This document shows positions 1 to 64,000 of a stretch of 64,000 bases of DNA, piece by piece. The stretch comes from Vampirovibrio sp. (GTDB taxonomy: Bacteria; Cyanobacteriota; Vampirovibrionia; Vampirovibrionales; Vampirovibrionaceae): the NCBI GenBank assembly GCA_019634025.1, contig JAHQWC010000154.1, forward strand, positions 1,309-65,308. Reading direction: 5' to 3'. A program made the translations under genes and the position numbers. Position 1 is the stretch's first letter. Each line of letters begins with the position of its first letter. A model generated the notes under the pieces. It had not been told where the DNA came from. It did not search any database and saw only the letters and a program-made list of their open reading frames with translations.

Positions 1-1020
1 GCTGCTACCACGGGCATTCGTTCTTCCACCTCTACCTCAGGCCCTGGATTTTGCCTGATGTCTGAAGGGATTGGCTGGGCCGGGATTAACGAAGTACCCA
101 TGGTGGTGTTTAACTATCAACGGGGCGGTCCTTCTACGGGGTTACCCACCCGGAATGAGCAGGGTGAATTGCTGTTCGCTATTCATGCCGGACACGGGGA
201 TTACCCCAAGATCGTGATGGCTCCTGGTGATATGCATGAGTGTTTTGAAGATGCGTTTAACGCCTTCAATTTTGCAGAGCGTTACCAAACGCCAGTCATC
301 GTGTTGCCGGATAAGGCCTTGGCCAATAACACTCAAAGTATTGAGCCCTTTGAAGAGGCCAGTCTGAAAGTAGACCGTGGTCAGATTGAAGGCGTGGACC
401 CTAACTACAAAGAAGGGGATCTGGAAGCTGGTATTCAACAGTTCCCCCGGTTTAAAATTACCGATTCCGGTATTTCTCCTCGGGTCCTTCCCGGCACTCC
501 CGGTAAAATCTTCTGGACGACTGGGGATGAGCATACTGAGTTTGGTCACATTACTGAAAAGCCTGAAATCCGGATTCCCATGCACGAGAAACGGATGAAA
601 AAGCTGGATCTGGCTGCCAAGGAAATTCCTCAGGATCTACAGTATAAATTGTTTGGCTCTGAACAGGCAGACTTGACGATGGTGGCTTGGGGATCCACCA
701 AAGGGGCCATTTTGGATGCGATGGACGTGTTGAAAAAAGAACACAACATTACCATCAACTTCCTGCAAATCCGGATGATGTCTCCCTTCCCGTCAGAAGG
801 TGTTGGCGCCATTCTGAAAAAAGCCAAGAAGGTCGCCTGCATCGAATCCAACCTGTCCGGGCAACTGGCACAGTTGGTCAGAATGCGTACCAGCTTCGAG
901 ATTCCCCATCAGATATTGAAGTATACCGGTCGCCCCATTTCAGAAACTGAGATTGTTGCGTCCGCGTTGGATGTGGTCAAAAAAGACGAGAAAAAGGTGG
1001 TGCTGACCTATGGCCGTTAA
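1..1020 (+). CDS. korA: 2-oxoacid:ferredoxin oxidoreductase alpha subunit (KorA/OorA-like), 5'-truncated at window edge; the reading frame is open from nt 1
   Basis: Frame 1 is open from position 1 (…SSTSTSGPGFCLMSEGIGWAG…). The sequence resembles the PFOR-family alpha subunit, with a GGPSTGLPT motif. It is immediately followed by a TPP-binding beta subunit, with a 4-nt overlap. Confidence 0.6.
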   Translation, partial: AATTGIRSSTSTSGPGFCLMSEGIGWAGINEVPMVVFNYQRGGPSTGLPTRNEQGELLFAIHAGHGDYPKIVMAPGDMHECFEDAFNAFNFAERYQTPVIVLPDKALANNTQSIEPFEEASLKVDRGQIEGVDPNYKEGDLEAGIQQFPRFKITDSGISPRVLPGTPGKIFWTTGDEHTEFGHITEKPEIRIPMHEKRMKKLDLAAKEIPQDLQYKLFGSEQADLTMVAWGSTKGAILDAMDVLKKEHNITINFLQIRMMSPFPSEGVGAILKKAKKVACIESNLSGQLAQLVRMRTSFEIPHQILKYTGRPISETEIVASALDVVKKDEKKVVLTYGR

Positions 1021-1990
1021 AACGTTAGAATCCCCGCTAAAAGCGGCGAAATATAAATCCGATCTGACCAGTGACTGGTGTCCTGGTTGCGGTGACTTTG
1101 GGATCGTCAACGGCATTCAGCAAGCCCTAGCTGAGCTGGCTTTACCGCCGTGGGAAACCTACCTGTTTTCCGGGGTTGGATGCTCCGGGAAAACCCCTCA
1201 CTATATTCAGGTCTATGGATCCCATACCCTCCACGGTCGTGTACTTCCCTATTCGCTGGGTGCCAAAATGGCTAACCCGCACCTCACCGTCTTGGCGGTG
1301 GGTGGTGATGGAGACGGCTATGGCATTGGCTCAGGTCACTTCGTTCATGCGGGTCGTCGCAATGTGGATATGACCTACATCGTCTTTAACAACGAGGTGT
1401 ATGGTTTGACCAAAGGCCAGGCATCTCCTACCTTAGAAAAAGGGATGCAGCCAAAATCTTTGGCCTTACCTCACATTAGTCAGGCCATCAACCCGTTGGC
1501 ACTAGCACTGGCATGTGGCTATACCTTTATTGCTCGCAGTTATGCCTACGATCCCAAGCACCTGAAAGCAACGATTCAGGCAGCAGTGAACCACCGTGGT
1601 ATGGCGTTGATAGATGTGTTGCAACCTTGCCCCACATACAACGACATTCATACCAAGGAGTTCTATGCCGAAAAGCTTGAAAAAGAAGGCAATGAAATTC
1701 CTCGCGTTTACTACATTGAAGAAACCGGCTATGACGGAGTAGTAAAGAACTCTAACGATGTACAAGAAGTAAACGAAAAACGAATGAATGCCTTTAACGC
1801 CATGTATAAGCTTGAAGATCAGGTGGCTTTAGGAACGTTTTATAAAATTGAACTAGACACTTACGATGAGCTGCTGGGTAAAAACCTGCCGCAGTTGAAA
1901 GATGCTGCCCCAATTGATCTAAAATATCATGATGATCAGATGAATCCCACCACAGACTTGTCGTCTGCTTTAGCAGAAATTCAGGTCTAA
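1010..1990 (+). CDS. korB: 2-oxoacid:ferredoxin oxidoreductase beta subunit, thiamine-diphosphate binding
   Basis: CPGCGDFG motif near the N-terminus and a GDGD TPP-binding motif (VGGDGDGYGIG). Size ~326 aa. Translationally coupled to the alpha subunit. Confidence 0.65.
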   Translation: MAVKTLESPLKAAKYKSDLTSDWCPGCGDFGIVNGIQQALAELALPPWETYLFSGVGCSGKTPHYIQVYGSHTLHGRVLPYSLGAKMANPHLTVLAVGGDGDGYGIGSGHFVHAGRRNVDMTYIVFNNEVYGLTKGQASPTLEKGMQPKSLALPHISQAINPLALALACGYTFIARSYAYDPKHLKATIQAAVNHRGMALIDVLQPCPTYNDIHTKEFYAEKLEKEGNEIPRVYYIEETGYDGVVKNSNDVQEVNEKRMNAFNAMYKLEDQVALGTFYKIELDTYDELLGKNLPQLKDAAPIDLKYHDDQMNPTTDLSSALAEIQV

Positions 1991-2014
1991 TTCAGTTTAA
2001 ATTTTTAAATACTA

Positions 2015-2051
2015 TATAACGGACGTTTTATATAACGTCCGTTATATTTTT
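2015..2051 (+). terminator. Rho-independent terminator after korB
   Basis: Perfect 12-bp inverted repeat ATATAACGGACG / CGTCCGTTATAT with a 9-nt loop, followed by TTTTTGG. It lies between convergent genes. Confidence 0.7.
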
Positions 2052-2066
2052 GGATTGACCTTTAAA

Positions 2067-3722
2067 TTAACAAGGGTTTTTCAGTAAATACATGCTTACC
2101 GGCGCGTATTGAATAAAGCTTCGTTCTGCCTGACTCATTCCTTCGTACTGATAAGGACCAAAATGGATGGGATGGGCGGCCTTAAATAAAATAGCGCCGG
2201 AATTCACCAGGGCTTTATCAATGAGGTTAATATGATGAATGGGATAGCCGGTCAATCGGTTCAGTAGGACGTAATGAGAATTAGTTTTATCGGATTCTTC
2301 TAAAGAGGTGGCGAAAGATGGTGTCAGCGCTGAACAAGAGAGAATGATTTCCGGATGCTTCCCAGGTTCCAGTTCTCGCAGTATAAAAAGTTTTTGCCCA
2401 TTTTGATGATGGACCGATACGGAGGGTAGCCGCTTTAAAGAGGGGTCCGTAATAAAGGAAGAGGGGAGTTGAATGCCCAGTTCATGATCAAGGGTACGGT
2501 CCATATCAGACGGATATTGCTGCCGGGTAAAAACAAAGACTGTGACGCAAAGAGATCCAAAACAAATGAGTGTCATCACGATACCGACTAAAGAATAGGA
2601 TTGCCGGTTCTCTTCTTGATGGGTCAGTAAAAATCCCAGACCCATCCCGCACAACAATATGGCAATGTCCGCCATAACAAGTAAGTGATGCCCGGCCACT
2701 GGACTGAAAACAGAGAACATGCTGCCGATCCCCAAGGCGATCCACAAGATCAAAAACAGACATGAAAACTGAATGAAGTGGTTGAGGGTGGGAGATCGCC
2801 GACGGTTAAAGGCCAGCATAATGCCCGTAATCACACAAAACCCGGTAATGACTAGAAAGCCTGGAGATACAGTATTGAGGTATATAAAGGGGAACAGCCA
2901 TCCTGCCGCCCACCCCGTTGCGCTTCTGCCCGTTAAAAAAATGGTTTCTATCCCTGCAGGTAGTATCCAGCATAACACTTGTACTAAAACGATGGGTATA
3001 CAAAACAATCCCATACGTTTTAATCGTTCTTGCACGGACAAAGACAAAGATTTCTTGCTGAAATACAACATGAATAATCCCACCCACAGTCCATATAAAA
3101 ACCCCGGTTCACTCAGGACACTTAGCCCAAATAATCCACCCGCAAAGATCAGACGGTCTGAGCCGGGGTCAATGACTGTATTTTCAGCATCCGGCTTTGG
3201 TAATAACAGCAAGATAGAGAGCAGAAAAAAGCTTTCGGCAGGTAGATACACCACCAGGTGACGCACAAACATCAGGTGTGGCGTCCACAAAATATAGATT
3301 AACTGTGCCAGTAAATTGGCGGTAGGCAGTTGGAACAGACGGCGGCTGATTTTATAGATTAGCAGGCTGTTCAATCCAAACCAGCCAGCCAGGTAGATAA
3401 CCGGTGCTAATGTTTCAGGCGCAGTGGTTTCTTTATGGGTGAACCCCTGAAGTAATTGTTGTGCCAAAGAGGCCGGGGTCATGAGTAAATGGGCCATCCA
3501 ATCTGAAGCCGATTGAGTGGCCACTTCAGACAATAGGCTCCAGTTTCCTTTAAAAAGTAGCCCCCACATCCAATAGTTGGTGGCAAAGATAGACTCTTCA
3601 GGTAAAAACCATTGTCCATGTTGCCCTGCCCAGGCAGAGGCAAAAAACCCTGCAATGGCTAGTCCCCAAGCCATATAGTGGTGATAATACTGGCGTTTGA
3701 CGTTGACTGTACCCGCTGTCAT
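2067..3722 (-). CDS. Polytopic integral membrane protein (>=10 predicted TM helices) with a C-terminal soluble domain; possibly a GT-C-fold glycosyltransferase (ArnT/PMT-like)
   Basis: Long alternating hydrophobic segments across the first ~400 aa and a hydrophilic ~150-aa C-terminus. No diagnostic motif was recognised with confidence. Confidence 0.35.
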   Translation of the reverse strand: MTAGTVNVKRQYYHHYMAWGLAIAGFFASAWAGQHGQWFLPEESIFATNYWMWGLLFKGNWSLLSEVATQSASDWMAHLLMTPASLAQQLLQGFTHKETTAPETLAPVIYLAGWFGLNSLLIYKISRRLFQLPTANLLAQLIYILWTPHLMFVRHLVVYLPAESFFLLSILLLLPKPDAENTVIDPGSDRLIFAGGLFGLSVLSEPGFLYGLWVGLFMLYFSKKSLSLSVQERLKRMGLFCIPIVLVQVLCWILPAGIETIFLTGRSATGWAAGWLFPFIYLNTVSPGFLVITGFCVITGIMLAFNRRRSPTLNHFIQFSCLFLILWIALGIGSMFSVFSPVAGHHLLVMADIAILLCGMGLGFLLTHQEENRQSYSLVGIVMTLICFGSLCVTVFVFTRQQYPSDMDRTLDHELGIQLPSSFITDPSLKRLPSVSVHHQNGQKLFILRELEPGKHPEIILSCSALTPSFATSLEESDKTNSHYVLLNRLTGYPIHHINLIDKALVNSGAILFKAAHPIHFGPYQYEGMSQAERSFIQYAPVSMYLLKNPC

Positions 3723-3793
3723 ACCGTCGAAAGTCTTTCTACAAGAACATGTAATATGTGCCTAGGGTTTCATCTTAGCACTGTTTTTAGGTG

Positions 3794-4618
3794 CTATTCT
3801 TTTACCCCACCCATTAATATGCCCTGGATGAAATACCGTTGCCCCAGTAAAAACACGCCGATGACCGGGAGGATAGAGACAGTAGAAGCCGCCATTAATA
3901 AGGTCCAGTCGGTTACATCCCGGAAGCTTTCTTTGAGTGCAGAAATACCAACTGGCAATGTCCGAAGATTATCCGAGTGGGTGACTATTAGGGGCCACAT
4001 AAAACTGTTCCAGCTGCCAATAAACACAAAGATGGCCAAGGCAGCCATAGCCGGGGTAGCCAAGGGTAACGCCACTCGCCAGAAGGTTTGCAAGGGATTA
4101 CACCCATCCATCCGTGCGGCTTCCTCCAGTTCTTTTGGGAACCCGTTGAACCATTGTCGAAAGAGGAAAACCCCAAACGCTCCAAACAGTCCTGGCATAA
4201 TCAAAGCTTCATACCGGTCCACCCATCCAAAAAGTTTCATCAAAAAGTAGAGCGGCACAATATTCACTTGAGGCGGCACCATTAAAGTCATTAAAAAAAT
4301 AAAAAACACGGCATTTTTGTAAGGAAACTGCATCCGAGAAAAGGCATAGCCAGCCATGGCGCAAAACAAGACATGTCCCGCTGTGGTGAGGGCCGACACC
4401 AGAACGCTGTTCCAAAAGTAAGTGCCCATGGCGATTTGATCAAACAGCCGGGCATAATTTTCAAAGTGAAGAGGCCACGGAAAAAGATCCGGCGGATATT
4501 GAAACACTTGCTCACGCCCTAGCAAGCTGGTGGCCAGCATGACCCAAAACGGCAACAGGGTTAAAATGGCCCCGACCGTTAATATCAATATTGGACCCCA
4601 CTTACGCAATATCTTCAT
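3794..4618 (-). CDS. Carbohydrate ABC transporter permease (MalG/UgpE-like)
   Basis: Six-TM binding-protein-dependent permease fold with an EAA-like loop (EEAARMDGCNPLQTFWRVALPLATP). The likely start at MKILRKW overlaps the upstream permease stop by 4 nt (ATGA). Confidence 0.75.
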   Translation of the reverse strand: MKILRKWGPILILTVGAILTLLPFWVMLATSLLGREQVFQYPPDLFPWPLHFENYARLFDQIAMGTYFWNSVLVSALTTAGHVLFCAMAGYAFSRMQFPYKNAVFFIFLMTLMVPPQVNIVPLYFLMKLFGWVDRYEALIMPGLFGAFGVFLFRQWFNGFPKELEEAARMDGCNPLQTFWRVALPLATPAMAALAIFVFIGSWNSFMWPLIVTHSDNLRTLPVGISALKESFRDVTDWTLLMAASTVSILPVIGVFLLGQRYFIQGILMGGVKE

Positions 4619-5535
4619 ACATCTCCTTCGTGCATCACCCAGCGTTTTCTCAGCTGCCACTGCACCAGGGTGAGGAGCAACACGATAAAAAATAATAAAT
4701 AGGCAATGGCCGAGGCAGGGCCAATTTTATAGAATTCAAAGGCGTTTTTAAACATCCAGTACACCAGTACTGTGGTGCTGTGTTGAGGGCCGCCTTGGGT
4801 CAACAGATAAACAGCGTCAAAAGCTTGAAACCCATTAATCAATGTAATAATAGACACAAAAAACAGGGTTGGCGTCACCATGGGTAAGGTAACTTTCCAA
4901 AACGTTTGCCAGGTCCCGGCTCCGTCTAAAGAGGCAGATTCATACACGGTGTTAGGAATAGCTTGTAATCCGGCTAAAAATAGGACCAGGGTATACCCCA
5001 GGCTTTTCCACACACTTAAAAGTACCAAAGCCCACAGAGCAGTGCGAGGATCATATAACCAGGCAATGGGTTCTCCCCCGTTCCACTGGGTTAGTATGGG
5101 TGCAAATGAGAGCCCCCAATTCAATAAACCGTACTCCGGTTCGTAAATCCACCCCCACACCACTGCCACGCTTACCAAGGGTGTGACAAAAGGGAGAAAG
5201 TAAGCGGTGCGAAAAAAGGTTTTGCCCAACCATATTTGGTTGAGGGTTACTGCCAATACCAAGCCCAACCATATTTCCAAAAGGGCTACCCCCACCACAA
5301 ATAGACCCGTATTGAGTAAGGTCTTCCAAAACAAGGGATCTGCCAGTACGTGTTGGTAGTTCTCCAATCCTACCCAGTGAGGGGTGCCAAGCAGATTCCA
5401 ATAAGAAAAACTAAGACCGAAGGAGGCAGCAATAGGTAGGTAGGTAAAAATAAGAAGCCCCAAAAGGCATGGTGCTAAAAACACCACGGCCCACCAACCC
5501 TCTGCTCGAAAGATTTTTTGAACGTGGTTATTCAT
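4615..5535 (-). CDS. Carbohydrate ABC transporter permease (MalF/UgpA-like)
   Basis: Typical MalF-type permease sequence (…ASLDGAGTWQTFWKVTLPMVTP…). Sits between the SBP and the MalG-like gene. Confidence 0.75.
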   Translation of the reverse strand: MNNHVQKIFRAEGWWAVVFLAPCLLGLLIFTYLPIAASFGLSFSYWNLLGTPHWVGLENYQHVLADPLFWKTLLNTGLFVVGVALLEIWLGLVLAVTLNQIWLGKTFFRTAYFLPFVTPLVSVAVVWGWIYEPEYGLLNWGLSFAPILTQWNGGEPIAWLYDPRTALWALVLLSVWKSLGYTLVLFLAGLQAIPNTVYESASLDGAGTWQTFWKVTLPMVTPTLFFVSIITLINGFQAFDAVYLLTQGGPQHSTTVLVYWMFKNAFEFYKIGPASAIAYLLFFIVLLLTLVQWQLRKRWVMHEGDV

Positions 5536-6922
5536 GCCTGCCAGCTTTCTTTGTTTCCAAACGCGGGTGGTCATCCACGGTTAGAATCCGTTGAATTTTA
5601 TCTTGTACGGCCAGCAAGGCTTCACCGGGTTCTGCCTGGCCATCCCAAACCGGATCTAGGGCCAGTTGTACTTCTTCAGACAGTTCATTCCACCTAGGGT
5701 GAGATCGGGTAGGCACCCCGCTGTCAATCGTTTCTAAAAACACCCCACTATGGGCTGGAAGTTGGTTTTCAGCTAAAAAGGCTGAAGACTTGGCAACATC
5801 CATTCGGGCTGGAACGATGAGGCCGCTCTGGGTAAACTTCGCCATGGCTTTAGGAGAGGACATGAACTCGATGAATGCCCAGCTTGCTTCTGGATGTGGA
5901 GTGCTAGACGCCATAGCATAGCCAGAGGCGTCAATGCCTACTTTGGATCCTTCCTGTCCTGATGGAAACGGAGCCACATCCCAGTCGAAGGTTGCTTTTT
6001 GCCGTAAAAATGGTACGCTCCACCGACCGCTAATCATCATGCCTAGCTTTTGTTGTAAAAATAACTGGCTCATGGTGGCGCCGCCGCTTTCTATTTGCCG
6101 AGGCGCCACGTGATAGCGGTTGCGTAGATCGCTATAGAAAGTTAACCCTTCCAGGGCAACAGGTTCGGTTAAGGTAAACTGTGTACGATCCTCACTCAAC
6201 ATCTGGCCGCCTGCGCTCCATACAAAAGGCATCCAAGTCAGCGGGGGTTTCCGGAAGAACGATACGCCAAAGCGTTCGGGATGACCGTCGTTGTTCGCAT
6301 CAACGGTTAACCTTTGAGCGGCGATTAAAAAAGTTTGCCAATCCCAGGTGTTTGTCGGCAGCGCAAGGCCCTGTTTTTTAAACAGGGTACGGTTATAAAA
6401 CACCACCAAGTTGGAAACATCTCGAGGAAGGGCGCCCAGAATTTCTGTTTGATCGGGCTGATTGGCCCAATAAAAAGCTTCCAGGGCTGGGGTAAAAAAA
6501 TCTCCGGCGGCAAGGGCCGTACTTTTTTCCAACCAGGGGGTAAGATCCGCAAAGATGCCGTGGGTCGCGTAAATGGGAAAGCTAATGCTATTGGTAAACA
6601 TCACATCCGGCACGTTGCCGCCGGCAATCATCAGGTGCAGTTTTTGATAGTAATTTTCCGGAATATGAATCATTTCGACGGATACGGTTGGGTGGTTAGC
6701 CTCAAACTCATTGATAAGAGACTTCACCACGGCCATCTCTTCAGCACTGCCCCAGGTAGAGAAGCGAATCACAGCCTTACCAGATGTGTCTTTTTGGCAG
6801 CCTGTTAGCGAAAGCAGCATCACAAAACAAACCACTAAACCTGGTATTAGCCGGTAATAGTAGGTTTTAAGTGACTCAGTGTTTAAACATGTCACCCAGT
6901 GGGTCAGGAGTTGAGGCATCAA
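5528..6922 (-). CDS. Extracellular solute-binding protein (family 1) lipoprotein, carbohydrate ABC transporter
   Basis: N-terminal signal peptide with lipobox LLSLTGC. Size and sequence are typical of sugar SBPs. First gene of an SBP-permease-permease operon. Confidence 0.7.
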   Translation of the reverse strand: MMPQLLTHWVTCLNTESLKTYYYRLIPGLVVCFVMLLSLTGCQKDTSGKAVIRFSTWGSAEEMAVVKSLINEFEANHPTVSVEMIHIPENYYQKLHLMIAGGNVPDVMFTNSISFPIYATHGIFADLTPWLEKSTALAAGDFFTPALEAFYWANQPDQTEILGALPRDVSNLVVFYNRTLFKKQGLALPTNTWDWQTFLIAAQRLTVDANNDGHPERFGVSFFRKPPLTWMPFVWSAGGQMLSEDRTQFTLTEPVALEGLTFYSDLRNRYHVAPRQIESGGATMSQLFLQQKLGMMISGRWSVPFLRQKATFDWDVAPFPSGQEGSKVGIDASGYAMASSTPHPEASWAFIEFMSSPKAMAKFTQSGLIVPARMDVAKSSAFLAENQLPAHSGVFLETIDSGVPTRSHPRWNELSEEVQLALDPVWDGQAEPGEALLAVQDKIQRILTVDDHPRLETKKAGRHE

Positions 6923-7030
6923 GAGCGAGCTTTTCGTGAGACTTTCGTGAATCTATGTAAAGGATTCTCTCTATTTTAAACAATTTAGACGGTTCAGGGC
7001 GTTTATTGGAACAATATTTTTGACAGGGAT

Positions 7031-7351
7031 ATGCTAAATATGACCTTGGAACTCCGTCCGGAGATTAATACATACTACTCACCTGATATGAAAGACCGTC
7101 TTCAGGCGGTTTTGCTATGGGCTGCCGGTAATACCGATGAGTTAACGGTTTCCTCAGAACAATTGGAGCCGGTGCTGATAGGCTTGTATGGTAAAGATGC
7201 AACAGCTTGCTACGACACTCTGGAAGGGCTGGATTTGCGGGAAAAAGTGGTGTTTACCTTGGTCAATGAATTTGGTAGTGAAATGACTGACAGCAAAGTG
7301 TTTGGCCGGTTGGTGGGTTTAATTTGCCAGCACCTGTCCCGAGAGGTATAA
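7031..7351 (+). CDS. Hypothetical protein (106 aa)
   Basis: Intact ORF with no recognisable motif. Confidence 0.35.
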   Translation: MLNMTLELRPEINTYYSPDMKDRLQAVLLWAAGNTDELTVSSEQLEPVLIGLYGKDATACYDTLEGLDLREKVVFTLVNEFGSEMTDSKVFGRLVGLICQHLSREV

Positions 7352-7381
7352 CAGATTTAATGAGTCTGTTATAGCATTATT

Positions 7382-8608
7382 ATGATGAAAATTGTCGGGG
7401 CCTCTCAATTAAGCTTTTATCCGGTCCACAAGAATCGAAACGCCCAAACAATAACCCCTTTTTTTAATCGCTTTGGGTCTGATGTTTTTGTTGATTCCAG
7501 CCTTGCAACTGTTAAGAATCTTTCTGCTTCAAGTTCTATAGTTAGCCCGGGGCGTACCTTATTGTTGGATGAGCAGCAGCAATTAATTCTACCTGATTCA
7601 ATCCGCCGTCAGCGTCAAAAGGTACTACAGGCAATTACAAAAGAAGTGTCTCAAGCGGTTCGCCAAGGAAAAAAGCCTGTTTTCATGACGGACTTTGATG
7701 GTACATTGGCTCCATTTCAAACCAATCCCTACACCTGTCAGGTACCAAAAACTGAACGAGAAAAGTTTTTCTCGTTTGCCGATGCTGTCCACAAAAAGTT
7801 TGGGGTTCCGGTCGTTGTTATTACTGGTCGAACGGTTTCCAGAATGAAGGATTTTATAGGGGAAGAGGGTATTCGTCGAGCTCAAGTCATTATTAATGGT
7901 CAGAGTGGGGGGGAAATGGCACTACCTGATAGAAAGCAAATGTATTCAATGCCCGATGTTACATCAGTGCATAAAGCCCAAATGGACCAACTTAAGCAAG
8001 CATTAAAAGAAATAGGCCTTAAAACGGTTGAGGAAGTTGAAGGAGCCAGCAAGGAGCCAGGACCCTTTCCGGGTGTTTCAGTAGAAGATGAGAAACGCTA
8101 CTGTGTGGTTGTGCATACAAAGTCTGCTCGTACTAAAAATGTTGCAGAAGCGGCAGAGCGAGCTGTTCAGAAAGCAATGAAGAAGCTGAATATGAAGGAC
8201 TTTTACTTGCTGAATATTGAGGGTGGTATGGAAGCAATTCCTAAGCCTTATAACAAAGGAAATGGTGTAAAGGCTGTTTTGGACATTGTTAGGAAGAAAT
8301 ATGGGCTGACAAACTCCCAGTTACATCCTATCTATATTGGCGATGGTATTAATGACAATAAGGCGTATGAGCAAATTGCCAAGATATTTAACCACCCACA
8401 AGATTCATATACCACGATTTTTACGGGTAAACCTACTCGTCAGACCAAGGCCAAATATACGATTCCAAATGCCTTACATACAGGAGATGTGCCTGCAAAG
8501 TCCAAGGCTGAAGAAAAATACCGTGTAGCCGTCAGTCAGGTCAATGTAGATGCAAATTTTGAATTGATGGAGAGACTTCGCCAGAAAATCGGAGTTGCTT
8601 GGAATTAA
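7382..8608 (+). CDS. HAD-IIB family sugar-phosphate phosphatase (trehalose-6-phosphate / mannosyl-3-phosphoglycerate phosphatase-like) with a ~100-aa N-terminal extension
   Basis: HAD motif I FMTDFDGTLAP and motif IV-like YIGDGINDNKAY. Overall length 408 aa. Confidence 0.55.
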   Translation: MMKIVGASQLSFYPVHKNRNAQTITPFFNRFGSDVFVDSSLATVKNLSASSSIVSPGRTLLLDEQQQLILPDSIRRQRQKVLQAITKEVSQAVRQGKKPVFMTDFDGTLAPFQTNPYTCQVPKTEREKFFSFADAVHKKFGVPVVVITGRTVSRMKDFIGEEGIRRAQVIINGQSGGEMALPDRKQMYSMPDVTSVHKAQMDQLKQALKEIGLKTVEEVEGASKEPGPFPGVSVEDEKRYCVVVHTKSARTKNVAEAAERAVQKAMKKLNMKDFYLLNIEGGMEAIPKPYNKGNGVKAVLDIVRKKYGLTNSQLHPIYIGDGINDNKAYEQIAKIFNHPQDSYTTIFTGKPTRQTKAKYTIPNALHTGDVPAKSKAEEKYRVAVSQVNVDANFELMERLRQKIGVAWN

Positions 8609-10032
8609 GTTGTTTCCAGCGCCTTTTCCTCGGCAGCTTTTTCTTTGGCTTTGGTAACCCACCCGGCAATATCCGCTTGGCGGCCTCGGGCAATGGCTAA
8701 ATCTCCGGGGGAGACGTCATTGGTAATGACCGAGCCAGCAGCCACAAAGGCATCTTTACCCACTATGACCGGGGCAACCAACACGGAGTTGGAACTTACT
8801 TTCACGCCGTCTTCAAGCACTGTTTTGTTTTTCACGTCTCGAATAGAGTCATAGTTTGCTGTGATCGCTCCAGCGCCATAATTTACGTCGCTACCCACCT
8901 CAGCGTCTCCCAAATAAGACAGATGCGCCGCGTTGGAATGGTGATCGATACGGGTATTTTTCACTTCCACAAAATTACCTACCCGCACGTGATGGGTCAA
9001 TTCAGCCCCGTCTCGAATCTGTGCGAAGGGCCCCACAATATTGTCTGGGCCGATGACGGCGTTTTTGATCCAGGAGTGAAGGATTTGTGTTCGATCTCCA
9101 ATGGCGACTTGATCATTCAATACACTATGAGGGCCAATGGTGCAGCCTTTCCCAATAGTAATATTACCAGTCAGCACACAACCTGGATGTACCACCGTAT
9201 CGAGCCCAATCAATACTTCTGGGCCAAGGGTGGTTTGGTTAGGGTCTACAATGGTTACCCCTTGGCTCATCAGCCGGTCGATAGACCGGTTGTTTAAGAC
9301 TTGATGGCAAAAGGCTAAATCTTGACGACTATTCACGCCGAGGGATTCTGTCGAATCTTCCAGGCAAGCCACCCCGACAGATAGCTTTGCAGCAATGCTC
9401 AAAGCCACCAAATCGGTGAGATAAAACTCTCCCTGGGCATTATTGTTGTTGAGCTTCGCCAATAACGGCGAAACCTTCTGCCAGTCCAGGCAATAAATGC
9501 CGGTGTTGATGGTTTTTACCTGTTTCTCTTCTGGTGAAGCGTCTTTTTCTTCCACAATCTTTTGAACAGTCTCACCTGCCAAAATCACCCGACCATAGCC
9601 AGTGGGGTTGTTCAACTCAGTGGTAAGGAGGGTTAACGCATGATTTTGAGTGTGATGAAGGTCTACCAAACTTTTTAACGACTCTGGGGTTAAGAGCGGC
9701 ACATCGCCTGAGAGGATCACTACTGTGCCAAGGGGTTTATCGCCAATGGCTTGTTGAACTTGCATCACAGCATGGCCGGTGCCTAGCTGGGGGTTCTGCA
9801 CTATAGGCGTTAAGTTAAAGGGAAGAGAAAACTTCGCCATTGCAGCTTGAACTGTCTCACGTCCATGTCCCACAATGACGTATGCTGACTCGACGGGTAA
9901 TTCACAGGCGGATGCCAGGGAGCGCCATAATAGAGATTTCCCAAACAATGGATGTAACACCTTGGGCAAATCGCTTTTCAGCCGGGTCCCTTTGCCGGCA
10001 GCCATTACAATGAGGTTGAGAGAGGATGTCAT
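8605..10032 (-). CDS. glmU: Bifunctional UDP-N-acetylglucosamine pyrophosphorylase / glucosamine-1-phosphate N-acetyltransferase
   Basis: N-terminal LNLIVMAAGKGTRLKS nucleotidyltransferase motif and a C-terminal left-handed beta-helix with hexapeptide repeats. The chosen start (MTSSLNL) abuts the lpxA stop; the longest ORF would extend to 10110 and overlap lpxA. Confidence 0.85.
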   Translation of the reverse strand: MTSSLNLIVMAAGKGTRLKSDLPKVLHPLFGKSLLWRSLASACELPVESAYVIVGHGRETVQAAMAKFSLPFNLTPIVQNPQLGTGHAVMQVQQAIGDKPLGTVVILSGDVPLLTPESLKSLVDLHHTQNHALTLLTTELNNPTGYGRVILAGETVQKIVEEKDASPEEKQVKTINTGIYCLDWQKVSPLLAKLNNNNAQGEFYLTDLVALSIAAKLSVGVACLEDSTESLGVNSRQDLAFCHQVLNNRSIDRLMSQGVTIVDPNQTTLGPEVLIGLDTVVHPGCVLTGNITIGKGCTIGPHSVLNDQVAIGDRTQILHSWIKNAVIGPDNIVGPFAQIRDGAELTHHVRVGNFVEVKNTRIDHHSNAAHLSYLGDAEVGSDVNYGAGAITANYDSIRDVKNKTVLEDGVKVSSNSVLVAPVIVGKDAFVAAGSVITNDVSPGDLAIARGRQADIAGWVTKAKEKAAEEKALETT

Positions 10033-10033
10033 C

Positions 10034-10888
10034 TTACACAAACTCAGGTAGTACTGACTCATTATCTTTAGAGTCTGTTGAGGAGGAGTCCGGCGAACGG
10101 GTCTCTTCATCCAGAGGCTTGTGAATTCCCCGTTTGGATGTTTCTACAAAGGTCACCAACTCTTCAACGGCAGGATCCGGGTCAATTTCGGTGCGAATGG
10201 TTTCAATGGCCTGGCTTTGGTTCATGCCAGAAAACCACAGAAGTTGATAAGCTTTTTTCAGTCGGTTTCGGGTATCCAATCCATATCCCCGCCGCTTCAA
10301 ACCTACACGGTTTAAGCCCACGATGACGGCTTGAGGCCGTCCATCGGTCATGGCAAACGGAGGAATATCTTGCCGGGTCCCGCTGAATCCGGCAACCATG
10401 GCCAATTTACCGATTCTAACGAACTGGTGAACACTACAGGTGCCACTGATAAAGGCAGCATCACCCACTTCCACATGGCCCCCCAGTTGAACGGCATTGG
10501 CCAAAATCACATCGTCTCCCAACGTACAGTTATGGGCGATGTGGCTGTAAGCCATAATCATACAGCCGCTGCCGATTTTGGTTTCATTCCCTTCGCCGGT
10601 AGCTCGGTTAATGGTGACACACTCGCGGATAATGCTATTGTCGCCCACCGTTACATAAGAAGCTTCATGTCCAAATTTAAAATCCTGGGGAGTACCGCCA
10701 ATAACAGCACCGGAAGCTACCTTACAGCCTTTGCCCAGTCGTGTGTATTCTTTAATCACAGCATGACTGTCCAACTCCGTATGGTCCCCAATTACACAGT
10801 GAGGTCCTACGATTGCATAGGGTCCAATGACAACATTTGTGCCCACTTCGGCAGTCGGATCAATCACAGCAGTTGGATGGATGGACAT
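10034..10888 (-). CDS. lpxA: Acyl-ACP--UDP-N-acetylglucosamine O-acyltransferase
   Basis: MSIHPTAVIDPTAEVGTNVVIGPYAIVGPH… hexapeptide repeats typical of LpxA. Carries a ~25-aa acidic/Ser-rich C-terminal tail. Confidence 0.85.
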   Translation of the reverse strand: MSIHPTAVIDPTAEVGTNVVIGPYAIVGPHCVIGDHTELDSHAVIKEYTRLGKGCKVASGAVIGGTPQDFKFGHEASYVTVGDNSIIRECVTINRATGEGNETKIGSGCMIMAYSHIAHNCTLGDDVILANAVQLGGHVEVGDAAFISGTCSVHQFVRIGKLAMVAGFSGTRQDIPPFAMTDGRPQAVIVGLNRVGLKRRGYGLDTRNRLKKAYQLLWFSGMNQSQAIETIRTEIDPDPAVEELVTFVETSKRGIHKPLDEETRSPDSSSTDSKDNESVLPEFV

Positions 10889-10924
10889 GAAACAGTTGCT
10901 CCTTAAGCGTTGGCGGTTATTCCG

Positions 10925-11434
10925 CTATTCCACTCTGTCCACCAGTGAGAACATCAGTTCCCCTTCCAGTACGGGCTCACCGTCGACAAAGGCCTTGCAG
11001 TCTGCCTTGCCAATAGGGAGTCGGAGTTTTGTTAGGACCATCTCCATCTCCAATCGATCTCCGGGTACGACCATCCGGCGAAACCGGACTTTGTCAATGC
11101 CGGCAAAGACAGCCAACTTTCCCTTGGCTTCCGGTAAGTGAGCAATTAAGATACCGCCCAATTGGGCTAAGGCTTCTACCTGGAGCACACCAGGCATGAG
11201 CGGCTGGCCGGGAAAATGCCCTTGGAAGAAGGGCTCGTTCATCGTAACGTTTTTGTAGCCTTTGATTTGCTTGCGGTAAGCGTGCTCGGTGACCCGGTCT
11301 ACCAGTAAGAATGGAGGCCGGTGGGGGATATAGGTCATGATTTCTTCAACGCTAAGCGTTGGCATTAAGGTACCTGTTTCCGGCACCTGAGAGGTTTGGG
11401 TGGAGGGAGGATCCATGGTTTGTACCATTCTCAT
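10925..11434 (-). CDS. fabZ: 3-hydroxyacyl-ACP dehydratase FabZ
   Basis: [13 protein letters not shown] and [13 protein letters not shown] hot-dog motifs. The true start may be the internal Met at 11365 ([12 protein letters not shown]…). Confidence 0.85.
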
Positions 11435-11539
11435 TGAACTCCAGAATCAAGGGGGCGGCAGATAAAGACTTACAGGGAAACTTCTATGGTTTTAACATAT
11501 CCGCTCACTAAAATATAGTATGGTATCGAATGCTGTTTA

Positions 11540-12385
11540 TTAATTAATTTGAACAGCCGACAGCAGTTTTTTTGCAAAGCCTGTGTGACTCGCATGGCCA
11601 GCGTTAAAAGCAAAAATATGTGCCTTTATGTGAAGGGGGTTCAGGCCTGTCAGCATCAAATCTCCCCATAAATCTAAAATTTTATGGCGAATGGGCTCAT
11701 CTTCCATTCTTAGGGGCCGGGTGTATCCCCCATCATCCGTCAAACCCAGGGTGTTGTGTTCATCAACGCCTTTGGCAAGTCCCATAGCTTGTAAAGTAGG
11801 CAGTTCACGGACAAACCCAAAAGTTTGGGCTTTGGCAATGTCTTCAACGGTGTCTTTAGCGCTATCCCAACGGATCCAACGTTGTCTAAGATCCGGGTGA
11901 TCAAAATCAACGGCGTAAGTTACCTGTAAGCGGTTCGAGGGTAATGCATATAAAAGGGTCGTGTCGTTATGTACATAATGAACCGGCTGGGCCAGTTCTA
12001 ATTCTGGCTTGGGTTTAATCATGCAATCCGGCAGTCCGGTATTCAGGTGTTTAATCCACTCTATAGCACTCCCGTCTAATAATGGGAGTTCCGGTGCACC
12101 GTTTACAGATACTTTTAAATCCGAGGCCTCGGCCATGGCGCAAGCAGATAGAAAATGCTCCACAATAGCCAAAAATTTGCCGGATGGGTGACCCAGAGTA
12201 ACTCCCCTCTCGGTGTTTACCACGGTTTCTAATCGAGCAGGAATGGGGAGTTCTCCATCAAGGTAAAATACAATGCCATGGCCTATTGGTGCTGCTTCAA
12301 TCTCCACAGTGACAGGCAGCCCAGTGATCAAGCCTTTGCCACTGACAGTGGTCTTTTTCCCTGAGGGCGCCTCGGTCGTTTCCAA
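11540..12385 (-). CDS. lpxC: UDP-3-O-acyl-N-acetylglucosamine deacetylase
   Basis: LpxC-like sequence (…VEHFLSA…HASHTGFAKKLL), ~280 aa. Positioned between lpxD and fabZ. Confidence 0.75.
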   Translation of the reverse strand: METTEAPSGKKTTVSGKGLITGLPVTVEIEAAPIGHGIVFYLDGELPIPARLETVVNTERGVTLGHPSGKFLAIVEHFLSACAMAEASDLKVSVNGAPELPLLDGSAIEWIKHLNTGLPDCMIKPKPELELAQPVHYVHNDTTLLYALPSNRLQVTYAVDFDHPDLRQRWIRWDSAKDTVEDIAKAQTFGFVRELPTLQAMGLAKGVDEHNTLGLTDDGGYTRPLRMEDEPIRHKILDLWGDLMLTGLNPLHIKAHIFAFNAGHASHTGFAKKLLSAVQIN

Positions 12386-12388
12386 AAC

Positions 12389-13522
12389 CTAGACCTCCAC
12401 TGGCTCGTTTGGGGTGCCCGTATTCTGCTGGGCTGTTTCCAATTCATTCACCCGTTTTTTTAAGGCGATCATATCCTTGTGCATATCTTTCAACTTGTTG
12501 ACGTACCCTAGCGTCTGAAACACCTCCCGATGAGGCTTTGCCGGGGCGCCAACAATAATTGATTTTGGATCAATATCATTCATGACCCCACTTTTGGCCA
12601 TGATGATAACATCATCTCCAATACTAATGTGGTCTTTCAGTCCCACTTGGCCGGCCATCACCACACGATCGCCTACTTTACAACTGCCAGAAATTCCTGC
12701 CTGACCTGCGACCAAACAGTTTTCACCCAAGGTATTGTTGTGGCCGATCATCACCAGGTTATCGATCTTCGTGCCTTTTTTGATTCGAGTAGCGTCTAAA
12801 TTGGCCCGATCAATGGTGGAACAGGCGCCCACTTCCACGTCATCTTCCAGAATCACAGTCCCAATAGAGTTAATCCGAATGATCTCAGAATTTTGTGCTT
12901 CAATTTTCCCGCCAGATTCCCGAGCAGATTCGATGCTACCTTTTTCCGGCGTCACATAGCTAAACCCATCGGCGCCAATGCTGACGTTGTGTTGCAGAAT
13001 CACTCGGTTGCCCAGTATGACCCGTTCACCCACCCGGGCGCCAGAGTGCAGTAAAACATCCTCTCCTAAAACCGCCTCGGCGCCAACGGTCACATGGCTC
13101 ATCAGCACGGCGCCTTTACCGATTTTGGCGCCTTCCCCGACATAGACAAACGCGCCAATCTTAGCAGAGGGGTCCACCTGGGCCGAAGACTCCACAATAG
13201 CACTGGGGTGTACGCCGTCATAAGCATGGACCGGTTTATCAAAAATATTCAGCAGCTGTGCTAACGCCACTCTAGGACGCTCCACCACAATGTATCCGGC
13301 CAACACCCCGTCAGGCACTGTCATCTCTTTAGATACGATGGCGGCTTTTACCGGAGTATGGGGCAGAATTTCCAGTGCCTGAGGCTCAATGGCAAAAGGC
13401 AGATCCTGGGGTGAGGTGGCCATCATCGGGTGAACCAGTTGAGTGACCTCAATGGATCCATCCCCAACGACGGTGCCTTGCACTTGGGTTGCAATGTCCT
13501 GGAGCGAACGTAGTGGGGTCAT
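12389..13522 (-). CDS. lpxD: UDP-3-O-(3-hydroxyacyl)glucosamine N-acyltransferase with a ~40-aa C-terminal coiled-coil-like extension
   Basis: LpxD N-terminal domain and extensive hexapeptide repeats. 377 aa with a C-terminal KLKDMHKDMIALKKRVNELETAQQ tail. Confidence 0.85.
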   Translation of the reverse strand: MTPLRSLQDIATQVQGTVVGDGSIEVTQLVHPMMATSPQDLPFAIEPQALEILPHTPVKAAIVSKEMTVPDGVLAGYIVVERPRVALAQLLNIFDKPVHAYDGVHPSAIVESSAQVDPSAKIGAFVYVGEGAKIGKGAVLMSHVTVGAEAVLGEDVLLHSGARVGERVILGNRVILQHNVSIGADGFSYVTPEKGSIESARESGGKIEAQNSEIIRINSIGTVILEDDVEVGACSTIDRANLDATRIKKGTKIDNLVMIGHNNTLGENCLVAGQAGISGSCKVGDRVVMAGQVGLKDHISIGDDVIIMAKSGVMNDIDPKSIIVGAPAKPHREVFQTLGYVNKLKDMHKDMIALKKRVNELETAQQNTGTPNEPVEV

Positions 13523-13612
13523 CCGGGTTCTCCTCTTAGGGTTTTGTGGATGCGTATAATGATACTTTCAACAGTTTATTATCATCAGAATGAGCGCCGA
13601 ATACAAGCCGTC

Positions 13613-14917
13613 ATGACTGAACCCACCGAACCCATTACTGTTGCCGTCATTGGCGGCGGGGCCGCCGGCTTTTTTGCCGCCGTCAATCTGGCTCGATTTG
13701 CCCACGAGAACGGATTAGATGTAGCCGTCACGATTTTTGAAGCGTCGGCGAAGCCTCTGCAGAAAGTGTTTATTTCCGGTGGTGGTCGCTGTAATGTCAC
13801 CCACTCCTGTTTTGATCCCGTGCAATTGGTGCAACATTACCCCCGAGGCTCAAAAGCCTTGCGATCTCTCTTTCATCGGTTCCAACCTCAAGACACCATC
13901 GACTGGTTCCAGCAAAGGGGCTTAACCTTAAAAACAGAGCCGGACGGGCGGCTTTTTCCGGTGACAGATACCTCTCAAGACGTCATTGATGTTCTGATGC
14001 ATGAAGCCAATCAATACGATGTGACATTAAACCTCCGGTCCCGAGTGACCTTTATTCAGAAAGAGGACAACGGTTACAGTGTTACGTGGCAAACTTCAAC
14101 CCAAACAGAAAGTTCTCAGCCCTTCGACAAGGTAATCCTGGCCACTGGCTATAGTCCGGTAGGTTGGCAAATGGCTCAATCTTTGGGCCACACAATCCTT
14201 AAGCCGGTGCCGTCTTTATTTCCCTTTAAAGTTGATTCTCCGGCTATTGAGGGGCTGCAAGGCATCTCTCGTAAAGAGATTCGCGGTAAGCTCAAATTAA
14301 ACACCACCCAAGTAGAAGCCGTTGGCGATCTCCTCATTACTCACACCGGTTTGTCAGGCCCTCTCATTTATCGGCTGTCTGCTCTCGCTGCCCGCCCTCT
14401 TGCCGAAATGGCTTACCAGGCCGATCTGATCCTTAACCTGATACCGGATAACCCGCAGCATGAGCTCCAGCGGTTGTTATGGCATTCTTGTCAAACAGAG
14501 TGGTCGAAAAAACAACTCAAAAACGTGAGCTTCCAAAATATTCCCAAGCGTTGGTGGGAAACATTGTTGAGATTTAGCGGTTTAGATCCGAATCTTCGGG
14601 GGGAAGAAATACCCAAAAAGCCGCTAAACCGTCTGGCCGAAAACCTGACGTCCCTGACACTCTCTGTGATCGGCAAAAGCCCCTCTAAAGAAGAGTTCGT
14701 GAGTTGTGGGGGTGTGGCATTGAACGAGGTGGATTTTAAAACCATGGAAAGCAAGCTGAACCCTGGCCTATACTTGGGTGGCGAAATTTTAGATATTGAT
14801 GGCCTTACTGGCGGGTTTAACTTCCAGGCCTGTTGGAGTGCTGGCTATGTGCTTGCCATGGCCATGGCTGATGCAATCAGCCCAAATAAAAATCCTTCAG
14901 AATCAACGCCTGCCTGA
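13613..14917 (+). CDS. NAD(P)/FAD-dependent oxidoreductase, HI0933/BaiN-like flavoprotein
   Basis: N-terminal VAVIGGGAAGFFAA dinucleotide-binding motif. Length ~430 aa, typical of the HI0933-like family. Start placed at MTEPTEP; the ORF is open from 13544. Confidence 0.65.
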   Translation: MTEPTEPITVAVIGGGAAGFFAAVNLARFAHENGLDVAVTIFEASAKPLQKVFISGGGRCNVTHSCFDPVQLVQHYPRGSKALRSLFHRFQPQDTIDWFQQRGLTLKTEPDGRLFPVTDTSQDVIDVLMHEANQYDVTLNLRSRVTFIQKEDNGYSVTWQTSTQTESSQPFDKVILATGYSPVGWQMAQSLGHTILKPVPSLFPFKVDSPAIEGLQGISRKEIRGKLKLNTTQVEAVGDLLITHTGLSGPLIYRLSALAARPLAEMAYQADLILNLIPDNPQHELQRLLWHSCQTEWSKKQLKNVSFQNIPKRWWETLLRFSGLDPNLRGEEIPKKPLNRLAENLTSLTLSVIGKSPSKEEFVSCGGVALNEVDFKTMESKLNPGLYLGGEILDIDGLTGGFNFQACWSAGYVLAMAMADAISPNKNPSESTPA

Positions 14918-14964
14918 TAGCAGTTCGCTGACATTTATGAAACTTCCCGCATTTTGTCATCGTT

Positions 14965-15693
14965 TTGTCACAAACTTTGCTTATGCTCATCCGTAAGGGC
15001 TTTCCTAATGATTGGGTAAGCACTGTTTTGAAAGTGAGTTTGGCCGTTTTCATGATTTCGCCCATTTCAGCTGTAAATAAAGCGATCCCGCTTGCTAAAG
15101 AGTTTGGTGGCGAAATGCTCAGCCCTCTCAGCGCTTTTTCAACCGGTGCTATGTTTACAAAAGGTGCCATCAGCGCTGCATACAGGGTAGAAGATGAACC
15201 AACGGTTGATCGGGCTGTGTTTGAAACTGAGCGTGCTGTGGGTGTTGCTGCATTTATGGCGCCTGCAACCGCTGCATACAAAATGATGGAAACAAAAATA
15301 CCCAGCTTGAAAGCAGCCTCTATTACCAAACGGCTAGCAACATACAGCGCGGTGGTGCTTCCATTCCTGGCTCTGGGTGAGGCCATTAGCCGTAAAGTGA
15401 TGGACCCTGAAGAATTTTCTGCCAATGCAACTAAAGCTCAAGAAGTGGATCTCAATGCGAACGATTTAGAAGACCTTGCTGCCTCTTCACCTGTAACCAC
15501 TAAAACAACCGCGACATCGTTTCACCCTGCGGCTGTTTCTCTCAGTTTCCAGCCTCTAGCGACAACCTCTGTCACCTTTCGGGCTCAACGGTCTTCTTAC
15601 CCTTCTCACTACTCTCTTTCGTCCAACCCTTCTTTTGGCTACTATACGGCCAACTCCAAGCCGTTCAACTCAAATACATATTCAGCCCATTAA
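14965..15693 (+). CDS. Hypothetical protein with a Ser/Thr-rich low-complexity C-terminal tail
   Basis: 242-aa ORF on the same strand as the downstream two-component genes and 16 nt upstream of them. It competes with an antisense ORF at 14877..15425, so the strand call is uncertain. Confidence 0.3.
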   Translation: MSQTLLMLIRKGFPNDWVSTVLKVSLAVFMISPISAVNKAIPLAKEFGGEMLSPLSAFSTGAMFTKGAISAAYRVEDEPTVDRAVFETERAVGVAAFMAPATAAYKMMETKIPSLKAASITKRLATYSAVVLPFLALGEAISRKVMDPEEFSANATKAQEVDLNANDLEDLAASSPVTTKTTATSFHPAAVSLSFQPLATTSVTFRAQRSSYPSHYSLSSNPSFGYYTANSKPFNSNTYSAH

Positions 15694-15708
15694 GAAGGTC
15701 TTTTCGGT

Positions 15709-16398
15709 ATGAAGCCTAAAATCCTGGTGGTGGATGATGAAACCGACCTGGTGAATCTTGTCCGCTACAACCTGGAACGAGAAGGGTACGAAGTCCTGAC
15801 TGCCTATGATGGTTTGCCCGCCTTGGATTTGGTGTGGGAGAAAAAACCCAACCTCATTGTCTTGGATCTTATGCTGCCAGATCTCTCCGGGGTAGAAATT
15901 TGCCGCAAGATTAAGGCCAACGATGAGACCAAACAGATTCCCATTATTATGCTCACTGCCCGCTCGTCTGAGCGAGACCGCATTACCGGCTTTGAAGCTG
16001 GCGCCGAAGACTATGTGGTTAAACCTTTTAGCCCCAAAGAGTTGGTGCTTCGGGTTAAGGCGATGCTTGGCCGCACTCAGCAGACACTTCCCAACATCAT
16101 CCAAATTAGCGCCATTAAAATCTATCCGGCAGAATACCGGGTGTTTGTGGATCATCAGGAAATCACCCTGACCCGTAACGAGTTTAAGATTTTACTATGC
16201 CTGGCCCGTCATCCCAACATGGTGAAAACCCGGGAGCAGATTTTAGAGCACGTGTGGACCGAAGATGCCTCTGACGTATTGGATCGTACCGTAGATGCCC
16301 ATGTCAAACGTCTCCGATCCAAACTGGGGGAAGAGCGAGACTGTATCGAAACCGTTCGGGGTGTTGGCTATAGATTAGTCCACCAGGAGTCTCCCTAA
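15709..16398 (+). CDS. OmpR/PhoB-family response regulator
   Basis: Receiver domain (VVDDETDLV…DLMLPDLSG) plus a winged-helix trans_reg_C domain (…RGVGYRL). Confidence 0.9.
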   Translation: MKPKILVVDDETDLVNLVRYNLEREGYEVLTAYDGLPALDLVWEKKPNLIVLDLMLPDLSGVEICRKIKANDETKQIPIIMLTARSSERDRITGFEAGAEDYVVKPFSPKELVLRVKAMLGRTQQTLPNIIQISAIKIYPAEYRVFVDHQEITLTRNEFKILLCLARHPNMVKTREQILEHVWTEDASDVLDRTVDAHVKRLRSKLGEERDCIETVRGVGYRLVHQESP

Positions 16399-17537
16399 TG
16401 GCCCGCCTGTCCGCTCCACCGCCAAGATTGGCCGATATTCTTCATTCCTATCTGCAAGAAGACGGCCCCATGATTCGGGTACTACAAGAGATGCGAGATG
16501 GGGTGATGATTTGTGATGAAACCACCGGGCTGTTGTTTTATAACGCATCGCTAAAGGACACCTTTCTGCTTCGCCGTTCCGCCCTCAACCAGCCATGCGA
16601 GAAGACTTTTATGGGAGACAGTAGCGAAGAACTCAGCAGTTCCATTGTGCATGTGCTCAAAAGCCGTGAATCCACATCCAAGGACATGACCTTTCGGTGC
16701 TTGAACCTGGAAAAAAACTTTCAGGTAAACATTGTCCCCCTCAGGCTGCCCATAAAAGAGGGGATGGACGGTCCCAAAACTCTCAATGGATGTTTGGTCA
16801 TGTTCCACGATATGACTGCCATTCACCGCACTGAAAAAATGCGCCGAGATTTTGTGGCCAACGTCTCTCACGAACTCCGTACACCTCTCAGTGCCATTAA
16901 GGGTTACACCGAAACCTTGTTAGACGGTGCTCTGGATGATGCCAACGTCTCTCGGGATTTTGTCGAAGTGATTTTCAAACACTCCCTGCGCTTAACTCGA
17001 CTGGTAGAAGATCTGTTAGATCTCTCTAAACTGGAATCTCCGGACTTTATTCCAGAACTTCGCGCCACCGCGTTAACCCCCTTAATTGACCGGGTGCTGG
17101 CTCTGGTCCAAGACAACACAACCAGCAAGGCTTCCGGCAAAAATTTGAGTTTTTCGGTGGATATTCCAGAAACCTTACCAAAAGTATTGGCTAGCCCCGA
17201 TAACCTGGAGCAAGTCCTTACCAACCTGTTGGATAACGCCGTTAAATACACCCCGGAAGGCGGTAGCATTAAGGTAACCGCTCAAGAATTCGGCAGTAAA
17301 TTAATCCAGGTCAATGTGTTGGACACCGGGATCGGCATTGATGAAAAACATATCTCCCGGCTCTTTGAACGATTTTACCGAGTCGATAAGGCCCGCTCCC
17401 GCGATATGGGCGGCACTGGTTTGGGTCTCTCCATCGTTAAACACATCGTGCAATACCATGGTGGCGATATCTGGGTCACCAGCAAAGATAACCAAGGCTC
17501 CACATTCAGCTTTACCCTTCAAAAAGCGATTGGATAA
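16398..17537 (+). CDS. Sensor histidine kinase (PhoR-like; cytoplasmic PAS-HisKA-HATPase, no obvious TM segment)
   Basis: H-box SHELRTPLSAIKGY and N/G1/G2 boxes (LLDNAVKYT, DTGIGI, GGTGLGLSIV). Its start overlaps the regulator stop (ATGA-type coupling). Confidence 0.85.
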   Translation: MARLSAPPPRLADILHSYLQEDGPMIRVLQEMRDGVMICDETTGLLFYNASLKDTFLLRRSALNQPCEKTFMGDSSEELSSSIVHVLKSRESTSKDMTFRCLNLEKNFQVNIVPLRLPIKEGMDGPKTLNGCLVMFHDMTAIHRTEKMRRDFVANVSHELRTPLSAIKGYTETLLDGALDDANVSRDFVEVIFKHSLRLTRLVEDLLDLSKLESPDFIPELRATALTPLIDRVLALVQDNTTSKASGKNLSFSVDIPETLPKVLASPDNLEQVLTNLLDNAVKYTPEGGSIKVTAQEFGSKLIQVNVLDTGIGIDEKHISRLFERFYRVDKARSRDMGGTGLGLSIVKHIVQYHGGDIWVTSKDNQGSTFSFTLQKAIG

Positions 17538-17539
17538 GA

Positions 17540-20233
17540 TTACGCTTTTGTCAGCGTTTTGATCTGATCTAAAATGTCTGCTTGAACTGTCTGTAACGCC
17601 TCGGCAATTTTGCTGGCATCCTTCCCCCCGGCCTGGGCAAAATTCGGCTTTCCGCCGCCGCCGCCGCCGCAGATACTGGCCACTTTCTTCACAATATCGC
17701 CTGCTGAAATTTTCTGCGCCACAAAGTTTTTAGACACTGAGGCTACAAACACGGCCTTCCCCTCCACATCCGCTGCCAACAACAGCACGTGAGATCCGGC
17801 TTTTTGCCCGACCTGCTCGGCAATGTACTTTAATCCGTCGGCGGTTTGGTTCATCTGATGAAACAACACCGGCGCCTCCGCATTTGATTCTGCCAGCTTC
17901 GCTACCACGCCGTCTACCTCCTGGGCTGCCAGTTTTTCTTGTAACGCCTTAATGGCTTTGTCTTTCGCCTTATTTTCTTCCACCAGCTTTTCTACTTTTT
18001 CAGGGGTTTCTTTCAGCGGGCTTTTCATCAGCCCGGCAATCCGGCTCAGCTCACTTTCTGATTGCTTAAACAGCCGATACGCCTTTTCCCCCGCCACCAT
18101 TTCAATCCGTCGAATGCCAGCGGCAATGGCGCTTTCAGAGGTAATCTTAATCAATCCAATCTGCCCCAGGGCATCCACATGGGTGCCGCCGCACAGCTCC
18201 TTACTCATATTGCCGTAGGTCACTACCCGCACTTCATCCCCGTACTTCTCGCCAAACATCGCCACTGCCCCGCTGGCCTTGGCGGCTTCAATATCCATCA
18301 CTAGGGCTTCTCGAGGGACGTTTTCCAAAATCCACTGGTTCACCATAAGCTCAATGCGCTGCAGCTCGTTAGGGGTTACGCCTCGGTTCAGAGTAAAGTC
18401 AAACCGCGCGCCTTCCGGAGATACATAAGATCCCGCCTGACTCACCTGATCACCCAAAACCTTTTTTAAAGCGGCATTCAACAAGTGGGTGGCTGAATGA
18501 TGAATCGCCGCCAACTGCCGGGTCAACGGCTCCACCTGAGCTTTCAGTGTTTCTCCAACCCGAAGGACTTTGCCGTTATCAAACAGGCATTTGTGGATAA
18601 ACAGCTCCCCAACTTTCATCGTATCGTTTACCACCACCGTTAACCCGTGAGGACCGTCTTCTCTGGAAAAACTGCCTCGATCTCCCACCTGCCCGCCAGA
18701 CTCGGCGTAAAAGGGTGTCGTGTCCAACACCGCTTCAAACGCCTGATTGGTTCCCCCGACTTCATCCACCGGCTTGCCATCCACAATCAGTGCTTTCACC
18801 GTGGCTTGTGTCACCAGGGTCTCATATCCCACAAACTGGGTGGGACCCACCTGCTTTAAGATCTCGGCATACACCTGATCATCCACAATAGATTCGCCTT
18901 TATGGGCTTTGCGGGCGGTTTGGCGCTGGGTGTCCATACAGGCTTCAAATCCGGCCTCGTCCAGGGTCATTCCCTGCTCTTTAAAAATATCTGCCGTCAG
19001 CTCTACCGGAAACCCATAGGTGTCATACAGCTTAAATACATCTTCTCCAGGCACCACGTTTTTACCGGCTTTCTTCAAGTCTGCCAGCACCTCATCCACC
19101 AATTTCGATCCTCGCTCCAGAGTCTCAAAAAATCGGACCTCTTCTGCTTGAATGTTTTCAACAGTTTGCTTGAATTTTTCATTGAGCTCAGGGTAAGCCT
19201 CTTGATAGCATTTTTGTACGGAGCTGGCCAGCCGGTATAAAAAGGGCTCGTTTAATCCCAAGTCTTTTTTGCCGTAGCGAACCGCCCTGCGCAAAATCAT
19301 CCGCACCACATAGCCGCGGCCCTCGTTGCTAGGTGTTACACCGTCTGCCAAACAAAAGCATACAAACCTTAGGTGATCTGCCACAATCTTCAGCGCTGTG
19401 TCTGTTTGTGGGCTTTTTCCGTAATCTTTACCGGCTAGCTTCCCGACTGCTTCCACCAGGGGCATCAATAAATCAGTTTCAAAGGTGTTGCCAGCGTTTT
19501 GCAAGACCATGGCAATCCGTTCCAGCCCCATCCCGGTATCTACATTTTTCTTTTCCAAAGGTGTTCTGTTGCCGTCTGCATCCTGAAACAGCTCCATAAA
19601 CACCAGGTTCCAGATTTCCAGATACCGCTCTTCCGGGTCAGTAAAGCTTTCACCCCGGTCTACATAAATCTCCGAACACGGTCCGCATGGGCCGGTAGGT
19701 CCTGGGGGACCCCAAAAATTATCTTTTTCATCTCTAAACCAAATCCGCTCTTCACTTACCCCCACTGTATCCCGCCAAATGTCCCGGGCTTCCATGTCCG
19801 TTTCGTACACAGAAACATATAGTTTCTCTGGCGGTAGTTTTAAGATTTGGGTGACAAACTCCCAGCTCCAGGGAATAATCTCGGCCTTAAAGTAATCGCC
19901 AAAACTAAAGTTTCCCAACATTTCAAAAAAGGTATGGTGAAAGGCTGTTCGGCCAACATTCTCCAAATCAGAGGCTTTGCCGCTGACCCGGGCGCACTTT
20001 TGCACGCTCACCACCCGAGGTGGACTTGGCGGCGGTTTAATCCCTAAAAAAATGGGTACAAATGGTAGCATTCCGGCTGGGGTCAGCAGTACGGTGGGGT
20101 TATCCGGGACTAAGCTGGCGCTGGGCTTGTGAAGGTGAGGAGTGCTGGCTTTTTCCTTGAAAAATTGGATAAACGCATTCCGGATCTCTGCGCCGGACAT
20201 AGCGGATGTGGTTGCGGCGGCGGATTCAGCCAT
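17540..20233 (-). CDS. alaS: Alanine--tRNA ligase
   Basis: Class II AlaRS motifs throughout, including the editing domain and the C-Ala domain with a Gly run. Start is probably at MAESAAA or MSGAEIRNAFIQFF; the ORF is open to 20308. Confidence 0.9.
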   Translation of the reverse strand: MAESAAATTSAMSGAEIRNAFIQFFKEKASTPHLHKPSASLVPDNPTVLLTPAGMLPFVPIFLGIKPPPSPPRVVSVQKCARVSGKASDLENVGRTAFHHTFFEMLGNFSFGDYFKAEIIPWSWEFVTQILKLPPEKLYVSVYETDMEARDIWRDTVGVSEERIWFRDEKDNFWGPPGPTGPCGPCSEIYVDRGESFTDPEERYLEIWNLVFMELFQDADGNRTPLEKKNVDTGMGLERIAMVLQNAGNTFETDLLMPLVEAVGKLAGKDYGKSPQTDTALKIVADHLRFVCFCLADGVTPSNEGRGYVVRMILRRAVRYGKKDLGLNEPFLYRLASSVQKCYQEAYPELNEKFKQTVENIQAEEVRFFETLERGSKLVDEVLADLKKAGKNVVPGEDVFKLYDTYGFPVELTADIFKEQGMTLDEAGFEACMDTQRQTARKAHKGESIVDDQVYAEILKQVGPTQFVGYETLVTQATVKALIVDGKPVDEVGGTNQAFEAVLDTTPFYAESGGQVGDRGSFSREDGPHGLTVVVNDTMKVGELFIHKCLFDNGKVLRVGETLKAQVEPLTRQLAAIHHSATHLLNAALKKVLGDQVSQAGSYVSPEGARFDFTLNRGVTPNELQRIELMVNQWILENVPREALVMDIEAAKASGAVAMFGEKYGDEVRVVTYGNMSKELCGGTHVDALGQIGLIKITSESAIAAGIRRIEMVAGEKAYRLFKQSESELSRIAGLMKSPLKETPEKVEKLVEENKAKDKAIKALQEKLAAQEVDGVVAKLAESNAEAPVLFHQMNQTADGLKYIAEQVGQKAGSHVLLLAADVEGKAVFVASVSKNFVAQKISAGDIVKKVASICGGGGGGKPNFAQAGGKDASKIAEALQTVQADILDQIKTLTKA

Positions 20234-20414
20234 GGGAGTAAGACCTCTTGAATAGATGGAGCGGGGATAAAAAACCTCCTGATTATACCCTAGAGATAGC
20301 CGTAGCAAATTTCCCCTAAACAGCCTCTTGCACTTCTTTCAAAAAATGAAAAAATAGAAGAATACGTTTGGACTATTTCCATGAACCGGTTTTGATACAA
20401 ACCGGCTTGATATA

Positions 20415-20783
20415 TTGAAGGATGTTGTTGTACACGCCATGGATAATGAAACCAACATTGTTGTTCGGGAATCCGGGGATAAATGCATTGTCCTGTTAGA
20501 CACTCAGAATGTCGATTTCCGGAACTGCGAAACCATCAAATCTTCAGTGGCGAACCTGGTGAATACCGGGAAGACCCATCTGATTTTAGGTCTTGAAAAA
20601 GTCAGCTTTATGGATAGCTCCGGCCTTAGTGTGTTGCTATTCTGCAAGCGTACCTGCGAGGAAGCTCAGGGTTCTTTTACCATGTTTGGGCTGCAAAGCT
20701 ATGTCAATAATTTGGTTACCCTCACCAACCTCAACAAATCCATCGAGATTTTCGAATCAGAATCGGATGCCCTAAAGGTTTAA
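20415..20783 (+). CDS. STAS-domain anti-sigma-factor antagonist (SpoIIAA-like)
   Basis: STAS fold motif …ILGLEKVSFMDSSGLSVLL…. Confidence 0.7.
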   Translation: MKDVVVHAMDNETNIVVRESGDKCIVLLDTQNVDFRNCETIKSSVANLVNTGKTHLILGLEKVSFMDSSGLSVLLFCKRTCEEAQGSFTMFGLQSYVNNLVTLTNLNKSIEIFESESDALKV

Positions 20784-20823
20784 GACGACAACAGGCATAA
20801 CGCAATCAGCGTAATGGGTGTGT

Positions 20824-21654
20824 TTAATAGGCTGGGCGATAAACCGTCGGTTCAGTCATGGTTGTAATCTGGGCAGGCTGTTGAAGCACCACAGTCCAGG
20901 GTTCGCCGGGTAAAAATTCTATATGCTCTCCCATGGCCCGAGGGCCTCCATACACCGTTTTATTATAGGCGCCAATGCCCACCACTCGGTGCGTTACACG
21001 CATCGGTTCAGTGCCTCTGGTGGTCATCCCTCCCCACGAGTGATCGCCTCGGCCTGTTACTACATAAGCCACAATGGGTTGGCGCTGGCCGTCCTCAAAA
21101 ATCAGGGTGTCAAATAAAATGGTTAAAATGCCGTCTCGCCCCTGAATAGGCGTCATCGATTGAACCAGTCTCCCAGACAGCCGATCCACCTTTTTTTTGA
21201 GGACTAAGCGGTTCCCCAGGTAAACATCCTGAGACACCACAGCTTCTACCGGGTCTCCGGTGCGGTTTACTGCCGTGCTTAGGGGGTTATGCAATATAAT
21301 CGGTAACGCCATCCCGGCAGGCAGAGTTAGGGTTGTATAGGGTGACTCATCGTTACCGGCGATTTCTCTGGCAGGATCGGACTCCATTTGCTCCAAAATA
21401 TCGGATAGTTCCCGGCGCTTGGGAGGAGGTTCCGCTTTTTCTCTTGCTTTTGGGGCCGCAGGTTCTACGGAAGCTTGTGGGTCTAACAGCTCGGTGGTGT
21501 CATCGTCACCTTTTGGCGGATGTAACCTGTCGTAAAAGGTTTCCGACTGATAAGAGGTGGAATCTCCCATAGAATCGGCGTATACGACGGCTGCACCTGC
21601 TATAAAGCAACTCATCAATAGGGCATACAATGCAATTCTGCTGACTGAAGACAC
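20824..21654 (-). CDS. Hypothetical secreted protein
   Basis: N-terminal signal peptide (IALYALLMSCFIAGAAVVYA), a Pro/Glu-rich linker and a C-terminal beta-rich domain. Confidence 0.45.
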   Translation of the reverse strand: MSSVSRIALYALLMSCFIAGAAVVYADSMGDSTSYQSETFYDRLHPPKGDDDTTELLDPQASVEPAAPKAREKAEPPPKRRELSDILEQMESDPAREIAGNDESPYTTLTLPAGMALPIILHNPLSTAVNRTGDPVEAVVSQDVYLGNRLVLKKKVDRLSGRLVQSMTPIQGRDGILTILFDTLIFEDGQRQPIVAYVVTGRGDHSWGGMTTRGTEPMRVTHRVVGIGAYNKTVYGGPRAMGEHIEFLPGEPWTVVLQQPAQITTMTEPTVYRPAY

Positions 21655-21890
21655 GGTATAATACCTTACAAATTAGGCTTTATCTTAAGTGTAGCCGGGG
21701 TATTCGGGTAGTCAAGGTATCGGCCGAATACCCTAGAGCTGTTATGGGTTCACTTAACCAGAGGAGAGGAATGCAAGGCTCTTGTTTAATGTTACACCTG
21801 TGTTACATATGGCCGGATTTCTCGTCAGAATCCGTATAATCGATCCACGGAGATATTCAAGGCAATAGCAGGCAACCTAATCAAAAAGAG

Positions 21891-22265
21891 GTGGTGGTGA
21901 TGCATTCCACGTTTCAACCCTGGGAAACCACATTTGATTTTTCAAAAGACTTAGAGGATTTGGAAAGCCGTTTGACCCTGCAAACATTGGCAGAGTTGAA
22001 TAACAGCCAAAACACGGCAGATATGACGGCGGCCCAGCTCATGGATCAGTTGGCCCGCCAGGTGGCCCAACGGCTTAAACAATCTCTACCCCAACAGCAG
22101 TTGGGGCAAGGCTCCGGTCAACATGACGAGCTACTACAAGATAACCGGGTGATGGCCCGCCAGGTCCAGCATCTGATAAATGAAAATGCACGGCTTCAAT
22201 CAGAGCTTCAGACGTTTCGCCGAGTGGCCGGTAACGTGTATTACCGTGACGATGAGATACTCTAG
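21891..22265 (+). CDS. Hypothetical coiled-coil protein
   Basis: Gln/Leu-rich heptad-like sequence with no enzymatic motif. Confidence 0.35.
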   Translation: MVVMHSTFQPWETTFDFSKDLEDLESRLTLQTLAELNNSQNTADMTAAQLMDQLARQVAQRLKQSLPQQQLGQGSGQHDELLQDNRVMARQVQHLINENARLQSELQTFRRVAGNVYYRDDEIL

Positions 22266-22382
22266 ATAAAGGGTTTCTCTCTAATTCATTTTTCTAATCA
22301 AGCTCTCACCTGGGTATGCGCTTCAATGCATGTTTCGGTTTTGTTAAAATACCCGCTTGGCCTGTAAAAAAAGAAGATTTTT

Positions 22383-24152
22383 ATGAAACTTGCTGCGGTT
22401 CGCCGGGATTTCACATTTTTAAAACGACTCATTGCCTACATTAAGCCTTATAAAACCCGATTTCTGATTGGGATGATCGCCTCTATCCCTCTGTCGGCAC
22501 TAGAGGGTGCGGCGGCGTATATGCTAGGTCCATTTGCAGACAGCATTATTCAGCATCATGAGTATGAAAAGCTTATGTGGCTGCCTCCGGCGGTGTTGGT
22601 TGCAGGGTTGCTGCAAGGGGTGCTGTATTACATCAGTGAATACTGCACCACCTATGTGGGCAACCGCATTACCCTGGATATCCGCACAGACCTGTTTCAA
22701 AAGCTAACCTCCATGGAGTATCTGTACTTCAAGCGCACCCCATCCGGCGATATTATTACCCGGTACTTTAACGATCCGGTGCAAATTCAAACCACCATTG
22801 TGTTGGTGCTGCATTCCTTTTTGCTGAATACGTTGCAAATTGTGTTTTTAACCACGGTGCTTCTGCTAAACAACTGGCTGTATGCATTGGTCTGCTTGTT
22901 AGTAATTTCCATGATTGTCATTCCCATTGATCAGCTTTCCAAAAAGATCCGTCGGCTGGATCATCATTCCCGGCAGATTACAGCGCAGGTCCTCAACCTT
23001 CTTAACGATACAGTCTTGGGTATTCGGGAAATTAAGTCTTACCGGCTGAAACCTTATGTGGATAAACAGTATGGCCGAGGCATGCAGCGCTACTTTCATG
23101 CCAGTATGAACATTACCAAAGCAGAATTTACGCTCCGGCCAATCCTCAGTATGATTGGCGCTGTCGCTTTGGCCCTTATTCTGGCTTTTGGGGGGTATCA
23201 GGTCCAAAATGGACAGATGAGCATCGGGTCTTTGTTGTCCTTCGCCCTTGCGCTGATGTTGTTATACCGTCCTATAAAGGCTGTCGGCCAAATCAGCGGT
23301 AAATTTCAACGGATCATGGCGGCATGCGAGAGGGTTTACGAAAAACTGGATGAAACCCCGGCGATGGATGAATCCGATGAGACGAAGCAATCGGTGGATC
23401 GTATTGAAACCGTTGCCTTTGACCATGTTTCTTTTGAATATGAGTCGAATCAGCCGGTCCTAAAAGACATTAACTTAACGTTTTCTGCCGGTACCGTAGT
23501 TGCCTTGGTTGGCCCCAGTGGTGGCGGGAAAAGCACCCTGGTAGACTTGATCCCTCGATTTATGGACCCGACCCAGGGGCGGGTGCTTATCAATGGGATA
23601 GATGCCAAACAGGTGTCGGTTCAATCCTTGCGCCAACATATTGCCATTGTGTCTCAAAAGCCTATGGCCTTTAGCGGCACTATTCGAGAAAATGTCTTAC
23701 TCGGCCGCTTGGAGGCAACTGAAGAAGAGGTCTGGCAGGCATTGAAAGGCGCTTGTTTAGACGATTGGGTTCGTGATCTCCCTGATGGGCTAGATACTCA
23801 AGTCACTGAAGGTGGCGGCTCCTTATCCGGTGGACAACAACAGCGTCTCGCCATTGCTCGGGCGTTTCTAAAAGATGCACCCTTGCTTATTCTGGATGAA
23901 GCCACCAGCGCCTTGGATAATGAGTCGGAACGGAAGGTGCAGCAGGCGCTGTTTAACTTGGTGCAAGGCCGAACGGTCTTTATCATTGCCCATCGGCTGT
24001 CCAGTACTCATGCGGCCGATCAAATTTTGGTGGTTCAGAATGGACAAATCACAGAATCTGGTACTCATCCCGAACTCATGGCCCAAGAGGGCATATATCA
24101 AAGGCTGTATACCCTGCAATTCCGGGATGAACCAGAATTCAGCAGATCTTAA
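22383..24152 (+). CDS. ABC exporter, fused permease/ATPase (MsbA-like lipid A/lipid flippase family)
   Basis: Six-TM N-terminal domain, then Walker A GPSGGGKST, signature LSGGQQQR and Walker B LLILDEATSALD. Confidence 0.85.
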   Translation: MKLAAVRRDFTFLKRLIAYIKPYKTRFLIGMIASIPLSALEGAAAYMLGPFADSIIQHHEYEKLMWLPPAVLVAGLLQGVLYYISEYCTTYVGNRITLDIRTDLFQKLTSMEYLYFKRTPSGDIITRYFNDPVQIQTTIVLVLHSFLLNTLQIVFLTTVLLLNNWLYALVCLLVISMIVIPIDQLSKKIRRLDHHSRQITAQVLNLLNDTVLGIREIKSYRLKPYVDKQYGRGMQRYFHASMNITKAEFTLRPILSMIGAVALALILAFGGYQVQNGQMSIGSLLSFALALMLLYRPIKAVGQISGKFQRIMAACERVYEKLDETPAMDESDETKQSVDRIETVAFDHVSFEYESNQPVLKDINLTFSAGTVVALVGPSGGGKSTLVDLIPRFMDPTQGRVLINGIDAKQVSVQSLRQHIAIVSQKPMAFSGTIRENVLLGRLEATEEEVWQALKGACLDDWVRDLPDGLDTQVTEGGGSLSGGQQQRLAIARAFLKDAPLLILDEATSALDNESERKVQQALFNLVQGRTVFIIAHRLSSTHAADQILVVQNGQITESGTHPELMAQEGIYQRLYTLQFRDEPEFSRS

Positions 24153-24286
24153 TATTTATAGGCGCAATTCTTGATCTTGAGAGGTCTTTTAAGTATAAGT
24201 AATTATACTAAATTTGTTAAAATTTTAATGTAAATAGTAAATATTCATGATTGGGTTCATGACATATTGAAGGGTTTTTTCACCAA

Positions 24287-25702
24287 ATGATTTTATCCTT
24301 TCAGCCAGGTACTCTTCCAGCGGCTAATGGTTGGTTACGCTCTTCTCGGCAAGTCTCTCCCTTGAGTTTGTCAAAATCAAACCTGCAAACAGTTCGGTTT
24401 TCTGCACAAACAGTACCATCAAATGATCCGTTGTCATTGAACGATCGATATTTGTCAGATGAAGAAACCGTGGCTACCTATGTGACTGCTTTTGATGAAC
24501 ATGCCGATCCCAAGACAGATATGTTAAAAGTGAATGGTGAACTCACAATCACGCCACCGAAACAGTTCATTACCCCTTACAAATCCAAGCGTAGTAACTT
24601 AATAGTAAGTGGCACTAAACGTTTAAAAGACCGTATTGCTGAAACATACCAAGCACAGGGTCTTCCCATAAAGGGTGAGCAAATAGTTTTGACGACGGAA
24701 TTTCGCTCTCTATTAGGTGGTCTGTATCGGGTACTGGATGGGGATATTATGCTAGCTACTCCTTTCTGGCCATATTTTAAGACTTTAGCCAAAGATCATG
24801 GCAAACAGGTTTATGAAATCCCTACATCTGGGCAAACCGGTATTACCCTGTCTACATTGAAATCTACCTATGAACAAGCAGTTAAGAAACCCAGAATCTT
24901 ACTGATACACAATCCAAGCGATATTAATGGTTTAATTTCAGATAATTCGGACGTAGAAGCGATTGCAGACTTTTGTAAGAAAAATAATATTGTCATTTTT
25001 AATATCCAGAGTTTCTTTGTCTATCCTGACTTTCATGATCATAAAGACTTTGCATCTCTATACCCTGAGGGAACAATCACCATCAATAACACGACGAAAG
25101 ATGCATTGGGACTGAACAAATATGGCATTGGTTGGGCTGTAGTACCGAATACATCTAAAGGCCGGACGCTAATGAACCGGTTGAAGGACCTGAAAACGCT
25201 GAAAGCGCCAACAGCTGCTGAGGCTGGAAAGAATGTGGAAATGCTGGAATATGTGGATACGATGGTCCGATTTCATCATTTACGCACGCAATTTTTATAT
25301 CGGGAGTTCGGCAAAATGGGGCTAGCGGGTCCTCGACCTTTGTTTACGCCCAATATGTTGATTAGTTTTAAAAAATACAAAAAAATCTTAGAAAAAATTC
25401 GAGTTCATAATGATAAAGATCTACAGAAATTTTTGTTGAAGAAGATCGGGATTGGGACCTTGCCGGGAAGCCTATTTAACCTGCCCGAAGAGGACATGTT
25501 TTTAAGGATTTCCACTGGAAACCTTGATCCGGGAGCGCTTAATGGTTGGGTAGACTCATGGAAGACAGCCCGGTATATGAATGAGAAAACCCATCCAGAG
25601 TTGCATTCAGTGGTTAAAAAATTCCGGGCGCTGACACAAAAGTTGGACGATGTGAGTACTGGAGCTTCAAAAACTGAGGGTATGGGAAGAAGCTCTGTCT
25701 AG
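24287..25702 (+). CDS. PLP-dependent aminotransferase-like protein (class I/II fold) with a ~120-aa N-terminal extension
   Basis: Weak resemblance to aminotransferase core (…ILLIHNPSDINGL…). Lower GC than the flanks. Function uncertain. Confidence 0.35.
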   Translation: MILSFQPGTLPAANGWLRSSRQVSPLSLSKSNLQTVRFSAQTVPSNDPLSLNDRYLSDEETVATYVTAFDEHADPKTDMLKVNGELTITPPKQFITPYKSKRSNLIVSGTKRLKDRIAETYQAQGLPIKGEQIVLTTEFRSLLGGLYRVLDGDIMLATPFWPYFKTLAKDHGKQVYEIPTSGQTGITLSTLKSTYEQAVKKPRILLIHNPSDINGLISDNSDVEAIADFCKKNNIVIFNIQSFFVYPDFHDHKDFASLYPEGTITINNTTKDALGLNKYGIGWAVVPNTSKGRTLMNRLKDLKTLKAPTAAEAGKNVEMLEYVDTMVRFHHLRTQFLYREFGKMGLAGPRPLFTPNMLISFKKYKKILEKIRVHNDKDLQKFLLKKIGIGTLPGSLFNLPEEDMFLRISTGNLDPGALNGWVDSWKTARYMNEKTHPELHSVVKKFRALTQKLDDVSTGASKTEGMGRSSV

Positions 25703-25738
25703 ATCATTTTATTATTGCTGAGGATTCGGATAACAGAA

Positions 25739-26956
25739 TTATGCGGTTGCCCGGGTATATTTTTTAGGAGGAAGTAGCCTAAGTTTCCGGAACGCAGCAC
25801 CAGGTCGTTTTAAAAGTTGCTTCAAATACGACTTGCCGGTGACTCCTCGGTTGAAAGCCCATAAGGCAAAGTTTTCATATGGTAGGATATTTCGGTTTAA
25901 CAGCTGATAAACGTACCATAGGGCAGCCTGATGGGAGATGAGGTCGTTACTGGAAGCGTAACGTTTGTTCGGTGGCAGAGTTAAAATCAAGTGTCCAGGC
26001 AGGGTATTTACCAGATTATCAGCATATAAAGTACCTTCATAAGGAATATCTAACTGAGCAAACAATTCTTTTAGCCAGGCTTCCAGTTGAGGAACAGTAT
26101 GGCGGGCAAGCAAATGAGTTTGGTAGGGGTTAGGGTCAACCTCAGGACAATCATCTCTAAGGAGGTCTAAAAATACCTCAGCAGCTTCGTCCAGAGTGCT
26201 AAATTCCCGTGAGTTTGCTTCATTCAGGTAGTCTTTACCGCCACCGGCTAGGTGCTTTTTTACTACTACGGGTAAGCCGCATAACAGTGCTTCAGGAATG
26301 ACTCGAGGGTCTCCTTCTTTATTGGTGAAAAGGGTAAAAATCCGACTTTGGTTGTAAAAGTAAGCCATATCCTCTTGGAGGATGGGCATACCCTGATTGC
26401 CTTCTAGGAGCATTAAGGTGAACTTTTCTCGCTCCTTTAGGCTGAACATCTTTAAGTAGTCGTCATAAATTTCCACATAATCCAGCTCGGGGTCACGCTC
26501 AGAGAGGTTTGGGCAGGCACAGATAATTAATGTGCGGGTTTCCGGGCGGCGGTCGTATACTTTGCGAAGTACGACCAGAAGTTCGTCCAGGCGCTTTAAC
26601 CGGCGAGGGCCAGCCACGGATAATATATCCCAGCGCTTTGCTCCCCGTGTTTCTGGTGCCATTTTGTTGAAACAGTCTGGTAAGAAATTGCGAGCGCATA
26701 AGGTGTTACGAGGAGTAGTGACGTCAGGGGCAAACTTCAGGGTATTAGTGGAGCCTAGGTGAAAATCGATATAGGGGAGCGTTCCGATATTCTCGTGAGG
26801 AGAGCCCCAGTGCATGCCAACGACGTACTGCTTTTTCAGTTCTTTCATAGCTGCGTCCATAAAAGGTACTTCAGGCTGGAAGAAAGCTTTTTCCTTATGG
26901 GTTAACATGAGAATACCCTTGGAATCTCCCACGGGGTCTTTCAGCAAGTGTGGCAT
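25739..26956 (-). CDS. Glycosyltransferase, GT-B fold (GT4-like C-terminal domain)
   Basis: C-terminal motif EGDPRVIPEALLCGLPVVV is typical of the GT4/GT1 donor-binding domain. Confidence 0.5.
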   Translation of the reverse strand: MPHLLKDPVGDSKGILMLTHKEKAFFQPEVPFMDAAMKELKKQYVVGMHWGSPHENIGTLPYIDFHLGSTNTLKFAPDVTTPRNTLCARNFLPDCFNKMAPETRGAKRWDILSVAGPRRLKRLDELLVVLRKVYDRRPETRTLIICACPNLSERDPELDYVEIYDDYLKMFSLKEREKFTLMLLEGNQGMPILQEDMAYFYNQSRIFTLFTNKEGDPRVIPEALLCGLPVVVKKHLAGGGKDYLNEANSREFSTLDEAAEVFLDLLRDDCPEVDPNPYQTHLLARHTVPQLEAWLKELFAQLDIPYEGTLYADNLVNTLPGHLILTLPPNKRYASSNDLISHQAALWYVYQLLNRNILPYENFALWAFNRGVTGKSYLKQLLKRPGAAFRKLRLLPPKKYTRATA

Positions 26957-26976
26957 TGTGTGACCTAAATCCTTTT

Positions 26977-27783
26977 CTACTTGTCCAATAGTAGGTCTTT
27001 GGGTTCCTGAATAATATAGTTCACCAAGACAGAGCGGGCGTTGGTTTTTTGAGGAGAACCGTAATGAAAGCCCCGGACATCGGCCAAAATGAGGGTTCCT
27101 GCTTTTCCGGTGAGTTGAACCTCATTGTGCAACAGGTGTTTCAAGTCGTCTCTGCTTAATCCAGTGCTGGATCCATCTTTTAGTCCCTGAAGCTGACGCT
27201 TCATCCGAGTGCCATGGCGTTTGTGACTGCCGCGGATGTATGTGAAGGGGCCATTAGTGTCATCAACATCGTCTAGGTATAAAAAAGATTTAAACTCTTT
27301 TTTGTAGCCGTCTACATGGTAGCCCCCATCAATATTACCGGCCATGTTGTGTTGATAGAGGAGTAGACCGCTATAGAATGGTCGTCCATAAAATGCTTGA
27401 GCCATCTTTAAGGGGAATGGATCATAGCGGAAGTCGGCAAGCTCATTGAGCAGGCCGTCAACACAGTAGATACGGCGGATACCTTGACCGTACTGGTGCT
27501 TGGCATTACCTACCCGGAGGTAGGCGCCGTTAGGGAGATCACGGTCTTCTTCCGGTGATAAGTATGCTTGAAGCTTTTTACCCATATTCAAGGCTTTTTG
27601 ACGGTCCCAGTAGCTGGGAATCACTACAAAACCGTCTTGGTTAAGGCTACTTAAAGTTTCTTTCTCTTGAGTAGAAAGGTCTTGGGCTGTATCGGCAATA
27701 AGCTGACGGCCAGCGTCCAAGAGATCCTTGGCAGCGGTCTTCGTAGTGTCTTTGATGTTGCGGCGTAGGTCTTTAACGGTCAT
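26977..27783 (-). CDS. Phytanoyl-CoA dioxygenase (PhyH)-family Fe(II)/2-oxoglutarate oxygenase
   Basis: HxD…H facial triad arrangement typical of PhyH: YHVDGY…LYLDDVDDTNGPFTYIRGSH. Confidence 0.6.
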   Translation of the reverse strand: MTVKDLRRNIKDTTKTAAKDLLDAGRQLIADTAQDLSTQEKETLSSLNQDGFVVIPSYWDRQKALNMGKKLQAYLSPEEDRDLPNGAYLRVGNAKHQYGQGIRRIYCVDGLLNELADFRYDPFPLKMAQAFYGRPFYSGLLLYQHNMAGNIDGGYHVDGYKKEFKSFLYLDDVDDTNGPFTYIRGSHKRHGTRMKRQLQGLKDGSSTGLSRDDLKHLLHNEVQLTGKAGTLILADVRGFHYGSPQKTNARSVLVNYIIQEPKDLLLDK

Positions 27784-28022
27784 GAGGTCATCCTCCCGTA
27801 ACTACCGGGCATTATAATACGGTTCAGGGGGATTCTCCAGATCCGTCCTTGGAGCAGGGTTTACCTGGGTATTTACAGAATTTGTAAAGAAATATAAAAA
27901 CTGACCTAAGTGCCCCTGTTAAAAATTGAGTTTTGAGACATGGGCTGAAAATGATTTTAGTACGTGGGTTGTAGAGGTTACACTTATGTCCCATGTCTCA
28001 CCTTCAGGACAGTCATCAGACG

Positions 28023-28307
28023 TCAATAGGTGGCATATCCGTCTCCGTGGTATTTCTTGATTTCAGACTCTCGCATCCCCGGAGCTCGGGGTTGTTTAGA
28101 TGGTTTTTCACGGTTGCTGTCATTACTTCGGGCTGCACGAGAGGCACGTTGCTGGTGTATTTTGGAACGAGGTGTCTGATCCCATCCCTGAGAGTAGTAA
28201 TCATTTGCGCTCCAGGTAAACATGATGATGAGTATCCCGAGGAACCCGAGACAAACCAAGTAGATAACAAACATCTGCTGTTTTTTGGATAAGGAGGACT
28301 GAGACAT
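28023..28307 (-). CDS. Small single-TM membrane protein (hypothetical)
   Basis: 94-aa ORF with one hydrophobic helix (FVIYLVCLGFLGILIIMF) and a basic C-terminus. It competes with two overlapping ORFs in other frames. Confidence 0.25.
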   Translation of the reverse strand: MSQSSLSKKQQMFVIYLVCLGFLGILIIMFTWSANDYYSQGWDQTPRSKIHQQRASRAARSNDSNREKPSKQPRAPGMRESEIKKYHGDGYATY

Positions 28308-28414
28308 TTACGGAATTCCTGACAGTCTCTAAAATCACGTCTAATCATAATTATATATTATGTATAGTAACTTTTAAACCCTATCCTTATAAATTCAACT
28401 TCAATATAGGAAAA

Positions 28415-28440
28415 GTGGAGAGAAGTTTTCTTCTCTCCAC
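28415..28440 (-). terminator. Rho-independent terminator downstream of the M16 peptidase gene
   Basis: Perfect 11-bp stem GTGGAGAGAAG/CTTCTCTCCAC with a TTTT loop. On the minus strand it is followed by TTTTCCT. Confidence 0.6.
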
Positions 28441-28472
28441 TGTCTGAAACTGCATATTTCTGTTTTCTGGAA

Positions 28473-31349
28473 TTAATCTTTCTGTAGCGGCTTTTTCTTT
28501 GAGGGCAGTTTTTCAGACTTTTTGGATGTTTTGGACTTCGCTTTTTCTAGTTTAGCCTGTTCCGGCACCAGTGCCTCGGGTTTGACGACAGAAGTCACTG
28601 CCGGGGCTGAAAAATACTTAGCAGCTACCTGCTGTAATTCTTCTGATGTCACTCGGTCAATCATTTTGGGATACTCAAAGTCATATTGGTACCCATGCCC
28701 CAGCATTTCATATAAACCCAAAAAGTAAGACTGACTTTCGTTGGTTTCGTGAGCCAAGGAAAATTCACCAATGAGCTTGTCTTTGGCTTTTCGAAGCTCG
28801 GCTTCTCCGACGGGCTTTTCTTTTAGGCTCTTAATTTCCTGCTTAAAGCCTTTCATCACCTTTTTTTCGTTTTTAGGGTCGGTGCCGATGAAGAGCACAA
28901 ACTTGCTACGCTCATGGGTTGATGGGTAGAAGCTACTGACGACATAGGCTAGACCTTTTTTGTCCCGGATATTGCGGAACAAACGGGAGCTCATCCCGGA
29001 TCCAAGGACGGAATTCAGTACTTTCAAGGGTACATGGTCTTTACTTTCCATCATCGGCGCCAGCCATCCATGGGCAATCCAAGCCGCCGCTAGATCCGGC
29101 TTGCCTTCTTCCAGGGTTACCGGCTTTTCCAAAGGTTGTACTGGTTCTACCTGGGTCAGCAGATCGCCGGTAATTTCAGAACGGCCATTTAGTTTAGAGG
29201 GTAGTGCTGCCAACAAGTAGTGTTCCAGTCGTTCCGGATCAAACCCGCCTACGACAGACACCACCATGTTTTTGGGCACAAAATATTGTTCATAGTAGCT
29301 TTTTAGGTGATGGCGTTTAATCAGATCCAGGTGGAGATCAACCCGAGGACCTACGTTTCCGTATGGATGCTGAGGATAAAGTCCCATGGCCAGATTCTCT
29401 AGCGCAATAGAGGAAGGGTTATCCCGACTGGATTGGATGGACTGCTTTAGTAACAGCTTTTCCTTTTCAAACTCTGCCTGAGAGAAAGCTGGGGCGGTTA
29501 ACACATCCTGTAACACTAGGAAAAGCTCTCCTAAATCTTCTTTGACAGCAGATCCGCTGATCTGCATATAGTCATTCTTACTGGAAACCGAGAGCTGAAT
29601 GCCTTGACGTTCTAACTCCTGAGCCAACTCCTCTGGTGCCCGGGAGGTGGTTTCCTTGCGAAGTACGGCAGAGACCAATGCAGCGGTGCCCGGGATCTTT
29701 TCGACCAGTCGACCGCCTTTGACGAATATCTGGACCGCCACGGTTTCCGATTCCTTACGAGGTTTTGCAATGAGAGTGATACCGTTGGCCAGTTTTTTAC
29801 GGGTAACCGTTTGAGTAGAGGCTGTTTGTTTGTTTGAAACAGGCCCTTGTTCCGGTGATGCTATGTGAGAAGGCTCCTCAGGACCAACAGAGCTATCAGA
29901 GTGGTTAGAAAACTCATCCAACAAGGCCAAGAGCTCTTTTTCTTCTTGTTCGGTTTTAATGTCCGAGGTTTTTTCTTCCGGTAACACTTGCACCACGGCG
30001 GCATGTTGAAAATTCAGGTATTTTGCCAGGGCGGCTTTAACGTCTTTCAAAGTCACATCCTGAATGTTATCCACATACTCCGTATAATCGGATAATTCCC
30101 CAATAGTTACGTTGTAGCCGATACTGCTGGCGACCCCACCGGTGGATTCTGTGTGAAAGATGAAATCCTTGATGGTTTGGGTTTTGGCTTTTTTGAGTTC
30201 GGCCTCCGTAATTCCCTCGGTTTTAAGGCGTAACAACTCTGTCATCATTGCTTTACGTGCTGCCGGAACGTTTTCGGGCTTTGTGTCGGCATAAATATAC
30301 AACACTCCTGCATGGCGCTGGGTAGAATTGGCTGCTGCAATGCTATTGACCAGCTGTAGATCTTCTCGTAACCGGGTAAACAGCCTGGAGCTCTTTCCTT
30401 GCCCCAGAGACATCATGGCAACATCCAGGGCGTAATTCTCTTTTTTCTCTTCAATCCCTGGTACCATAAACCCAATTCCCAGGTAGGCCTGCTTGATATT
30501 GGGATCTTGCAACACTTGTACAGCCGGCTCTTTGATTCGAATAGGGCGGCTTACTACCTCCGGCTGGTATTTACCAGTTTGTTGTTGTAAGGCGGCAAAA
30601 TCTGTGGCTGGAAAATACTTTTTGACCAGTTCGGTGGCTTCTTTCACCGTGACATCACCCACTACAACGGTGCGGAAATTTTCCGGTCGATACCAATAGT
30701 GGTAGTACTCGGTAATGCGCTTACGGGGCATACTGCCGATGAGTTTTTTCGGTCCCAGGGTCTCTAAAGAATAAGGGTGGCCTGGAAAGAGTTGCTGCGT
30801 CAACCCCATAAACAATTTGCGGGTAGGGTTGTTATGAGCCCGGTTGATTTCTTCCTGTACGACTTTACGCTCGCTGGTCAGCTCTCCAGGAGGGATAGAC
30901 GCTTGAAGCAGCATATTGGAATGAATTTTTAAGGCGTCTTCAAAAAACCGGCTGGCAATGGTGATGGGGTAGTGGGTGTAATCGTCACTAGTCATACCAT
31001 TGTAGTTGGCGCCATAGCCTTCCAGCAGTCGCTCGATTTCACCGACACGGTAGCGGTCGGTGCCTTTGAAAATTAAATGCTCCAAAAAATGAGAGACGCC
31101 GTTGTTTTTTTCGTCCTCATTCACCGAGCCGGTGGTGATCCAAGTGTCAATACTGACAATGGGCTGATCGTGGTTTTCCTGTACATAGAGCATTTGACCA
31201 CTGGGCAGCCGGACTTCGTGGACGGTATTGTCGCTACCTGCAACCGCTGTTGCGCAAGAGATGATACTGATGATCAAAACGCCTGAAAATAGGGCCGAAA
31301 AAAGACCTGCTAAACGATGACCAAAAGATTGCTGAATAACCCGCAACAT
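28473..31349 (-). CDS. M16-family (pitrilysin/insulinase-like) zinc metallopeptidase with two tandem M16 units, a signal peptide and a Lys-rich C-terminal tail
   Basis: HFLEHLIFKGT inverted zinc-binding motif (HxxEH). 958 aa, consistent with duplicated active/inactive M16 halves. N-terminal hydrophobic signal sequence. Confidence 0.8.
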   Translation of the reverse strand: MLRVIQQSFGHRLAGLFSALFSGVLIISIISCATAVAGSDNTVHEVRLPSGQMLYVQENHDQPIVSIDTWITTGSVNEDEKNNGVSHFLEHLIFKGTDRYRVGEIERLLEGYGANYNGMTSDDYTHYPITIASRFFEDALKIHSNMLLQASIPPGELTSERKVVQEEINRAHNNPTRKLFMGLTQQLFPGHPYSLETLGPKKLIGSMPRKRITEYYHYWYRPENFRTVVVGDVTVKEATELVKKYFPATDFAALQQQTGKYQPEVVSRPIRIKEPAVQVLQDPNIKQAYLGIGFMVPGIEEKKENYALDVAMMSLGQGKSSRLFTRLREDLQLVNSIAAANSTQRHAGVLYIYADTKPENVPAARKAMMTELLRLKTEGITEAELKKAKTQTIKDFIFHTESTGGVASSIGYNVTIGELSDYTEYVDNIQDVTLKDVKAALAKYLNFQHAAVVQVLPEEKTSDIKTEQEEKELLALLDEFSNHSDSSVGPEEPSHIASPEQGPVSNKQTASTQTVTRKKLANGITLIAKPRKESETVAVQIFVKGGRLVEKIPGTAALVSAVLRKETTSRAPEELAQELERQGIQLSVSSKNDYMQISGSAVKEDLGELFLVLQDVLTAPAFSQAEFEKEKLLLKQSIQSSRDNPSSIALENLAMGLYPQHPYGNVGPRVDLHLDLIKRHHLKSYYEQYFVPKNMVVSVVGGFDPERLEHYLLAALPSKLNGRSEITGDLLTQVEPVQPLEKPVTLEEGKPDLAAAWIAHGWLAPMMESKDHVPLKVLNSVLGSGMSSRLFRNIRDKKGLAYVVSSFYPSTHERSKFVLFIGTDPKNEKKVMKGFKQEIKSLKEKPVGEAELRKAKDKLIGEFSLAHETNESQSYFLGLYEMLGHGYQYDFEYPKMIDRVTSEELQQVAAKYFSAPAVTSVVKPEALVPEQAKLEKAKSKTSKKSEKLPSKKKPLQKD

Positions 31350-31451
31350 ACACCCGGACCTCTCTACTCAATACCACGTCAGATACTATTCGTGCAGTGG
31401 GATTATAGCAGAAATCTAGGTGGCTTATGGCAGGTAACCTCTTAAAACGAT

Positions 31452-31480
31452 AAAACCACCGAATACTCTTCAGTGGTTTT
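31452..31480. terminator. Hairpin with A/T tracts on both sides (likely terminator for the minus-strand HTH gene)
   Basis: AAAACCAC-n13-GTGGTTTT, flanked by AAAACGAT upstream and ATCAAAATTTT downstream. Confidence 0.45.
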
Positions 31481-31523
31481 ATCAAAATTTTAGGTGTAAG
31501 AGCTTATTTAAAGTGCCGAGGAA

Positions 31524-32084
31524 CTAGACTTTCAGATAGTTCTTCACACCGGTGAACATGGCATTGAGGAGGCCAATATTGGCTAGGGGATCAATGCCGC
31601 CAGCGGTTAAATACTGCTGCAGACGAGCTTGCCAGTAGGGGTAGATATCGTCTTTTTGAATTTCCAGCACGTTGGACACAGCCGACAGTTGAGACCAGTC
31701 TAATGGCATGGGTAAAGCACCGCGCCACATGTCCACAATTTCCAGCCGTTGGTTGCGGGGAAATTTTTTGAGTAACTGGACGTTGCTGAGACCCATTTGA
31801 CCTTGACGTTGCTTTAAGAACTCAATACCCGGATCCAACAAGCGAGGCTCTTCGGGGCGTTTATACTCCGGAAAGTCTTCCGGCTCCATACCCATTACCA
31901 CCGCAATCCGCTCTAGGGTGGTGGTTCTGGTGGAAAATGCGATTTCGCGGTCAATCAAACTATACACATACGACAGGGTGACGCCGATCATCTCGGCAAA
32001 ATCTTTTTTGTGGAGATTAGTCTCGTCCAAAAACTGGATGAGCCTGTCACTGCTATTCGCCTGTGTGCCAACGGTGGTTGACAT
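31524..32084 (-). CDS. Helix-turn-helix (XRE-like) DNA-binding protein
   Basis: N-terminal HTH (LHKKDFAEMIGVTLSYVYSLIDRE). Confidence 0.5.
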   Translation of the reverse strand: MSTTVGTQANSSDRLIQFLDETNLHKKDFAEMIGVTLSYVYSLIDREIAFSTRTTTLERIAVVMGMEPEDFPEYKRPEEPRLLDPGIEFLKQRQGQMGLSNVQLLKKFPRNQRLEIVDMWRGALPMPLDWSQLSAVSNVLEIQKDDIYPYWQARLQQYLTAGGIDPLANIGLLNAMFTGVKNYLKV

Positions 32085-32436
32085 AAAGAGTCTCCTCCCC
32101 TAATTATCGCCAATTGATGATGCTGATAAATAACATTAATACTGTTTTTAAAACCAAAAATAAGAAGCCCAGATTTTTTCATCCCGCTCAACAGTTCATT
32201 ATCAGAACTGTGTAAGCATGAGGAATCAGATTTTACTATTCTATCAAAAAAACTGAAAAGAGAACTAAAAATGAACTCAAAGAGTTTTTATTATTTTACA
32301 CGTGACAGAATTTCCCTTAAGCAGTAGATCAGGGGCAATGCTACAAACAAAGCTGCTTTACAGAGAGATGTTACTTTTTGCGGTAAAGTAAACACCATCG
32401 TAAACCAAAACCTAATGGAATCCTGATAAATCTGCC

Positions 32437-33225
32437 ATGAGCAATGCTTCAACTCTCCAACTCTACTTTTTGAATCACGAATCTGCCTCGGGCGTTGAGA
32501 ATATGGCGGCAGATGAAGCACTTTTGGAAACGCTTCGAGAAGTGACCGAAACGCCTCTTCTGGTGGTGAGAACTTACCAGTGGCAAACACCAACATGGTC
32601 ATTGGGCGTAAATCAAAAACTAAAAAGTCTGGGAGAACTCGATATTTTTTTGATGGGCCCGACACCACAAATTGTACGGCGACCTACTGGTGGGCGGGCC
32701 ATACTGCATGACAGGGATATTTCGTTTGCGTTTGTCACCAATGATTCAACGCTGTTGTCTCTATCCTTAAAAGAGAGTTATTGTCATTTCACCCAGTTCT
32801 TAAAAGAAGCGCTTTCTGTGCTCACACCTTTAGCGACGGATCATTGTACGGCAGAAAACACATCTAACTCGGGCTATACTCGGTCAAATTTGTGTTTTGA
32901 GACCCAAACCCCTGGAGATTTATTGGATGCTGCCGGCAATAAAATATGCGGCAGCGCCCAACTAAGGCGTGCCGGGGGCATTTTACAGCATGGCGCTGCT
33001 TTTTTGCCGGAATTGCCGAATACCGTTGCACCCGTCACCACATTTCGAAACGCCTTATATAAGGCAGTGGCCAGTCATTACAAGGTAAAAACCCTGTCCT
33101 TTATAGAGGACTCAGACACCCTGTATCAACGGTTTCAGACCCTTAAAGCTCAGTTGCTCCCAAGTTACGAAAGTGCGTCCAGAGACATTCTTTCTAAGGC
33201 GTCAATCACATCGGGATCCCAATAA
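32437..33225 (+). CDS. Lipoate/biotin protein ligase family protein (LplA/LipB-type catalytic domain)
   Basis: Motif RRPTGGRAILHDRDISFAF matches the conserved RRxTGGGAV(Y/L)HD motif of the BPL_LplA_LipB domain. Confidence 0.6.
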   Translation: MSNASTLQLYFLNHESASGVENMAADEALLETLREVTETPLLVVRTYQWQTPTWSLGVNQKLKSLGELDIFLMGPTPQIVRRPTGGRAILHDRDISFAFVTNDSTLLSLSLKESYCHFTQFLKEALSVLTPLATDHCTAENTSNSGYTRSNLCFETQTPGDLLDAAGNKICGSAQLRRAGGILQHGAAFLPELPNTVAPVTTFRNALYKAVASHYKVKTLSFIEDSDTLYQRFQTLKAQLLPSYESASRDILSKASITSGSQ

Positions 33226-34508
33226 CGGCCCGCTTCTTGTTTGACTTGGATTAAGGCTTCTTTGGGGCTTAAGGGATCTCCCCGGTAGGGACGCTCATGG
33301 GTCATGGCCACCAGGGCATCGGCCACAGCTAAAATCCGGGCGCCCAGAGGAATGTTTTTAGCCTTTAGGCCTTCAGGGCCACCGGAGCCATCCCACCGTT
33401 CTTTTTGGTAATGCACATAAGGAATGACTTCAGATAGGAAATTAATTTGTACCAGCAATCCCACGCCGATGTTGGGATGCTTTCTGAGTTCATCCCACTC
33501 CTGGGTGTTCAAATCATCCCGTTTAGAGAGGACCTCGCCGGGGATATCGATTTTCCCCAAAGATCCCAATAGTCCGGCGCAATAGACTAAATCTACCGTT
33601 TTTTCATTGAGATCCATGCCGGTGGCAATGGTTTTGGCCAGTTGGGCCACAGCCTTGGAGTGGCCTCGAGTAAACTGGTGGCGGGCGTCAATGGCAGTGC
33701 CCAAAGCTTCTACAAAGCCGTTTTGATGGCTGCCGAGATCGGCAATGCTTTCAGTGATTTGGGCTCTCAGGCTTCGCAACTCATCTAAAGAGCTGGCGTC
33801 TTTGTCAATTTCTGCCTGAGCTTGGGCCACCAAGCGTTGCAATCGGCTGGCGGTGACAAACACTGTGGCGACACATTGGGCCAGATCTTGCAGTTCTGGG
33901 GAGAACGAAACATCTTCATAAGATTCAAACAGGATGAGTCCTGCTTGTTTATTGCCCTCAGCCATAGGCGCCGCCAATAAAGAGGTTACCCGACTGTGGG
34001 AGAGGCGATCGATACCATGCCAGTGAGGTTGATTCCCCACATGTTGAATAGCCTGCACCTCACCGGTTTCATAGAGATCGCTGAGAAGGTTGTTTTCGCC
34101 CAGCTGAATGCCAACCCCCCATCGGTCCTGATGGTTCAAATTGAGAGAGGTACCGGTAAGACTGAGATAGGATTCTCCCGGTGTTTTTTGCGCCACCTGA
34201 AAAATATTGCAGGCATCTACCTGAAACATGTTGCGCAGAGTGGCGGCAATAGAATCGTATATGACAAAACCTTCGTTCTGGTCAAACCCAAAAATGGAGA
34301 GGGTATTGTCCATCGAGTAAATCTGAATCAGCTCTTGAAGCTGGAGCTTGAGCTTACCGGGATCTCCGGTTACCCGGTCGGCAATCTTATCCAGCAGATC
34401 CTCGGAAATAAAGCTTTCCGTCACAAAATCACCAATGTTCAAGGCATAAATCGCCTCAATGGGATCTTGGTTGTCAAAGGTGTCTATGTCAACGACAGGC
34501 TTATCCAA
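33165..34508 (-). CDS. GAF-domain-containing HD-GYP phosphodiesterase (probable c-di-GMP signalling)
   Basis: HD domain with …HSKAVAQLAKTIA…HHERWDGSGGPEGL (HD-GYP signature), preceded by a GAF-like domain. Its 3' end overlaps the lplA-like gene convergently by ~60 nt. Confidence 0.75.
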   Translation of the reverse strand: MDKPVVDIDTFDNQDPIEAIYALNIGDFVTESFISEDLLDKIADRVTGDPGKLKLQLQELIQIYSMDNTLSIFGFDQNEGFVIYDSIAATLRNMFQVDACNIFQVAQKTPGESYLSLTGTSLNLNHQDRWGVGIQLGENNLLSDLYETGEVQAIQHVGNQPHWHGIDRLSHSRVTSLLAAPMAEGNKQAGLILFESYEDVSFSPELQDLAQCVATVFVTASRLQRLVAQAQAEIDKDASSLDELRSLRAQITESIADLGSHQNGFVEALGTAIDARHQFTRGHSKAVAQLAKTIATGMDLNEKTVDLVYCAGLLGSLGKIDIPGEVLSKRDDLNTQEWDELRKHPNIGVGLLVQINFLSEVIPYVHYQKERWDGSGGPEGLKAKNIPLGARILAVADALVAMTHERPYRGDPLSPKEALIQVKQEAGRYWDPDVIDALERMSLDALS

Positions 34509-35253
34509 GTAGACGGGCTCCTCAAAAGGCTAAACAAAGTTGGCGACTCGCTGGTTGCGATGTTAACTGCCAAACGTGTGAAACGGCTTTTACATTTCCT
34601 TCACTGGTAGAGATATCGGCAGGGTTAGCGCAATCTTTAAAGAGGTGCCAAAAAGGGACTCTTCAGTGTATCGTGCTGACCCTTTATTCTGGTCAGTTCA
34701 CTCTCTATTTATCTTATTACAGTTGATTATACTTTTTTGGGTACTCCGGTTCATCCCCATAAAAGACGGACTTCTGAATGAGCGGGAACAGCGCTCATAC
34801 GGTAGGGGCAATTACCCTCACATAATAAAAAAGCCTGGCTTTCGCCAGGTACGAATCCCCCTCGATAAAAACGTTCTCACTTTTTCTTTCCTAAAGACTG
34901 AATAAACTTTTTAATGCCGATGTGATAAATATTTGTCCCGGTATGGTTGCAGTTGCTGCGCTTCAACTGCCGAGCCCCTTACATAGGCATAAAAACAGGC
35001 AACACCAGTTTTGTGACGGGCATCATAAACATGTTTTTATTTCTTTTTGTTGAATTACCGGTATAAAAGCCTGTAACGCGTTTAATAAACGTAAACAATG
35101 GCGTTAAGGCTCATGAATAATCTTTCATTAAATGCACAGCGCGGGTGGCTTGCATCCATTGGCCGGATGGTTGAAAATACAGGGAATTAACCATCGCAAT
35201 ATCAAGTGCGTTCATCCTATTGGGTCGCTGGCAAGAAAGGGATTTGGGCGGTT

Positions 35254-36258
35254 ATGCAGGGATCTGCCAGTGTTGAGGCGGGAGAAAATGATGTAATTCC
35301 TGCGATTCGGGTGGAGAACATCCGAAAGCGGTTTGATGGGATTCAGGCTCTGGACGATGTGTCTTTTACGGTGCCTCAGAATACGGTGTTTTGTATTTTG
35401 GGCCATAATGGCGCCGGAAAAACAACGTTATTAAGAATTTTGACAACGGTGACCCGGCCTGACTTTGGCTCTGCCTGTATTCATGAGTATTGTGTTCAGA
35501 AAAAAGCCATCCATGTCCGGCATCAAATTGGGGTGGTCAGCCAGGAAAACCACTTTGATAAGTATTTAAACATCTGGGAAAACCTGATGCTCCATGCCCA
35601 ACTGCACGGGATGTCTACCAACCAGGCAACCGATAGAATTACGGATTTGCTGCATTCCGTCAGTCTTTACCATCGCCGGTTTGCTGAAGCGGATGATCTG
35701 TCTGGCGGGATGCAACGACGGCTGTCTTTGATTCGAGCCCTGATTCATCGGCCCACAGTATTGTTTTTAGATGAACCCACCACAGGACTGGACCCCGTAG
35801 CCAGACTCGACATCTGGAATATTCTGGAGCAGTTTAAGCAATCGGCAACGGTGGTGTTGACCACCCACTATTTAGAAGAGGCCGATCGGTTAAGTGATCA
35901 CATTTTGATTGTGGATCGAGGCCGAGTGTTGGTGCAGGATACACCAGACGGCTTAAAGCAAAAATACACCCGAGCGGGGCGGTATGACATGATCCTCTCT
36001 CATGAAGCTGACCATGATAAAAGCGCGACAGTCATTGGGTCAATCCCCGGTATCCACGTGGAAGAAACCAGCCTGGGTACCAATGGGATGCAGTTTCTAT
36101 TAGACGTGAAAGACCCAGAAAATCTTACGACACTTTTTCAGCAGATTTCGCCCCGGTATTTGATCCGGTTTGAACCCTTAAAGACCGATCTGGAATCTAT
36201 TTTTATGGCCATTGCCAATAGCGCAAAAGATACCAACCCTGAGGGAGGGCCAAGGTAA
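35254..36258 (+). CDS. ABC transporter ATP-binding protein (ABC-2 / DrrA-like)
   Basis: Walker A GHNGAGKTT, signature LSGGMQRR and Walker B VLFLDEPTTGLD. Start placed at MQGSAS; the ORF is open from 35206. Confidence 0.85.
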   Translation: MQGSASVEAGENDVIPAIRVENIRKRFDGIQALDDVSFTVPQNTVFCILGHNGAGKTTLLRILTTVTRPDFGSACIHEYCVQKKAIHVRHQIGVVSQENHFDKYLNIWENLMLHAQLHGMSTNQATDRITDLLHSVSLYHRRFAEADDLSGGMQRRLSLIRALIHRPTVLFLDEPTTGLDPVARLDIWNILEQFKQSATVVLTTHYLEEADRLSDHILIVDRGRVLVQDTPDGLKQKYTRAGRYDMILSHEADHDKSATVIGSIPGIHVEETSLGTNGMQFLLDVKDPENLTTLFQQISPRYLIRFEPLKTDLESIFMAIANSAKDTNPEGGPR

Positions 36259-37034
36259 TGGCATGGCTTAGGCTACATCCGCGCCGGGGAATTTTCCCCA
36301 TTTATCAAAAGACCCTACAACAAGAGACCAAAGGGATTGTGACAGAGTTTTTGGCGACTTTGGCTATCCCTTTGAGCTTTTTTCTGGCCTTTGGATTGGG
36401 GTTAAGAGACTACATTACGGAAGTGGACGGGGTGCCCTATGTGGTGTTTATGACCCCAGGCCTGATTGTAATGACGATGTTAATGGAAGCCTACCGAACT
36501 GGCGCATGGGGACTTTGGCTGGACCGACGGCACCAAAAAATGATTGATGAATACCGGATTAAGCCGATTACCACCTCTGACATTATTATTGGTGAAATTT
36601 TGGGGGGCTTTACCATTGGTATCGTCAAAGGAAGCCTGGTGGGGCTAATTTTAATGTTGTTGGCGCCGTTTGACTTGGCCTGGCAGAATATTCCCGGGTT
36701 TTTAATGATGGTGGCGCCAGGCTGTATTTTGTTTACGTGTGTGGGTTGTATGGTGGGCACGACAATGAAGAAACCGGATCAGATTGCCCAGTCTCAAACC
36801 TTAATTATTACCCCCCTCCTCTATTTAGGGGGGCTATTCTTTCCCATTAATGCTTTTCCACCAGAACTAATGCCTCTTATCACTCGATTACCCACCACAG
36901 CTTTGTTTGATGGAGGGAGAACCGCACTTCTAGAAGGTGTTTTAATGCCTGATTATCTGATGTTATTGGTAGTCGCTGCAGTAGCCAGTTTCATTGCAGC
37001 AACCGCCTGGTTTAACCATAAAATGGCGGAATAA
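36258..37034 (+). CDS. ABC-2 family transporter permease
   Basis: Six-TM ABC-2 permease. Start overlaps the ATPase stop. Confidence 0.75.
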   Translation: MAWLRLHPRRGIFPIYQKTLQQETKGIVTEFLATLAIPLSFFLAFGLGLRDYITEVDGVPYVVFMTPGLIVMTMLMEAYRTGAWGLWLDRRHQKMIDEYRIKPITTSDIIIGEILGGFTIGIVKGSLVGLILMLLAPFDLAWQNIPGFLMMVAPGCILFTCVGCMVGTTMKKPDQIAQSQTLIITPLLYLGGLFFPINAFPPELMPLITRLPTTALFDGGRTALLEGVLMPDYLMLLVVAAVASFIAATAWFNHKMAE

Positions 37035-37372
37035 TAAGAAGGCAGAGCGTCTCATCCGGCGGCTGCTTTCATTGAAATCTAAATCCTCTAAACGTATTTC
37101 GCATAAATCACAAAATTGGAATATAGATAGAATAGATGAGTTGATAAAGATTATGCAAAGGTACTTCCTGCGTTTACCGAATTCTCTTTATAATAAAGCC
37201 GATTAATCGAATATTGTCTGTTGGAATCAAAACCCAGTCCCTTCCATTTAGGCTACTGAATTCGTTAGTTTTTTGTAGTCGGCGGGTAGAGAAGAATCTT
37301 ACGTAAGAGTCTTAAAAGGTCTGATTGGATATAAGTATGTTCTTGATAAGTCAGAAAATAGGAGTTAGCTCA

Positions 37373-39181
37373 ATGAATTCAAGAAAAGTCACACCGTTGC
37401 TGTTAGCAGCAAGTGTGTTCTTAACCGGCGCCACAGGATTTTTTCTGGAAGCCATGACTCCTGCGCAGGCGTTGACCAGTGTGGATGAACTTTCAGATGT
37501 AAACTCAAGTCACTGGGCTTATGAAGCCCTGAGAGATTTGGTTGAAAAGTATGACGTGATTGAAGGCTACCCAGACGCCACCTTCCGTGGTGATCGTGCC
37601 CCCACTCGTTGGGAAATGGCTGCCGCCCTCAATGCCTTGGTAAAGTCCGTTGGTCGTGACTTGGCCCGTTTGGGTGCTGAGAAGGCCAACAAACGTGACT
37701 TGGAAACCTTGGCCCGGTTGCAGCAAGAATTCCGCAACGAGCTCAACGCCTTGAACCAACGCACCACTGCTTTGGAGCAACGCGCTTCAGCCATTGAAGC
37801 CAAAAACGAAGAGCAGGATAACCGCTTGACGCTGTTGGAAAAAACCCAGCTTCACGGTGACTTCAGCTTTGGTGGTATTGCTGACGTTGGCGACAACGGA
37901 ATTGCTACCACAGGAAACGACGGTTTCAGAGACGGATTATCCACCATTGGCCGCTTGCGGTTATCCATGGATATTCCAGTAAAAGAAGCTGACGATGATT
38001 CTTACTTGGGACGTGGAGATGTCTACGCCCGGATGATTGCCGCTTTTGGCCGTAACTCCAACACCAACAACGGGTTGGGTGGTTACACCGGATACTCCCG
38101 GATTGCCGGTGACAGCAGCTTTAACAACGAAGGTATCGGGGTTGTAAACGGTGCCTTTGGTACAGCTGGTGTTGCGACAAACGGCGCGAGCACCCGGTCC
38201 AACTTGTACCTGGAATCGGCCTACTACAAGCAAGAAGTGAACCCAGGTGTTCCGATTTTGACCGACTGGTTCGGCATGACGGATTGGGATATTACGGGTG
38301 ACGCCTACGCTGGTGTCGTGCCGTGGCGGTTCTTGTTCGACAAGAGTCCTTACCGTGGTAACGAGTTGACTCAGTTCCAGAACAGCGCCTTTGTGAACAT
38401 TCCTGGCGTTGCTGTGAACCTGAACCAACCCACCTTGGCCTACGTATGGCACATGGGCATGAATGATGAAACCTCTTTGGACTTCACCACTGCCTTTGCC
38501 TCTCCTAACGTGGGTGACGTTTATGATGGCTGGAACCTGACCTACGAAGGCCGGTTAAACTACGATTCATTGTTTGACTTGGCTGGTGCTGGTTCGTTTT
38601 ACGCCGGTGGCTACCACATCTGGTTGAACGGTAACTCTTTGCCAGGATTGGTGACTGCTGTTGGTGGTGCTACCGGCTTTGATCCTTCTGGGAACGGCCT
38701 GAACGTGGTGCAACAAAACAGTTCCAACGCCTTCTACTTAGGTTGGAGTCAGGACTGGTATGAAGGAATCGGAACGACCTTCAACTACCTGCTCTCTAAC
38801 AAAAGTGGTATTGGTATGTTGTATCAATCACTCAATCAAACCAACGGTGTAAGTTCTTCCTTTAACGGGGCAGGAACCGTTGTGAGTGTTCGCCAAGCCC
38901 TCAGCGGCGTGTTGAACATTCCAATGGCCTCTATCGCTCCTGGCTGGAGAGACAGCGACACCTTTGGGATTGGTTACGCCCTGTTTGATTTCCAAGAGAC
39001 TGGTGCTCAGACCAACAACACGGCTGATGCCTGGACTCACGTGATGGAAACCTACTACAAGTACCAGATGACCGAAAGCATCTCGTTGGTGCCTAGTTTA
39101 CAGCTGCACTTGAACCGGCTGGGACTGGACAAAAACGGCATGAGCTACGTGCTTGGTTTCAGAACCAACTACGAATTCTAG
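37373..39181 (+). CDS. Outer-membrane porin with an N-terminal S-layer-homology (SLH) domain and a coiled-coil linker (OprB/SomA-type)
   Basis: Signal peptide, then SLH motif SHWAYEALRDLVEKYDVIEGYPDATFRGDRAPTRWEMAAAL, a coiled coil, a Gly/aromatic-rich beta-barrel region, and a C-terminal NYEF (terminal Phe). Start chosen at MNSRKV with an AGGAG 8 nt upstream. Confidence 0.8.
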   Translation: MNSRKVTPLLLAASVFLTGATGFFLEAMTPAQALTSVDELSDVNSSHWAYEALRDLVEKYDVIEGYPDATFRGDRAPTRWEMAAALNALVKSVGRDLARLGAEKANKRDLETLARLQQEFRNELNALNQRTTALEQRASAIEAKNEEQDNRLTLLEKTQLHGDFSFGGIADVGDNGIATTGNDGFRDGLSTIGRLRLSMDIPVKEADDDSYLGRGDVYARMIAAFGRNSNTNNGLGGYTGYSRIAGDSSFNNEGIGVVNGAFGTAGVATNGASTRSNLYLESAYYKQEVNPGVPILTDWFGMTDWDITGDAYAGVVPWRFLFDKSPYRGNELTQFQNSAFVNIPGVAVNLNQPTLAYVWHMGMNDETSLDFTTAFASPNVGDVYDGWNLTYEGRLNYDSLFDLAGAGSFYAGGYHIWLNGNSLPGLVTAVGGATGFDPSGNGLNVVQQNSSNAFYLGWSQDWYEGIGTTFNYLLSNKSGIGMLYQSLNQTNGVSSSFNGAGTVVSVRQALSGVLNIPMASIAPGWRDSDTFGIGYALFDFQETGAQTNNTADAWTHVMETYYKYQMTESISLVPSLQLHLNRLGLDKNGMSYVLGFRTNYEF

Positions 39182-39203
39182 ACTCTGGTTAGCACTATTG
39201 AAA

Positions 39204-39233
39204 ACGCCCGGTGAAACTTACCGGGCGTTTTTG
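39204..39233 (+). terminator. Rho-independent terminator after the porin gene
   Basis: ACGCCCGGT-GAAACTT-ACCGGGCGT followed by TTTTT. Confidence 0.75.
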
Positions 39234-39402
39234 TATGCACCTGCGCATTTATCTAGGGTCGGGTATGGAACACCTTTAGCTGTGAGCGAATTCAGATGCA
39301 TGCAGGCCCTGCAGCATCTTTACTGTCTATTTCAAAAATTTGTCGGCAAGCAGTAATGCCACGGGCCAGGCCAAAATAAAGTTCAACGCTGACAAACCAG
39401 TG

Positions 39403-40170
39403 CTACTTATCCAGATTGGCATTGAGCGTTGATGTATCGCTAAAGCAGTAGAGCTGGGCGGGGCGGTGATAGCCTTCCATTTTGGTTTCACCCACATCCT
39501 TGAGAATACCGGAGGAAATAATCTTTTTACGGAAATTCCGTTTATCAATCTTCTTTTCCAAAATCAATTCATAGACCCTTTGCAGCTCCGTCAGCGTGAA
39601 TTTCTCTGGTAAGAGTTGGAATGCAATGGGTGTGGACTCCAGTCGTGTCTTGAGTCGACTGAGAGCGTAATCCACAATACGGCGGTGATCAAATGCGAGG
39701 TCCGGTAGTTCCGTAATACAGTGCCATCCGATATTCTCTGCGTTGGCGTGAGCCTCTAACTTTAAGCTGCTGGAACTAACCAAGGCATAGTAGGCAACGG
39801 TAATAACCCGAGCTCTGGGATCTCGCCCCGGCTTACCAAAGGCATAAAGCTGTTCCAGGAAAATATCATGGACGTTGGTTTCTTCCTGAAGGCGGGCGCC
39901 GGCAGCTTCTTCTAAAGTCTCACCCTCATGGATAAACCCCCCAGGAATGGCCCACATATGAATAAAAGGCTCTTGTTTCCGTTGGATCAGCAGTGCCTTT
40001 AGGCGATCGTCTTGAATCGTGAACACCACAATATCTACGGTGACCAGGGGAATCTCGTATTCCGATAAAACGGTATCTGTTGACGACTCCGGAGATTTAC
40101 TCCGCTGGATCGATTGAATAAAAGAATCTGTCACAAACCACTTTCCTGTTGTTACGTTGGTGGATGGCAA
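39403..40170 (-). CDS. NUDIX hydrolase fused to a C-terminal winged-helix domain (NrtR-like ADP-ribose pyrophosphatase/NAD regulator family)
   Basis: Nudix box GGFIHEGETLEEAAGARLQEETNV, plus an ~80-aa C-terminal domain resembling the NrtR wHTH. Confidence 0.55.
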   Translation of the reverse strand: MPSTNVTTGKWFVTDSFIQSIQRSKSPESSTDTVLSEYEIPLVTVDIVVFTIQDDRLKALLIQRKQEPFIHMWAIPGGFIHEGETLEEAAGARLQEETNVHDIFLEQLYAFGKPGRDPRARVITVAYYALVSSSSLKLEAHANAENIGWHCITELPDLAFDHRRIVDYALSRLKTRLESTPIAFQLLPEKFTLTELQRVYELILEKKIDKRNFRKKIISSGILKDVGETKMEGYHRPAQLYCFSDTSTLNANLDK

Positions 40171-40327
40171 ACACCCCTATCAAACCGGATGACTTGCAGG
40201 GCACTTGGGTGGAATGGTGGGATAATGAGAAACCAATACAAAGGTGATCACAAAGGATCAAGAAAACACAGGCTGAAAAAGCTGGGTTTGAGATTCATCA
40301 TATCTGAAATATGACAATTGTCCAAGG

Positions 40328-41122
40328 CTAGGATTCTTTAAGAATAGCCGTTGCCAGCTCCTCGGCAGTATGAACCTGCGGTACAATATTTACACGGGTA
40401 AAATATTGGCGGGCAGCCTCTGCAGTAGTAGGACCAATACAGGCGACCGGAAAAGATTGTAATGACTCAGGCAGGGTAAAACTGTTTTGAGGGGAGCCTT
40501 TTTTGCCTGCTTCAATGGCCTGTTTACAAACCTCGATAGCAGAGGGGCTGGTAAAGACCAGGTAATGGATTTCTTTCTGGAACAATTCTATGGCGTTGGG
40601 CGGCAGTTTACTTACCGGGAGGGTTTTATAAACACACAGAGGTCTAACAGCTACCTGGTTCTGTTCCAGGATCTTTTTAAATGCCGGATTGGCTAAATTG
40701 CCGCAAGGCCATAGGACGTGTAACTCTGAACCTGCAAGCGCCTGGCTATTAGACTGACACCACTGTCGAGCTGCGTTTTCCGCTGTAAAATCATCCGGCA
40801 CAAAAGCAGCTTCCAGATGGTAGGTTTGAAGAGCTTCTTGGGTTTTTCTGCCAACTACACCTACCGGGCAAGTGATCGAGGCAGGATCTACCTGACTGAA
40901 AAAATAGTGGACTGCAGTCTGGCTGGTAAAAAACAACCAGTTAGGTTTACGTGAGGGTAGTGAAAAAGCAACTGCCTCAAACTGGATCAGGGGAATATGA
41001 TGCACCACAGCCCCGGCTTTCTGAAGTGGATCATCAAAGGATCTTGTCTGGACTGGGCCTGTCCATACAATGTGTTTGCCTCCTAAAGGTAAGGATGGCT
41101 CTAATAGCATAGAGCGGTTCAC
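40328..41122 (-). CDS. hemD: Uroporphyrinogen-III synthase
   Basis: N-terminal …HIVWTGPVQTRSFDDPLQKAGAVVHHIPLIQFEAV… matches the HemD pattern (ILVTRP…PLIEF). ~260 aa with a two-lobed fold. Confidence 0.55.
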   Translation of the reverse strand: MNRSMLLEPSLPLGGKHIVWTGPVQTRSFDDPLQKAGAVVHHIPLIQFEAVAFSLPSRKPNWLFFTSQTAVHYFFSQVDPASITCPVGVVGRKTQEALQTYHLEAAFVPDDFTAENAARQWCQSNSQALAGSELHVLWPCGNLANPAFKKILEQNQVAVRPLCVYKTLPVSKLPPNAIELFQKEIHYLVFTSPSAIEVCKQAIEAGKKGSPQNSFTLPESLQSFPVACIGPTTAEAARQYFTRVNIVPQVHTAEELATAILKES

Positions 41123-41211
41123 ATTTCCTCCATCAGGTGGATCCTGTCATCAACCAATACCTCATTATAATGTGAATAGGCGATGGTTGTTAAAGACGAG
41201 GCCCCGTTGGA

Positions 41212-41781
41212 ATGGTTTTAGCAGACTTAAAAGAGTTTACACACGCAATGGGTTCTTGGGCTATGGGAATGGTCGGGTTGGGTTACTCACACCAAAACCA
41301 GGCCCGCTCGGTAACAAACCGAAAAAAGGCCGGACAACTTATTCAATCCGTGTTGGAAGAGCGGATTACACCTTCCATGGCCCTTAGTCAGTGGCCTTAC
41401 TTTTATAACGGAAACTATTTGCACGACGAGACATTGAACGCCGCTTATCAGGCATTGTGGCACTTTGAGTCCGACGAGGATCATCAACAAGACGAACTGT
41501 ATTATATGGATATTCAACTGGAACTCTTAAAACAGGTGGCCAGTTACCTCTGTAGAGGAAAAGACCTACCGGGCCATATCTTGGCAGCTTACCCAAATAA
41601 GGGAAATATTATATTTTACGGCGAAAAACCTTTTGCTCCCTTGCCCCAAGAATACCTCCGGCAGTGCTTAGGTCAATGGCGAAAGACCATCCAAGGATTT
41701 CAAAACGGCTTGAACTTACAGATTTCTGTCTTAAAAGAGAGCGGCTTGTGGGGTGTGCCTAACAAAAATCCCCGCCAGTAA
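41212..41781 (+). CDS. Hypothetical protein (189 aa)
   Basis: Intact ORF with no recognisable motif. Confidence 0.35.
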   Translation: MVLADLKEFTHAMGSWAMGMVGLGYSHQNQARSVTNRKKAGQLIQSVLEERITPSMALSQWPYFYNGNYLHDETLNAAYQALWHFESDEDHQQDELYYMDIQLELLKQVASYLCRGKDLPGHILAAYPNKGNIIFYGEKPFAPLPQEYLRQCLGQWRKTIQGFQNGLNLQISVLKESGLWGVPNKNPRQ

Positions 41782-41824
41782 AAACCTGACAGGGATTCTT
41801 GAAGTTTTTGAGGAATATTAATTC

Positions 41825-42223
41825 CTAGTGGTGGTCTGCGTGGTGATCGTCGCCGTGGGCGTCGTGAGCATCAGCAGCGTGATGATCATCACCGTGGCCA
41901 ATGGCGTCATGAGCAGCATCAGAAACATCTTCAGCAGCGCCATGGGCGGCGTCAACAGCACCGTGAGCGGCGTCTTTTGTGGCGTCTACAGCGCCTTCCA
42001 TAGCTTCACCAGCACCGTGTGCTGCATCTTCCATAGCTTCACCGGCTCCATGAGCGGCATCTTCCATGGCATCACCCACACCGGCAGCAGCACCTTCAAC
42101 ATGCTCCATCATGCCACCTTCTTCGGCAACAGGCTCAGCCTGTTTTTTGGCACAACCGGCCAAGGTCAAGGTAGAGGCAACAGCCGCCACAAGGGCCAAG
42201 GTGGTAAATAATTTCACGTTCAT
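41825..42223 (-). CDS. Histidine-rich repetitive lipoprotein (putative periplasmic metal-binding protein)
   Basis: Signal peptide with lipobox LTLAGC. Tandem DAAHGAGEAMED repeats and a C-terminal HGDDHHAADAHDAHGDDHHADHH tail. Confidence 0.6.
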   Translation of the reverse strand: MNVKLFTTLALVAAVASTLTLAGCAKKQAEPVAEEGGMMEHVEGAAAGVGDAMEDAAHGAGEAMEDAAHGAGEAMEGAVDATKDAAHGAVDAAHGAAEDVSDAAHDAIGHGDDHHAADAHDAHGDDHHADHH

Positions 42224-42497
42224 ATCGACTCCTTAAAATCCTAACTGCAATCAGGGTAACAAACGATGCATCTCGACAATTTTGTCAGGTGAATCATACG
42301 GGAACAAAACACCAACGGCAAGAGATACTGCCAAATCTTTATTTTATAGTTGACTGTATTAAAGACGATGTTGCCGGATGGGTCAAGTAGATTGAGGGTT
42401 CAGCAAACAGACGCCTTTTTTGAATCTAACAGGTAAAATGTAAAGAAGATGTCATGTTCTATATCAGTTAGGGACCATGGAAGGTAGAGGCGTCGGC

Positions 42498-42824
42498 ATG
42501 GATTCAAAAAGCACTTTTTGCGTTGTTATAGTCACCTGCGGGTCTAGCGAAGAAGCAACCCACATCAGTAAAACCATTGTGTCGGAAAAATTAGCTGCCT
42601 GCGTAAATGTGTCGGGTCCCATTCAATCGCACTATATTTGGAACGGTGTTTTGCAAGATGATGCGGAGTACATGCTGTTGATCAAAACCCAGCCTAACTG
42701 CCTCCCAGAGCTGGAAAAGCGGGTAAAAGAGTTGCACAGTTATGAGGTTGCCGAGTTTATTGCCCTACCGGTTATCGGCGGCAGCCAAGCTTATCTTTCC
42801 TGGGTAGCTCAATCAGTCGGTTGA
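42498..42824 (+). CDS. cutA: Divalent-cation tolerance protein CutA
   Basis: CutA1 family sequence FCVVIVTCGSSEEATHISKTIVSEKLAACVNVSGPIQSHYIWNG…, ~108 aa. Confidence 0.8.
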   Translation: MDSKSTFCVVIVTCGSSEEATHISKTIVSEKLAACVNVSGPIQSHYIWNGVLQDDAEYMLLIKTQPNCLPELEKRVKELHSYEVAEFIALPVIGGSQAYLSWVAQSVG

Positions 42825-42980
42825 TTTTGCTTGCGGATCCCGGACTTTGCCGCCTATAATATGAAAACAAACTTGCGGGGTGGTTTCCTTCATCAGAGAT
42901 TTCTGGAACAGTTTGAACCGGAAATGTTTGCCAAAAAGGTGTCACCGGTACGCATTTAGAACGAGAAAAAGGAATTTGCA

Positions 42981-44039
42981 GTGGGTTTATTCAACTTTGT
43001 GAAGAAAAGCACCAACGATCTCGGCATTGACCTGGGTACGGTGAACACACTGGTTTGTACCGCATCAAAAGGTGTTGTACTTAGGGAACCTTCCGTTGTC
43101 GCTATTGATCACAGCCAGCGCCCACCGCAAGTGATCGAAGTAGGTATTGCTGCCCGGGATATGATTGGCAGAACCCCCGGCAACATTAAAGCAACTCGCC
43201 CGCTACGTGACGGTGTTATTGCCGAATTTGAATGGGCTGAGGTGATGCTGAAACGGTTTATCGAAAAAGTTTCTGGTAACCAAGGCCTTCTTGGTGCACG
43301 GCCAGGCCGAATTGCCATTGGCTTGCCCAGTGGCGTAACTGAAGTTGAACGACGTGCTGTTGGCGATGCTGCCTACGGTTCCGGTGCTCGGATTGTTAGC
43401 TTGATTCCTGAGCCTATGGCTGCCGCCATTGGCGCAGGCATGCCGGTAGAAAAACCGACTGGGTCCATGATCATCGACATCGGTGGTGGGACTACTGAAA
43501 TTGCGGTTTTGAGCTTAAACGGCATTGTCGTCAGCAAAAGCCTGCGGGTGGCTGGTGATGAGTTGAATGAGAATATCCTGGATCACCTTAAGCGGGTCCA
43601 TAACCTGTCAGTGGGTGAGCGTACTGCTGAAGACATTAAAATTAAACTCGGCTCGGCCTATAAAACCGATGAGGAAGAGGAAATGGAAGTCCGGGGACTG
43701 AACCTCCTCAACGGTCTGCCTCACACCATTGTGGTGAGCAGCTCCGAGATCCGTGACTGTATGAACCCCACCCTCATGCGGATTGTGGAAGGGGTCAAAA
43801 TGACCCTGGAAATGACCCCACCGGAACTGGCGGCAGATATCGTCGATCGTGGCATTGTTTTGGCTGGGGGCGGTGCCTTGTTGACAGGATTTGATGAATT
43901 GATTAATAAAGAGGTGGAAGTCCCTGTTCACATCGCCAGCGACCCTCTTTCATGTGTGGTGCTGGGAACTGAAAAATTGCTGAATGACCCCACCTACAAA
44001 AAAATCTTGCACTCCACCGAGTACGATCCTCGCAACTAA
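42981..44039 (+). CDS. mreB: Rod-shape-determining actin homologue MreB
   Basis: LGIDLGTVNTLV phosphate-1 motif and an actin/Hsp70 fold. Uses a GTG start with an AAGGAA RBS. Confidence 0.9.
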   Translation: MGLFNFVKKSTNDLGIDLGTVNTLVCTASKGVVLREPSVVAIDHSQRPPQVIEVGIAARDMIGRTPGNIKATRPLRDGVIAEFEWAEVMLKRFIEKVSGNQGLLGARPGRIAIGLPSGVTEVERRAVGDAAYGSGARIVSLIPEPMAAAIGAGMPVEKPTGSMIIDIGGGTTEIAVLSLNGIVVSKSLRVAGDELNENILDHLKRVHNLSVGERTAEDIKIKLGSAYKTDEEEEMEVRGLNLLNGLPHTIVVSSSEIRDCMNPTLMRIVEGVKMTLEMTPPELAADIVDRGIVLAGGGALLTGFDELINKEVEVPVHIASDPLSCVVLGTEKLLNDPTYKKILHSTEYDPRN

Positions 44040-44514
44040 CGCCCCACTCTCTATAGTGTTGGTGGAGCCTCGTATTCCTCAAAATACCGGCAACATCTCC
44101 AGGTTGTGTGCCTGCACGGGCGTCGATCTGTTTCTGGTAGGTGACCTGGGCTTTAGGCTCAGCGACAAGCTGCTGAAACGATCCGGTATGGATTATATGG
44201 ACCGGGTTACACCAATACATTTGCAAAGCTTTGAAGCCTTGACTGAAGAAAAGCCAGGTTGGCAGCCGGTTTACCTAAGCACCAAAGCTACTCAATCTCA
44301 TTGGGAATACACCTACCAACCCAACAGTTTACTGGTCTTTGGCAGCGAGACCCAGGGTTTGCCGGAGTGGGTGATTACAGAAAACCCTGGCCACAGCGTG
44401 CGGATCCCGATGGCTGAAGGCGCCAGAAGTTTGAACTTAGCCAGCTCTACGGCCATTGTTTTGTATGAAGCTTTAAGGCAGATCAACACGTCTCAAAGAG
44501 AACTCCTTATATGA
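43984..44514 (+). CDS. trmL: tRNA (cytidine/uridine-2'-O)-methyltransferase TrmL (SpoU/TrmH family)
   Basis: LSIVLVEPRIPQNTGNISRLCACTG motif and ~155-aa core. The longest ORF overlaps the mreB 3' end by 56 nt; the true start is probably a downstream non-ATG codon. Confidence 0.7.
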   Translation: MTPPTKKSCTPPSTILATNAPLSIVLVEPRIPQNTGNISRLCACTGVDLFLVGDLGFRLSDKLLKRSGMDYMDRVTPIHLQSFEALTEEKPGWQPVYLSTKATQSHWEYTYQPNSLLVFGSETQGLPEWVITENPGHSVRIPMAEGARSLNLASSTAIVLYEALRQINTSQRELLI

Positions 44515-45320
44515 AACACCTCAACATAACGCGTTTGGCGCTCACTGCCGCTAGTTTTTTTCTACTTTTGATAATGGGCGGAATTTACACGGGGGCTCCT
44601 GCCGGGCAAGTGGTTAACCGGGTTAAGCCTCCTAAAAACCCGGTTCAACGCCAAGTAACAGAATGGACTCAAGTGCTTTCTCAGCAAGACACACAAGGTC
44701 ACCTTGATTTATTTGATCTAAAAACCCATCCTCAGCCTTTAAACACCTATTTGGATCAACTGGCCCAACAGTCTCCTGTCAGTCACCCCAATCGTTTTAA
44801 AACAACTGAGAAGCAACTGGCCTATTGGTTAAACGCCTATAACACCTTGGCCTTAAAACTCATCATCGATGCGGCTCCGGTCAATGATCTTAAAGACATT
44901 CCTGGCTTTTTTTCCATCCGCCGCTATATTTTAGGCGGCATTAAAATGAGTTTATCAGATATACAGACACTGCTGGCCAGACAATATCCCAGTAAGCCTT
45001 ATCTGGTTTTCGCCCTATCCGATTTTAGCCATAGGACCCCGGCACCTGTTCAACTCAAGGCCAGTGACCTTCAAAAACAATTAAAACAATTGGCCGATAA
45101 AACCTTACAACAGCCTGGCGCTGTTACCCTAGAAGATGGGTGTGGCCCTATTCACGTGCCTCATTTCTTATCTGAACTCACCGAAACAAATCGAACTGAA
45201 ACCATCCTTTCTCTCCTCAATATCCACGCCCCACCCAGGATTAGGGGTGATCTTTACCGCGAATGTAACTGGCAAATCCTGTTTGATAAACCGGATACCC
45301 GGATCCGGCAATCCTTATAA
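44511..45320 (+). CDS. DUF547-domain protein with an N-terminal signal/TM segment
   Basis: LAYWLNAYNTLALKLIIDAAPV matches the conserved DUF547 core. Confidence 0.5.
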   Translation: MKHLNITRLALTAASFFLLLIMGGIYTGAPAGQVVNRVKPPKNPVQRQVTEWTQVLSQQDTQGHLDLFDLKTHPQPLNTYLDQLAQQSPVSHPNRFKTTEKQLAYWLNAYNTLALKLIIDAAPVNDLKDIPGFFSIRRYILGGIKMSLSDIQTLLARQYPSKPYLVFALSDFSHRTPAPVQLKASDLQKQLKQLADKTLQQPGAVTLEDGCGPIHVPHFLSELTETNRTETILSLLNIHAPPRIRGDLYRECNWQILFDKPDTRIRQSL

Positions 45321-45510
45321 TAATTAGCTCTTACCATAAGGTTTGCGTAAGCGCCTTACACTGCTTGCGTTTTCTCAAAAATAACTACTCAGAGTTGATA
45401 GATGAGTTTGTTTATTATTCAATAAATCGCTGCGGACGCCTGAAATTTCCATCGAACCAGCCTCCTCTCACTTCAGCAACACGCCCGCCAATCCATAGGG
45501 CTTTCCCACC

Positions 45511-46284
45511 ATGCAATCCACTCAGCCGTTCCCCAAACCTATTCACCCAAGCGTCATTGGTGCTAATCAGCCGCTGGACGTTTTTCGCAAGATACCCCTG
45601 TTTGACTCTCTGACCGAAGCTGATCTGACGTTTATTCGTCCTTTCTTCCATGAGTCTCGGTACGAAAAAGAGAGCGTTATTTTTTACGAGCGAGATCTCC
45701 CCAAAGAGTCCGGCGCCAAAGTTTATTTTGTGTCATCGGGTTGTATTAAGCTGGTGAAGTACTCTTCTGATGGTGAGAGCACCATTGTTCGTCTCGCGTC
45801 AGTCGGAGAATTCTTCGGTGTTACCGGCGCCCTGACAGATAAACCTTATCCTTTCTCGGCAGAAGCTCTCTCGGATACCAGTATTCTCTATGTCGGCAAA
45901 GACGATTTTGTAAACCTGGTGGGACGTTACCCGCAACTCGCCCTGGATATGGTGGTGCAGTTGGGTGAGGTGCTTTGGTTCAATTACGAAACGCACAATC
46001 AAGTGGTCAAGAAAACCGACGCCCGAGTCTCTAAAATCATCCTGTATCACCTCAAACGGGATGGGTATCAGGATACCCCTGATGGCAAAATATTGAACAT
46101 CAACCTGCCCCATGACTATATGGCCAGCATGACCGGTATTGCCTATGAAGAGTCCGTCCGGATCATCAGCCGTTTGAAAAAACAGTTTGGCTGCATCAAC
46201 TACCTGCGCGGCGGCAAAATTGTGATCAAAGATTTAGACTGCTTAAAAAACATTGCCCAGTTAGACGAAGCCTGGGGCTACTAA
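45511..46284 (+). CDS. Crp/Fnr-family transcriptional regulator
   Basis: cNMP-binding beta-roll (…GEFFGVTGALTDKPYPFSAEAL…) plus a C-terminal HTH (…MTGIAYEESVRIISRL…). Confidence 0.75.
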   Translation: MQSTQPFPKPIHPSVIGANQPLDVFRKIPLFDSLTEADLTFIRPFFHESRYEKESVIFYERDLPKESGAKVYFVSSGCIKLVKYSSDGESTIVRLASVGEFFGVTGALTDKPYPFSAEALSDTSILYVGKDDFVNLVGRYPQLALDMVVQLGEVLWFNYETHNQVVKKTDARVSKIILYHLKRDGYQDTPDGKILNINLPHDYMASMTGIAYEESVRIISRLKKQFGCINYLRGGKIVIKDLDCLKNIAQLDEAWGY

Positions 46285-46303
46285 GATACACTTTATTCTG
46301 GTA

Positions 46304-47323
46304 TTACACCCGGATACAGATCTTGCCCACGTGCGCGGCGGCTTCTATGTGCGTAAACGCCTCCGGTGCTTCCTCAAAGTCGAATACCCGATCAATCACT
46401 GGTTGAATCTTCGTCTGAGCTATCCCAGCATTCATGGCGTCAAACGATTGCCGATCACCCACATAAATTCCTTGTACTCGAACCCGGTTCCGCAGGATGG
46501 GAATCACACTCATATCCTTGGTGACGCCGGCCAAAATCCCGATCTGGTAAATATTGCCACCAAACCGCACACAGGCCAACGATTTTTCCAGCGTACCAGC
46601 GCCCCCCACTTCTAAAATATGGTCCACACCCACACCGTCAGTCAGCGATAACACAGATTCCTCCCAATCAGGCGTGTTGCGATAATTGATGCAATCTCCA
46701 GCCGAGATGCCCAGAGCCTGCAGTTTCGTCAGTTTTTCATCACTGCTGGAGGTCACAATAGGCCGGGCGCCTACTGCCAAAGCGAGTTGGGCGGCAAACA
46801 CCGATACACCGCCAGTACCTAAACACAGCACGGTTTCTCCTGGCCGCAAGTTTCCTTCGGTAAACAATGCATTCCATGCCGTCACTGCTGCGCAAGGCAG
46901 GGTAGCCGCCTCCTCATCACTCAAATAAGCTGGCACATGCACCACCCCGTTTTCATGAATGATCTTATGCGTCATTAACATCCCATCGGCTGGGCCGCCT
47001 TGACTAGACTTTAAGGCCTCTCGGCTCGGCTTCCCACAGGTCCAGTGTTCAAAAAAGCACCCCGCCACACGGTCTCCTGGCTGCACCTGAGTCACCTCAG
47101 CACCTACCGAAATAACTTCTCCTACCCCGTCAGACAAGGGCACTAACGGCAAAGGTTGTCGGGGATTATAGCGCCCGGTGACCATCATCAAATCTCGATA
47201 GTTTAACGACATGGCGGTCATTTTCACCACCACCTCATACGGCCCAGGTGTGGGATCAGGCCGTTCTACTTGAACCAGATGGCTAATCCCAAAACTCTCC
47301 TGTATTTCCCATGCTTTCATCAA
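46304..47323 (-). CDS. Zinc-type alcohol dehydrogenase / quinone oxidoreductase (MDR superfamily)
   Basis: GroES-like N-terminal domain and a Rossmann motif CLGTGGVSVFAAQLA. Confidence 0.75.
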   Translation of the reverse strand: MMKAWEIQESFGISHLVQVERPDPTPGPYEVVVKMTAMSLNYRDLMMVTGRYNPRQPLPLVPLSDGVGEVISVGAEVTQVQPGDRVAGCFFEHWTCGKPSREALKSSQGGPADGMLMTHKIIHENGVVHVPAYLSDEEAATLPCAAVTAWNALFTEGNLRPGETVLCLGTGGVSVFAAQLALAVGARPIVTSSSDEKLTKLQALGISAGDCINYRNTPDWEESVLSLTDGVGVDHILEVGGAGTLEKSLACVRFGGNIYQIGILAGVTKDMSVIPILRNRVRVQGIYVGDRQSFDAMNAGIAQTKIQPVIDRVFDFEEAPEAFTHIEAAAHVGKICIRV

Positions 47324-47562
47324 CCATCACCTCTCTGTATCGTGGATTTAACAGGTAGTATGTTACCAAGAGCAAGCCCCCCGTCATAACAGATGTCTAT
47401 GCTATAGTATGAGCACTTGGCGGCTCTTTTATCACCGGCTGAACGAGCAGCAGCAATGCTGCGAGCGAGGCCAAAAAATTATCAGGGTCGGGTTTGGGGC
47501 AGGATACAGGCCCCAATGCCGACGGAGTCGGCCCATCAGCAAGCCGTAGGATTATGCAATAA

Positions 47563-48735
47563 ATGGCGTCACAAAGATTTGACCACCTGCAATACTGCAT
47601 TCGCTGCTGCATGCCTGAAACCCAAGAGGGCCTGAAGTTCGATGAAATGGGCATTTGCCAAGCTTGTCAGTCGTCGGAGCAAAAAATTCATATTAACTGG
47701 GTCGAACGAGAAAGAGTTCTCAGAAATCTTCTAGAAGACGTGAAGGCCAAAGCGGGCAATAATTACGATTGCATCCTGCCCATTAGCGGTGGTAAAGACA
47801 GCACGTTTCAAATGCACGTATTGGTCAACGTCTATAAAATGAAGCCTCTGGCGGTTACCTTCAGCCATAACTGGTTTAGCGAAACCGGTTGGTATAACCT
47901 CACCAATGCTCTTGAACAGTTTGATATCGATCACATCCTGTTCACCCCCAACCGAGGGCTGGTGAACCGGTTGGCCAAAAAATCTTTGTCCGCCATTGGC
48001 GACTCTTGTTGGCATTGCCACAGTGGCATTGGCGCCTTCCCCTTACAAATAGCGGTTAAGTTTAATATCCCTCTCCTCATCTGGGGCGAATCCATTGCCG
48101 AAGCCTCAGGCCGAGCCTCTTATTTAGAGCCGGTGCGTAAGTTTGACCGGGAATACTTCACCAAGGTGTCTGCCAAGGTGAAGCCAGAAGACATGGTGGG
48201 TGATGGCCTGACAGAAAAAGATCTTCAGCCCTTTATGTTGCCCAGTGCCGAAGAGTGCGAACGCGTTGGCCTGTATGGCATTCATTTGGGTGATTACATT
48301 TTTTGGGACGATGAACGCCAGACCGAATTTGTCCGGGATACATACGGCTGGAAAGAGACCGAAATTGAAGGTGCTTTTAAGTGCTATAAAAGTGCTGAAT
48401 GCGTTATGCCCGGCATGCATGATTTCACCTGCTACCTTAAACGCGGCTTTGGCCGTTCCTCATACCAAGCCAGTGTGGATGTGCGTAATGGTCTCCTGAC
48501 TCGAGAAGAAGGATTTGAGCTGGCCAAAAAAGATATGGAACGTCCTGAAGCCCTTGATTATTACTTAAAAATTACCGGCTTAACTGAGGAAGAATTTTAC
48601 GAGACCATGAAATCCAAACGCGTTCCTCAACTCCAAGGCGTTGATTTGCCGGTGATCGAAAAGACTCGCCCCAACCGCGAACGCATCCTCCCGTATCCCC
48701 AGCAACTTCAAGAAGATATGTCGCCTAAAAAATGA
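47563..48735 (+). CDS. N-acetyl sugar amidotransferase (PP-loop ATP pyrophosphatase; LPS/polysaccharide biosynthesis, WbuX/PseA-like)
   Basis: N-terminal CxxC…CxxC zinc ribbon (CIRCCMPE…GICQACQ) followed by PP-loop ILPISGGKDSTF. Confidence 0.7.
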   Translation: MASQRFDHLQYCIRCCMPETQEGLKFDEMGICQACQSSEQKIHINWVERERVLRNLLEDVKAKAGNNYDCILPISGGKDSTFQMHVLVNVYKMKPLAVTFSHNWFSETGWYNLTNALEQFDIDHILFTPNRGLVNRLAKKSLSAIGDSCWHCHSGIGAFPLQIAVKFNIPLLIWGESIAEASGRASYLEPVRKFDREYFTKVSAKVKPEDMVGDGLTEKDLQPFMLPSAEECERVGLYGIHLGDYIFWDDERQTEFVRDTYGWKETEIEGAFKCYKSAECVMPGMHDFTCYLKRGFGRSSYQASVDVRNGLLTREEGFELAKKDMERPEALDYYLKITGLTEEEFYETMKSKRVPQLQGVDLPVIEKTRPNRERILPYPQQLQEDMSPKK

Positions 48736-50213
48736 TGATGAGCGAAAAAAGCGGATTCCTATTCACCTCAATTGCCGATATCCAAGCCCGCTTGGCAAAC
48801 GGCAGCCTGACGCCCACAGAAGTTGCCCAATGGGCTATTGATGTGGTGGAGTGTCTGGAACCCTACGTAAAAGCCTGGGTCCGGTTTGATGCCCATCAGC
48901 TCATGGATCATGCAAAAGAAGTTGAAGCCCACCTGAAATTCGGCCAATCCTTGGGTTCTCTTACAGGTATTCCAGTCGGTATCAAAGACATGATGAATAC
49001 TGCAGACTTCCCTACCGAAATGGGCAGCCCGTTGTGGCAAGGCTTTACCCCTGGCAACGACGCCCGGGTGCTCTTTTACCTGAAGCAGGCTGGTGCGTTG
49101 GTTCCGGGTAAAACCGTTACGGCAGAATTTGCCGTCCACACGCTGGATAAAACCCTCAATCCCCATGATCCCACACGTACCCCCGGCACTTCTTCCAGTG
49201 GCTCCGCTGCTGCGGTTGCTGCCGGCATGGTTCCGGTGGCTCTGGGCACTCAAACCGCAGGTTCTATTGTCCGCCCCGCCAGTTTTTGCGGAGTCTATGG
49301 TTGCAAACCTTCCTTTGGGCTCATCCCTCGCACTGGCATGCTCAAAACTACCGATAGCTTGGATACTGTCGGCTTTTTTGTGTCCCACCTGGTAGATATG
49401 GAGCGGGTCTTTGATGTGGTCCGGGTCCACGGCCAAAACTTTCCTCTTAGTCATGCCGCTCTTAGAGATGAAGCTCGTCAAAACAAACCCCCTGGTAAGC
49501 CATGGCGCATTGCATTTGTGAAACCCCATGTCTGGGACGATGCTCACCCCTATGCCCAAGAGGCTATGACGGGCTGGGTCGAAAGCCTGAAAAACATACC
49601 GGATGTCGAGGTGGTGGAGGCTGATTTACCCTCTGAAACTCTTGATTCCCATCGGATCCACGCCACCATCTATAACAAAACCCTGTCCTATTATTTTCAG
49701 GAAGAATTCAAAAAAGCCGAACTGGTGTCTCCGGTCATGAACGATCTCATCACCCAAGGGCAAGCCATCTCGGTAGAAGCTTATCAACAGGCCCTCAAAG
49801 ATCAGGAAGCCATGGCCCAAGTGGTAGATACATGGATCCAGGATTTTGATGCTGTTGTCACTTTAAGTACAGCAGGCGAAGCTCCTCTGCGTGAAGACAC
49901 CGAACGCCCGGATTCGGCTCTCCTCTGGAACATGACCTACCTCCCCGTAATCAGTGCTCCTACGTTTATTGGCCCTACCGGCCTCCCCTTCGGCCTCCAA
50001 CTCGTCGCCCGCCGTTATAATGACTATAAATTGTTCAAAGTCGCAAGCTATTTCAACACCCACGGCCTGTTGCCGGATGGGGTAAATCCAGTTGCCAAAA
50101 TAGTCAAAAATATTGTCGGCTCTGGTCAAGGTGTCATTCCCGCAGAGGCGACCATGGCCGTGTGCAACGCAGGAGCACATACGGATATGGATACCCGTGG
50201 TGGAACCCGTTGA
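48732..50213 (+). CDS. Amidase-signature family enzyme (GatA-like amidase)
   Basis: AS signature [45 protein letters not shown]. Start overlaps the upstream gene's stop by 4 nt. Confidence 0.8.
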
Positions 50214-52099
50214 CAGCATTTGCTATAAACACTCACCATATCTTTACCGAGGCCATCACCCCCGAAGCCCTCGGCTTCCTAAAACAACACGCCAAAACCA
50301 CCCCCAACATCATTTGCTACCTCCCGGCAGACAACCTTCCTGTCCCAAGCCCCAGCAGCCTGCCTCCAAATGTTACCCTTAAATCTTTTAAAGACGAAGA
50401 CCAAGTTTTCGACCCCATTCTTCACGCTTACCAAATCGGTCGAGAAATTGCGGATACCCTTATCGCCGACCTCACCTCCCGGCACCCACAATGTTTCCAG
50501 CTCCCTGGGACTCCATATGATTTTCAACCCCTGTTCACCTTTAACACCCAATTTCACTTTGCCCGCCACCAGTTCAACTTTTGGCTCAACTGCGTTCATC
50601 AAATCACGGCATCTAAGACTCATCAATTTACCTTCCTCAACTTCAGCTATCTGTTTACCCCTTCCTGGAAGGTATTAGCCCAAAGGTTTCCGCAGCTAGA
50701 CCAATCCAACTGTGATTGGCAGCATACAGGCGATTTGCCCAACCGGGTGGGCTTAAAACTTACCGCCTCCCTCACCCGGTTCAAATACCGGCTCAAACGA
50801 CAACTCAAACCCACTCAGAATAGATCTGATAGAACCGGTGGAACACTCTCCTACGTCCGAGCCTCCCATCATTTAGATATGGTGGAGCCTACCCTGGCTA
50901 TTTTGTCAGAATCCCAGCCTGTTACTTTGTTGGACTACCTGCCGTCTAAATTCCATAAAACCCATCCCAACTACCTGACTGGTCGAATTGACCGATACCC
51001 TGGTATTCATCCTACGAACCCACGGCAGTTTCATCCCAGCCATACCATGCTACGCCGGGTCCACCGGCATCAGTTGTCTCTGACCAAAGTGATCCTGAAA
51101 CAAAAAGAGCCGGTTCTCCGCCAACAAGATACGCTCCTCCTCGCTCAGCTGCAAAAACAATTGAAGCAGTTTTTAAGATTGGAATCCATTATCAGTCACC
51201 TTCAGCCCACTATGGTGGTGGCCTGTATGGAAGCCGACGCCTTCAGTCTGATCTTGCAAGAATTGCAAAAAACCACGCCGTTTAAGACCATCAACCACTT
51301 GCATGGAGTGGCCCCATATTTTTACGCCATGGATCTATGCCGGTTTGACGCCTTTATGGTGTGGAACCAACTGACCAAGGAAATCCTCATCAAAGACGGC
51401 TACCGGGATGTCGAAGAAGGTAAACCGGTTTCCATTCAGGTGGTGGGCACCCCGTTTTGGGAAGGTAACGGTGATCTGGATACTGTCAGTGAGGAAACCG
51501 AGATTGTCCAAGACCTTCGCCGGTGGAAAGGCAATGCAAAGTTGATCGTGGCTTATTCTACCGTGTTGGTGACGTATGTGACCCCTAAGCAAAAGCAAGA
51601 TTACTTTGAGACCCTGGGTACTTTCTTATCGGACCATCCCACCGCCAAGATGGTGATTAAAAAACACCCTAATGAGTTCGATTCCCTTGTCCACACCTTT
51701 TACAACAACCTTCCTCAATCTATCAAAGATCGGGTCCGGCTGATGGAAGCCAAAGAACTTCCTCTATACGAATCCTTCCGGGTAGCGGATGTTGCCGTGG
51801 CCATTTGCTCCAGCGTGTTGCAAGAAGCCCTTTACTACCGAGTTCCTGCTGTCTCCTTGGACTACGAAAAAGTCATTGCATTGCTGGGTTATGGGTTTGA
51901 GCAAATTATGGCCGTGGTCACAGATCCGATGGAAGCACCGACTGTCTTAGACCGGGTGCTTAAGAATGGCATTGCTGATGAAGCCTTTGCTGAGGAAACC
52001 CGGCAAAAAGTTTTCCCAAAATTCTTGGATCGTTATCCAAATCGAGTTCGACGGGTACTTTCAATGTTAACTTCTCCACAAGCTTGCCCCACACTGTAG
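50162..52099 (+). CDS. TagF-like CDP-glycerol glycerophosphotransferase / capsule polysaccharide biosynthesis family protein (putative)
   Basis: C-terminal …VIKKHPNE…ADVAVAICSSVLQEALYYRVPAVSL resembles the KxHP…(ITDYSS)-type motif of Glyphos_transf enzymes. The longest ORF overlaps the amidase 3' end by 52 nt. Confidence 0.4.
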   Translation: MQRRSTYGYGYPWWNPLTAFAINTHHIFTEAITPEALGFLKQHAKTTPNIICYLPADNLPVPSPSSLPPNVTLKSFKDEDQVFDPILHAYQIGREIADTLIADLTSRHPQCFQLPGTPYDFQPLFTFNTQFHFARHQFNFWLNCVHQITASKTHQFTFLNFSYLFTPSWKVLAQRFPQLDQSNCDWQHTGDLPNRVGLKLTASLTRFKYRLKRQLKPTQNRSDRTGGTLSYVRASHHLDMVEPTLAILSESQPVTLLDYLPSKFHKTHPNYLTGRIDRYPGIHPTNPRQFHPSHTMLRRVHRHQLSLTKVILKQKEPVLRQQDTLLLAQLQKQLKQFLRLESIISHLQPTMVVACMEADAFSLILQELQKTTPFKTINHLHGVAPYFYAMDLCRFDAFMVWNQLTKEILIKDGYRDVEEGKPVSIQVVGTPFWEGNGDLDTVSEETEIVQDLRRWKGNAKLIVAYSTVLVTYVTPKQKQDYFETLGTFLSDHPTAKMVIKKHPNEFDSLVHTFYNNLPQSIKDRVRLMEAKELPLYESFRVADVAVAICSSVLQEALYYRVPAVSLDYEKVIALLGYGFEQIMAVVTDPMEAPTVLDRVLKNGIADEAFAEETRQKVFPKFLDRYPNRVRRVLSMLTSPQACPTL

Positions 52100-52139
52100 G
52101 TAGGACCTCTTCGGGATTACAAAGAGCCTTCCACCAGGC

Positions 52140-52517
52140 TCAAACCCACAACACCGCGTCCATCTGTGGAAAGGGTGACCACCCGCCAGAGCCCTGTGCA
52201 AACGGCGTCTGCGGTAGTACGGCCTGAGGTGCTGGCACATTGGCAATTCTGGCCCAATTGCTAAATTTACGAGTATCCACCGGCTGCCCGTAGATGTCTG
52301 AGGCGATAAACTGAACGGAATCCCGTCCCTCTCCCAATAGCGAGTTTACGGTGTAAATATCTGGTAGCGAGGCCAACATCGCCTCTGCAGCTTGCTGTTG
52401 TTCTTCCTCGTCAACAACGTAATAGTCAGTACGACCGTCCGCATCCCGATCAGGACTACCGCCCATTGATGCGGTCACTCCTGGGTTGCTATACCCTGCA
52501 TTCATGTGAATCGACAT
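52140..52517 (-). CDS. Small protein carrying only the N-terminal module shared with the neighbouring lysozyme and M23 peptidase (hypothetical)
   Basis: N-terminus MSIHMNAGYSNPGVTASMGGS…AMLASLPDIYT aligns with the N-termini of the products of 52681..53505 and 53683..54558. Preceded by a duplicated upstream element. Confidence 0.5.
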   Translation of the reverse strand: MSIHMNAGYSNPGVTASMGGSPDRDADGRTDYYVVDEEEQQQAAEAMLASLPDIYTVNSLLGEGRDSVQFIASDIYGQPVDTRKFSNWARIANVPAPQAVLPQTPFAQGSGGWSPFPQMDAVLWV

Positions 52518-52527
52518 TATTTTGTTG

Positions 52528-52581
52528 TCCCAACCTGCCTATATCCATGTATATAAAAACAAATAGTTTGTTTTTTGTGCG
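52528..52581 (-). promoter_or_regulatory. Conserved upstream element, copy 1 (putative promoter/leader of 52140..52517)
   Basis: TCCCAACCTGCCTATA-n8-TATAAAAACAAA-n9-TTTTGTGCG. The same blocks with identical spacing recur at 53511..53565. Confidence 0.5.
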
Positions 52582-52680
52582 CATTTGTTGCGTTTTTTTA
52601 CCTGAAGGAGAAGGGAGACAGACGCTTTCAAGCTGAAGCATTCTAGTATCCAGCCAGGTTCAATATAAACGACTCTCTAC

Positions 52681-53505
52681 TTAGCTGGTTAGAGGCTGAT
52701 CAGACCGACTATCCTCTTTCAAAAACCGATTCGCCTCACGTTCTCTGCGTGCGACTAAAACGGGATGAACATTTCCACCCGCCTTATTCCATCGAAGAAA
52801 CTCTCGGGCTGCCCCTGCATAGTCCTTATTGTTTAACTTCTTCAATAACGTACTTTTTCTAAAGCCACCCGTCCCAATGTTATACGAGAGGGATACTAGG
52901 CTATCAAACATATTGGTTGTTACCGGTACTTTTACATGGTGTTTAATTACAGGTTCAATTTTTTCAGCGATCCATCGTTTGAAATCACTTTTTGCTTTGG
53001 CTTGAGTAACGGTTTCCCCTTTACGCACTTTACGCCAACTACCATTTTCATAAATATAATGTAAGCCGTATCCAACAGCATATCCCTTATAGTCCCAATA
53101 TGCCTTACCACGGAAACCTTCTTCTTTCATCAATGCTTCTAATCCAGCTTTAGAGGTTTTTAAATCGTTAATAGGGACTGCATTTTCATCTACATCAATC
53201 ACTAACCCATCGGTTAATCCTGCTAATTGCAACTGGCTATCTGCCTTTTCGCTTTCATCTCCAAGTAAACCCCATAGGGCCAATACAAAGGCTTCTGTAG
53301 GAGAGTTCTCCAAACTGGCCAAATCGGTTAAATCATCTGATTTGCCCTGATTAGCGCTCAGTTCAAACGTATCAACATCGCTCAGCATCGCTGCGGCAAG
53401 TGCTTTGGTAGTTGCTTCGTATACCTCACCAGGCTTAACAACGCTTGTGTTCCTAACACCAGAAGCTGCATTATATGGATTCTGTCCAATAGATGTCATG
53501 ACCAA
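52681..53505 (-). CDS. GH24 (T4/lambda-type) lysozyme with a ~130-aa N-terminal extension
   Basis: C-terminal domain …GFRGKAYWDYKGYAVGYGLHY…TNMFDSLVSLSYNIGTGGFRKSTLLKKLNNKDYAGAAREFLRWNKAGG…VLVARREREANRF is a typical phage-type lysozyme core. No signal peptide. Confidence 0.8.
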   Translation of the reverse strand: MVMTSIGQNPYNAASGVRNTSVVKPGEVYEATTKALAAAMLSDVDTFELSANQGKSDDLTDLASLENSPTEAFVLALWGLLGDESEKADSQLQLAGLTDGLVIDVDENAVPINDLKTSKAGLEALMKEEGFRGKAYWDYKGYAVGYGLHYIYENGSWRKVRKGETVTQAKAKSDFKRWIAEKIEPVIKHHVKVPVTTNMFDSLVSLSYNIGTGGFRKSTLLKKLNNKDYAGAAREFLRWNKAGGNVHPVLVARREREANRFLKEDSRSDQPLTS

Positions 53506-53510
53506 TACAA

Positions 53511-53565
53511 TCCCAACCTACCTATACTTAATAGTATAAAAACAAAAGTTAGGGCTTTTGTGCGG
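53511..53565 (-). promoter_or_regulatory. Conserved upstream element, copy 2 (putative promoter/leader of the lysozyme gene)
   Basis: TCCCAACCTACCTATA-n8-TATAAAAACAAAAG-n7-TTTTGTGCGG. Block spacing is identical to copy 1. Confidence 0.5.
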
Positions 53566-53682
53566 TTAAATTATAAAATGTAACATTTATAAAACAATCT
53601 AACATCAATTACCCATCCCCAGTCTTTATACAACTAGATATTCGTTTTTTAGGATAGGTTGGTAAAAAGGTAGGCTAGGCAG

Positions 53683-54558
53683 ATGGTCGATTTTAATGCC
53701 GGATTCGGCAGACAATCCAATTTTTATTATGGTTCTCAAGGCGGGCTTTACGGGCCTCGTCCCACGCTCATCAGCGATTATGACTTGCTCTTCGGTGGTA
53801 CGCCGTATGGCGAAAACCCCTTGCTGGACGACAGCTATAGTGCAGATTTTATGTATAGCCGTAGTAATGGCGATGATGATGGTGGCAGCAGTTGGTGGGA
53901 CTGGGGCAAATGGATCCTGGGTGGTGCAGCAGCGTTAGTGGGTGCCTCGTTTGCCTTTGGCGATAAAAACCCCGGCTTCCTGGGCAAAATTAGAGATGGC
54001 ATTAAAGGAATTTGGAATAAGTTTTTCGGTTCCGATGATTCAAGTGTTGGCCACCGCGATGAGTATTCATACCCGCCCCAAGAAATAACAGATGCCCAAC
54101 GTAAAACCGCCAAAGAGAACGGAACAGATTCACTCTCATTTACCAGGCCTGTTGCTGGCGGAAGAATAAGCTCCCACCATGGAATGCGAGAGCACCCGAT
54201 AGAAGGAGGGCTAAAAATGCATAACGGGGATGACATCGCCGTAGGAAAAGGCACTCCGGTAAATGTAACCGCCGATGGAATTGTTGTTGATGTTCAAGAC
54301 GAGGATAAAGGCAAATACGGACGGTATATTGATGTCCTTCACTATGACAAAAAAGAAGGAATCTATTATCTAACTCGTTATGCACACCTTGATAAAACAG
54401 ACGTAACGATTGATCAGGAAGTTAAGCAAGGGGATGTTATTGGCAAATCCGGCGATTCGGGTGCAGTAACAGGAGAACACCTCCATTACGAAATCCATAA
54501 AGGGGACGCAGAGGGGGTAGATTTTAAAACCATCGATCCCAAATTAAATGATGCATAG
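53683..54558 (+). CDS. M23/LytM-family metallo-endopeptidase with a ~150-aa N-terminal extension
   Basis: HHGMREHPIEGGLKMHNGDDIA (HxxxD) and GEHLHYEIH (HxH) motifs. N-terminus MVDFNAGFGRQSNFYYGSQGG resembles the N-terminus of 52140..52517. AGGTTGG motif in the leader. Confidence 0.8.
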   Translation: MVDFNAGFGRQSNFYYGSQGGLYGPRPTLISDYDLLFGGTPYGENPLLDDSYSADFMYSRSNGDDDGGSSWWDWGKWILGGAAALVGASFAFGDKNPGFLGKIRDGIKGIWNKFFGSDDSSVGHRDEYSYPPQEITDAQRKTAKENGTDSLSFTRPVAGGRISSHHGMREHPIEGGLKMHNGDDIAVGKGTPVNVTADGIVVDVQDEDKGKYGRYIDVLHYDKKEGIYYLTRYAHLDKTDVTIDQEVKQGDVIGKSGDSGAVTGEHLHYEIHKGDAEGVDFKTIDPKLNDA

Positions 54559-54802
54559 ACTCCCTAGTTATAACAGTTTCTATTTGTAGAGAAGATTCTG
54601 TTAGCCATTTTGTTGCTTTCTTACAAAGGCTAACTACAGTATCAATATGAATTATCCAACGCCTTGTAAGCATCAGCCTAAAAACCATGCCCTAATGTTG
54701 GGACATGGGGCATTTTTCACGTCGTCAAAAACCTTTCGATAAGGGCTTTTCCAACAAATGTCCCAGAAAATGCGTTTTTTAAAACGGGACATTTTGGGGA
54801 AC

Positions 54803-56176
54803 CTAAAACAGCAACCGGAAGAGCAAAAACCGCCCGTTTAACTTCTCAGAAAACTCTTTCATGTTCTCCGTAGTCTCTTTGGTATCCTGAATCATCTCCC
54901 GCAGGCTGGCATCCTCTTCATCCATCAAAGTATCCACCTCACCCAATACCTCAGACAGTTTCGTCAGCGAATCATTCAACGTGGTAATTGAACTATCCAA
55001 CCGCTGCTGCAAATCTTCGTCGGTGGCCGCTTTCTTCAGCTGCGCCACCAGCACCGCCGCATCCCGGCTGGTATCTCGGGTTGCCGCCAATGTTTCTTTC
55101 AACGCCGGATCATCCAAAATATCACTCAGTGCCTTGGAAGACGATTCCAACGAATCGGCAATGGAAACCACATCCTGCTTCAACTTCGGATCCCCAATTA
55201 GCTCGTTCACATTCTCACTCACCACCGTTACGTTTTTCGCCAGCATATCACTGGTTTCCACCAGCTTCGCCAAATCGTGCCCTGCCGATTGAAACAGCGC
55301 GTTGGCGCTATCCAGCACCTCAGTGGCTCGAGCAGTCATTACCTCGGTATTCTTCAGAGTATTGTTCAGGGTGGCAATGGTCTCATCCGACAATAACTCC
55401 GAAATCTTCTCGTTGGTCACCGTCAGGGCTTCTGCCGAATCCAACTGAATCTCCAGAAACCGCTTAATCCGCAGTGGGTTTTCCACCGTAAAAATCAAAT
55501 CCTTGTCCGGCATGTCGGTTAATACCGGCTCATCCGAAATAATCCGCAAAAAATATTCCTGATTGTCATCTAAAACCAGCTCATAAATAGGGTTTCTGGG
55601 TAGCAGTGCACCAGGCCGGGTAATGCGGAAAAACAGCTTATGCCGCACCAGATTTTCATCCATATGTTTATCAACTTTTTCCACTGCCCCAACGCTTAAT
55701 AACCCTTCCTGATACAAAAATTTCACCGGCAACCCAGCCTCAATGGCCTTTGCCGGATTAGAAAATGTGGTGATACTGACCTCCTGCAACTGCGGTGGGG
55801 TAATCTCTAAAAACTTTTCGCCAATAATCCCCGACTGTTCAATGGCAAGCTTGGATCCCTCCGGCACCTCAATGGTTGCATCGTTAATGCTGAAGCCTAC
55901 TTCCACATAGTACTTATCACTCACTTCCACGGCCTGGATTCGATCCACAAACCCCACTCGGATCCCCATAATCTGAACCGGCGCCCCTTCACGCATGCCG
56001 TCCACATCCTTAAACAGCACTGTATGCTGCTCTCCACCCACCAAAGATCGTCCGCTCAGCCAGATCAAAACGAATACCAGCAAAGACAGACTGATAACAA
56101 ACAGGACACCAACTTTTACCGCCGAGGAACGTTGCATGAAAACTGCCTTACTGCCTTCTCTCCGTAACCGAAACAC
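54803..56176 (-). CDS. MCE/MlaD-domain protein with a long C-terminal coiled-coil region
   Basis: N-terminal TM helix, then an MlaD domain (…VLFKDVDGMREGAPVQIMGIRVGFVDRIQ…), then ~250 aa of heptad-rich sequence. Confidence 0.65.
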   Translation of the reverse strand: MFRLRREGSKAVFMQRSSAVKVGVLFVISLSLLVFVLIWLSGRSLVGGEQHTVLFKDVDGMREGAPVQIMGIRVGFVDRIQAVEVSDKYYVEVGFSINDATIEVPEGSKLAIEQSGIIGEKFLEITPPQLQEVSITTFSNPAKAIEAGLPVKFLYQEGLLSVGAVEKVDKHMDENLVRHKLFFRITRPGALLPRNPIYELVLDDNQEYFLRIISDEPVLTDMPDKDLIFTVENPLRIKRFLEIQLDSAEALTVTNEKISELLSDETIATLNNTLKNTEVMTARATEVLDSANALFQSAGHDLAKLVETSDMLAKNVTVVSENVNELIGDPKLKQDVVSIADSLESSSKALSDILDDPALKETLAATRDTSRDAAVLVAQLKKAATDEDLQQRLDSSITTLNDSLTKLSEVLGEVDTLMDEEDASLREMIQDTKETTENMKEFSEKLNGRFLLFRLLF

Positions 56177-56230
56177 CCCTATTATACTGTAAGCGGTCCA
56201 AACGTTGTTGGCGTATCTTCACCTGGTCCC

Positions 56231-57823
56231 TTACTCTTCGTTCTTATGCCACACCAGGCTATACAAGTCATGCCGGCGGTCTCGCAGGTTTTGGACGGTG
56301 CCCATATTTCGGGCGCGGTGCAGGTTTTCCATCCGCAGGTCGGCAAAGGCCACAGTTTCCACGTTTGGGGTGGTGTCGGCGGCAATGCCATCTCTCGAAA
56401 ATGCAAAGTCGCACGGGGTTAAAATGCAGCTCTGGGCATACTGAATATCCATATTGTGGACCCTGGGCAGGTTCCCCACGTTGCCGCTCAGCACCACATA
56501 GCACTGGTTTTCCACGGCTCTGGCTTGGCAGCTGTAGCGTACCCGCAAATAACTTTGGCGCTCATCGGTACAAAACGGCACAAACAACATGGTGGCGCCT
56601 TGATCCACCAAGTGCCGGCTTAATTCCGGAAACTCCGCGTCATAGCATATCAACACCCCAATGGGTCCGCAGTCGGTTTCAATCACATCCAACTTATCCC
56701 CACCTTCAATATTCCACCAGTACCGTTCGTTGGGGGTGGGATGAATCTTGGCCTGCTCATGGATGGTGCCGTCTCGCAGGCACACCATCGAAATATTTTG
56801 AATCGCCGTGGTTTTGTCCTTATGAGGTACCTTGGTGGGATGCGATCCCGCAATAATATTCACGTTGTACTTGATGGCCAACGTGCTAAAAAACGCCTTT
56901 AACCGCTCGGTATAATCCGTTAAATGATCAATGGCCTTTTCCGGGCGTACCGGTTCGTTTTCAATCGAGAGCAATTGCAAGGTAAACAGTTCCGGAAACA
57001 CCACAAAATCTGCCCGGTAATCCGAGACCACATCCACAAAGTAGGTCACAATCTGCTCAAACTCTTCAAAAGATTCGATCCGCCGTTGCTGATACTGCAC
57101 CGTGGCCAGCCGAACGGTATCAGACGATCTGAATCCATACTTTTTGTCGCTGGACGCCTCGGCCTTATTTACCGACGGGTTGTACCACACCATGTGCGAG
57201 GCGTAGGCCAACGATTCCCGGTCACTGGGCAAATAATCTTTTAACACGCCAATGACCTCAAACCCCCGGCGTAGTTGAAAGGCCAATACCGGATCCCGGA
57301 TCTCTTTGTGTTTCACCATCTCCACATAGTTATCTACCGTCTTGGCCTTGGCCAGCCGCTTATGCAGCAACGGCATTCTGCCGCCAAACACAATGCCTTT
57401 CAGCCGGTAATGGCGGCACAGGTTTTTTCGCGCCGTGTATAACCGATCGCCAATGCGGATTCCCCGGTAGTCCGGGTCGACAAACACTTCCATCCCATAC
57501 AAATAATCCCCCTCCGGCTCATGGGTCGATCCATATCCTCCGCCGGTAATTTCCCGCCAGGTGTGGGCGGCAAAGGCTCTTTCTTTGGAGATTCTTATCG
57601 TCGCGCAGTACCCGACCACCTGCCCTTCGTAGGTGGCGACGAACTGACCTTCGGGGTAGTTATTAATTTGCCCCCGCAACACCGATGCCGTGTAAGGAGG
57701 AATGTCCGTATATACCTTGGTAGACAGCGCCTGAATGTCTTTGACGTCAGACGTCTTGGCATTGCGAATGACCAGCTTCGGCTTCTGGGTGTCTTTTTTC
57801 AAAGCTGTTTTTTTCTTTGCCAT
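56231..57823 (-). CDS. Bifunctional GNAT N-acetyltransferase / carbon-nitrogen hydrolase (nitrilase superfamily) fusion protein
   Basis: N-terminal GNAT fold (…QFVATYEGQVVGYCATIRI…), then a CN-hydrolase domain (VVFPELFT…, ICYDAEFPE with catalytic Cys, …ENQCYVV). Confidence 0.7.
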   Translation of the reverse strand: MAKKKTALKKDTQKPKLVIRNAKTSDVKDIQALSTKVYTDIPPYTASVLRGQINNYPEGQFVATYEGQVVGYCATIRISKERAFAAHTWREITGGGYGSTHEPEGDYLYGMEVFVDPDYRGIRIGDRLYTARKNLCRHYRLKGIVFGGRMPLLHKRLAKAKTVDNYVEMVKHKEIRDPVLAFQLRRGFEVIGVLKDYLPSDRESLAYASHMVWYNPSVNKAEASSDKKYGFRSSDTVRLATVQYQQRRIESFEEFEQIVTYFVDVVSDYRADFVVFPELFTLQLLSIENEPVRPEKAIDHLTDYTERLKAFFSTLAIKYNVNIIAGSHPTKVPHKDKTTAIQNISMVCLRDGTIHEQAKIHPTPNERYWWNIEGGDKLDVIETDCGPIGVLICYDAEFPELSRHLVDQGATMLFVPFCTDERQSYLRVRYSCQARAVENQCYVVLSGNVGNLPRVHNMDIQYAQSCILTPCDFAFSRDGIAADTTPNVETVAFADLRMENLHRARNMGTVQNLRDRRHDLYSLVWHKNEE

Positions 57824-57838
57824 CTAGCTTTTTGCCGT

Positions 57839-58927
57839 CTAGTCCAAACGCTTTTCGGTCTTGGCGTCAAACAGGCTGGTGTGGTTCAGGTCAATTTTTA
57901 AGGTTACGGGTTGGCCCACGGGCGTCTCCACATCCGGCGGCAGCTTTGCCACAGCGGTACAGCCCCCGATTTCAAAATGCACCATGTTTTCACTACCCAG
58001 GGGCTCAATCATGGTTGGGGTCAGGGTGATTTCGGGCCCTTGAATATCAACGCTCATGGGTTCAAAATGTTCGGGGCGAACGCCGAGCACTAGTTGCTGG
58101 CCGTCGGATAGTCCTTCTGCAGAAGTCACTTTGGGTAACGGTAACGTGGTGCCGTCTGACATCACCAATGCATTTTTTTGTTTATCCTGTTTATCCAATG
58201 TGCCGCTTAAAAAGTTCATCTGGCCAATGAACCCGGCCACAAATAAGTTGGCGGGTTGGTTATAAATGGTCAGTGGATTATCTACCTGTTGAATCACGCC
58301 CTGATCCAAAATCACAATCCGATCCCCCATGGTCATGGCCTCTACCTGATCATGGGTGACATACACCGTGGTGGCGTCTAACCGCCGGTGTAGCCGGATA
58401 ATCTCGCTGCGCATTTGCACTCTGAGCTTGGCGTCCAGGTTGGACAGGGGTTCATCCATCAAAAACACTTGTGGGTCCCGTACAATGGCCCGGCCCAGGG
58501 CCACGCGCTGGCGCTGCCCACCAGACAGTTGCTTGGGTTTGCGTGTTAAGAGATGCGCCAAATCTAAAATCTCAGCGGCGTCCTTCACCCGTTTATCGAT
58601 GTCGGCTTTGGCAAATTTCCGCATCTTCAGGCCAAAGGCCATATTGTCGTATACGTTCATGTGTGGATACAGCGCATAGTTTTGAAACACCATGGCAATG
58701 TCCCGGTCTTTGGGGGCCACCTCGTTGACCCGTCGCTCCCCAATTTCAATATCCCCACTGCTGGCCGTCTCTAGCCCGGCAATGATCCGAAGGGCCGTGG
58801 ATTTACCGCAGCCACTGGGCCCCACCAGCACCACAAACTCGTGGTCTGACACGGTGAGGTCAATGTTTTTCAACACTTCCGTCTTGTCAAACGACTTACA
58901 AAGCTGATTTAAAACCACTTGCGCCAT
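57839..58927 (-). CDS. Sugar ABC transporter ATP-binding protein (MalK/UgpC/MsmK-like, with a C-terminal TOBE domain)
   Basis: Walker A GPSGCGKST, signature LSGGQRQRVALGRA, Walker B VFLMDEPLSNLD, plus a ~120-aa C-terminal regulatory domain. Confidence 0.85.
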   Translation of the reverse strand: MAQVVLNQLCKSFDKTEVLKNIDLTVSDHEFVVLVGPSGCGKSTALRIIAGLETASSGDIEIGERRVNEVAPKDRDIAMVFQNYALYPHMNVYDNMAFGLKMRKFAKADIDKRVKDAAEILDLAHLLTRKPKQLSGGQRQRVALGRAIVRDPQVFLMDEPLSNLDAKLRVQMRSEIIRLHRRLDATTVYVTHDQVEAMTMGDRIVILDQGVIQQVDNPLTIYNQPANLFVAGFIGQMNFLSGTLDKQDKQKNALVMSDGTTLPLPKVTSAEGLSDGQQLVLGVRPEHFEPMSVDIQGPEITLTPTMIEPLGSENMVHFEIGGCTAVAKLPPDVETPVGQPVTLKIDLNHTSLFDAKTEKRLD

Positions 58928-59102
58928 AGCTCAATTATCCGCTTATTCTCAAAATTTGACAAACGAAAAATCCAGAATAGGGGGCGCTGATCTGTTATGA
59001 GTGTCGTGGAAACTCCACTGCCTGGTGGGTTTTATTTGGCTTTTCAGGCATCCCGGCTATAATAAACAGGAATTCCAGATATTAACGTCATTGAGGTGTC
59101 TT

Positions 59103-61319
59103 ATGCTGAATCGACCATTGTTGAATCCACCATGGGCTTCGTTCCAATATTGGGGGGTGATTCTGGTAATGGTGGTTGTGGCGTTTGGCCTGTTGGTGCA
59201 ACCAAGTCAGGCCCAGCTCACGTTTCATGTTGAAACCGAATCGGGTGTCAGTGTTGAAGTTTCTGGCGATAATCGCATTCGTACCGATAACACCTTAATT
59301 CTATACACCTCGGATTATGGCGACTCTACCCGGACCAACCCTTATGGGGTTGAGGTGGTGGCGGTGCAGACGGATCCCATTCAGGGCAGTTATGAAGTGA
59401 AAACCGTTAGCCAATACCCTCACTGTAAAAAGACCACCGAACCGACTTGCGGCAATGCGGATATTCCCCCTTCCGGCATTGTATTATCGGCAGCCGGCAG
59501 CAAGCGTCCTCAGTTGTTGGATAACCTGCGGCCCGGTGATCTGTTCTACCTTAAAAAAGAGTGGTTCCAAGAGCGAGCCTACCCTATTTCTGTGGTGGAT
59601 CCCACGCCGATTACCAACCCAAAAGGCTCTGGTTTTCCAGGTGTTCGGGGGTCTAATCAATTGATTTTGTATGATCGCCATTATGGATACGGCAAAACCG
59701 GCACCAACGAATTTGGGTATGAAGTGACGGTGGTGCCCCAACAAGATGCCCAAAAGAACACCACAGAACTGTTGGTGGTTGAGCACGAAGGGTCTGACTC
59801 TTCTATTCCCGTCAACGGGTTTGTCCTAAGTGGCCATGGCCGGGCGCGTAACTGGCTGATTGCCAATACACCCATTGGCGCCAAAATAAACTTTAGTACC
59901 GATGACACCAACGGCAAACAGGTGGTGGTGAGTACTGTGGATAGCGGTACGTATCGGTACCAGTTGCAACGCCGGATGGAGCAGGCCAAGTGTATTGGCG
60001 TGAATGCCCGGCATTTGTGTGAACAACGCTATGTGACCCTGGGTGACATTCGCCGACTGGAGCTGGAGAGTCAGCACGAACAAGCAGCCGAGCTTGCCAC
60101 CAATACCCTGACTCGACTGAACAAGGCGTTGTGGTCTGAATACCCGGCCTTCCCTGCTCAGGCAGTTAAAGGCATGTGGCACCGCCCGGTAGAAACCTCT
60201 CGTAAAGAGGTTGCCGGCACCTTAGACTTTTTTCAGAAGGCCGGGATTAATACCCTGTACCTGGAAACCTTTTTTCATGGGTTTACCATCTTTCCGTCTA
60301 AAACATACGATGCCTATGGACTGCCCAACCAATATCCCAAGTTTACCCAGGCATCTGGCGGGTTTGATGAGGCGGATCCGTTAAAGGTATGGATTGAAGA
60401 AGCGCACAAACGCGACATTGCCCTGCATGTTTGGTTTGAAACCTTTTATGCAGGGAACAAAGGCCCTAATGGTAAATATGGCCAAGAAACCGGTCCGATT
60501 CTGGCCAAGTATCCCCAGTGGGCCAATGTGCAATATTCGTCCAAAGGTCATGATGGACCTTCTCCTTCTACGTTGGAGCTGGGGAGCTTCTTTTTGGATC
60601 CGGCCAACTACGAGGTGCAGGCTTTTGTTTTAAAGCTGGTAGAAGAAATGGTGACCAACTATGACTTGGATGGGGTGCAGCTGGATTACATCCGGTATCC
60701 GTCCAGCTTTCCCAAAGACCGCTATAGCTACCTGAAAACCACCTGGGGCTATACGCCGGTATCTCGGGCGGAGTTCAAAAAAAATCATGACTTTGATCCC
60801 ATTCTGTTTACCAAAAAGAATTACCAGCAGGAGCATCAGGCCAAGTGGCGGGCATGGGAATCTTTTAAGGTGGATCAGGTGAACCGGTTTGTGCGGCAGA
60901 CATCAGAACTTATCGAAACGAAAAAGCCTTCGGTAAAATTATCTGCCGTGGTGTTTGCCCACCCGGAAGAATCTTTGGTTCGCAAGCACCAGGAATGGAA
61001 GACATGGTCGGAGCAAGGCTGGGTGGATTACCTGGTGCCCATTACCATTACCAGCGCCGTAAAAGTGGTGCGCAGTGATATTGAACAGGTGGTAAACGCT
61101 ACCCACAACAAAACACCGGTGGTGGCCGGGGTGTTTGGACCGTTTAACAGCAACTCTACCGAGCATCTGCTGGATCAGATTGATGCCGCCCGGATGAGTG
61201 GCGCCGGTGGGTTTGCCATTTTTGATTCAGCCCACTTTACCGGCCAAATGGCCCAGGCCCTCAAGGCGTCTCAAGCTTCCAGCAAGCAGGTTGGTCCTGG
61301 GTTACCGCCAACGCCTTAA
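59103..61319 (+). CDS. Glycoside-hydrolase-like family 10 (GHL10/YngK-type, DUF4015) protein with a signal/TM anchor and two tandem N-terminal beta-rich repeats
   Basis: N-terminal hydrophobic anchor (WGVILVMVVVAFGLLVQPSQA). Two ~150-aa repeats (…TLILYTSDYGDSTRTNPYGVEVVAV… / …QLILYDRHYGYGKTGTNEFGYEVTVV…). TIM-barrel region …LYLETFFHGFTIFPSKTYDAYGLP…YIRYP… is typical of GHL10. Confidence 0.55.
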   Translation: MLNRPLLNPPWASFQYWGVILVMVVVAFGLLVQPSQAQLTFHVETESGVSVEVSGDNRIRTDNTLILYTSDYGDSTRTNPYGVEVVAVQTDPIQGSYEVKTVSQYPHCKKTTEPTCGNADIPPSGIVLSAAGSKRPQLLDNLRPGDLFYLKKEWFQERAYPISVVDPTPITNPKGSGFPGVRGSNQLILYDRHYGYGKTGTNEFGYEVTVVPQQDAQKNTTELLVVEHEGSDSSIPVNGFVLSGHGRARNWLIANTPIGAKINFSTDDTNGKQVVVSTVDSGTYRYQLQRRMEQAKCIGVNARHLCEQRYVTLGDIRRLELESQHEQAAELATNTLTRLNKALWSEYPAFPAQAVKGMWHRPVETSRKEVAGTLDFFQKAGINTLYLETFFHGFTIFPSKTYDAYGLPNQYPKFTQASGGFDEADPLKVWIEEAHKRDIALHVWFETFYAGNKGPNGKYGQETGPILAKYPQWANVQYSSKGHDGPSPSTLELGSFFLDPANYEVQAFVLKLVEEMVTNYDLDGVQLDYIRYPSSFPKDRYSYLKTTWGYTPVSRAEFKKNHDFDPILFTKKNYQQEHQAKWRAWESFKVDQVNRFVRQTSELIETKKPSVKLSAVVFAHPEESLVRKHQEWKTWSEQGWVDYLVPITITSAVKVVRSDIEQVVNATHNKTPVVAGVFGPFNSNSTEHLLDQIDAARMSGAGGFAIFDSAHFTGQMAQALKASQASSKQVGPGLPPTP

Positions 61320-61562
61320 TTCAATCGTTTTGTCGTCATTCTGGGCGAAACAACGTGGAGAGCCGGAATGACGAGTAATTGCCATTTTTTAAACCTCTGC
61401 TCCTTCCTCTTACCGGTGCAAGCCGGTATAATAAGTTTTGTTAATTTGGTGGCCGTCCAAGATATCCACAAGTCGGTTGTGCCTGGTGGTGTGTGAATCA
61501 TCCGGTGCTTTTCAAACTATATAGGCGCCAAGGATAGAGAGACATAGAGAGAGGCCCGAATA

Positions 61563-61913
61563 ATGAGCCGATCCATTTCCAACCAGTACCACCCATGCCG
61601 GTGGTACGACCCTTACCCACGGTTGGCGTATGCCCTGAAACTGATGTACTTTGCCCCCAAGGTGTTGCAAGAGAAAGCGGTGAAGGAGTTGTCGTCGTTG
61701 CTGGTGTCGCATTTTGCCACGCCGTTTAAGCAACCGGAGAAACCAGACTACAAGTCTAATTTTGCGGGCAACCGCTGGTACGATGTGTCTGATGAGGCGA
61801 CGGAAACCGTAGAAATGTTGAAGCTTTCGCCGGATTCTCTGAAGGAATTGTCGGCGAATCAGTTGATTGAAACATTAACGGATATGGATCGAGATGTTGC
61901 CCAAGCCGGGTAA
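61563..61913 (+). CDS. Hypothetical protein (116 aa)
   Basis: Intact ORF with no recognisable motif. Followed by a terminator. Confidence 0.35.
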   Translation: MSRSISNQYHPCRWYDPYPRLAYALKLMYFAPKVLQEKAVKELSSLLVSHFATPFKQPEKPDYKSNFAGNRWYDVSDEATETVEMLKLSPDSLKELSANQLIETLTDMDRDVAQAG

Positions 61914-61966
61914 CTGCTAAGTCTGTCATAGAACAAGAATGGTAGCTTTATATTTGTTCATGAAAA

Positions 61967-61994
61967 CCCTCGATAGATGATCGGGGGTTTTTCG
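61967..61994 (+). terminator. Rho-independent terminator
   Basis: CCCTCGAT-AGATG-ATCGGGGG followed by TTTTTCG. Confidence 0.6.
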
Positions 61995-62521
61995 CTAAAT
62001 TCGGCAGGAAGCATGGTTGCTGTGCCAATTTGTGAGGTGAATTGGCTTTTTGTCGTTGTGCAACAGTGTGAAGGCCCACGTTGCCATGGTTTTGGCGAGG
62101 GCTTTTTTTGTGAATTTCTGTAAAAAATTATTAAAAACGTAGTAACAATTCAAGACAATCCATCTTGAATTGATATAAATAGATCAAACTCTAACTCTCT
62201 ATCCTTTGTGCCTGTTGTTGAATTTTTTCAACAAGGGCATTTTTTTTGATCTTTTTTCTCTTGTTGGATCCGTACTATTTTCCCTTATAACCCGATTGGG
62301 TTTCGCCTCTGATAAAGACCCGGTTCCCGCCACGATCCACTTTGGGTGAGCCAACCGGTTTGGCTTTCTGGATGGGGAATGTTGTTCCTGCCTCTAATTG
62401 CTTGGTTATCTTACCAAAAAACCGGAAAAATCATAGCCCTAATTTTTATTACCTGGTGTGTATACTTTTAGAGCCTAAGGCTGAATATACGTGTGTTACA
62501 GCTGTGGTGCAACGGAGGTGA

Positions 62522-64000
62522 TTACTTTACCTTTAGAGTCGGGAAGGCAATGACGTCGCGGATGTTGGCGGAGTTGGTGAGGAGCATAATGAGGCGGTCG
62601 ATACCAATGCCCATACCACCGGTGGGGGGCATGCCGTATTCTAATGCCGTTACATAATCTTCGTCCATCTGGTGCGCTTCGTCATCTCCGGCTTCTCTGG
62701 CCTCCAATTGAGATTCAAACCGGCCTCGTTGATCTAAGGGATCGCTAAGCTCAGAAAAGGCGTTAAAGACTTCCCACCCGTTGATGCGGGTTTCAAAGCG
62801 TTCTACCAGGCGAGGGTTATCCCGGTGCTCTTTGGCCAGGGGAGATATATCGCGGGGGTAGTCGGTAATGTGGATGGGTTGTATGAGGCTTTCTTCAATT
62901 TTGACCTCAAAGACCTGCTCGACCACCGAACCCCAGGATTCGTTGTCTTTGACCTGAACGCCCAAATCTTTGGCGGCTTTGCGGGCGTCTTCTGCGGTTT
63001 CAATTTTGGCAAAGTCCACGCCGGTTTCTTCCAGTACGGCGCCGATCATCGTTTTTCTTGCCCAGGGGCGTTTGAGGCTAATGGTGTGTTCGCCAAAGGT
63101 AATCTCAGTGGTACCTAATACTTTAAGGGCGACGGCTTCCACCAGCTCTTCGGCCAGGTCCATCATGTCGTTGTAGTCGGCATAGGCCTGGTACAGTTCT
63201 AACATGGTGAACTCTGGATTATGACGGGGGGAGATGCCTTCGTTGCGGAAGTTTCGGTTCATCTCAAACACTTTTTCCGCCAGGCCACCGACGATGAGTC
63301 GCTTGAGATATAGTTCCGGCGCGATGCGCAGGAACATATCTTGATCCAGGGTGTTGTGATGAGTAATAAACGGTTTGGCTGCGGCGCCGCCGGCAATACC
63401 TTGGAGCATAGGGGTTTCCACTTCAATGAACCCTTTGGCGATCATGAACTGGCGAATTTCGGTGACCAGCAAGCTGCGTTTGAGGAGCGTGTCCCGGCTT
63501 TCGGGGTTCATAATGAGATCCAGATACCGTTGCCGGTAACGGGTTTCTACATCGGTGAGGCCGTGGAATTTCTCGGGTAGGGGCAGCAGTGATTTGCCCA
63601 GGAGTTTAAAGTCCGTGACTTTAATAGACAGCTCTCCGCGCGGGGTGCGGCGCACGGTGCCGGTGGCGCCGATGAGATCGCCGATGTCCAGCAGTTTGAC
63701 GCCAGCCAACTGGTCTTCGCTTAAATTCTCTTTGTGGCAAAACACCTGGAGTTTGCCGGTGGGGTCTTGCAGGTCGATAAACATGCCGCTGTTGCGCATG
63801 GCCATGATGCGGCCTGCCACATGCACCACATCAGACGTTTCTTCGCCGGTGGGCAGGTCTTTGTATTTGTCTTGCAGCTCTTGGTTGCCGTGGCTTTTGT
63901 CAAAGGTGTAAGGGTAAGGGTTGATGCCTTGATCCCGCCATTGGGTGAGCTTATCGATTCTGCCTTGGCGGATCCGGTCGCCTTGGGAGGCGTCAGTTTC
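62522..64000 (-). CDS. lysS: Lysine--tRNA ligase (class II), 5'-truncated at window edge
   Basis: N-terminal anticodon-binding OB fold (…VHVAGRIMAMRNSGMFIDLQD…) and class II motifs (…FRNEGISPRHNPEFTMLE…, …GGMGIGIDRLIML…). The frame remains open to position 64000. Confidence 0.9.
   Translation of the reverse strand, partial: ETDASQGDRIRQGRIDKLTQWRDQGINPYPYTFDKSHGNQELQDKYKDLPTGEETSDVVHVAGRIMAMRNSGMFIDLQDPTGKLQVFCHKENLSEDQLAGVKLLDIGDLIGATGTVRRTPRGELSIKVTDFKLLGKSLLPLPEKFHGLTDVETRYRQRYLDLIMNPESRDTLLKRSLLVTEIRQFMIAKGFIEVETPMLQGIAGGAAAKPFITHHNTLDQDMFLRIAPELYLKRLIVGGLAEKVFEMNRNFRNEGISPRHNPEFTMLELYQAYADYNDMMDLAEELVEAVALKVLGTTEITFGEHTISLKRPWARKTMIGAVLEETGVDFAKIETAEDARKAAKDLGVQVKDNESWGSVVEQVFEVKIEESLIQPIHITDYPRDISPLAKEHRDNPRLVERFETRINGWEVFNAFSELSDPLDQRGRFESQLEAREAGDDEAHQMDEDYVTALEYGMPPTGGMGIGIDRLIMLLTNSANIRDVIAFPTLKVK

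Follow-up and report, generated by a model that had tools for sequence, protein, structure and literature searches.

A three-block element shared upstream of a lysozyme gene and a small orphan gene in Vampirovibrio sp., a candidate promoter and leader

In a stretch of 64,000 nucleotides from a Vampirovibrio sp. MAG (henceforth the 64-kb window, or simply the window), two adjacent genes on the same strand, one for a lysozyme and the other for a small orphan protein, are each preceded by a 54-nt element which on the coding (minus) strand reads CGCACAAAA-N9-TTTGTTTTTATA-N8-TATAGGYAGGTTGGGA. Comparison of the two copies supports the view that they constitute a selected cis element whose spacing is constrained. 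Most likely, the element is a cassette common to both genes, present in a worn form at the divergent gene for an M23 metallopeptidase. The reading that we prefer, and to which we give an even chance of being correct, is that of a cis-regulatory cassette private to this lineage, made of a promoter and the start of a short mRNA leader.

The genes of the cluster and the features discussed below are listed in Table 1. All three proteins have orphan N-terminal parts: residues 1-124 in the lysozyme and ~165 amino acids with a hydrophobic segment in the M23 protein, where the Peptidase_M23 domain follows. The lysozyme and M23 genes show atypical GC3 values (0.35 and 0.42, respectively). Between the lysozyme gene and the small gene, the minus strand showed no terminator. 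The surroundings are those of an ordinary chromosome, with MreB, tRNA synthetases and ABC transporters, and no matches to defence-system models (PADLOC) were obtained.

Table 1. Positions, in the window, of the element, its parts, candidate promoters and neighboring genes.
Feature	Positions	Strand	Basis or remarks
Copy 1 of the 54-nt element, before the small orphan gene	52528-52581	-	repeat search
Copy 1, block A (CGCACAAAA)	52573-52581	-	
Copy 1, spacer 1	52564-52572	-	
Copy 1, block B (TTTGTTTTTATA)	52552-52563	-	
Copy 1, spacer 2	52544-52551	-	
Copy 1, block C (TATAGGCAGGTTGGGA)	52528-52543	-	
Copy 2 of the 54-nt element, before the lysozyme gene	53511-53564	-	repeat search
Copy 2, block A	53556-53564	-	
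Copy 2, block B	53535-53546	-	
Copy 2, block C (TATAGGTAGGTTGGGA)	53511-53526	-	
Credible degenerate third copy, before the M23 peptidase gene	53613-53662	+	two-copy profile, nhmmer
Candidate sigma-70-like promoter above copy 2, TTGTTT-16-TATAAT	53570-53597	-	consensus match only
Candidate sigma-70-like promoter after the lysozyme stop, TTTATA-18-TAGAAT	52640-52669	-	consensus match only
Candidate sigma-70-like promoter for the M23 gene, TATACA-17-TAGGAT	53627-53655	+	consensus match only
Small orphan ORF, 125 aa (MBX2861821.1, KTR14_11355)	52140-52517	-	best codon score of six frames
Terminator-like hairpin directly after the small gene	52124-52141	-	
Lysozyme gene, 272 aa	52681-53499	-	Phage_lysozyme (PF00959), residues 125-255
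M23 metallopeptidase gene, 291 aa, divergent from the lysozyme gene	53683-54558	+	Peptidase_M23 (PF01551)

The two full copies lie 983 nt apart, align without gaps and have 39 of their 54 bases in common (72% identity). When shuffled intergenic pairs were compared, the best ungapped 54-nt match averaged 26.3 ± 1.3 identities and never exceeded 32 in 200 shuffles; a chance origin of the repeat is excluded. The window contains two sites that carry blocks A and B with three mismatches at most (none were found in 100 shuffles), and block C occurs at these two sites alone. The duplicated upstream element described in the first-pass annotation is therefore real, and the six block coordinates and sequences given there are exact. 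Its block offsets of 24 and 45 nt are likewise the same in both copies, while its estimate of 12-15 nt to the start codon was slightly too long: 10 nt separate copy 1 from the ATG of the small gene (52517), and 11 nt separate copy 2 from the ATG of the lysozyme gene (53499).

Identity is unevenly distributed along the element. The blocks match at 36 of 37 positions (97%; 15 of 16 in block C) and the spacers at 3 of 17, which is the random level, but the spacer lengths of 9 and 8 nt are kept. The difference between blocks and spacers has a Fisher p value of 3e-9, with part boundaries set post hoc, and a permutation test on match/mismatch transitions that needs no boundaries yielded a p value of about 0.001. 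Outside the element, neither the intergenic DNA on its flanks nor the coding sequences can still be aligned. Because mismatches are clustered and spacing is kept, the pattern points to selection on three motifs at fixed distance, as is the case in promoters, rather than to a recent duplication. Furthermore, each copy is equally far from the start codon of its gene, and the two genes are adjacent and on the same strand, so that common regulation, as initially proposed, is the natural reading. The region of the element has an A+T content of 62-68% (the genome has 48% G+C), and block C consists of consecutive NNGG tetramers (TAGG-YAGG-TTGG).

A search of the window with a profile made from both copies added a third copy, absent from the first-pass annotation, before the M23 gene. 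This site is the best non-self nhmmer match of the profile in the window. Its E value is 0.61, yet we consider it a credible degenerate copy because its position and coding-strand orientation fit the M23 gene. It consists of a block-B-like sequence (GTCTTTATAcaactAGATAT) and a block-C-like sequence (AGGaTAGGTTGG), in this order and with ~10 inserted nt in between; block A is not recognisable. More TAGG repeats are found between the third copy and the ATG of the M23 gene (53683), and the M23 leader contains five TAGG units.

As judged from the geometry of the element, block A (CGCACAAAA) would occupy the -35 slot, and the terminal TATA of block B would be the -10 region. The 9-nt variable stretch plus TTTGTT would make up the spacer between them, and block B would also provide a T-tract. 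The 8-nt variable stretch would then act as discriminator, and transcription would begin in the first bases of block C or close to them. When the TATA in block B is taken as the -10, a spacer of 16-19 nt indeed locates the -35 hexamer within block A and the start on block C, and both variable stretches match promoter parts that are constrained in length and not in sequence. Block C (UAUAGGYAGGUUGGGA) would be the conserved 5' end of a leader of ~25 nt, endowed with a Shine-Dalgarno-like AGGYAGGU, and an activator might bind the dyad ACAAA-N10-TTTGT that blocks A and B make up between them. As a predicted outcome, expression of the small protein and of both peptidoglycan hydrolases would be turned on jointly.

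By geometry alone, the layout (block A in the -35 slot, spacers of 9 and 8 nt) is that of a promoter for any sigma factor, and to this extent the shared promoter plus leader of the first-pass annotation stands. A lenient sigma-70 scan detected no hexamer pair inside either copy; in a weight-matrix scan, the best pair within the element (ACAAAA-17-TATACT, 5.0 bits) was found in the lysozyme copy only, and better pairs lay outside, including one upstream of the element for the lysozyme gene. In two of the three copies, the -10 candidate (TATATA or TATACA) ends without the conserved T. The third copy also speaks against a promoter, as its B-to-C distance is ~10 nt longer and block A is missing; the candidate promoter of the M23 gene is built from its block-B-like and block-C-like pieces.

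Since blocks A and B are unlike the sigma-70 consensus and other genes of this genome do have TATAAT boxes, involvement of an alternative sigma factor or an activator is probable. A dedicated sigma factor or activator thus likely reads the element, and among the options raised at first sight a dedicated regulator is the one we favor. No sigma factor gene is present in the window. The comparison with sigma-factor consensus sequences that had been advised gave no canonical sigma-70 match, and, to our knowledge, none of the consensus motifs for sigma-70, sigma-54, sigma-28, sigma-32, ECF factors or cyanobacterial SigF fits blocks A and B. The Bacteroidetes-type, LexA, CRP/FNR/NtcA and Pho-box motifs known to us were likewise discarded for lack of fit.

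The closest parallel is found in the promoters of alternative-sigma regulons (ECF, sigma-28, SigF-type). As in these, two blocks occupy the -35 and -10 slots at a fixed distance, spacer and discriminator are free in sequence but fixed in length, and the arrangement recurs before functionally related genes, near the start codon. The differences are that CGCACAAAA and TTTGTTTTTATA fit no consensus known to us, and that block C, with its 16 nt, is longer than an ordinary Shine-Dalgarno sequence.

Block C has a mixed standing as a ribosome binding site. UAGGYAGGU pairs at -7.3 kcal/mol with GAUCACCUCCUUU, a generic 16S tail that may not be the one of the host, and this energy is comparable to those of other genes in the window (-5 to -12 kcal/mol). 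One would expect, however, a distance of ~4-10 nt to the start codon, and most other genes in the window have their Shine-Dalgarno sequence at 4-9 nt; for the small gene and the lysozyme gene the distance is 15-16 nt. The M23 gene has a separate AAAGGUAGG 8 nt from its start codon.

The main alternative, which we regard as possible but rather unlikely, is that the whole 54-nt element is a transcribed 5' leader located below ordinary sigma-70 promoters, with copy 1 serving also as the intercistronic region of the small gene. Such a leader would act on translation or mRNA stability through weak A-U hairpins (A/B and B/C) and the GG repeats of block C. It might be bound by an RNA-binding protein or a small RNA, offer a standby site to the ribosome, or form a temperature-sensitive hairpin covering part of the Shine-Dalgarno-like sequence. 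The candidate promoter above copy 2 has its predicted start on the first bases of block A, and the one after the lysozyme stop codon would endow the small gene with a ~116-nt leader containing copy 1. Because sigma-70-like matches exist above both copies and the lysozyme gene is not followed by a terminator, the whole element could be transcribed. Other genes in the window have near-perfect TATAAT boxes and leaders of 25-50 nt. Against this reading, the four sigma-70-like matches found in the region compare with 3.4 expected from shuffles, and copy 1, unlike copy 2, has no -10 box beside block A.

The evidence from RNA folding is similarly divided. RNAalifold predicts two hairpins, each with one compensatory double change, and when the spacers were randomised the A-B hairpin of each copy proved more stable than expected (P 0.07-0.11 and 0.03-0.04). 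The NNGG repeats of block C and the TAGG units of the M23 leader also agree with a role at the RNA level. However, the consensus structure has an energy of -3 kcal/mol only, and covariation cannot rest on two sequences. Folding of whole leaders gave z-scores of -1.4 and 0.0, with structures that are unlike between copies. Moreover, the A-B hairpin has a different register in each copy, and for the B-C hairpin only copy 2 gives a significant result.

A certain likeness to fourU-type RNA thermometers and standby sites can be seen, as pairing is possible between the U-rich UUUAUAY and RUAUAGG, the latter sharing with the Shine-Dalgarno-like block its first AGG; the stems contain A-U and G-U pairs only and are hence marginally stable. 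In contrast with A-U-rich control hairpins, most of the Shine-Dalgarno-like block (AGGUUGGGA) is unpaired, the energy is negligible and support comes from one copy only. Rfam 15 gave no match at the gathering score in the whole window and none at E <= 1 in the region 51500-54500, and a riboswitch finds no support. Two reading frames were discarded: a conserved upstream mini-ORF, as TTG-TAT-TGG-TCA-TGA is present in the lysozyme copy only, and a small plus-strand ORF over the element, whose frame differs between the copies.

A further possibility, which we deem improbable, is that the blocks are operators for a dimeric transcription factor, either a repressor or an activator, in an otherwise ordinary promoter region. 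Conservation would then reflect binding of the regulator instead of contacts with RNA polymerase. Blocks A and B are partly reverse-complementary, and block B ends and block C starts with TATA; the resulting dyads, ACAAA-N10-TTTGT and TATA-N8-TATA, have their axes 21 bp apart, about two helical turns. In the third copy, the ~10 nt inserted between the B-like and C-like parts amount to one helical turn. The window does encode several regulators, namely a Crp family protein (45511-46284), an OmpR-type pair (15709-17537), an HTH protein (31524-32084) and an NrtR-like protein (39403-40170), but no regulator gene adjoins the cluster. None of the operator consensus sequences known to us is matched, and the 16 nt of block C are not palindromic. 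The extra complementary positions differ between the copies, a trait more in keeping with base pairing than with a protein of fixed preference. It must be noted that operators would overlap with a promoter plus leader and do not exclude it.

MerR-type promoters, which have spacers of 19-20 bp, offer a partial parallel to such an arrangement. Here, too, the putative -35 and -10 have an inverted repeat (ACAAA-N10-TTTGT) between them, and if CGCACA and TATAnn are taken as hexamers the spacer is long (~20 bp). On the other hand, there is no MerR-family gene nearby and no MerR operator consensus, and the -35-like hexamer has only ACA in common with TTGACA.

That the element is devoid of present function, be it as a relic of duplication, a generic repeat or mobile-element end, an attC-like site or a phage late promoter, is highly improbable. 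A relic should have decayed neutrally and its mismatches should be evenly spread, in contrast with blocks at 97% identity and spacers at the random level. The joint duplication of genes and regulatory region proposed in the first-pass annotation finds marginal support in a Smith-Waterman comparison of the small protein with the N-terminal region of the lysozyme (z = 2.9; 6 of 500 shuffles scored as well against residues 1-125). BLASTP, however, detected no homology between these two proteins, BLAST and MAFFT revealed no protein module shared by the three genes, and AlphaFold models of two orphan regions were uninformative (pLDDT 40 and 43). The N-termini of the small protein and the lysozyme read M-SIhmN and MTSIgqN.

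Neither does the element behave as a generic repeat. In 64 kb there are two full copies and a degenerate one, all before start codons, and none was found in 1.3 Mb from 84 other loci; within this range, a dispersed repeat (REP/MITE) or mobile-element end is not supported. GTTGGGA in block C differs by one base from the attC core GTTRRRY, but this single near-core has no inverse partner, nor is there a long dyad of the attC kind, and an integron attC site is not supported either.

Concerning phages, the lysozyme is of phage type, the lysozyme and M23 genes are atypical in GC3, and two motifs are reminiscent of phage late promoter cores: TATAGG resembles what we take to be the -4 to +2 core of T7-class promoters, and TATAAAAA, on the strand opposite to the genes, presumably resembles the T4 late TATAAATA. 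In T7-type promoters, however, positions -17 to -5 are conserved, whereas positions -5 to -12 counted from the GG fall here in the variable spacer, which thus includes the specificity region (-12 to -8); and TATAAAAA, being on the non-coding strand, points away from the genes. The neighborhood is chromosomal: except for the lysozyme domain, no phage genes are found nearby, and the window harbors neither a phage RNA polymerase nor a gp55-like factor nor a prophage context. The element had no matches in IMG/VR and chance matches only (E about 9) among GenBank phages. The suggestion of a phage late promoter is therefore not supported.

The promoter plus leader that we prefer would be confined to a narrow lineage. 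The exact element was found neither in GTDB species genomes nor in JGI metagenomes. A relaxed pattern (block B plus TATAGGNAGG) retrieved one metagenomic locus from three samples, which lacks block A and GTTGGGA and is at chance level. A search of 5.8 billion clusters gave no homologue of the small protein. No homologues were found for the N-terminal parts of the lysozyme and M23 proteins; for the former, a full HMMER scan of 1.84 billion representatives was also negative. Clusters at 90% contained this MAG and one identical Logan contig only. The nearest genomes were identified by way of the GNAT-nitrilase gene in the flank (74% identity); they show no synteny, and none of the three genes is present in them. 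Two full copies are all that is known, and an orthologous locus, which would provide a phylogenetic footprint, was found in none of the collections searched. In the literature searched, we found nothing on promoters of Vampirovibrio or Melainabacteria, and no description of a promoter or regulon in Vampirovibrionia.

A shared promoter and leader is an ordinary kind of feature and has no bearing on a long-standing open question. If correct, however, the motif would provide a handle on gene regulation in Vampirovibrionia, a non-photosynthetic and partly predatory sister group of the cyanobacteria. It would also mark the three-gene cluster of cell-wall hydrolases as co-regulated, and would supply a search pattern for the rest of the regulon across the whole MAG. 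A bolder speculation, unlikely to be right, is that the element, together with the first codons, makes up an "expression and targeting cassette" specific to the lineage. In a predatory Vampirovibrio, this cassette would have been grafted onto acquired GH24 lysozyme and M23 peptidase domains and an orphan partner protein, and its reading by a new dedicated factor would define a small regulon for predation or cell-wall attack. The reader would be a dedicated sigma factor, an activator or an RNA-binding protein, the hydrolase domains would have been horizontally acquired, and the members of the regulon would have in common not only their 5' control region but also a disordered leader peptide at the N-terminus (M-x-SI/NAG-Y/F ...).

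A minor benefit of the motif, if it is what we propose, would be to help settle the start codon of the small orphan gene, which has been called in three ways in public annotations. Besides the 125-aa version, calls with different starts yield proteins of 121 and 108 aa. We favor the ATG at 52517 because its distance to block C equals that of the lysozyme ATG.

The upstream element reported in front of two genes of the hydrolase cluster consists of three blocks (A, B and C) separated by two spacers. When its two copies were re-checked, the sequences and positions in the first-pass annotation proved exact. A repeat search returned them as a single ungapped 54-nt family with 72% identity (39 of 54 positions), lying on the coding strand of both genes and ending 10 nt (copy 1) and 11 nt (copy 2) before the respective ATG. 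The match is far above chance: in shuffled intergenic regions, the best 54-mer match was 26.3 ± 1.3, with a maximum of 32. Blocks A and B, allowing up to three mismatches, were found at these two sites only and in none of 100 window shuffles, and block C occurs in the window at copies 1 and 2 alone.

Features of the hydrolase cluster and of related sites, with positions in the window
Feature	Position	Strand	Sequence or description
Copy 1, before the small orphan gene	52581 to 52528	minus	CGCACAAAA aacaaacta TTTGTTTTTATA tacatgga TATAGGCAGGTTGGGA
Copy 2, before the lysozyme gene	53564 to 53511	minus	CGCACAAAA gccctaact TTTGTTTTTATA ctattaag TATAGGTAGGTTGGGA
Candidate third copy	53613-53662	plus	GTCTTTATAcaactAGATAT, about 10 inserted bases, AGGaTAGGTTGG
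M23 leader	53650-53682	plus	TAGGA TAGGT TGG ... AGG TAGGC TAGGC AG ATG
Small orphan ORF	52140-52517	minus	125 codons
Lysozyme gene	52681-53499	minus	124-residue orphan N-terminal region, then PF00959 domain
M23 peptidase gene	53683-54558	plus	~165-residue orphan part including hydrophobic segment, then PF01551
Candidate promoter 5' of copy 2	53597-53570		TTGTTT-16-TATAAT
Spacer 1/block C complementarity, copy 2	53511-53560	minus	GCCCUAACU nearly complementary to AGGUUGGG
Terminator-like hairpin	52579-52600	plus	GCGCATTTGTTGCGT then TTTTTTT
Block-B-like partial match	42855-42874	minus	AAGTTTGTTTTCATATTATA
Neighbouring ORF	50162-52099	plus	645 aa, no Pfam domain
Neighbouring ORF	47563-48735	plus	390 aa, no Pfam domain
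Inverted repeat	54749-54801		TTCCAACAAATGTCCC / GGGACATTTTGGGGAA, 21-nt loop
MlaD-domain gene	54803-56176	minus	TATAAT 4 nt before annotated GTG

The 15 mismatches between the copies are clustered rather than evenly placed. Blocks A, B and C together are identical at 36 of 37 positions, while the spacers keep their lengths (9 and 8 nt) and agree at 3 of 17 positions, which is random expectation or lower. The difference gave p = 3e-9 in a Fisher test with block boundaries set post hoc, and p about 0.001 in a boundary-free permutation of match/mismatch transitions. Beyond the element, the two intergenic regions show no remaining alignment. A recent duplication would have left even similarity, and an old one under neutral decay none; the comb pattern is the one expected from purifying selection on three motifs and their spacing, and we thus regard the element as functional and under selection. 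It is a genuine cis-regulatory sequence of three parts, kept by selection and restricted to a poorly sampled lineage, and belongs to a well-known type of feature.

The most economical model, held with moderate confidence, is the promoter plus leader originally proposed, and the block geometry fits it. The TATA that ends block B would be the -10 region; with a spacer of 16-19 nt, the -35 hexamer would then lie inside block A, and the 8-nt variable stretch would be the discriminator (usually 6-8 nt). Transcription would start where block C begins, and block C would head a leader of ~25 nt. With this layout, the unconserved stretches would be promoter parts fixed in length but free in sequence. 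In simple and weight-matrix scans the blocks showed no resemblance to TTGACA or TATAAT, whereas good TATAAT boxes precede other genes of the window. An alternative sigma factor or an activator would thus be required, and the partial dyad ACAAA-N10-TTTGT of blocks A and B could be its site. Pairing of UAGGYAGGU in block C with a generic anti-Shine-Dalgarno tail yields -7.3 kcal/mol, comparable to other ribosome-binding sites of the window; this Shine-Dalgarno-like motif lies 15-16 nt from the ATG, against 4-9 nt for other genes. Such spacing suits neither this model nor that of a wholly transcribed leader neatly, and block C may have a further role.

That the element is transcribed as a whole and acts as RNA is the main alternative, though a less probable one. 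A weight-matrix scan detected a candidate promoter just 5' of copy 2, with its predicted start on block A, and a simple scan detected TTTATA-18-TAGAAT after the lysozyme stop codon and no terminator between the lysozyme and small genes; the element may thus be transcribed whole. Such sigma-70-like matches are, however, no more frequent upstream than in shuffled sequence. RNAalifold predicted small A-U hairpins between blocks A and B and between B and C, with one compensatory double change each, and in each copy the A-B hairpin was stronger than with randomised spacers (P 0.07-0.11 and 0.03-0.04). Yet the consensus structure reaches only -3 kcal/mol, copies 1 and 2 pair in different registers, only one of them supports the B-C hairpin, and whole-leader folds are no better than shuffles. 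In copy 2, spacer 1 can fold onto block C (-12.5 kcal/mol; P 0.006-0.03 against randomised spacers), which would hide the Shine-Dalgarno-like block; copy 1 has no equivalent. A plus-strand terminator-like hairpin overlaps block A of copy 1, with no plus-strand gene ending there and no counterpart at copy 2. It was rejected as a lysozyme terminator because its minus-strand stem trails into A residues. No Rfam family reached its gathering score in the entire window, and none appeared at E <= 1 near the locus.

A regulator site had also been suggested, and a role purely as an operator is improbable. A non-functional, mobile or phage sequence, taken together, is very improbable. A generic repeat was rejected: the element did not recur in the rest of the window, nor in other loci totalling 1.3 Mb (two Vampirovibrionales contigs among them), GTDB species representatives or JGI metagenomes, and a relaxed pattern matched one, unrelated locus. 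The earlier idea of a phage late promoter was not borne out, with 0 matches in IMG/VR, chance-level matches only in GenBank phages, and a neighbourhood that is not a prophage; the specificity positions of T7-type promoters correspond to the variable spacer, and the T4-like TATAAAAA is found on the strand opposite to the one required. Also discarded were an attC site (a single near-core, no long dyad) and a conserved opposite-strand peptide, for which copies 1 and 2 would use different frames.

A profile of the two copies was run over the entire window, both strands included. Its top match after copies 1 and 2 (E 0.61, alone below significance) lies directly 5' of the third adjacent gene, that of the divergently transcribed M23 peptidase, in the orientation of its coding strand; the odds of the top background match falling there are roughly 1 in 1,000. 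No block A is recognisable in this degenerate copy, and past it the leader carries more TAGG units up to the ATG. Most probably, the element places two peptidoglycan hydrolases and an orphan protein under common control. Block C is itself made of three NNGG tetramers, and possible roles of such TAGG/NNGG runs are binding of a GG- or UAG-repeat protein, a two-layer G-quadruplex or a reiterated Shine-Dalgarno site. A partial block-B-like match between CutA1 and MreB (nhmmer E 0.9), on the strand that encodes neither gene, is probably due to chance.

Duplication of the genes along with their upstream region, as initially claimed, is weakly supported. BLAST found no similarity between the small and lysozyme proteins; an ~80-residue alignment of the small protein with the first 125 lysozyme residues is marginal (z = 2.9, equalled by 6 of 500 shuffles), and the two proteins start with M-SIHMN and MTSIGQN. 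Low-confidence AlphaFold models from single sequences (pLDDT 40 and 43) both begin with a disordered stretch followed by a helix, which agrees with duplication without proving it. The M23 N-terminus (MVDFNAGF) and the small protein (MSIHMNAGY) have no more than NAG[YF] in common, a non-significant match.

Ordinary chromosomal DNA makes up the window, which encodes MreB, alanyl- and aspartyl/asparaginyl-type tRNA synthetases, ABC transporters, an SLH-OprB porin, lipid A acyltransferase-like hexapeptide proteins and several regulators. The lysozyme is identical to GenBank MBX2861822.1 (MAG: Vampirovibrio sp.), and one Logan contig (SRR12681089) is 100% identical across 8,350 bases. No homologues were found for the small protein, nor for the lysozyme and M23 N-terminal regions in 5.8 billion clusters; HMMER, run in full over 1.84 billion representatives, gave no match to the lysozyme N-terminal region. 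The catalytic domains have proteobacterial nearest relatives, Acinetobacter-type 149-aa lysozymes and sphingomonad-type M23 peptidases. The lysozyme (0.35) and M23 (0.42) genes have a lower GC3 than the small ORF and the 645-aa ORF next to it (0.54-0.55), a hint that they were acquired from elsewhere; together with the proteobacterial relatives and the orphan N-terminal parts, this suggests acquired catalytic domains joined to lineage-specific N-termini. The 645-aa ORF had no PADLOC match. By codon score, the frame of the small ORF is the best of the six; public calls give 125 (GenBank), 121 (Logan) and 108 aa (another NCBI call), and the 125-residue start is favoured because it keeps the ATG at the conserved distance from block C.

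In the nearest genome available, that of Vampirovibrio sp. JTS-AC367, the neighbours of the conserved GNAT-nitrilase gene are quite different, and the locus (10001-21545) contains no MlaD, M23, lysozyme or small ORF; the hydrolase cluster thus does not belong to a conserved neighbourhood. The inverted repeat, situated where the M23 and MlaD-domain genes converge, is probably a terminator region that they share. The TATAAT before the MlaD-domain gene is perfect, and the protein is 457 aa as annotated and 444 aa in Logan; either the mRNA would be leaderless or the real start codon would lie further downstream.
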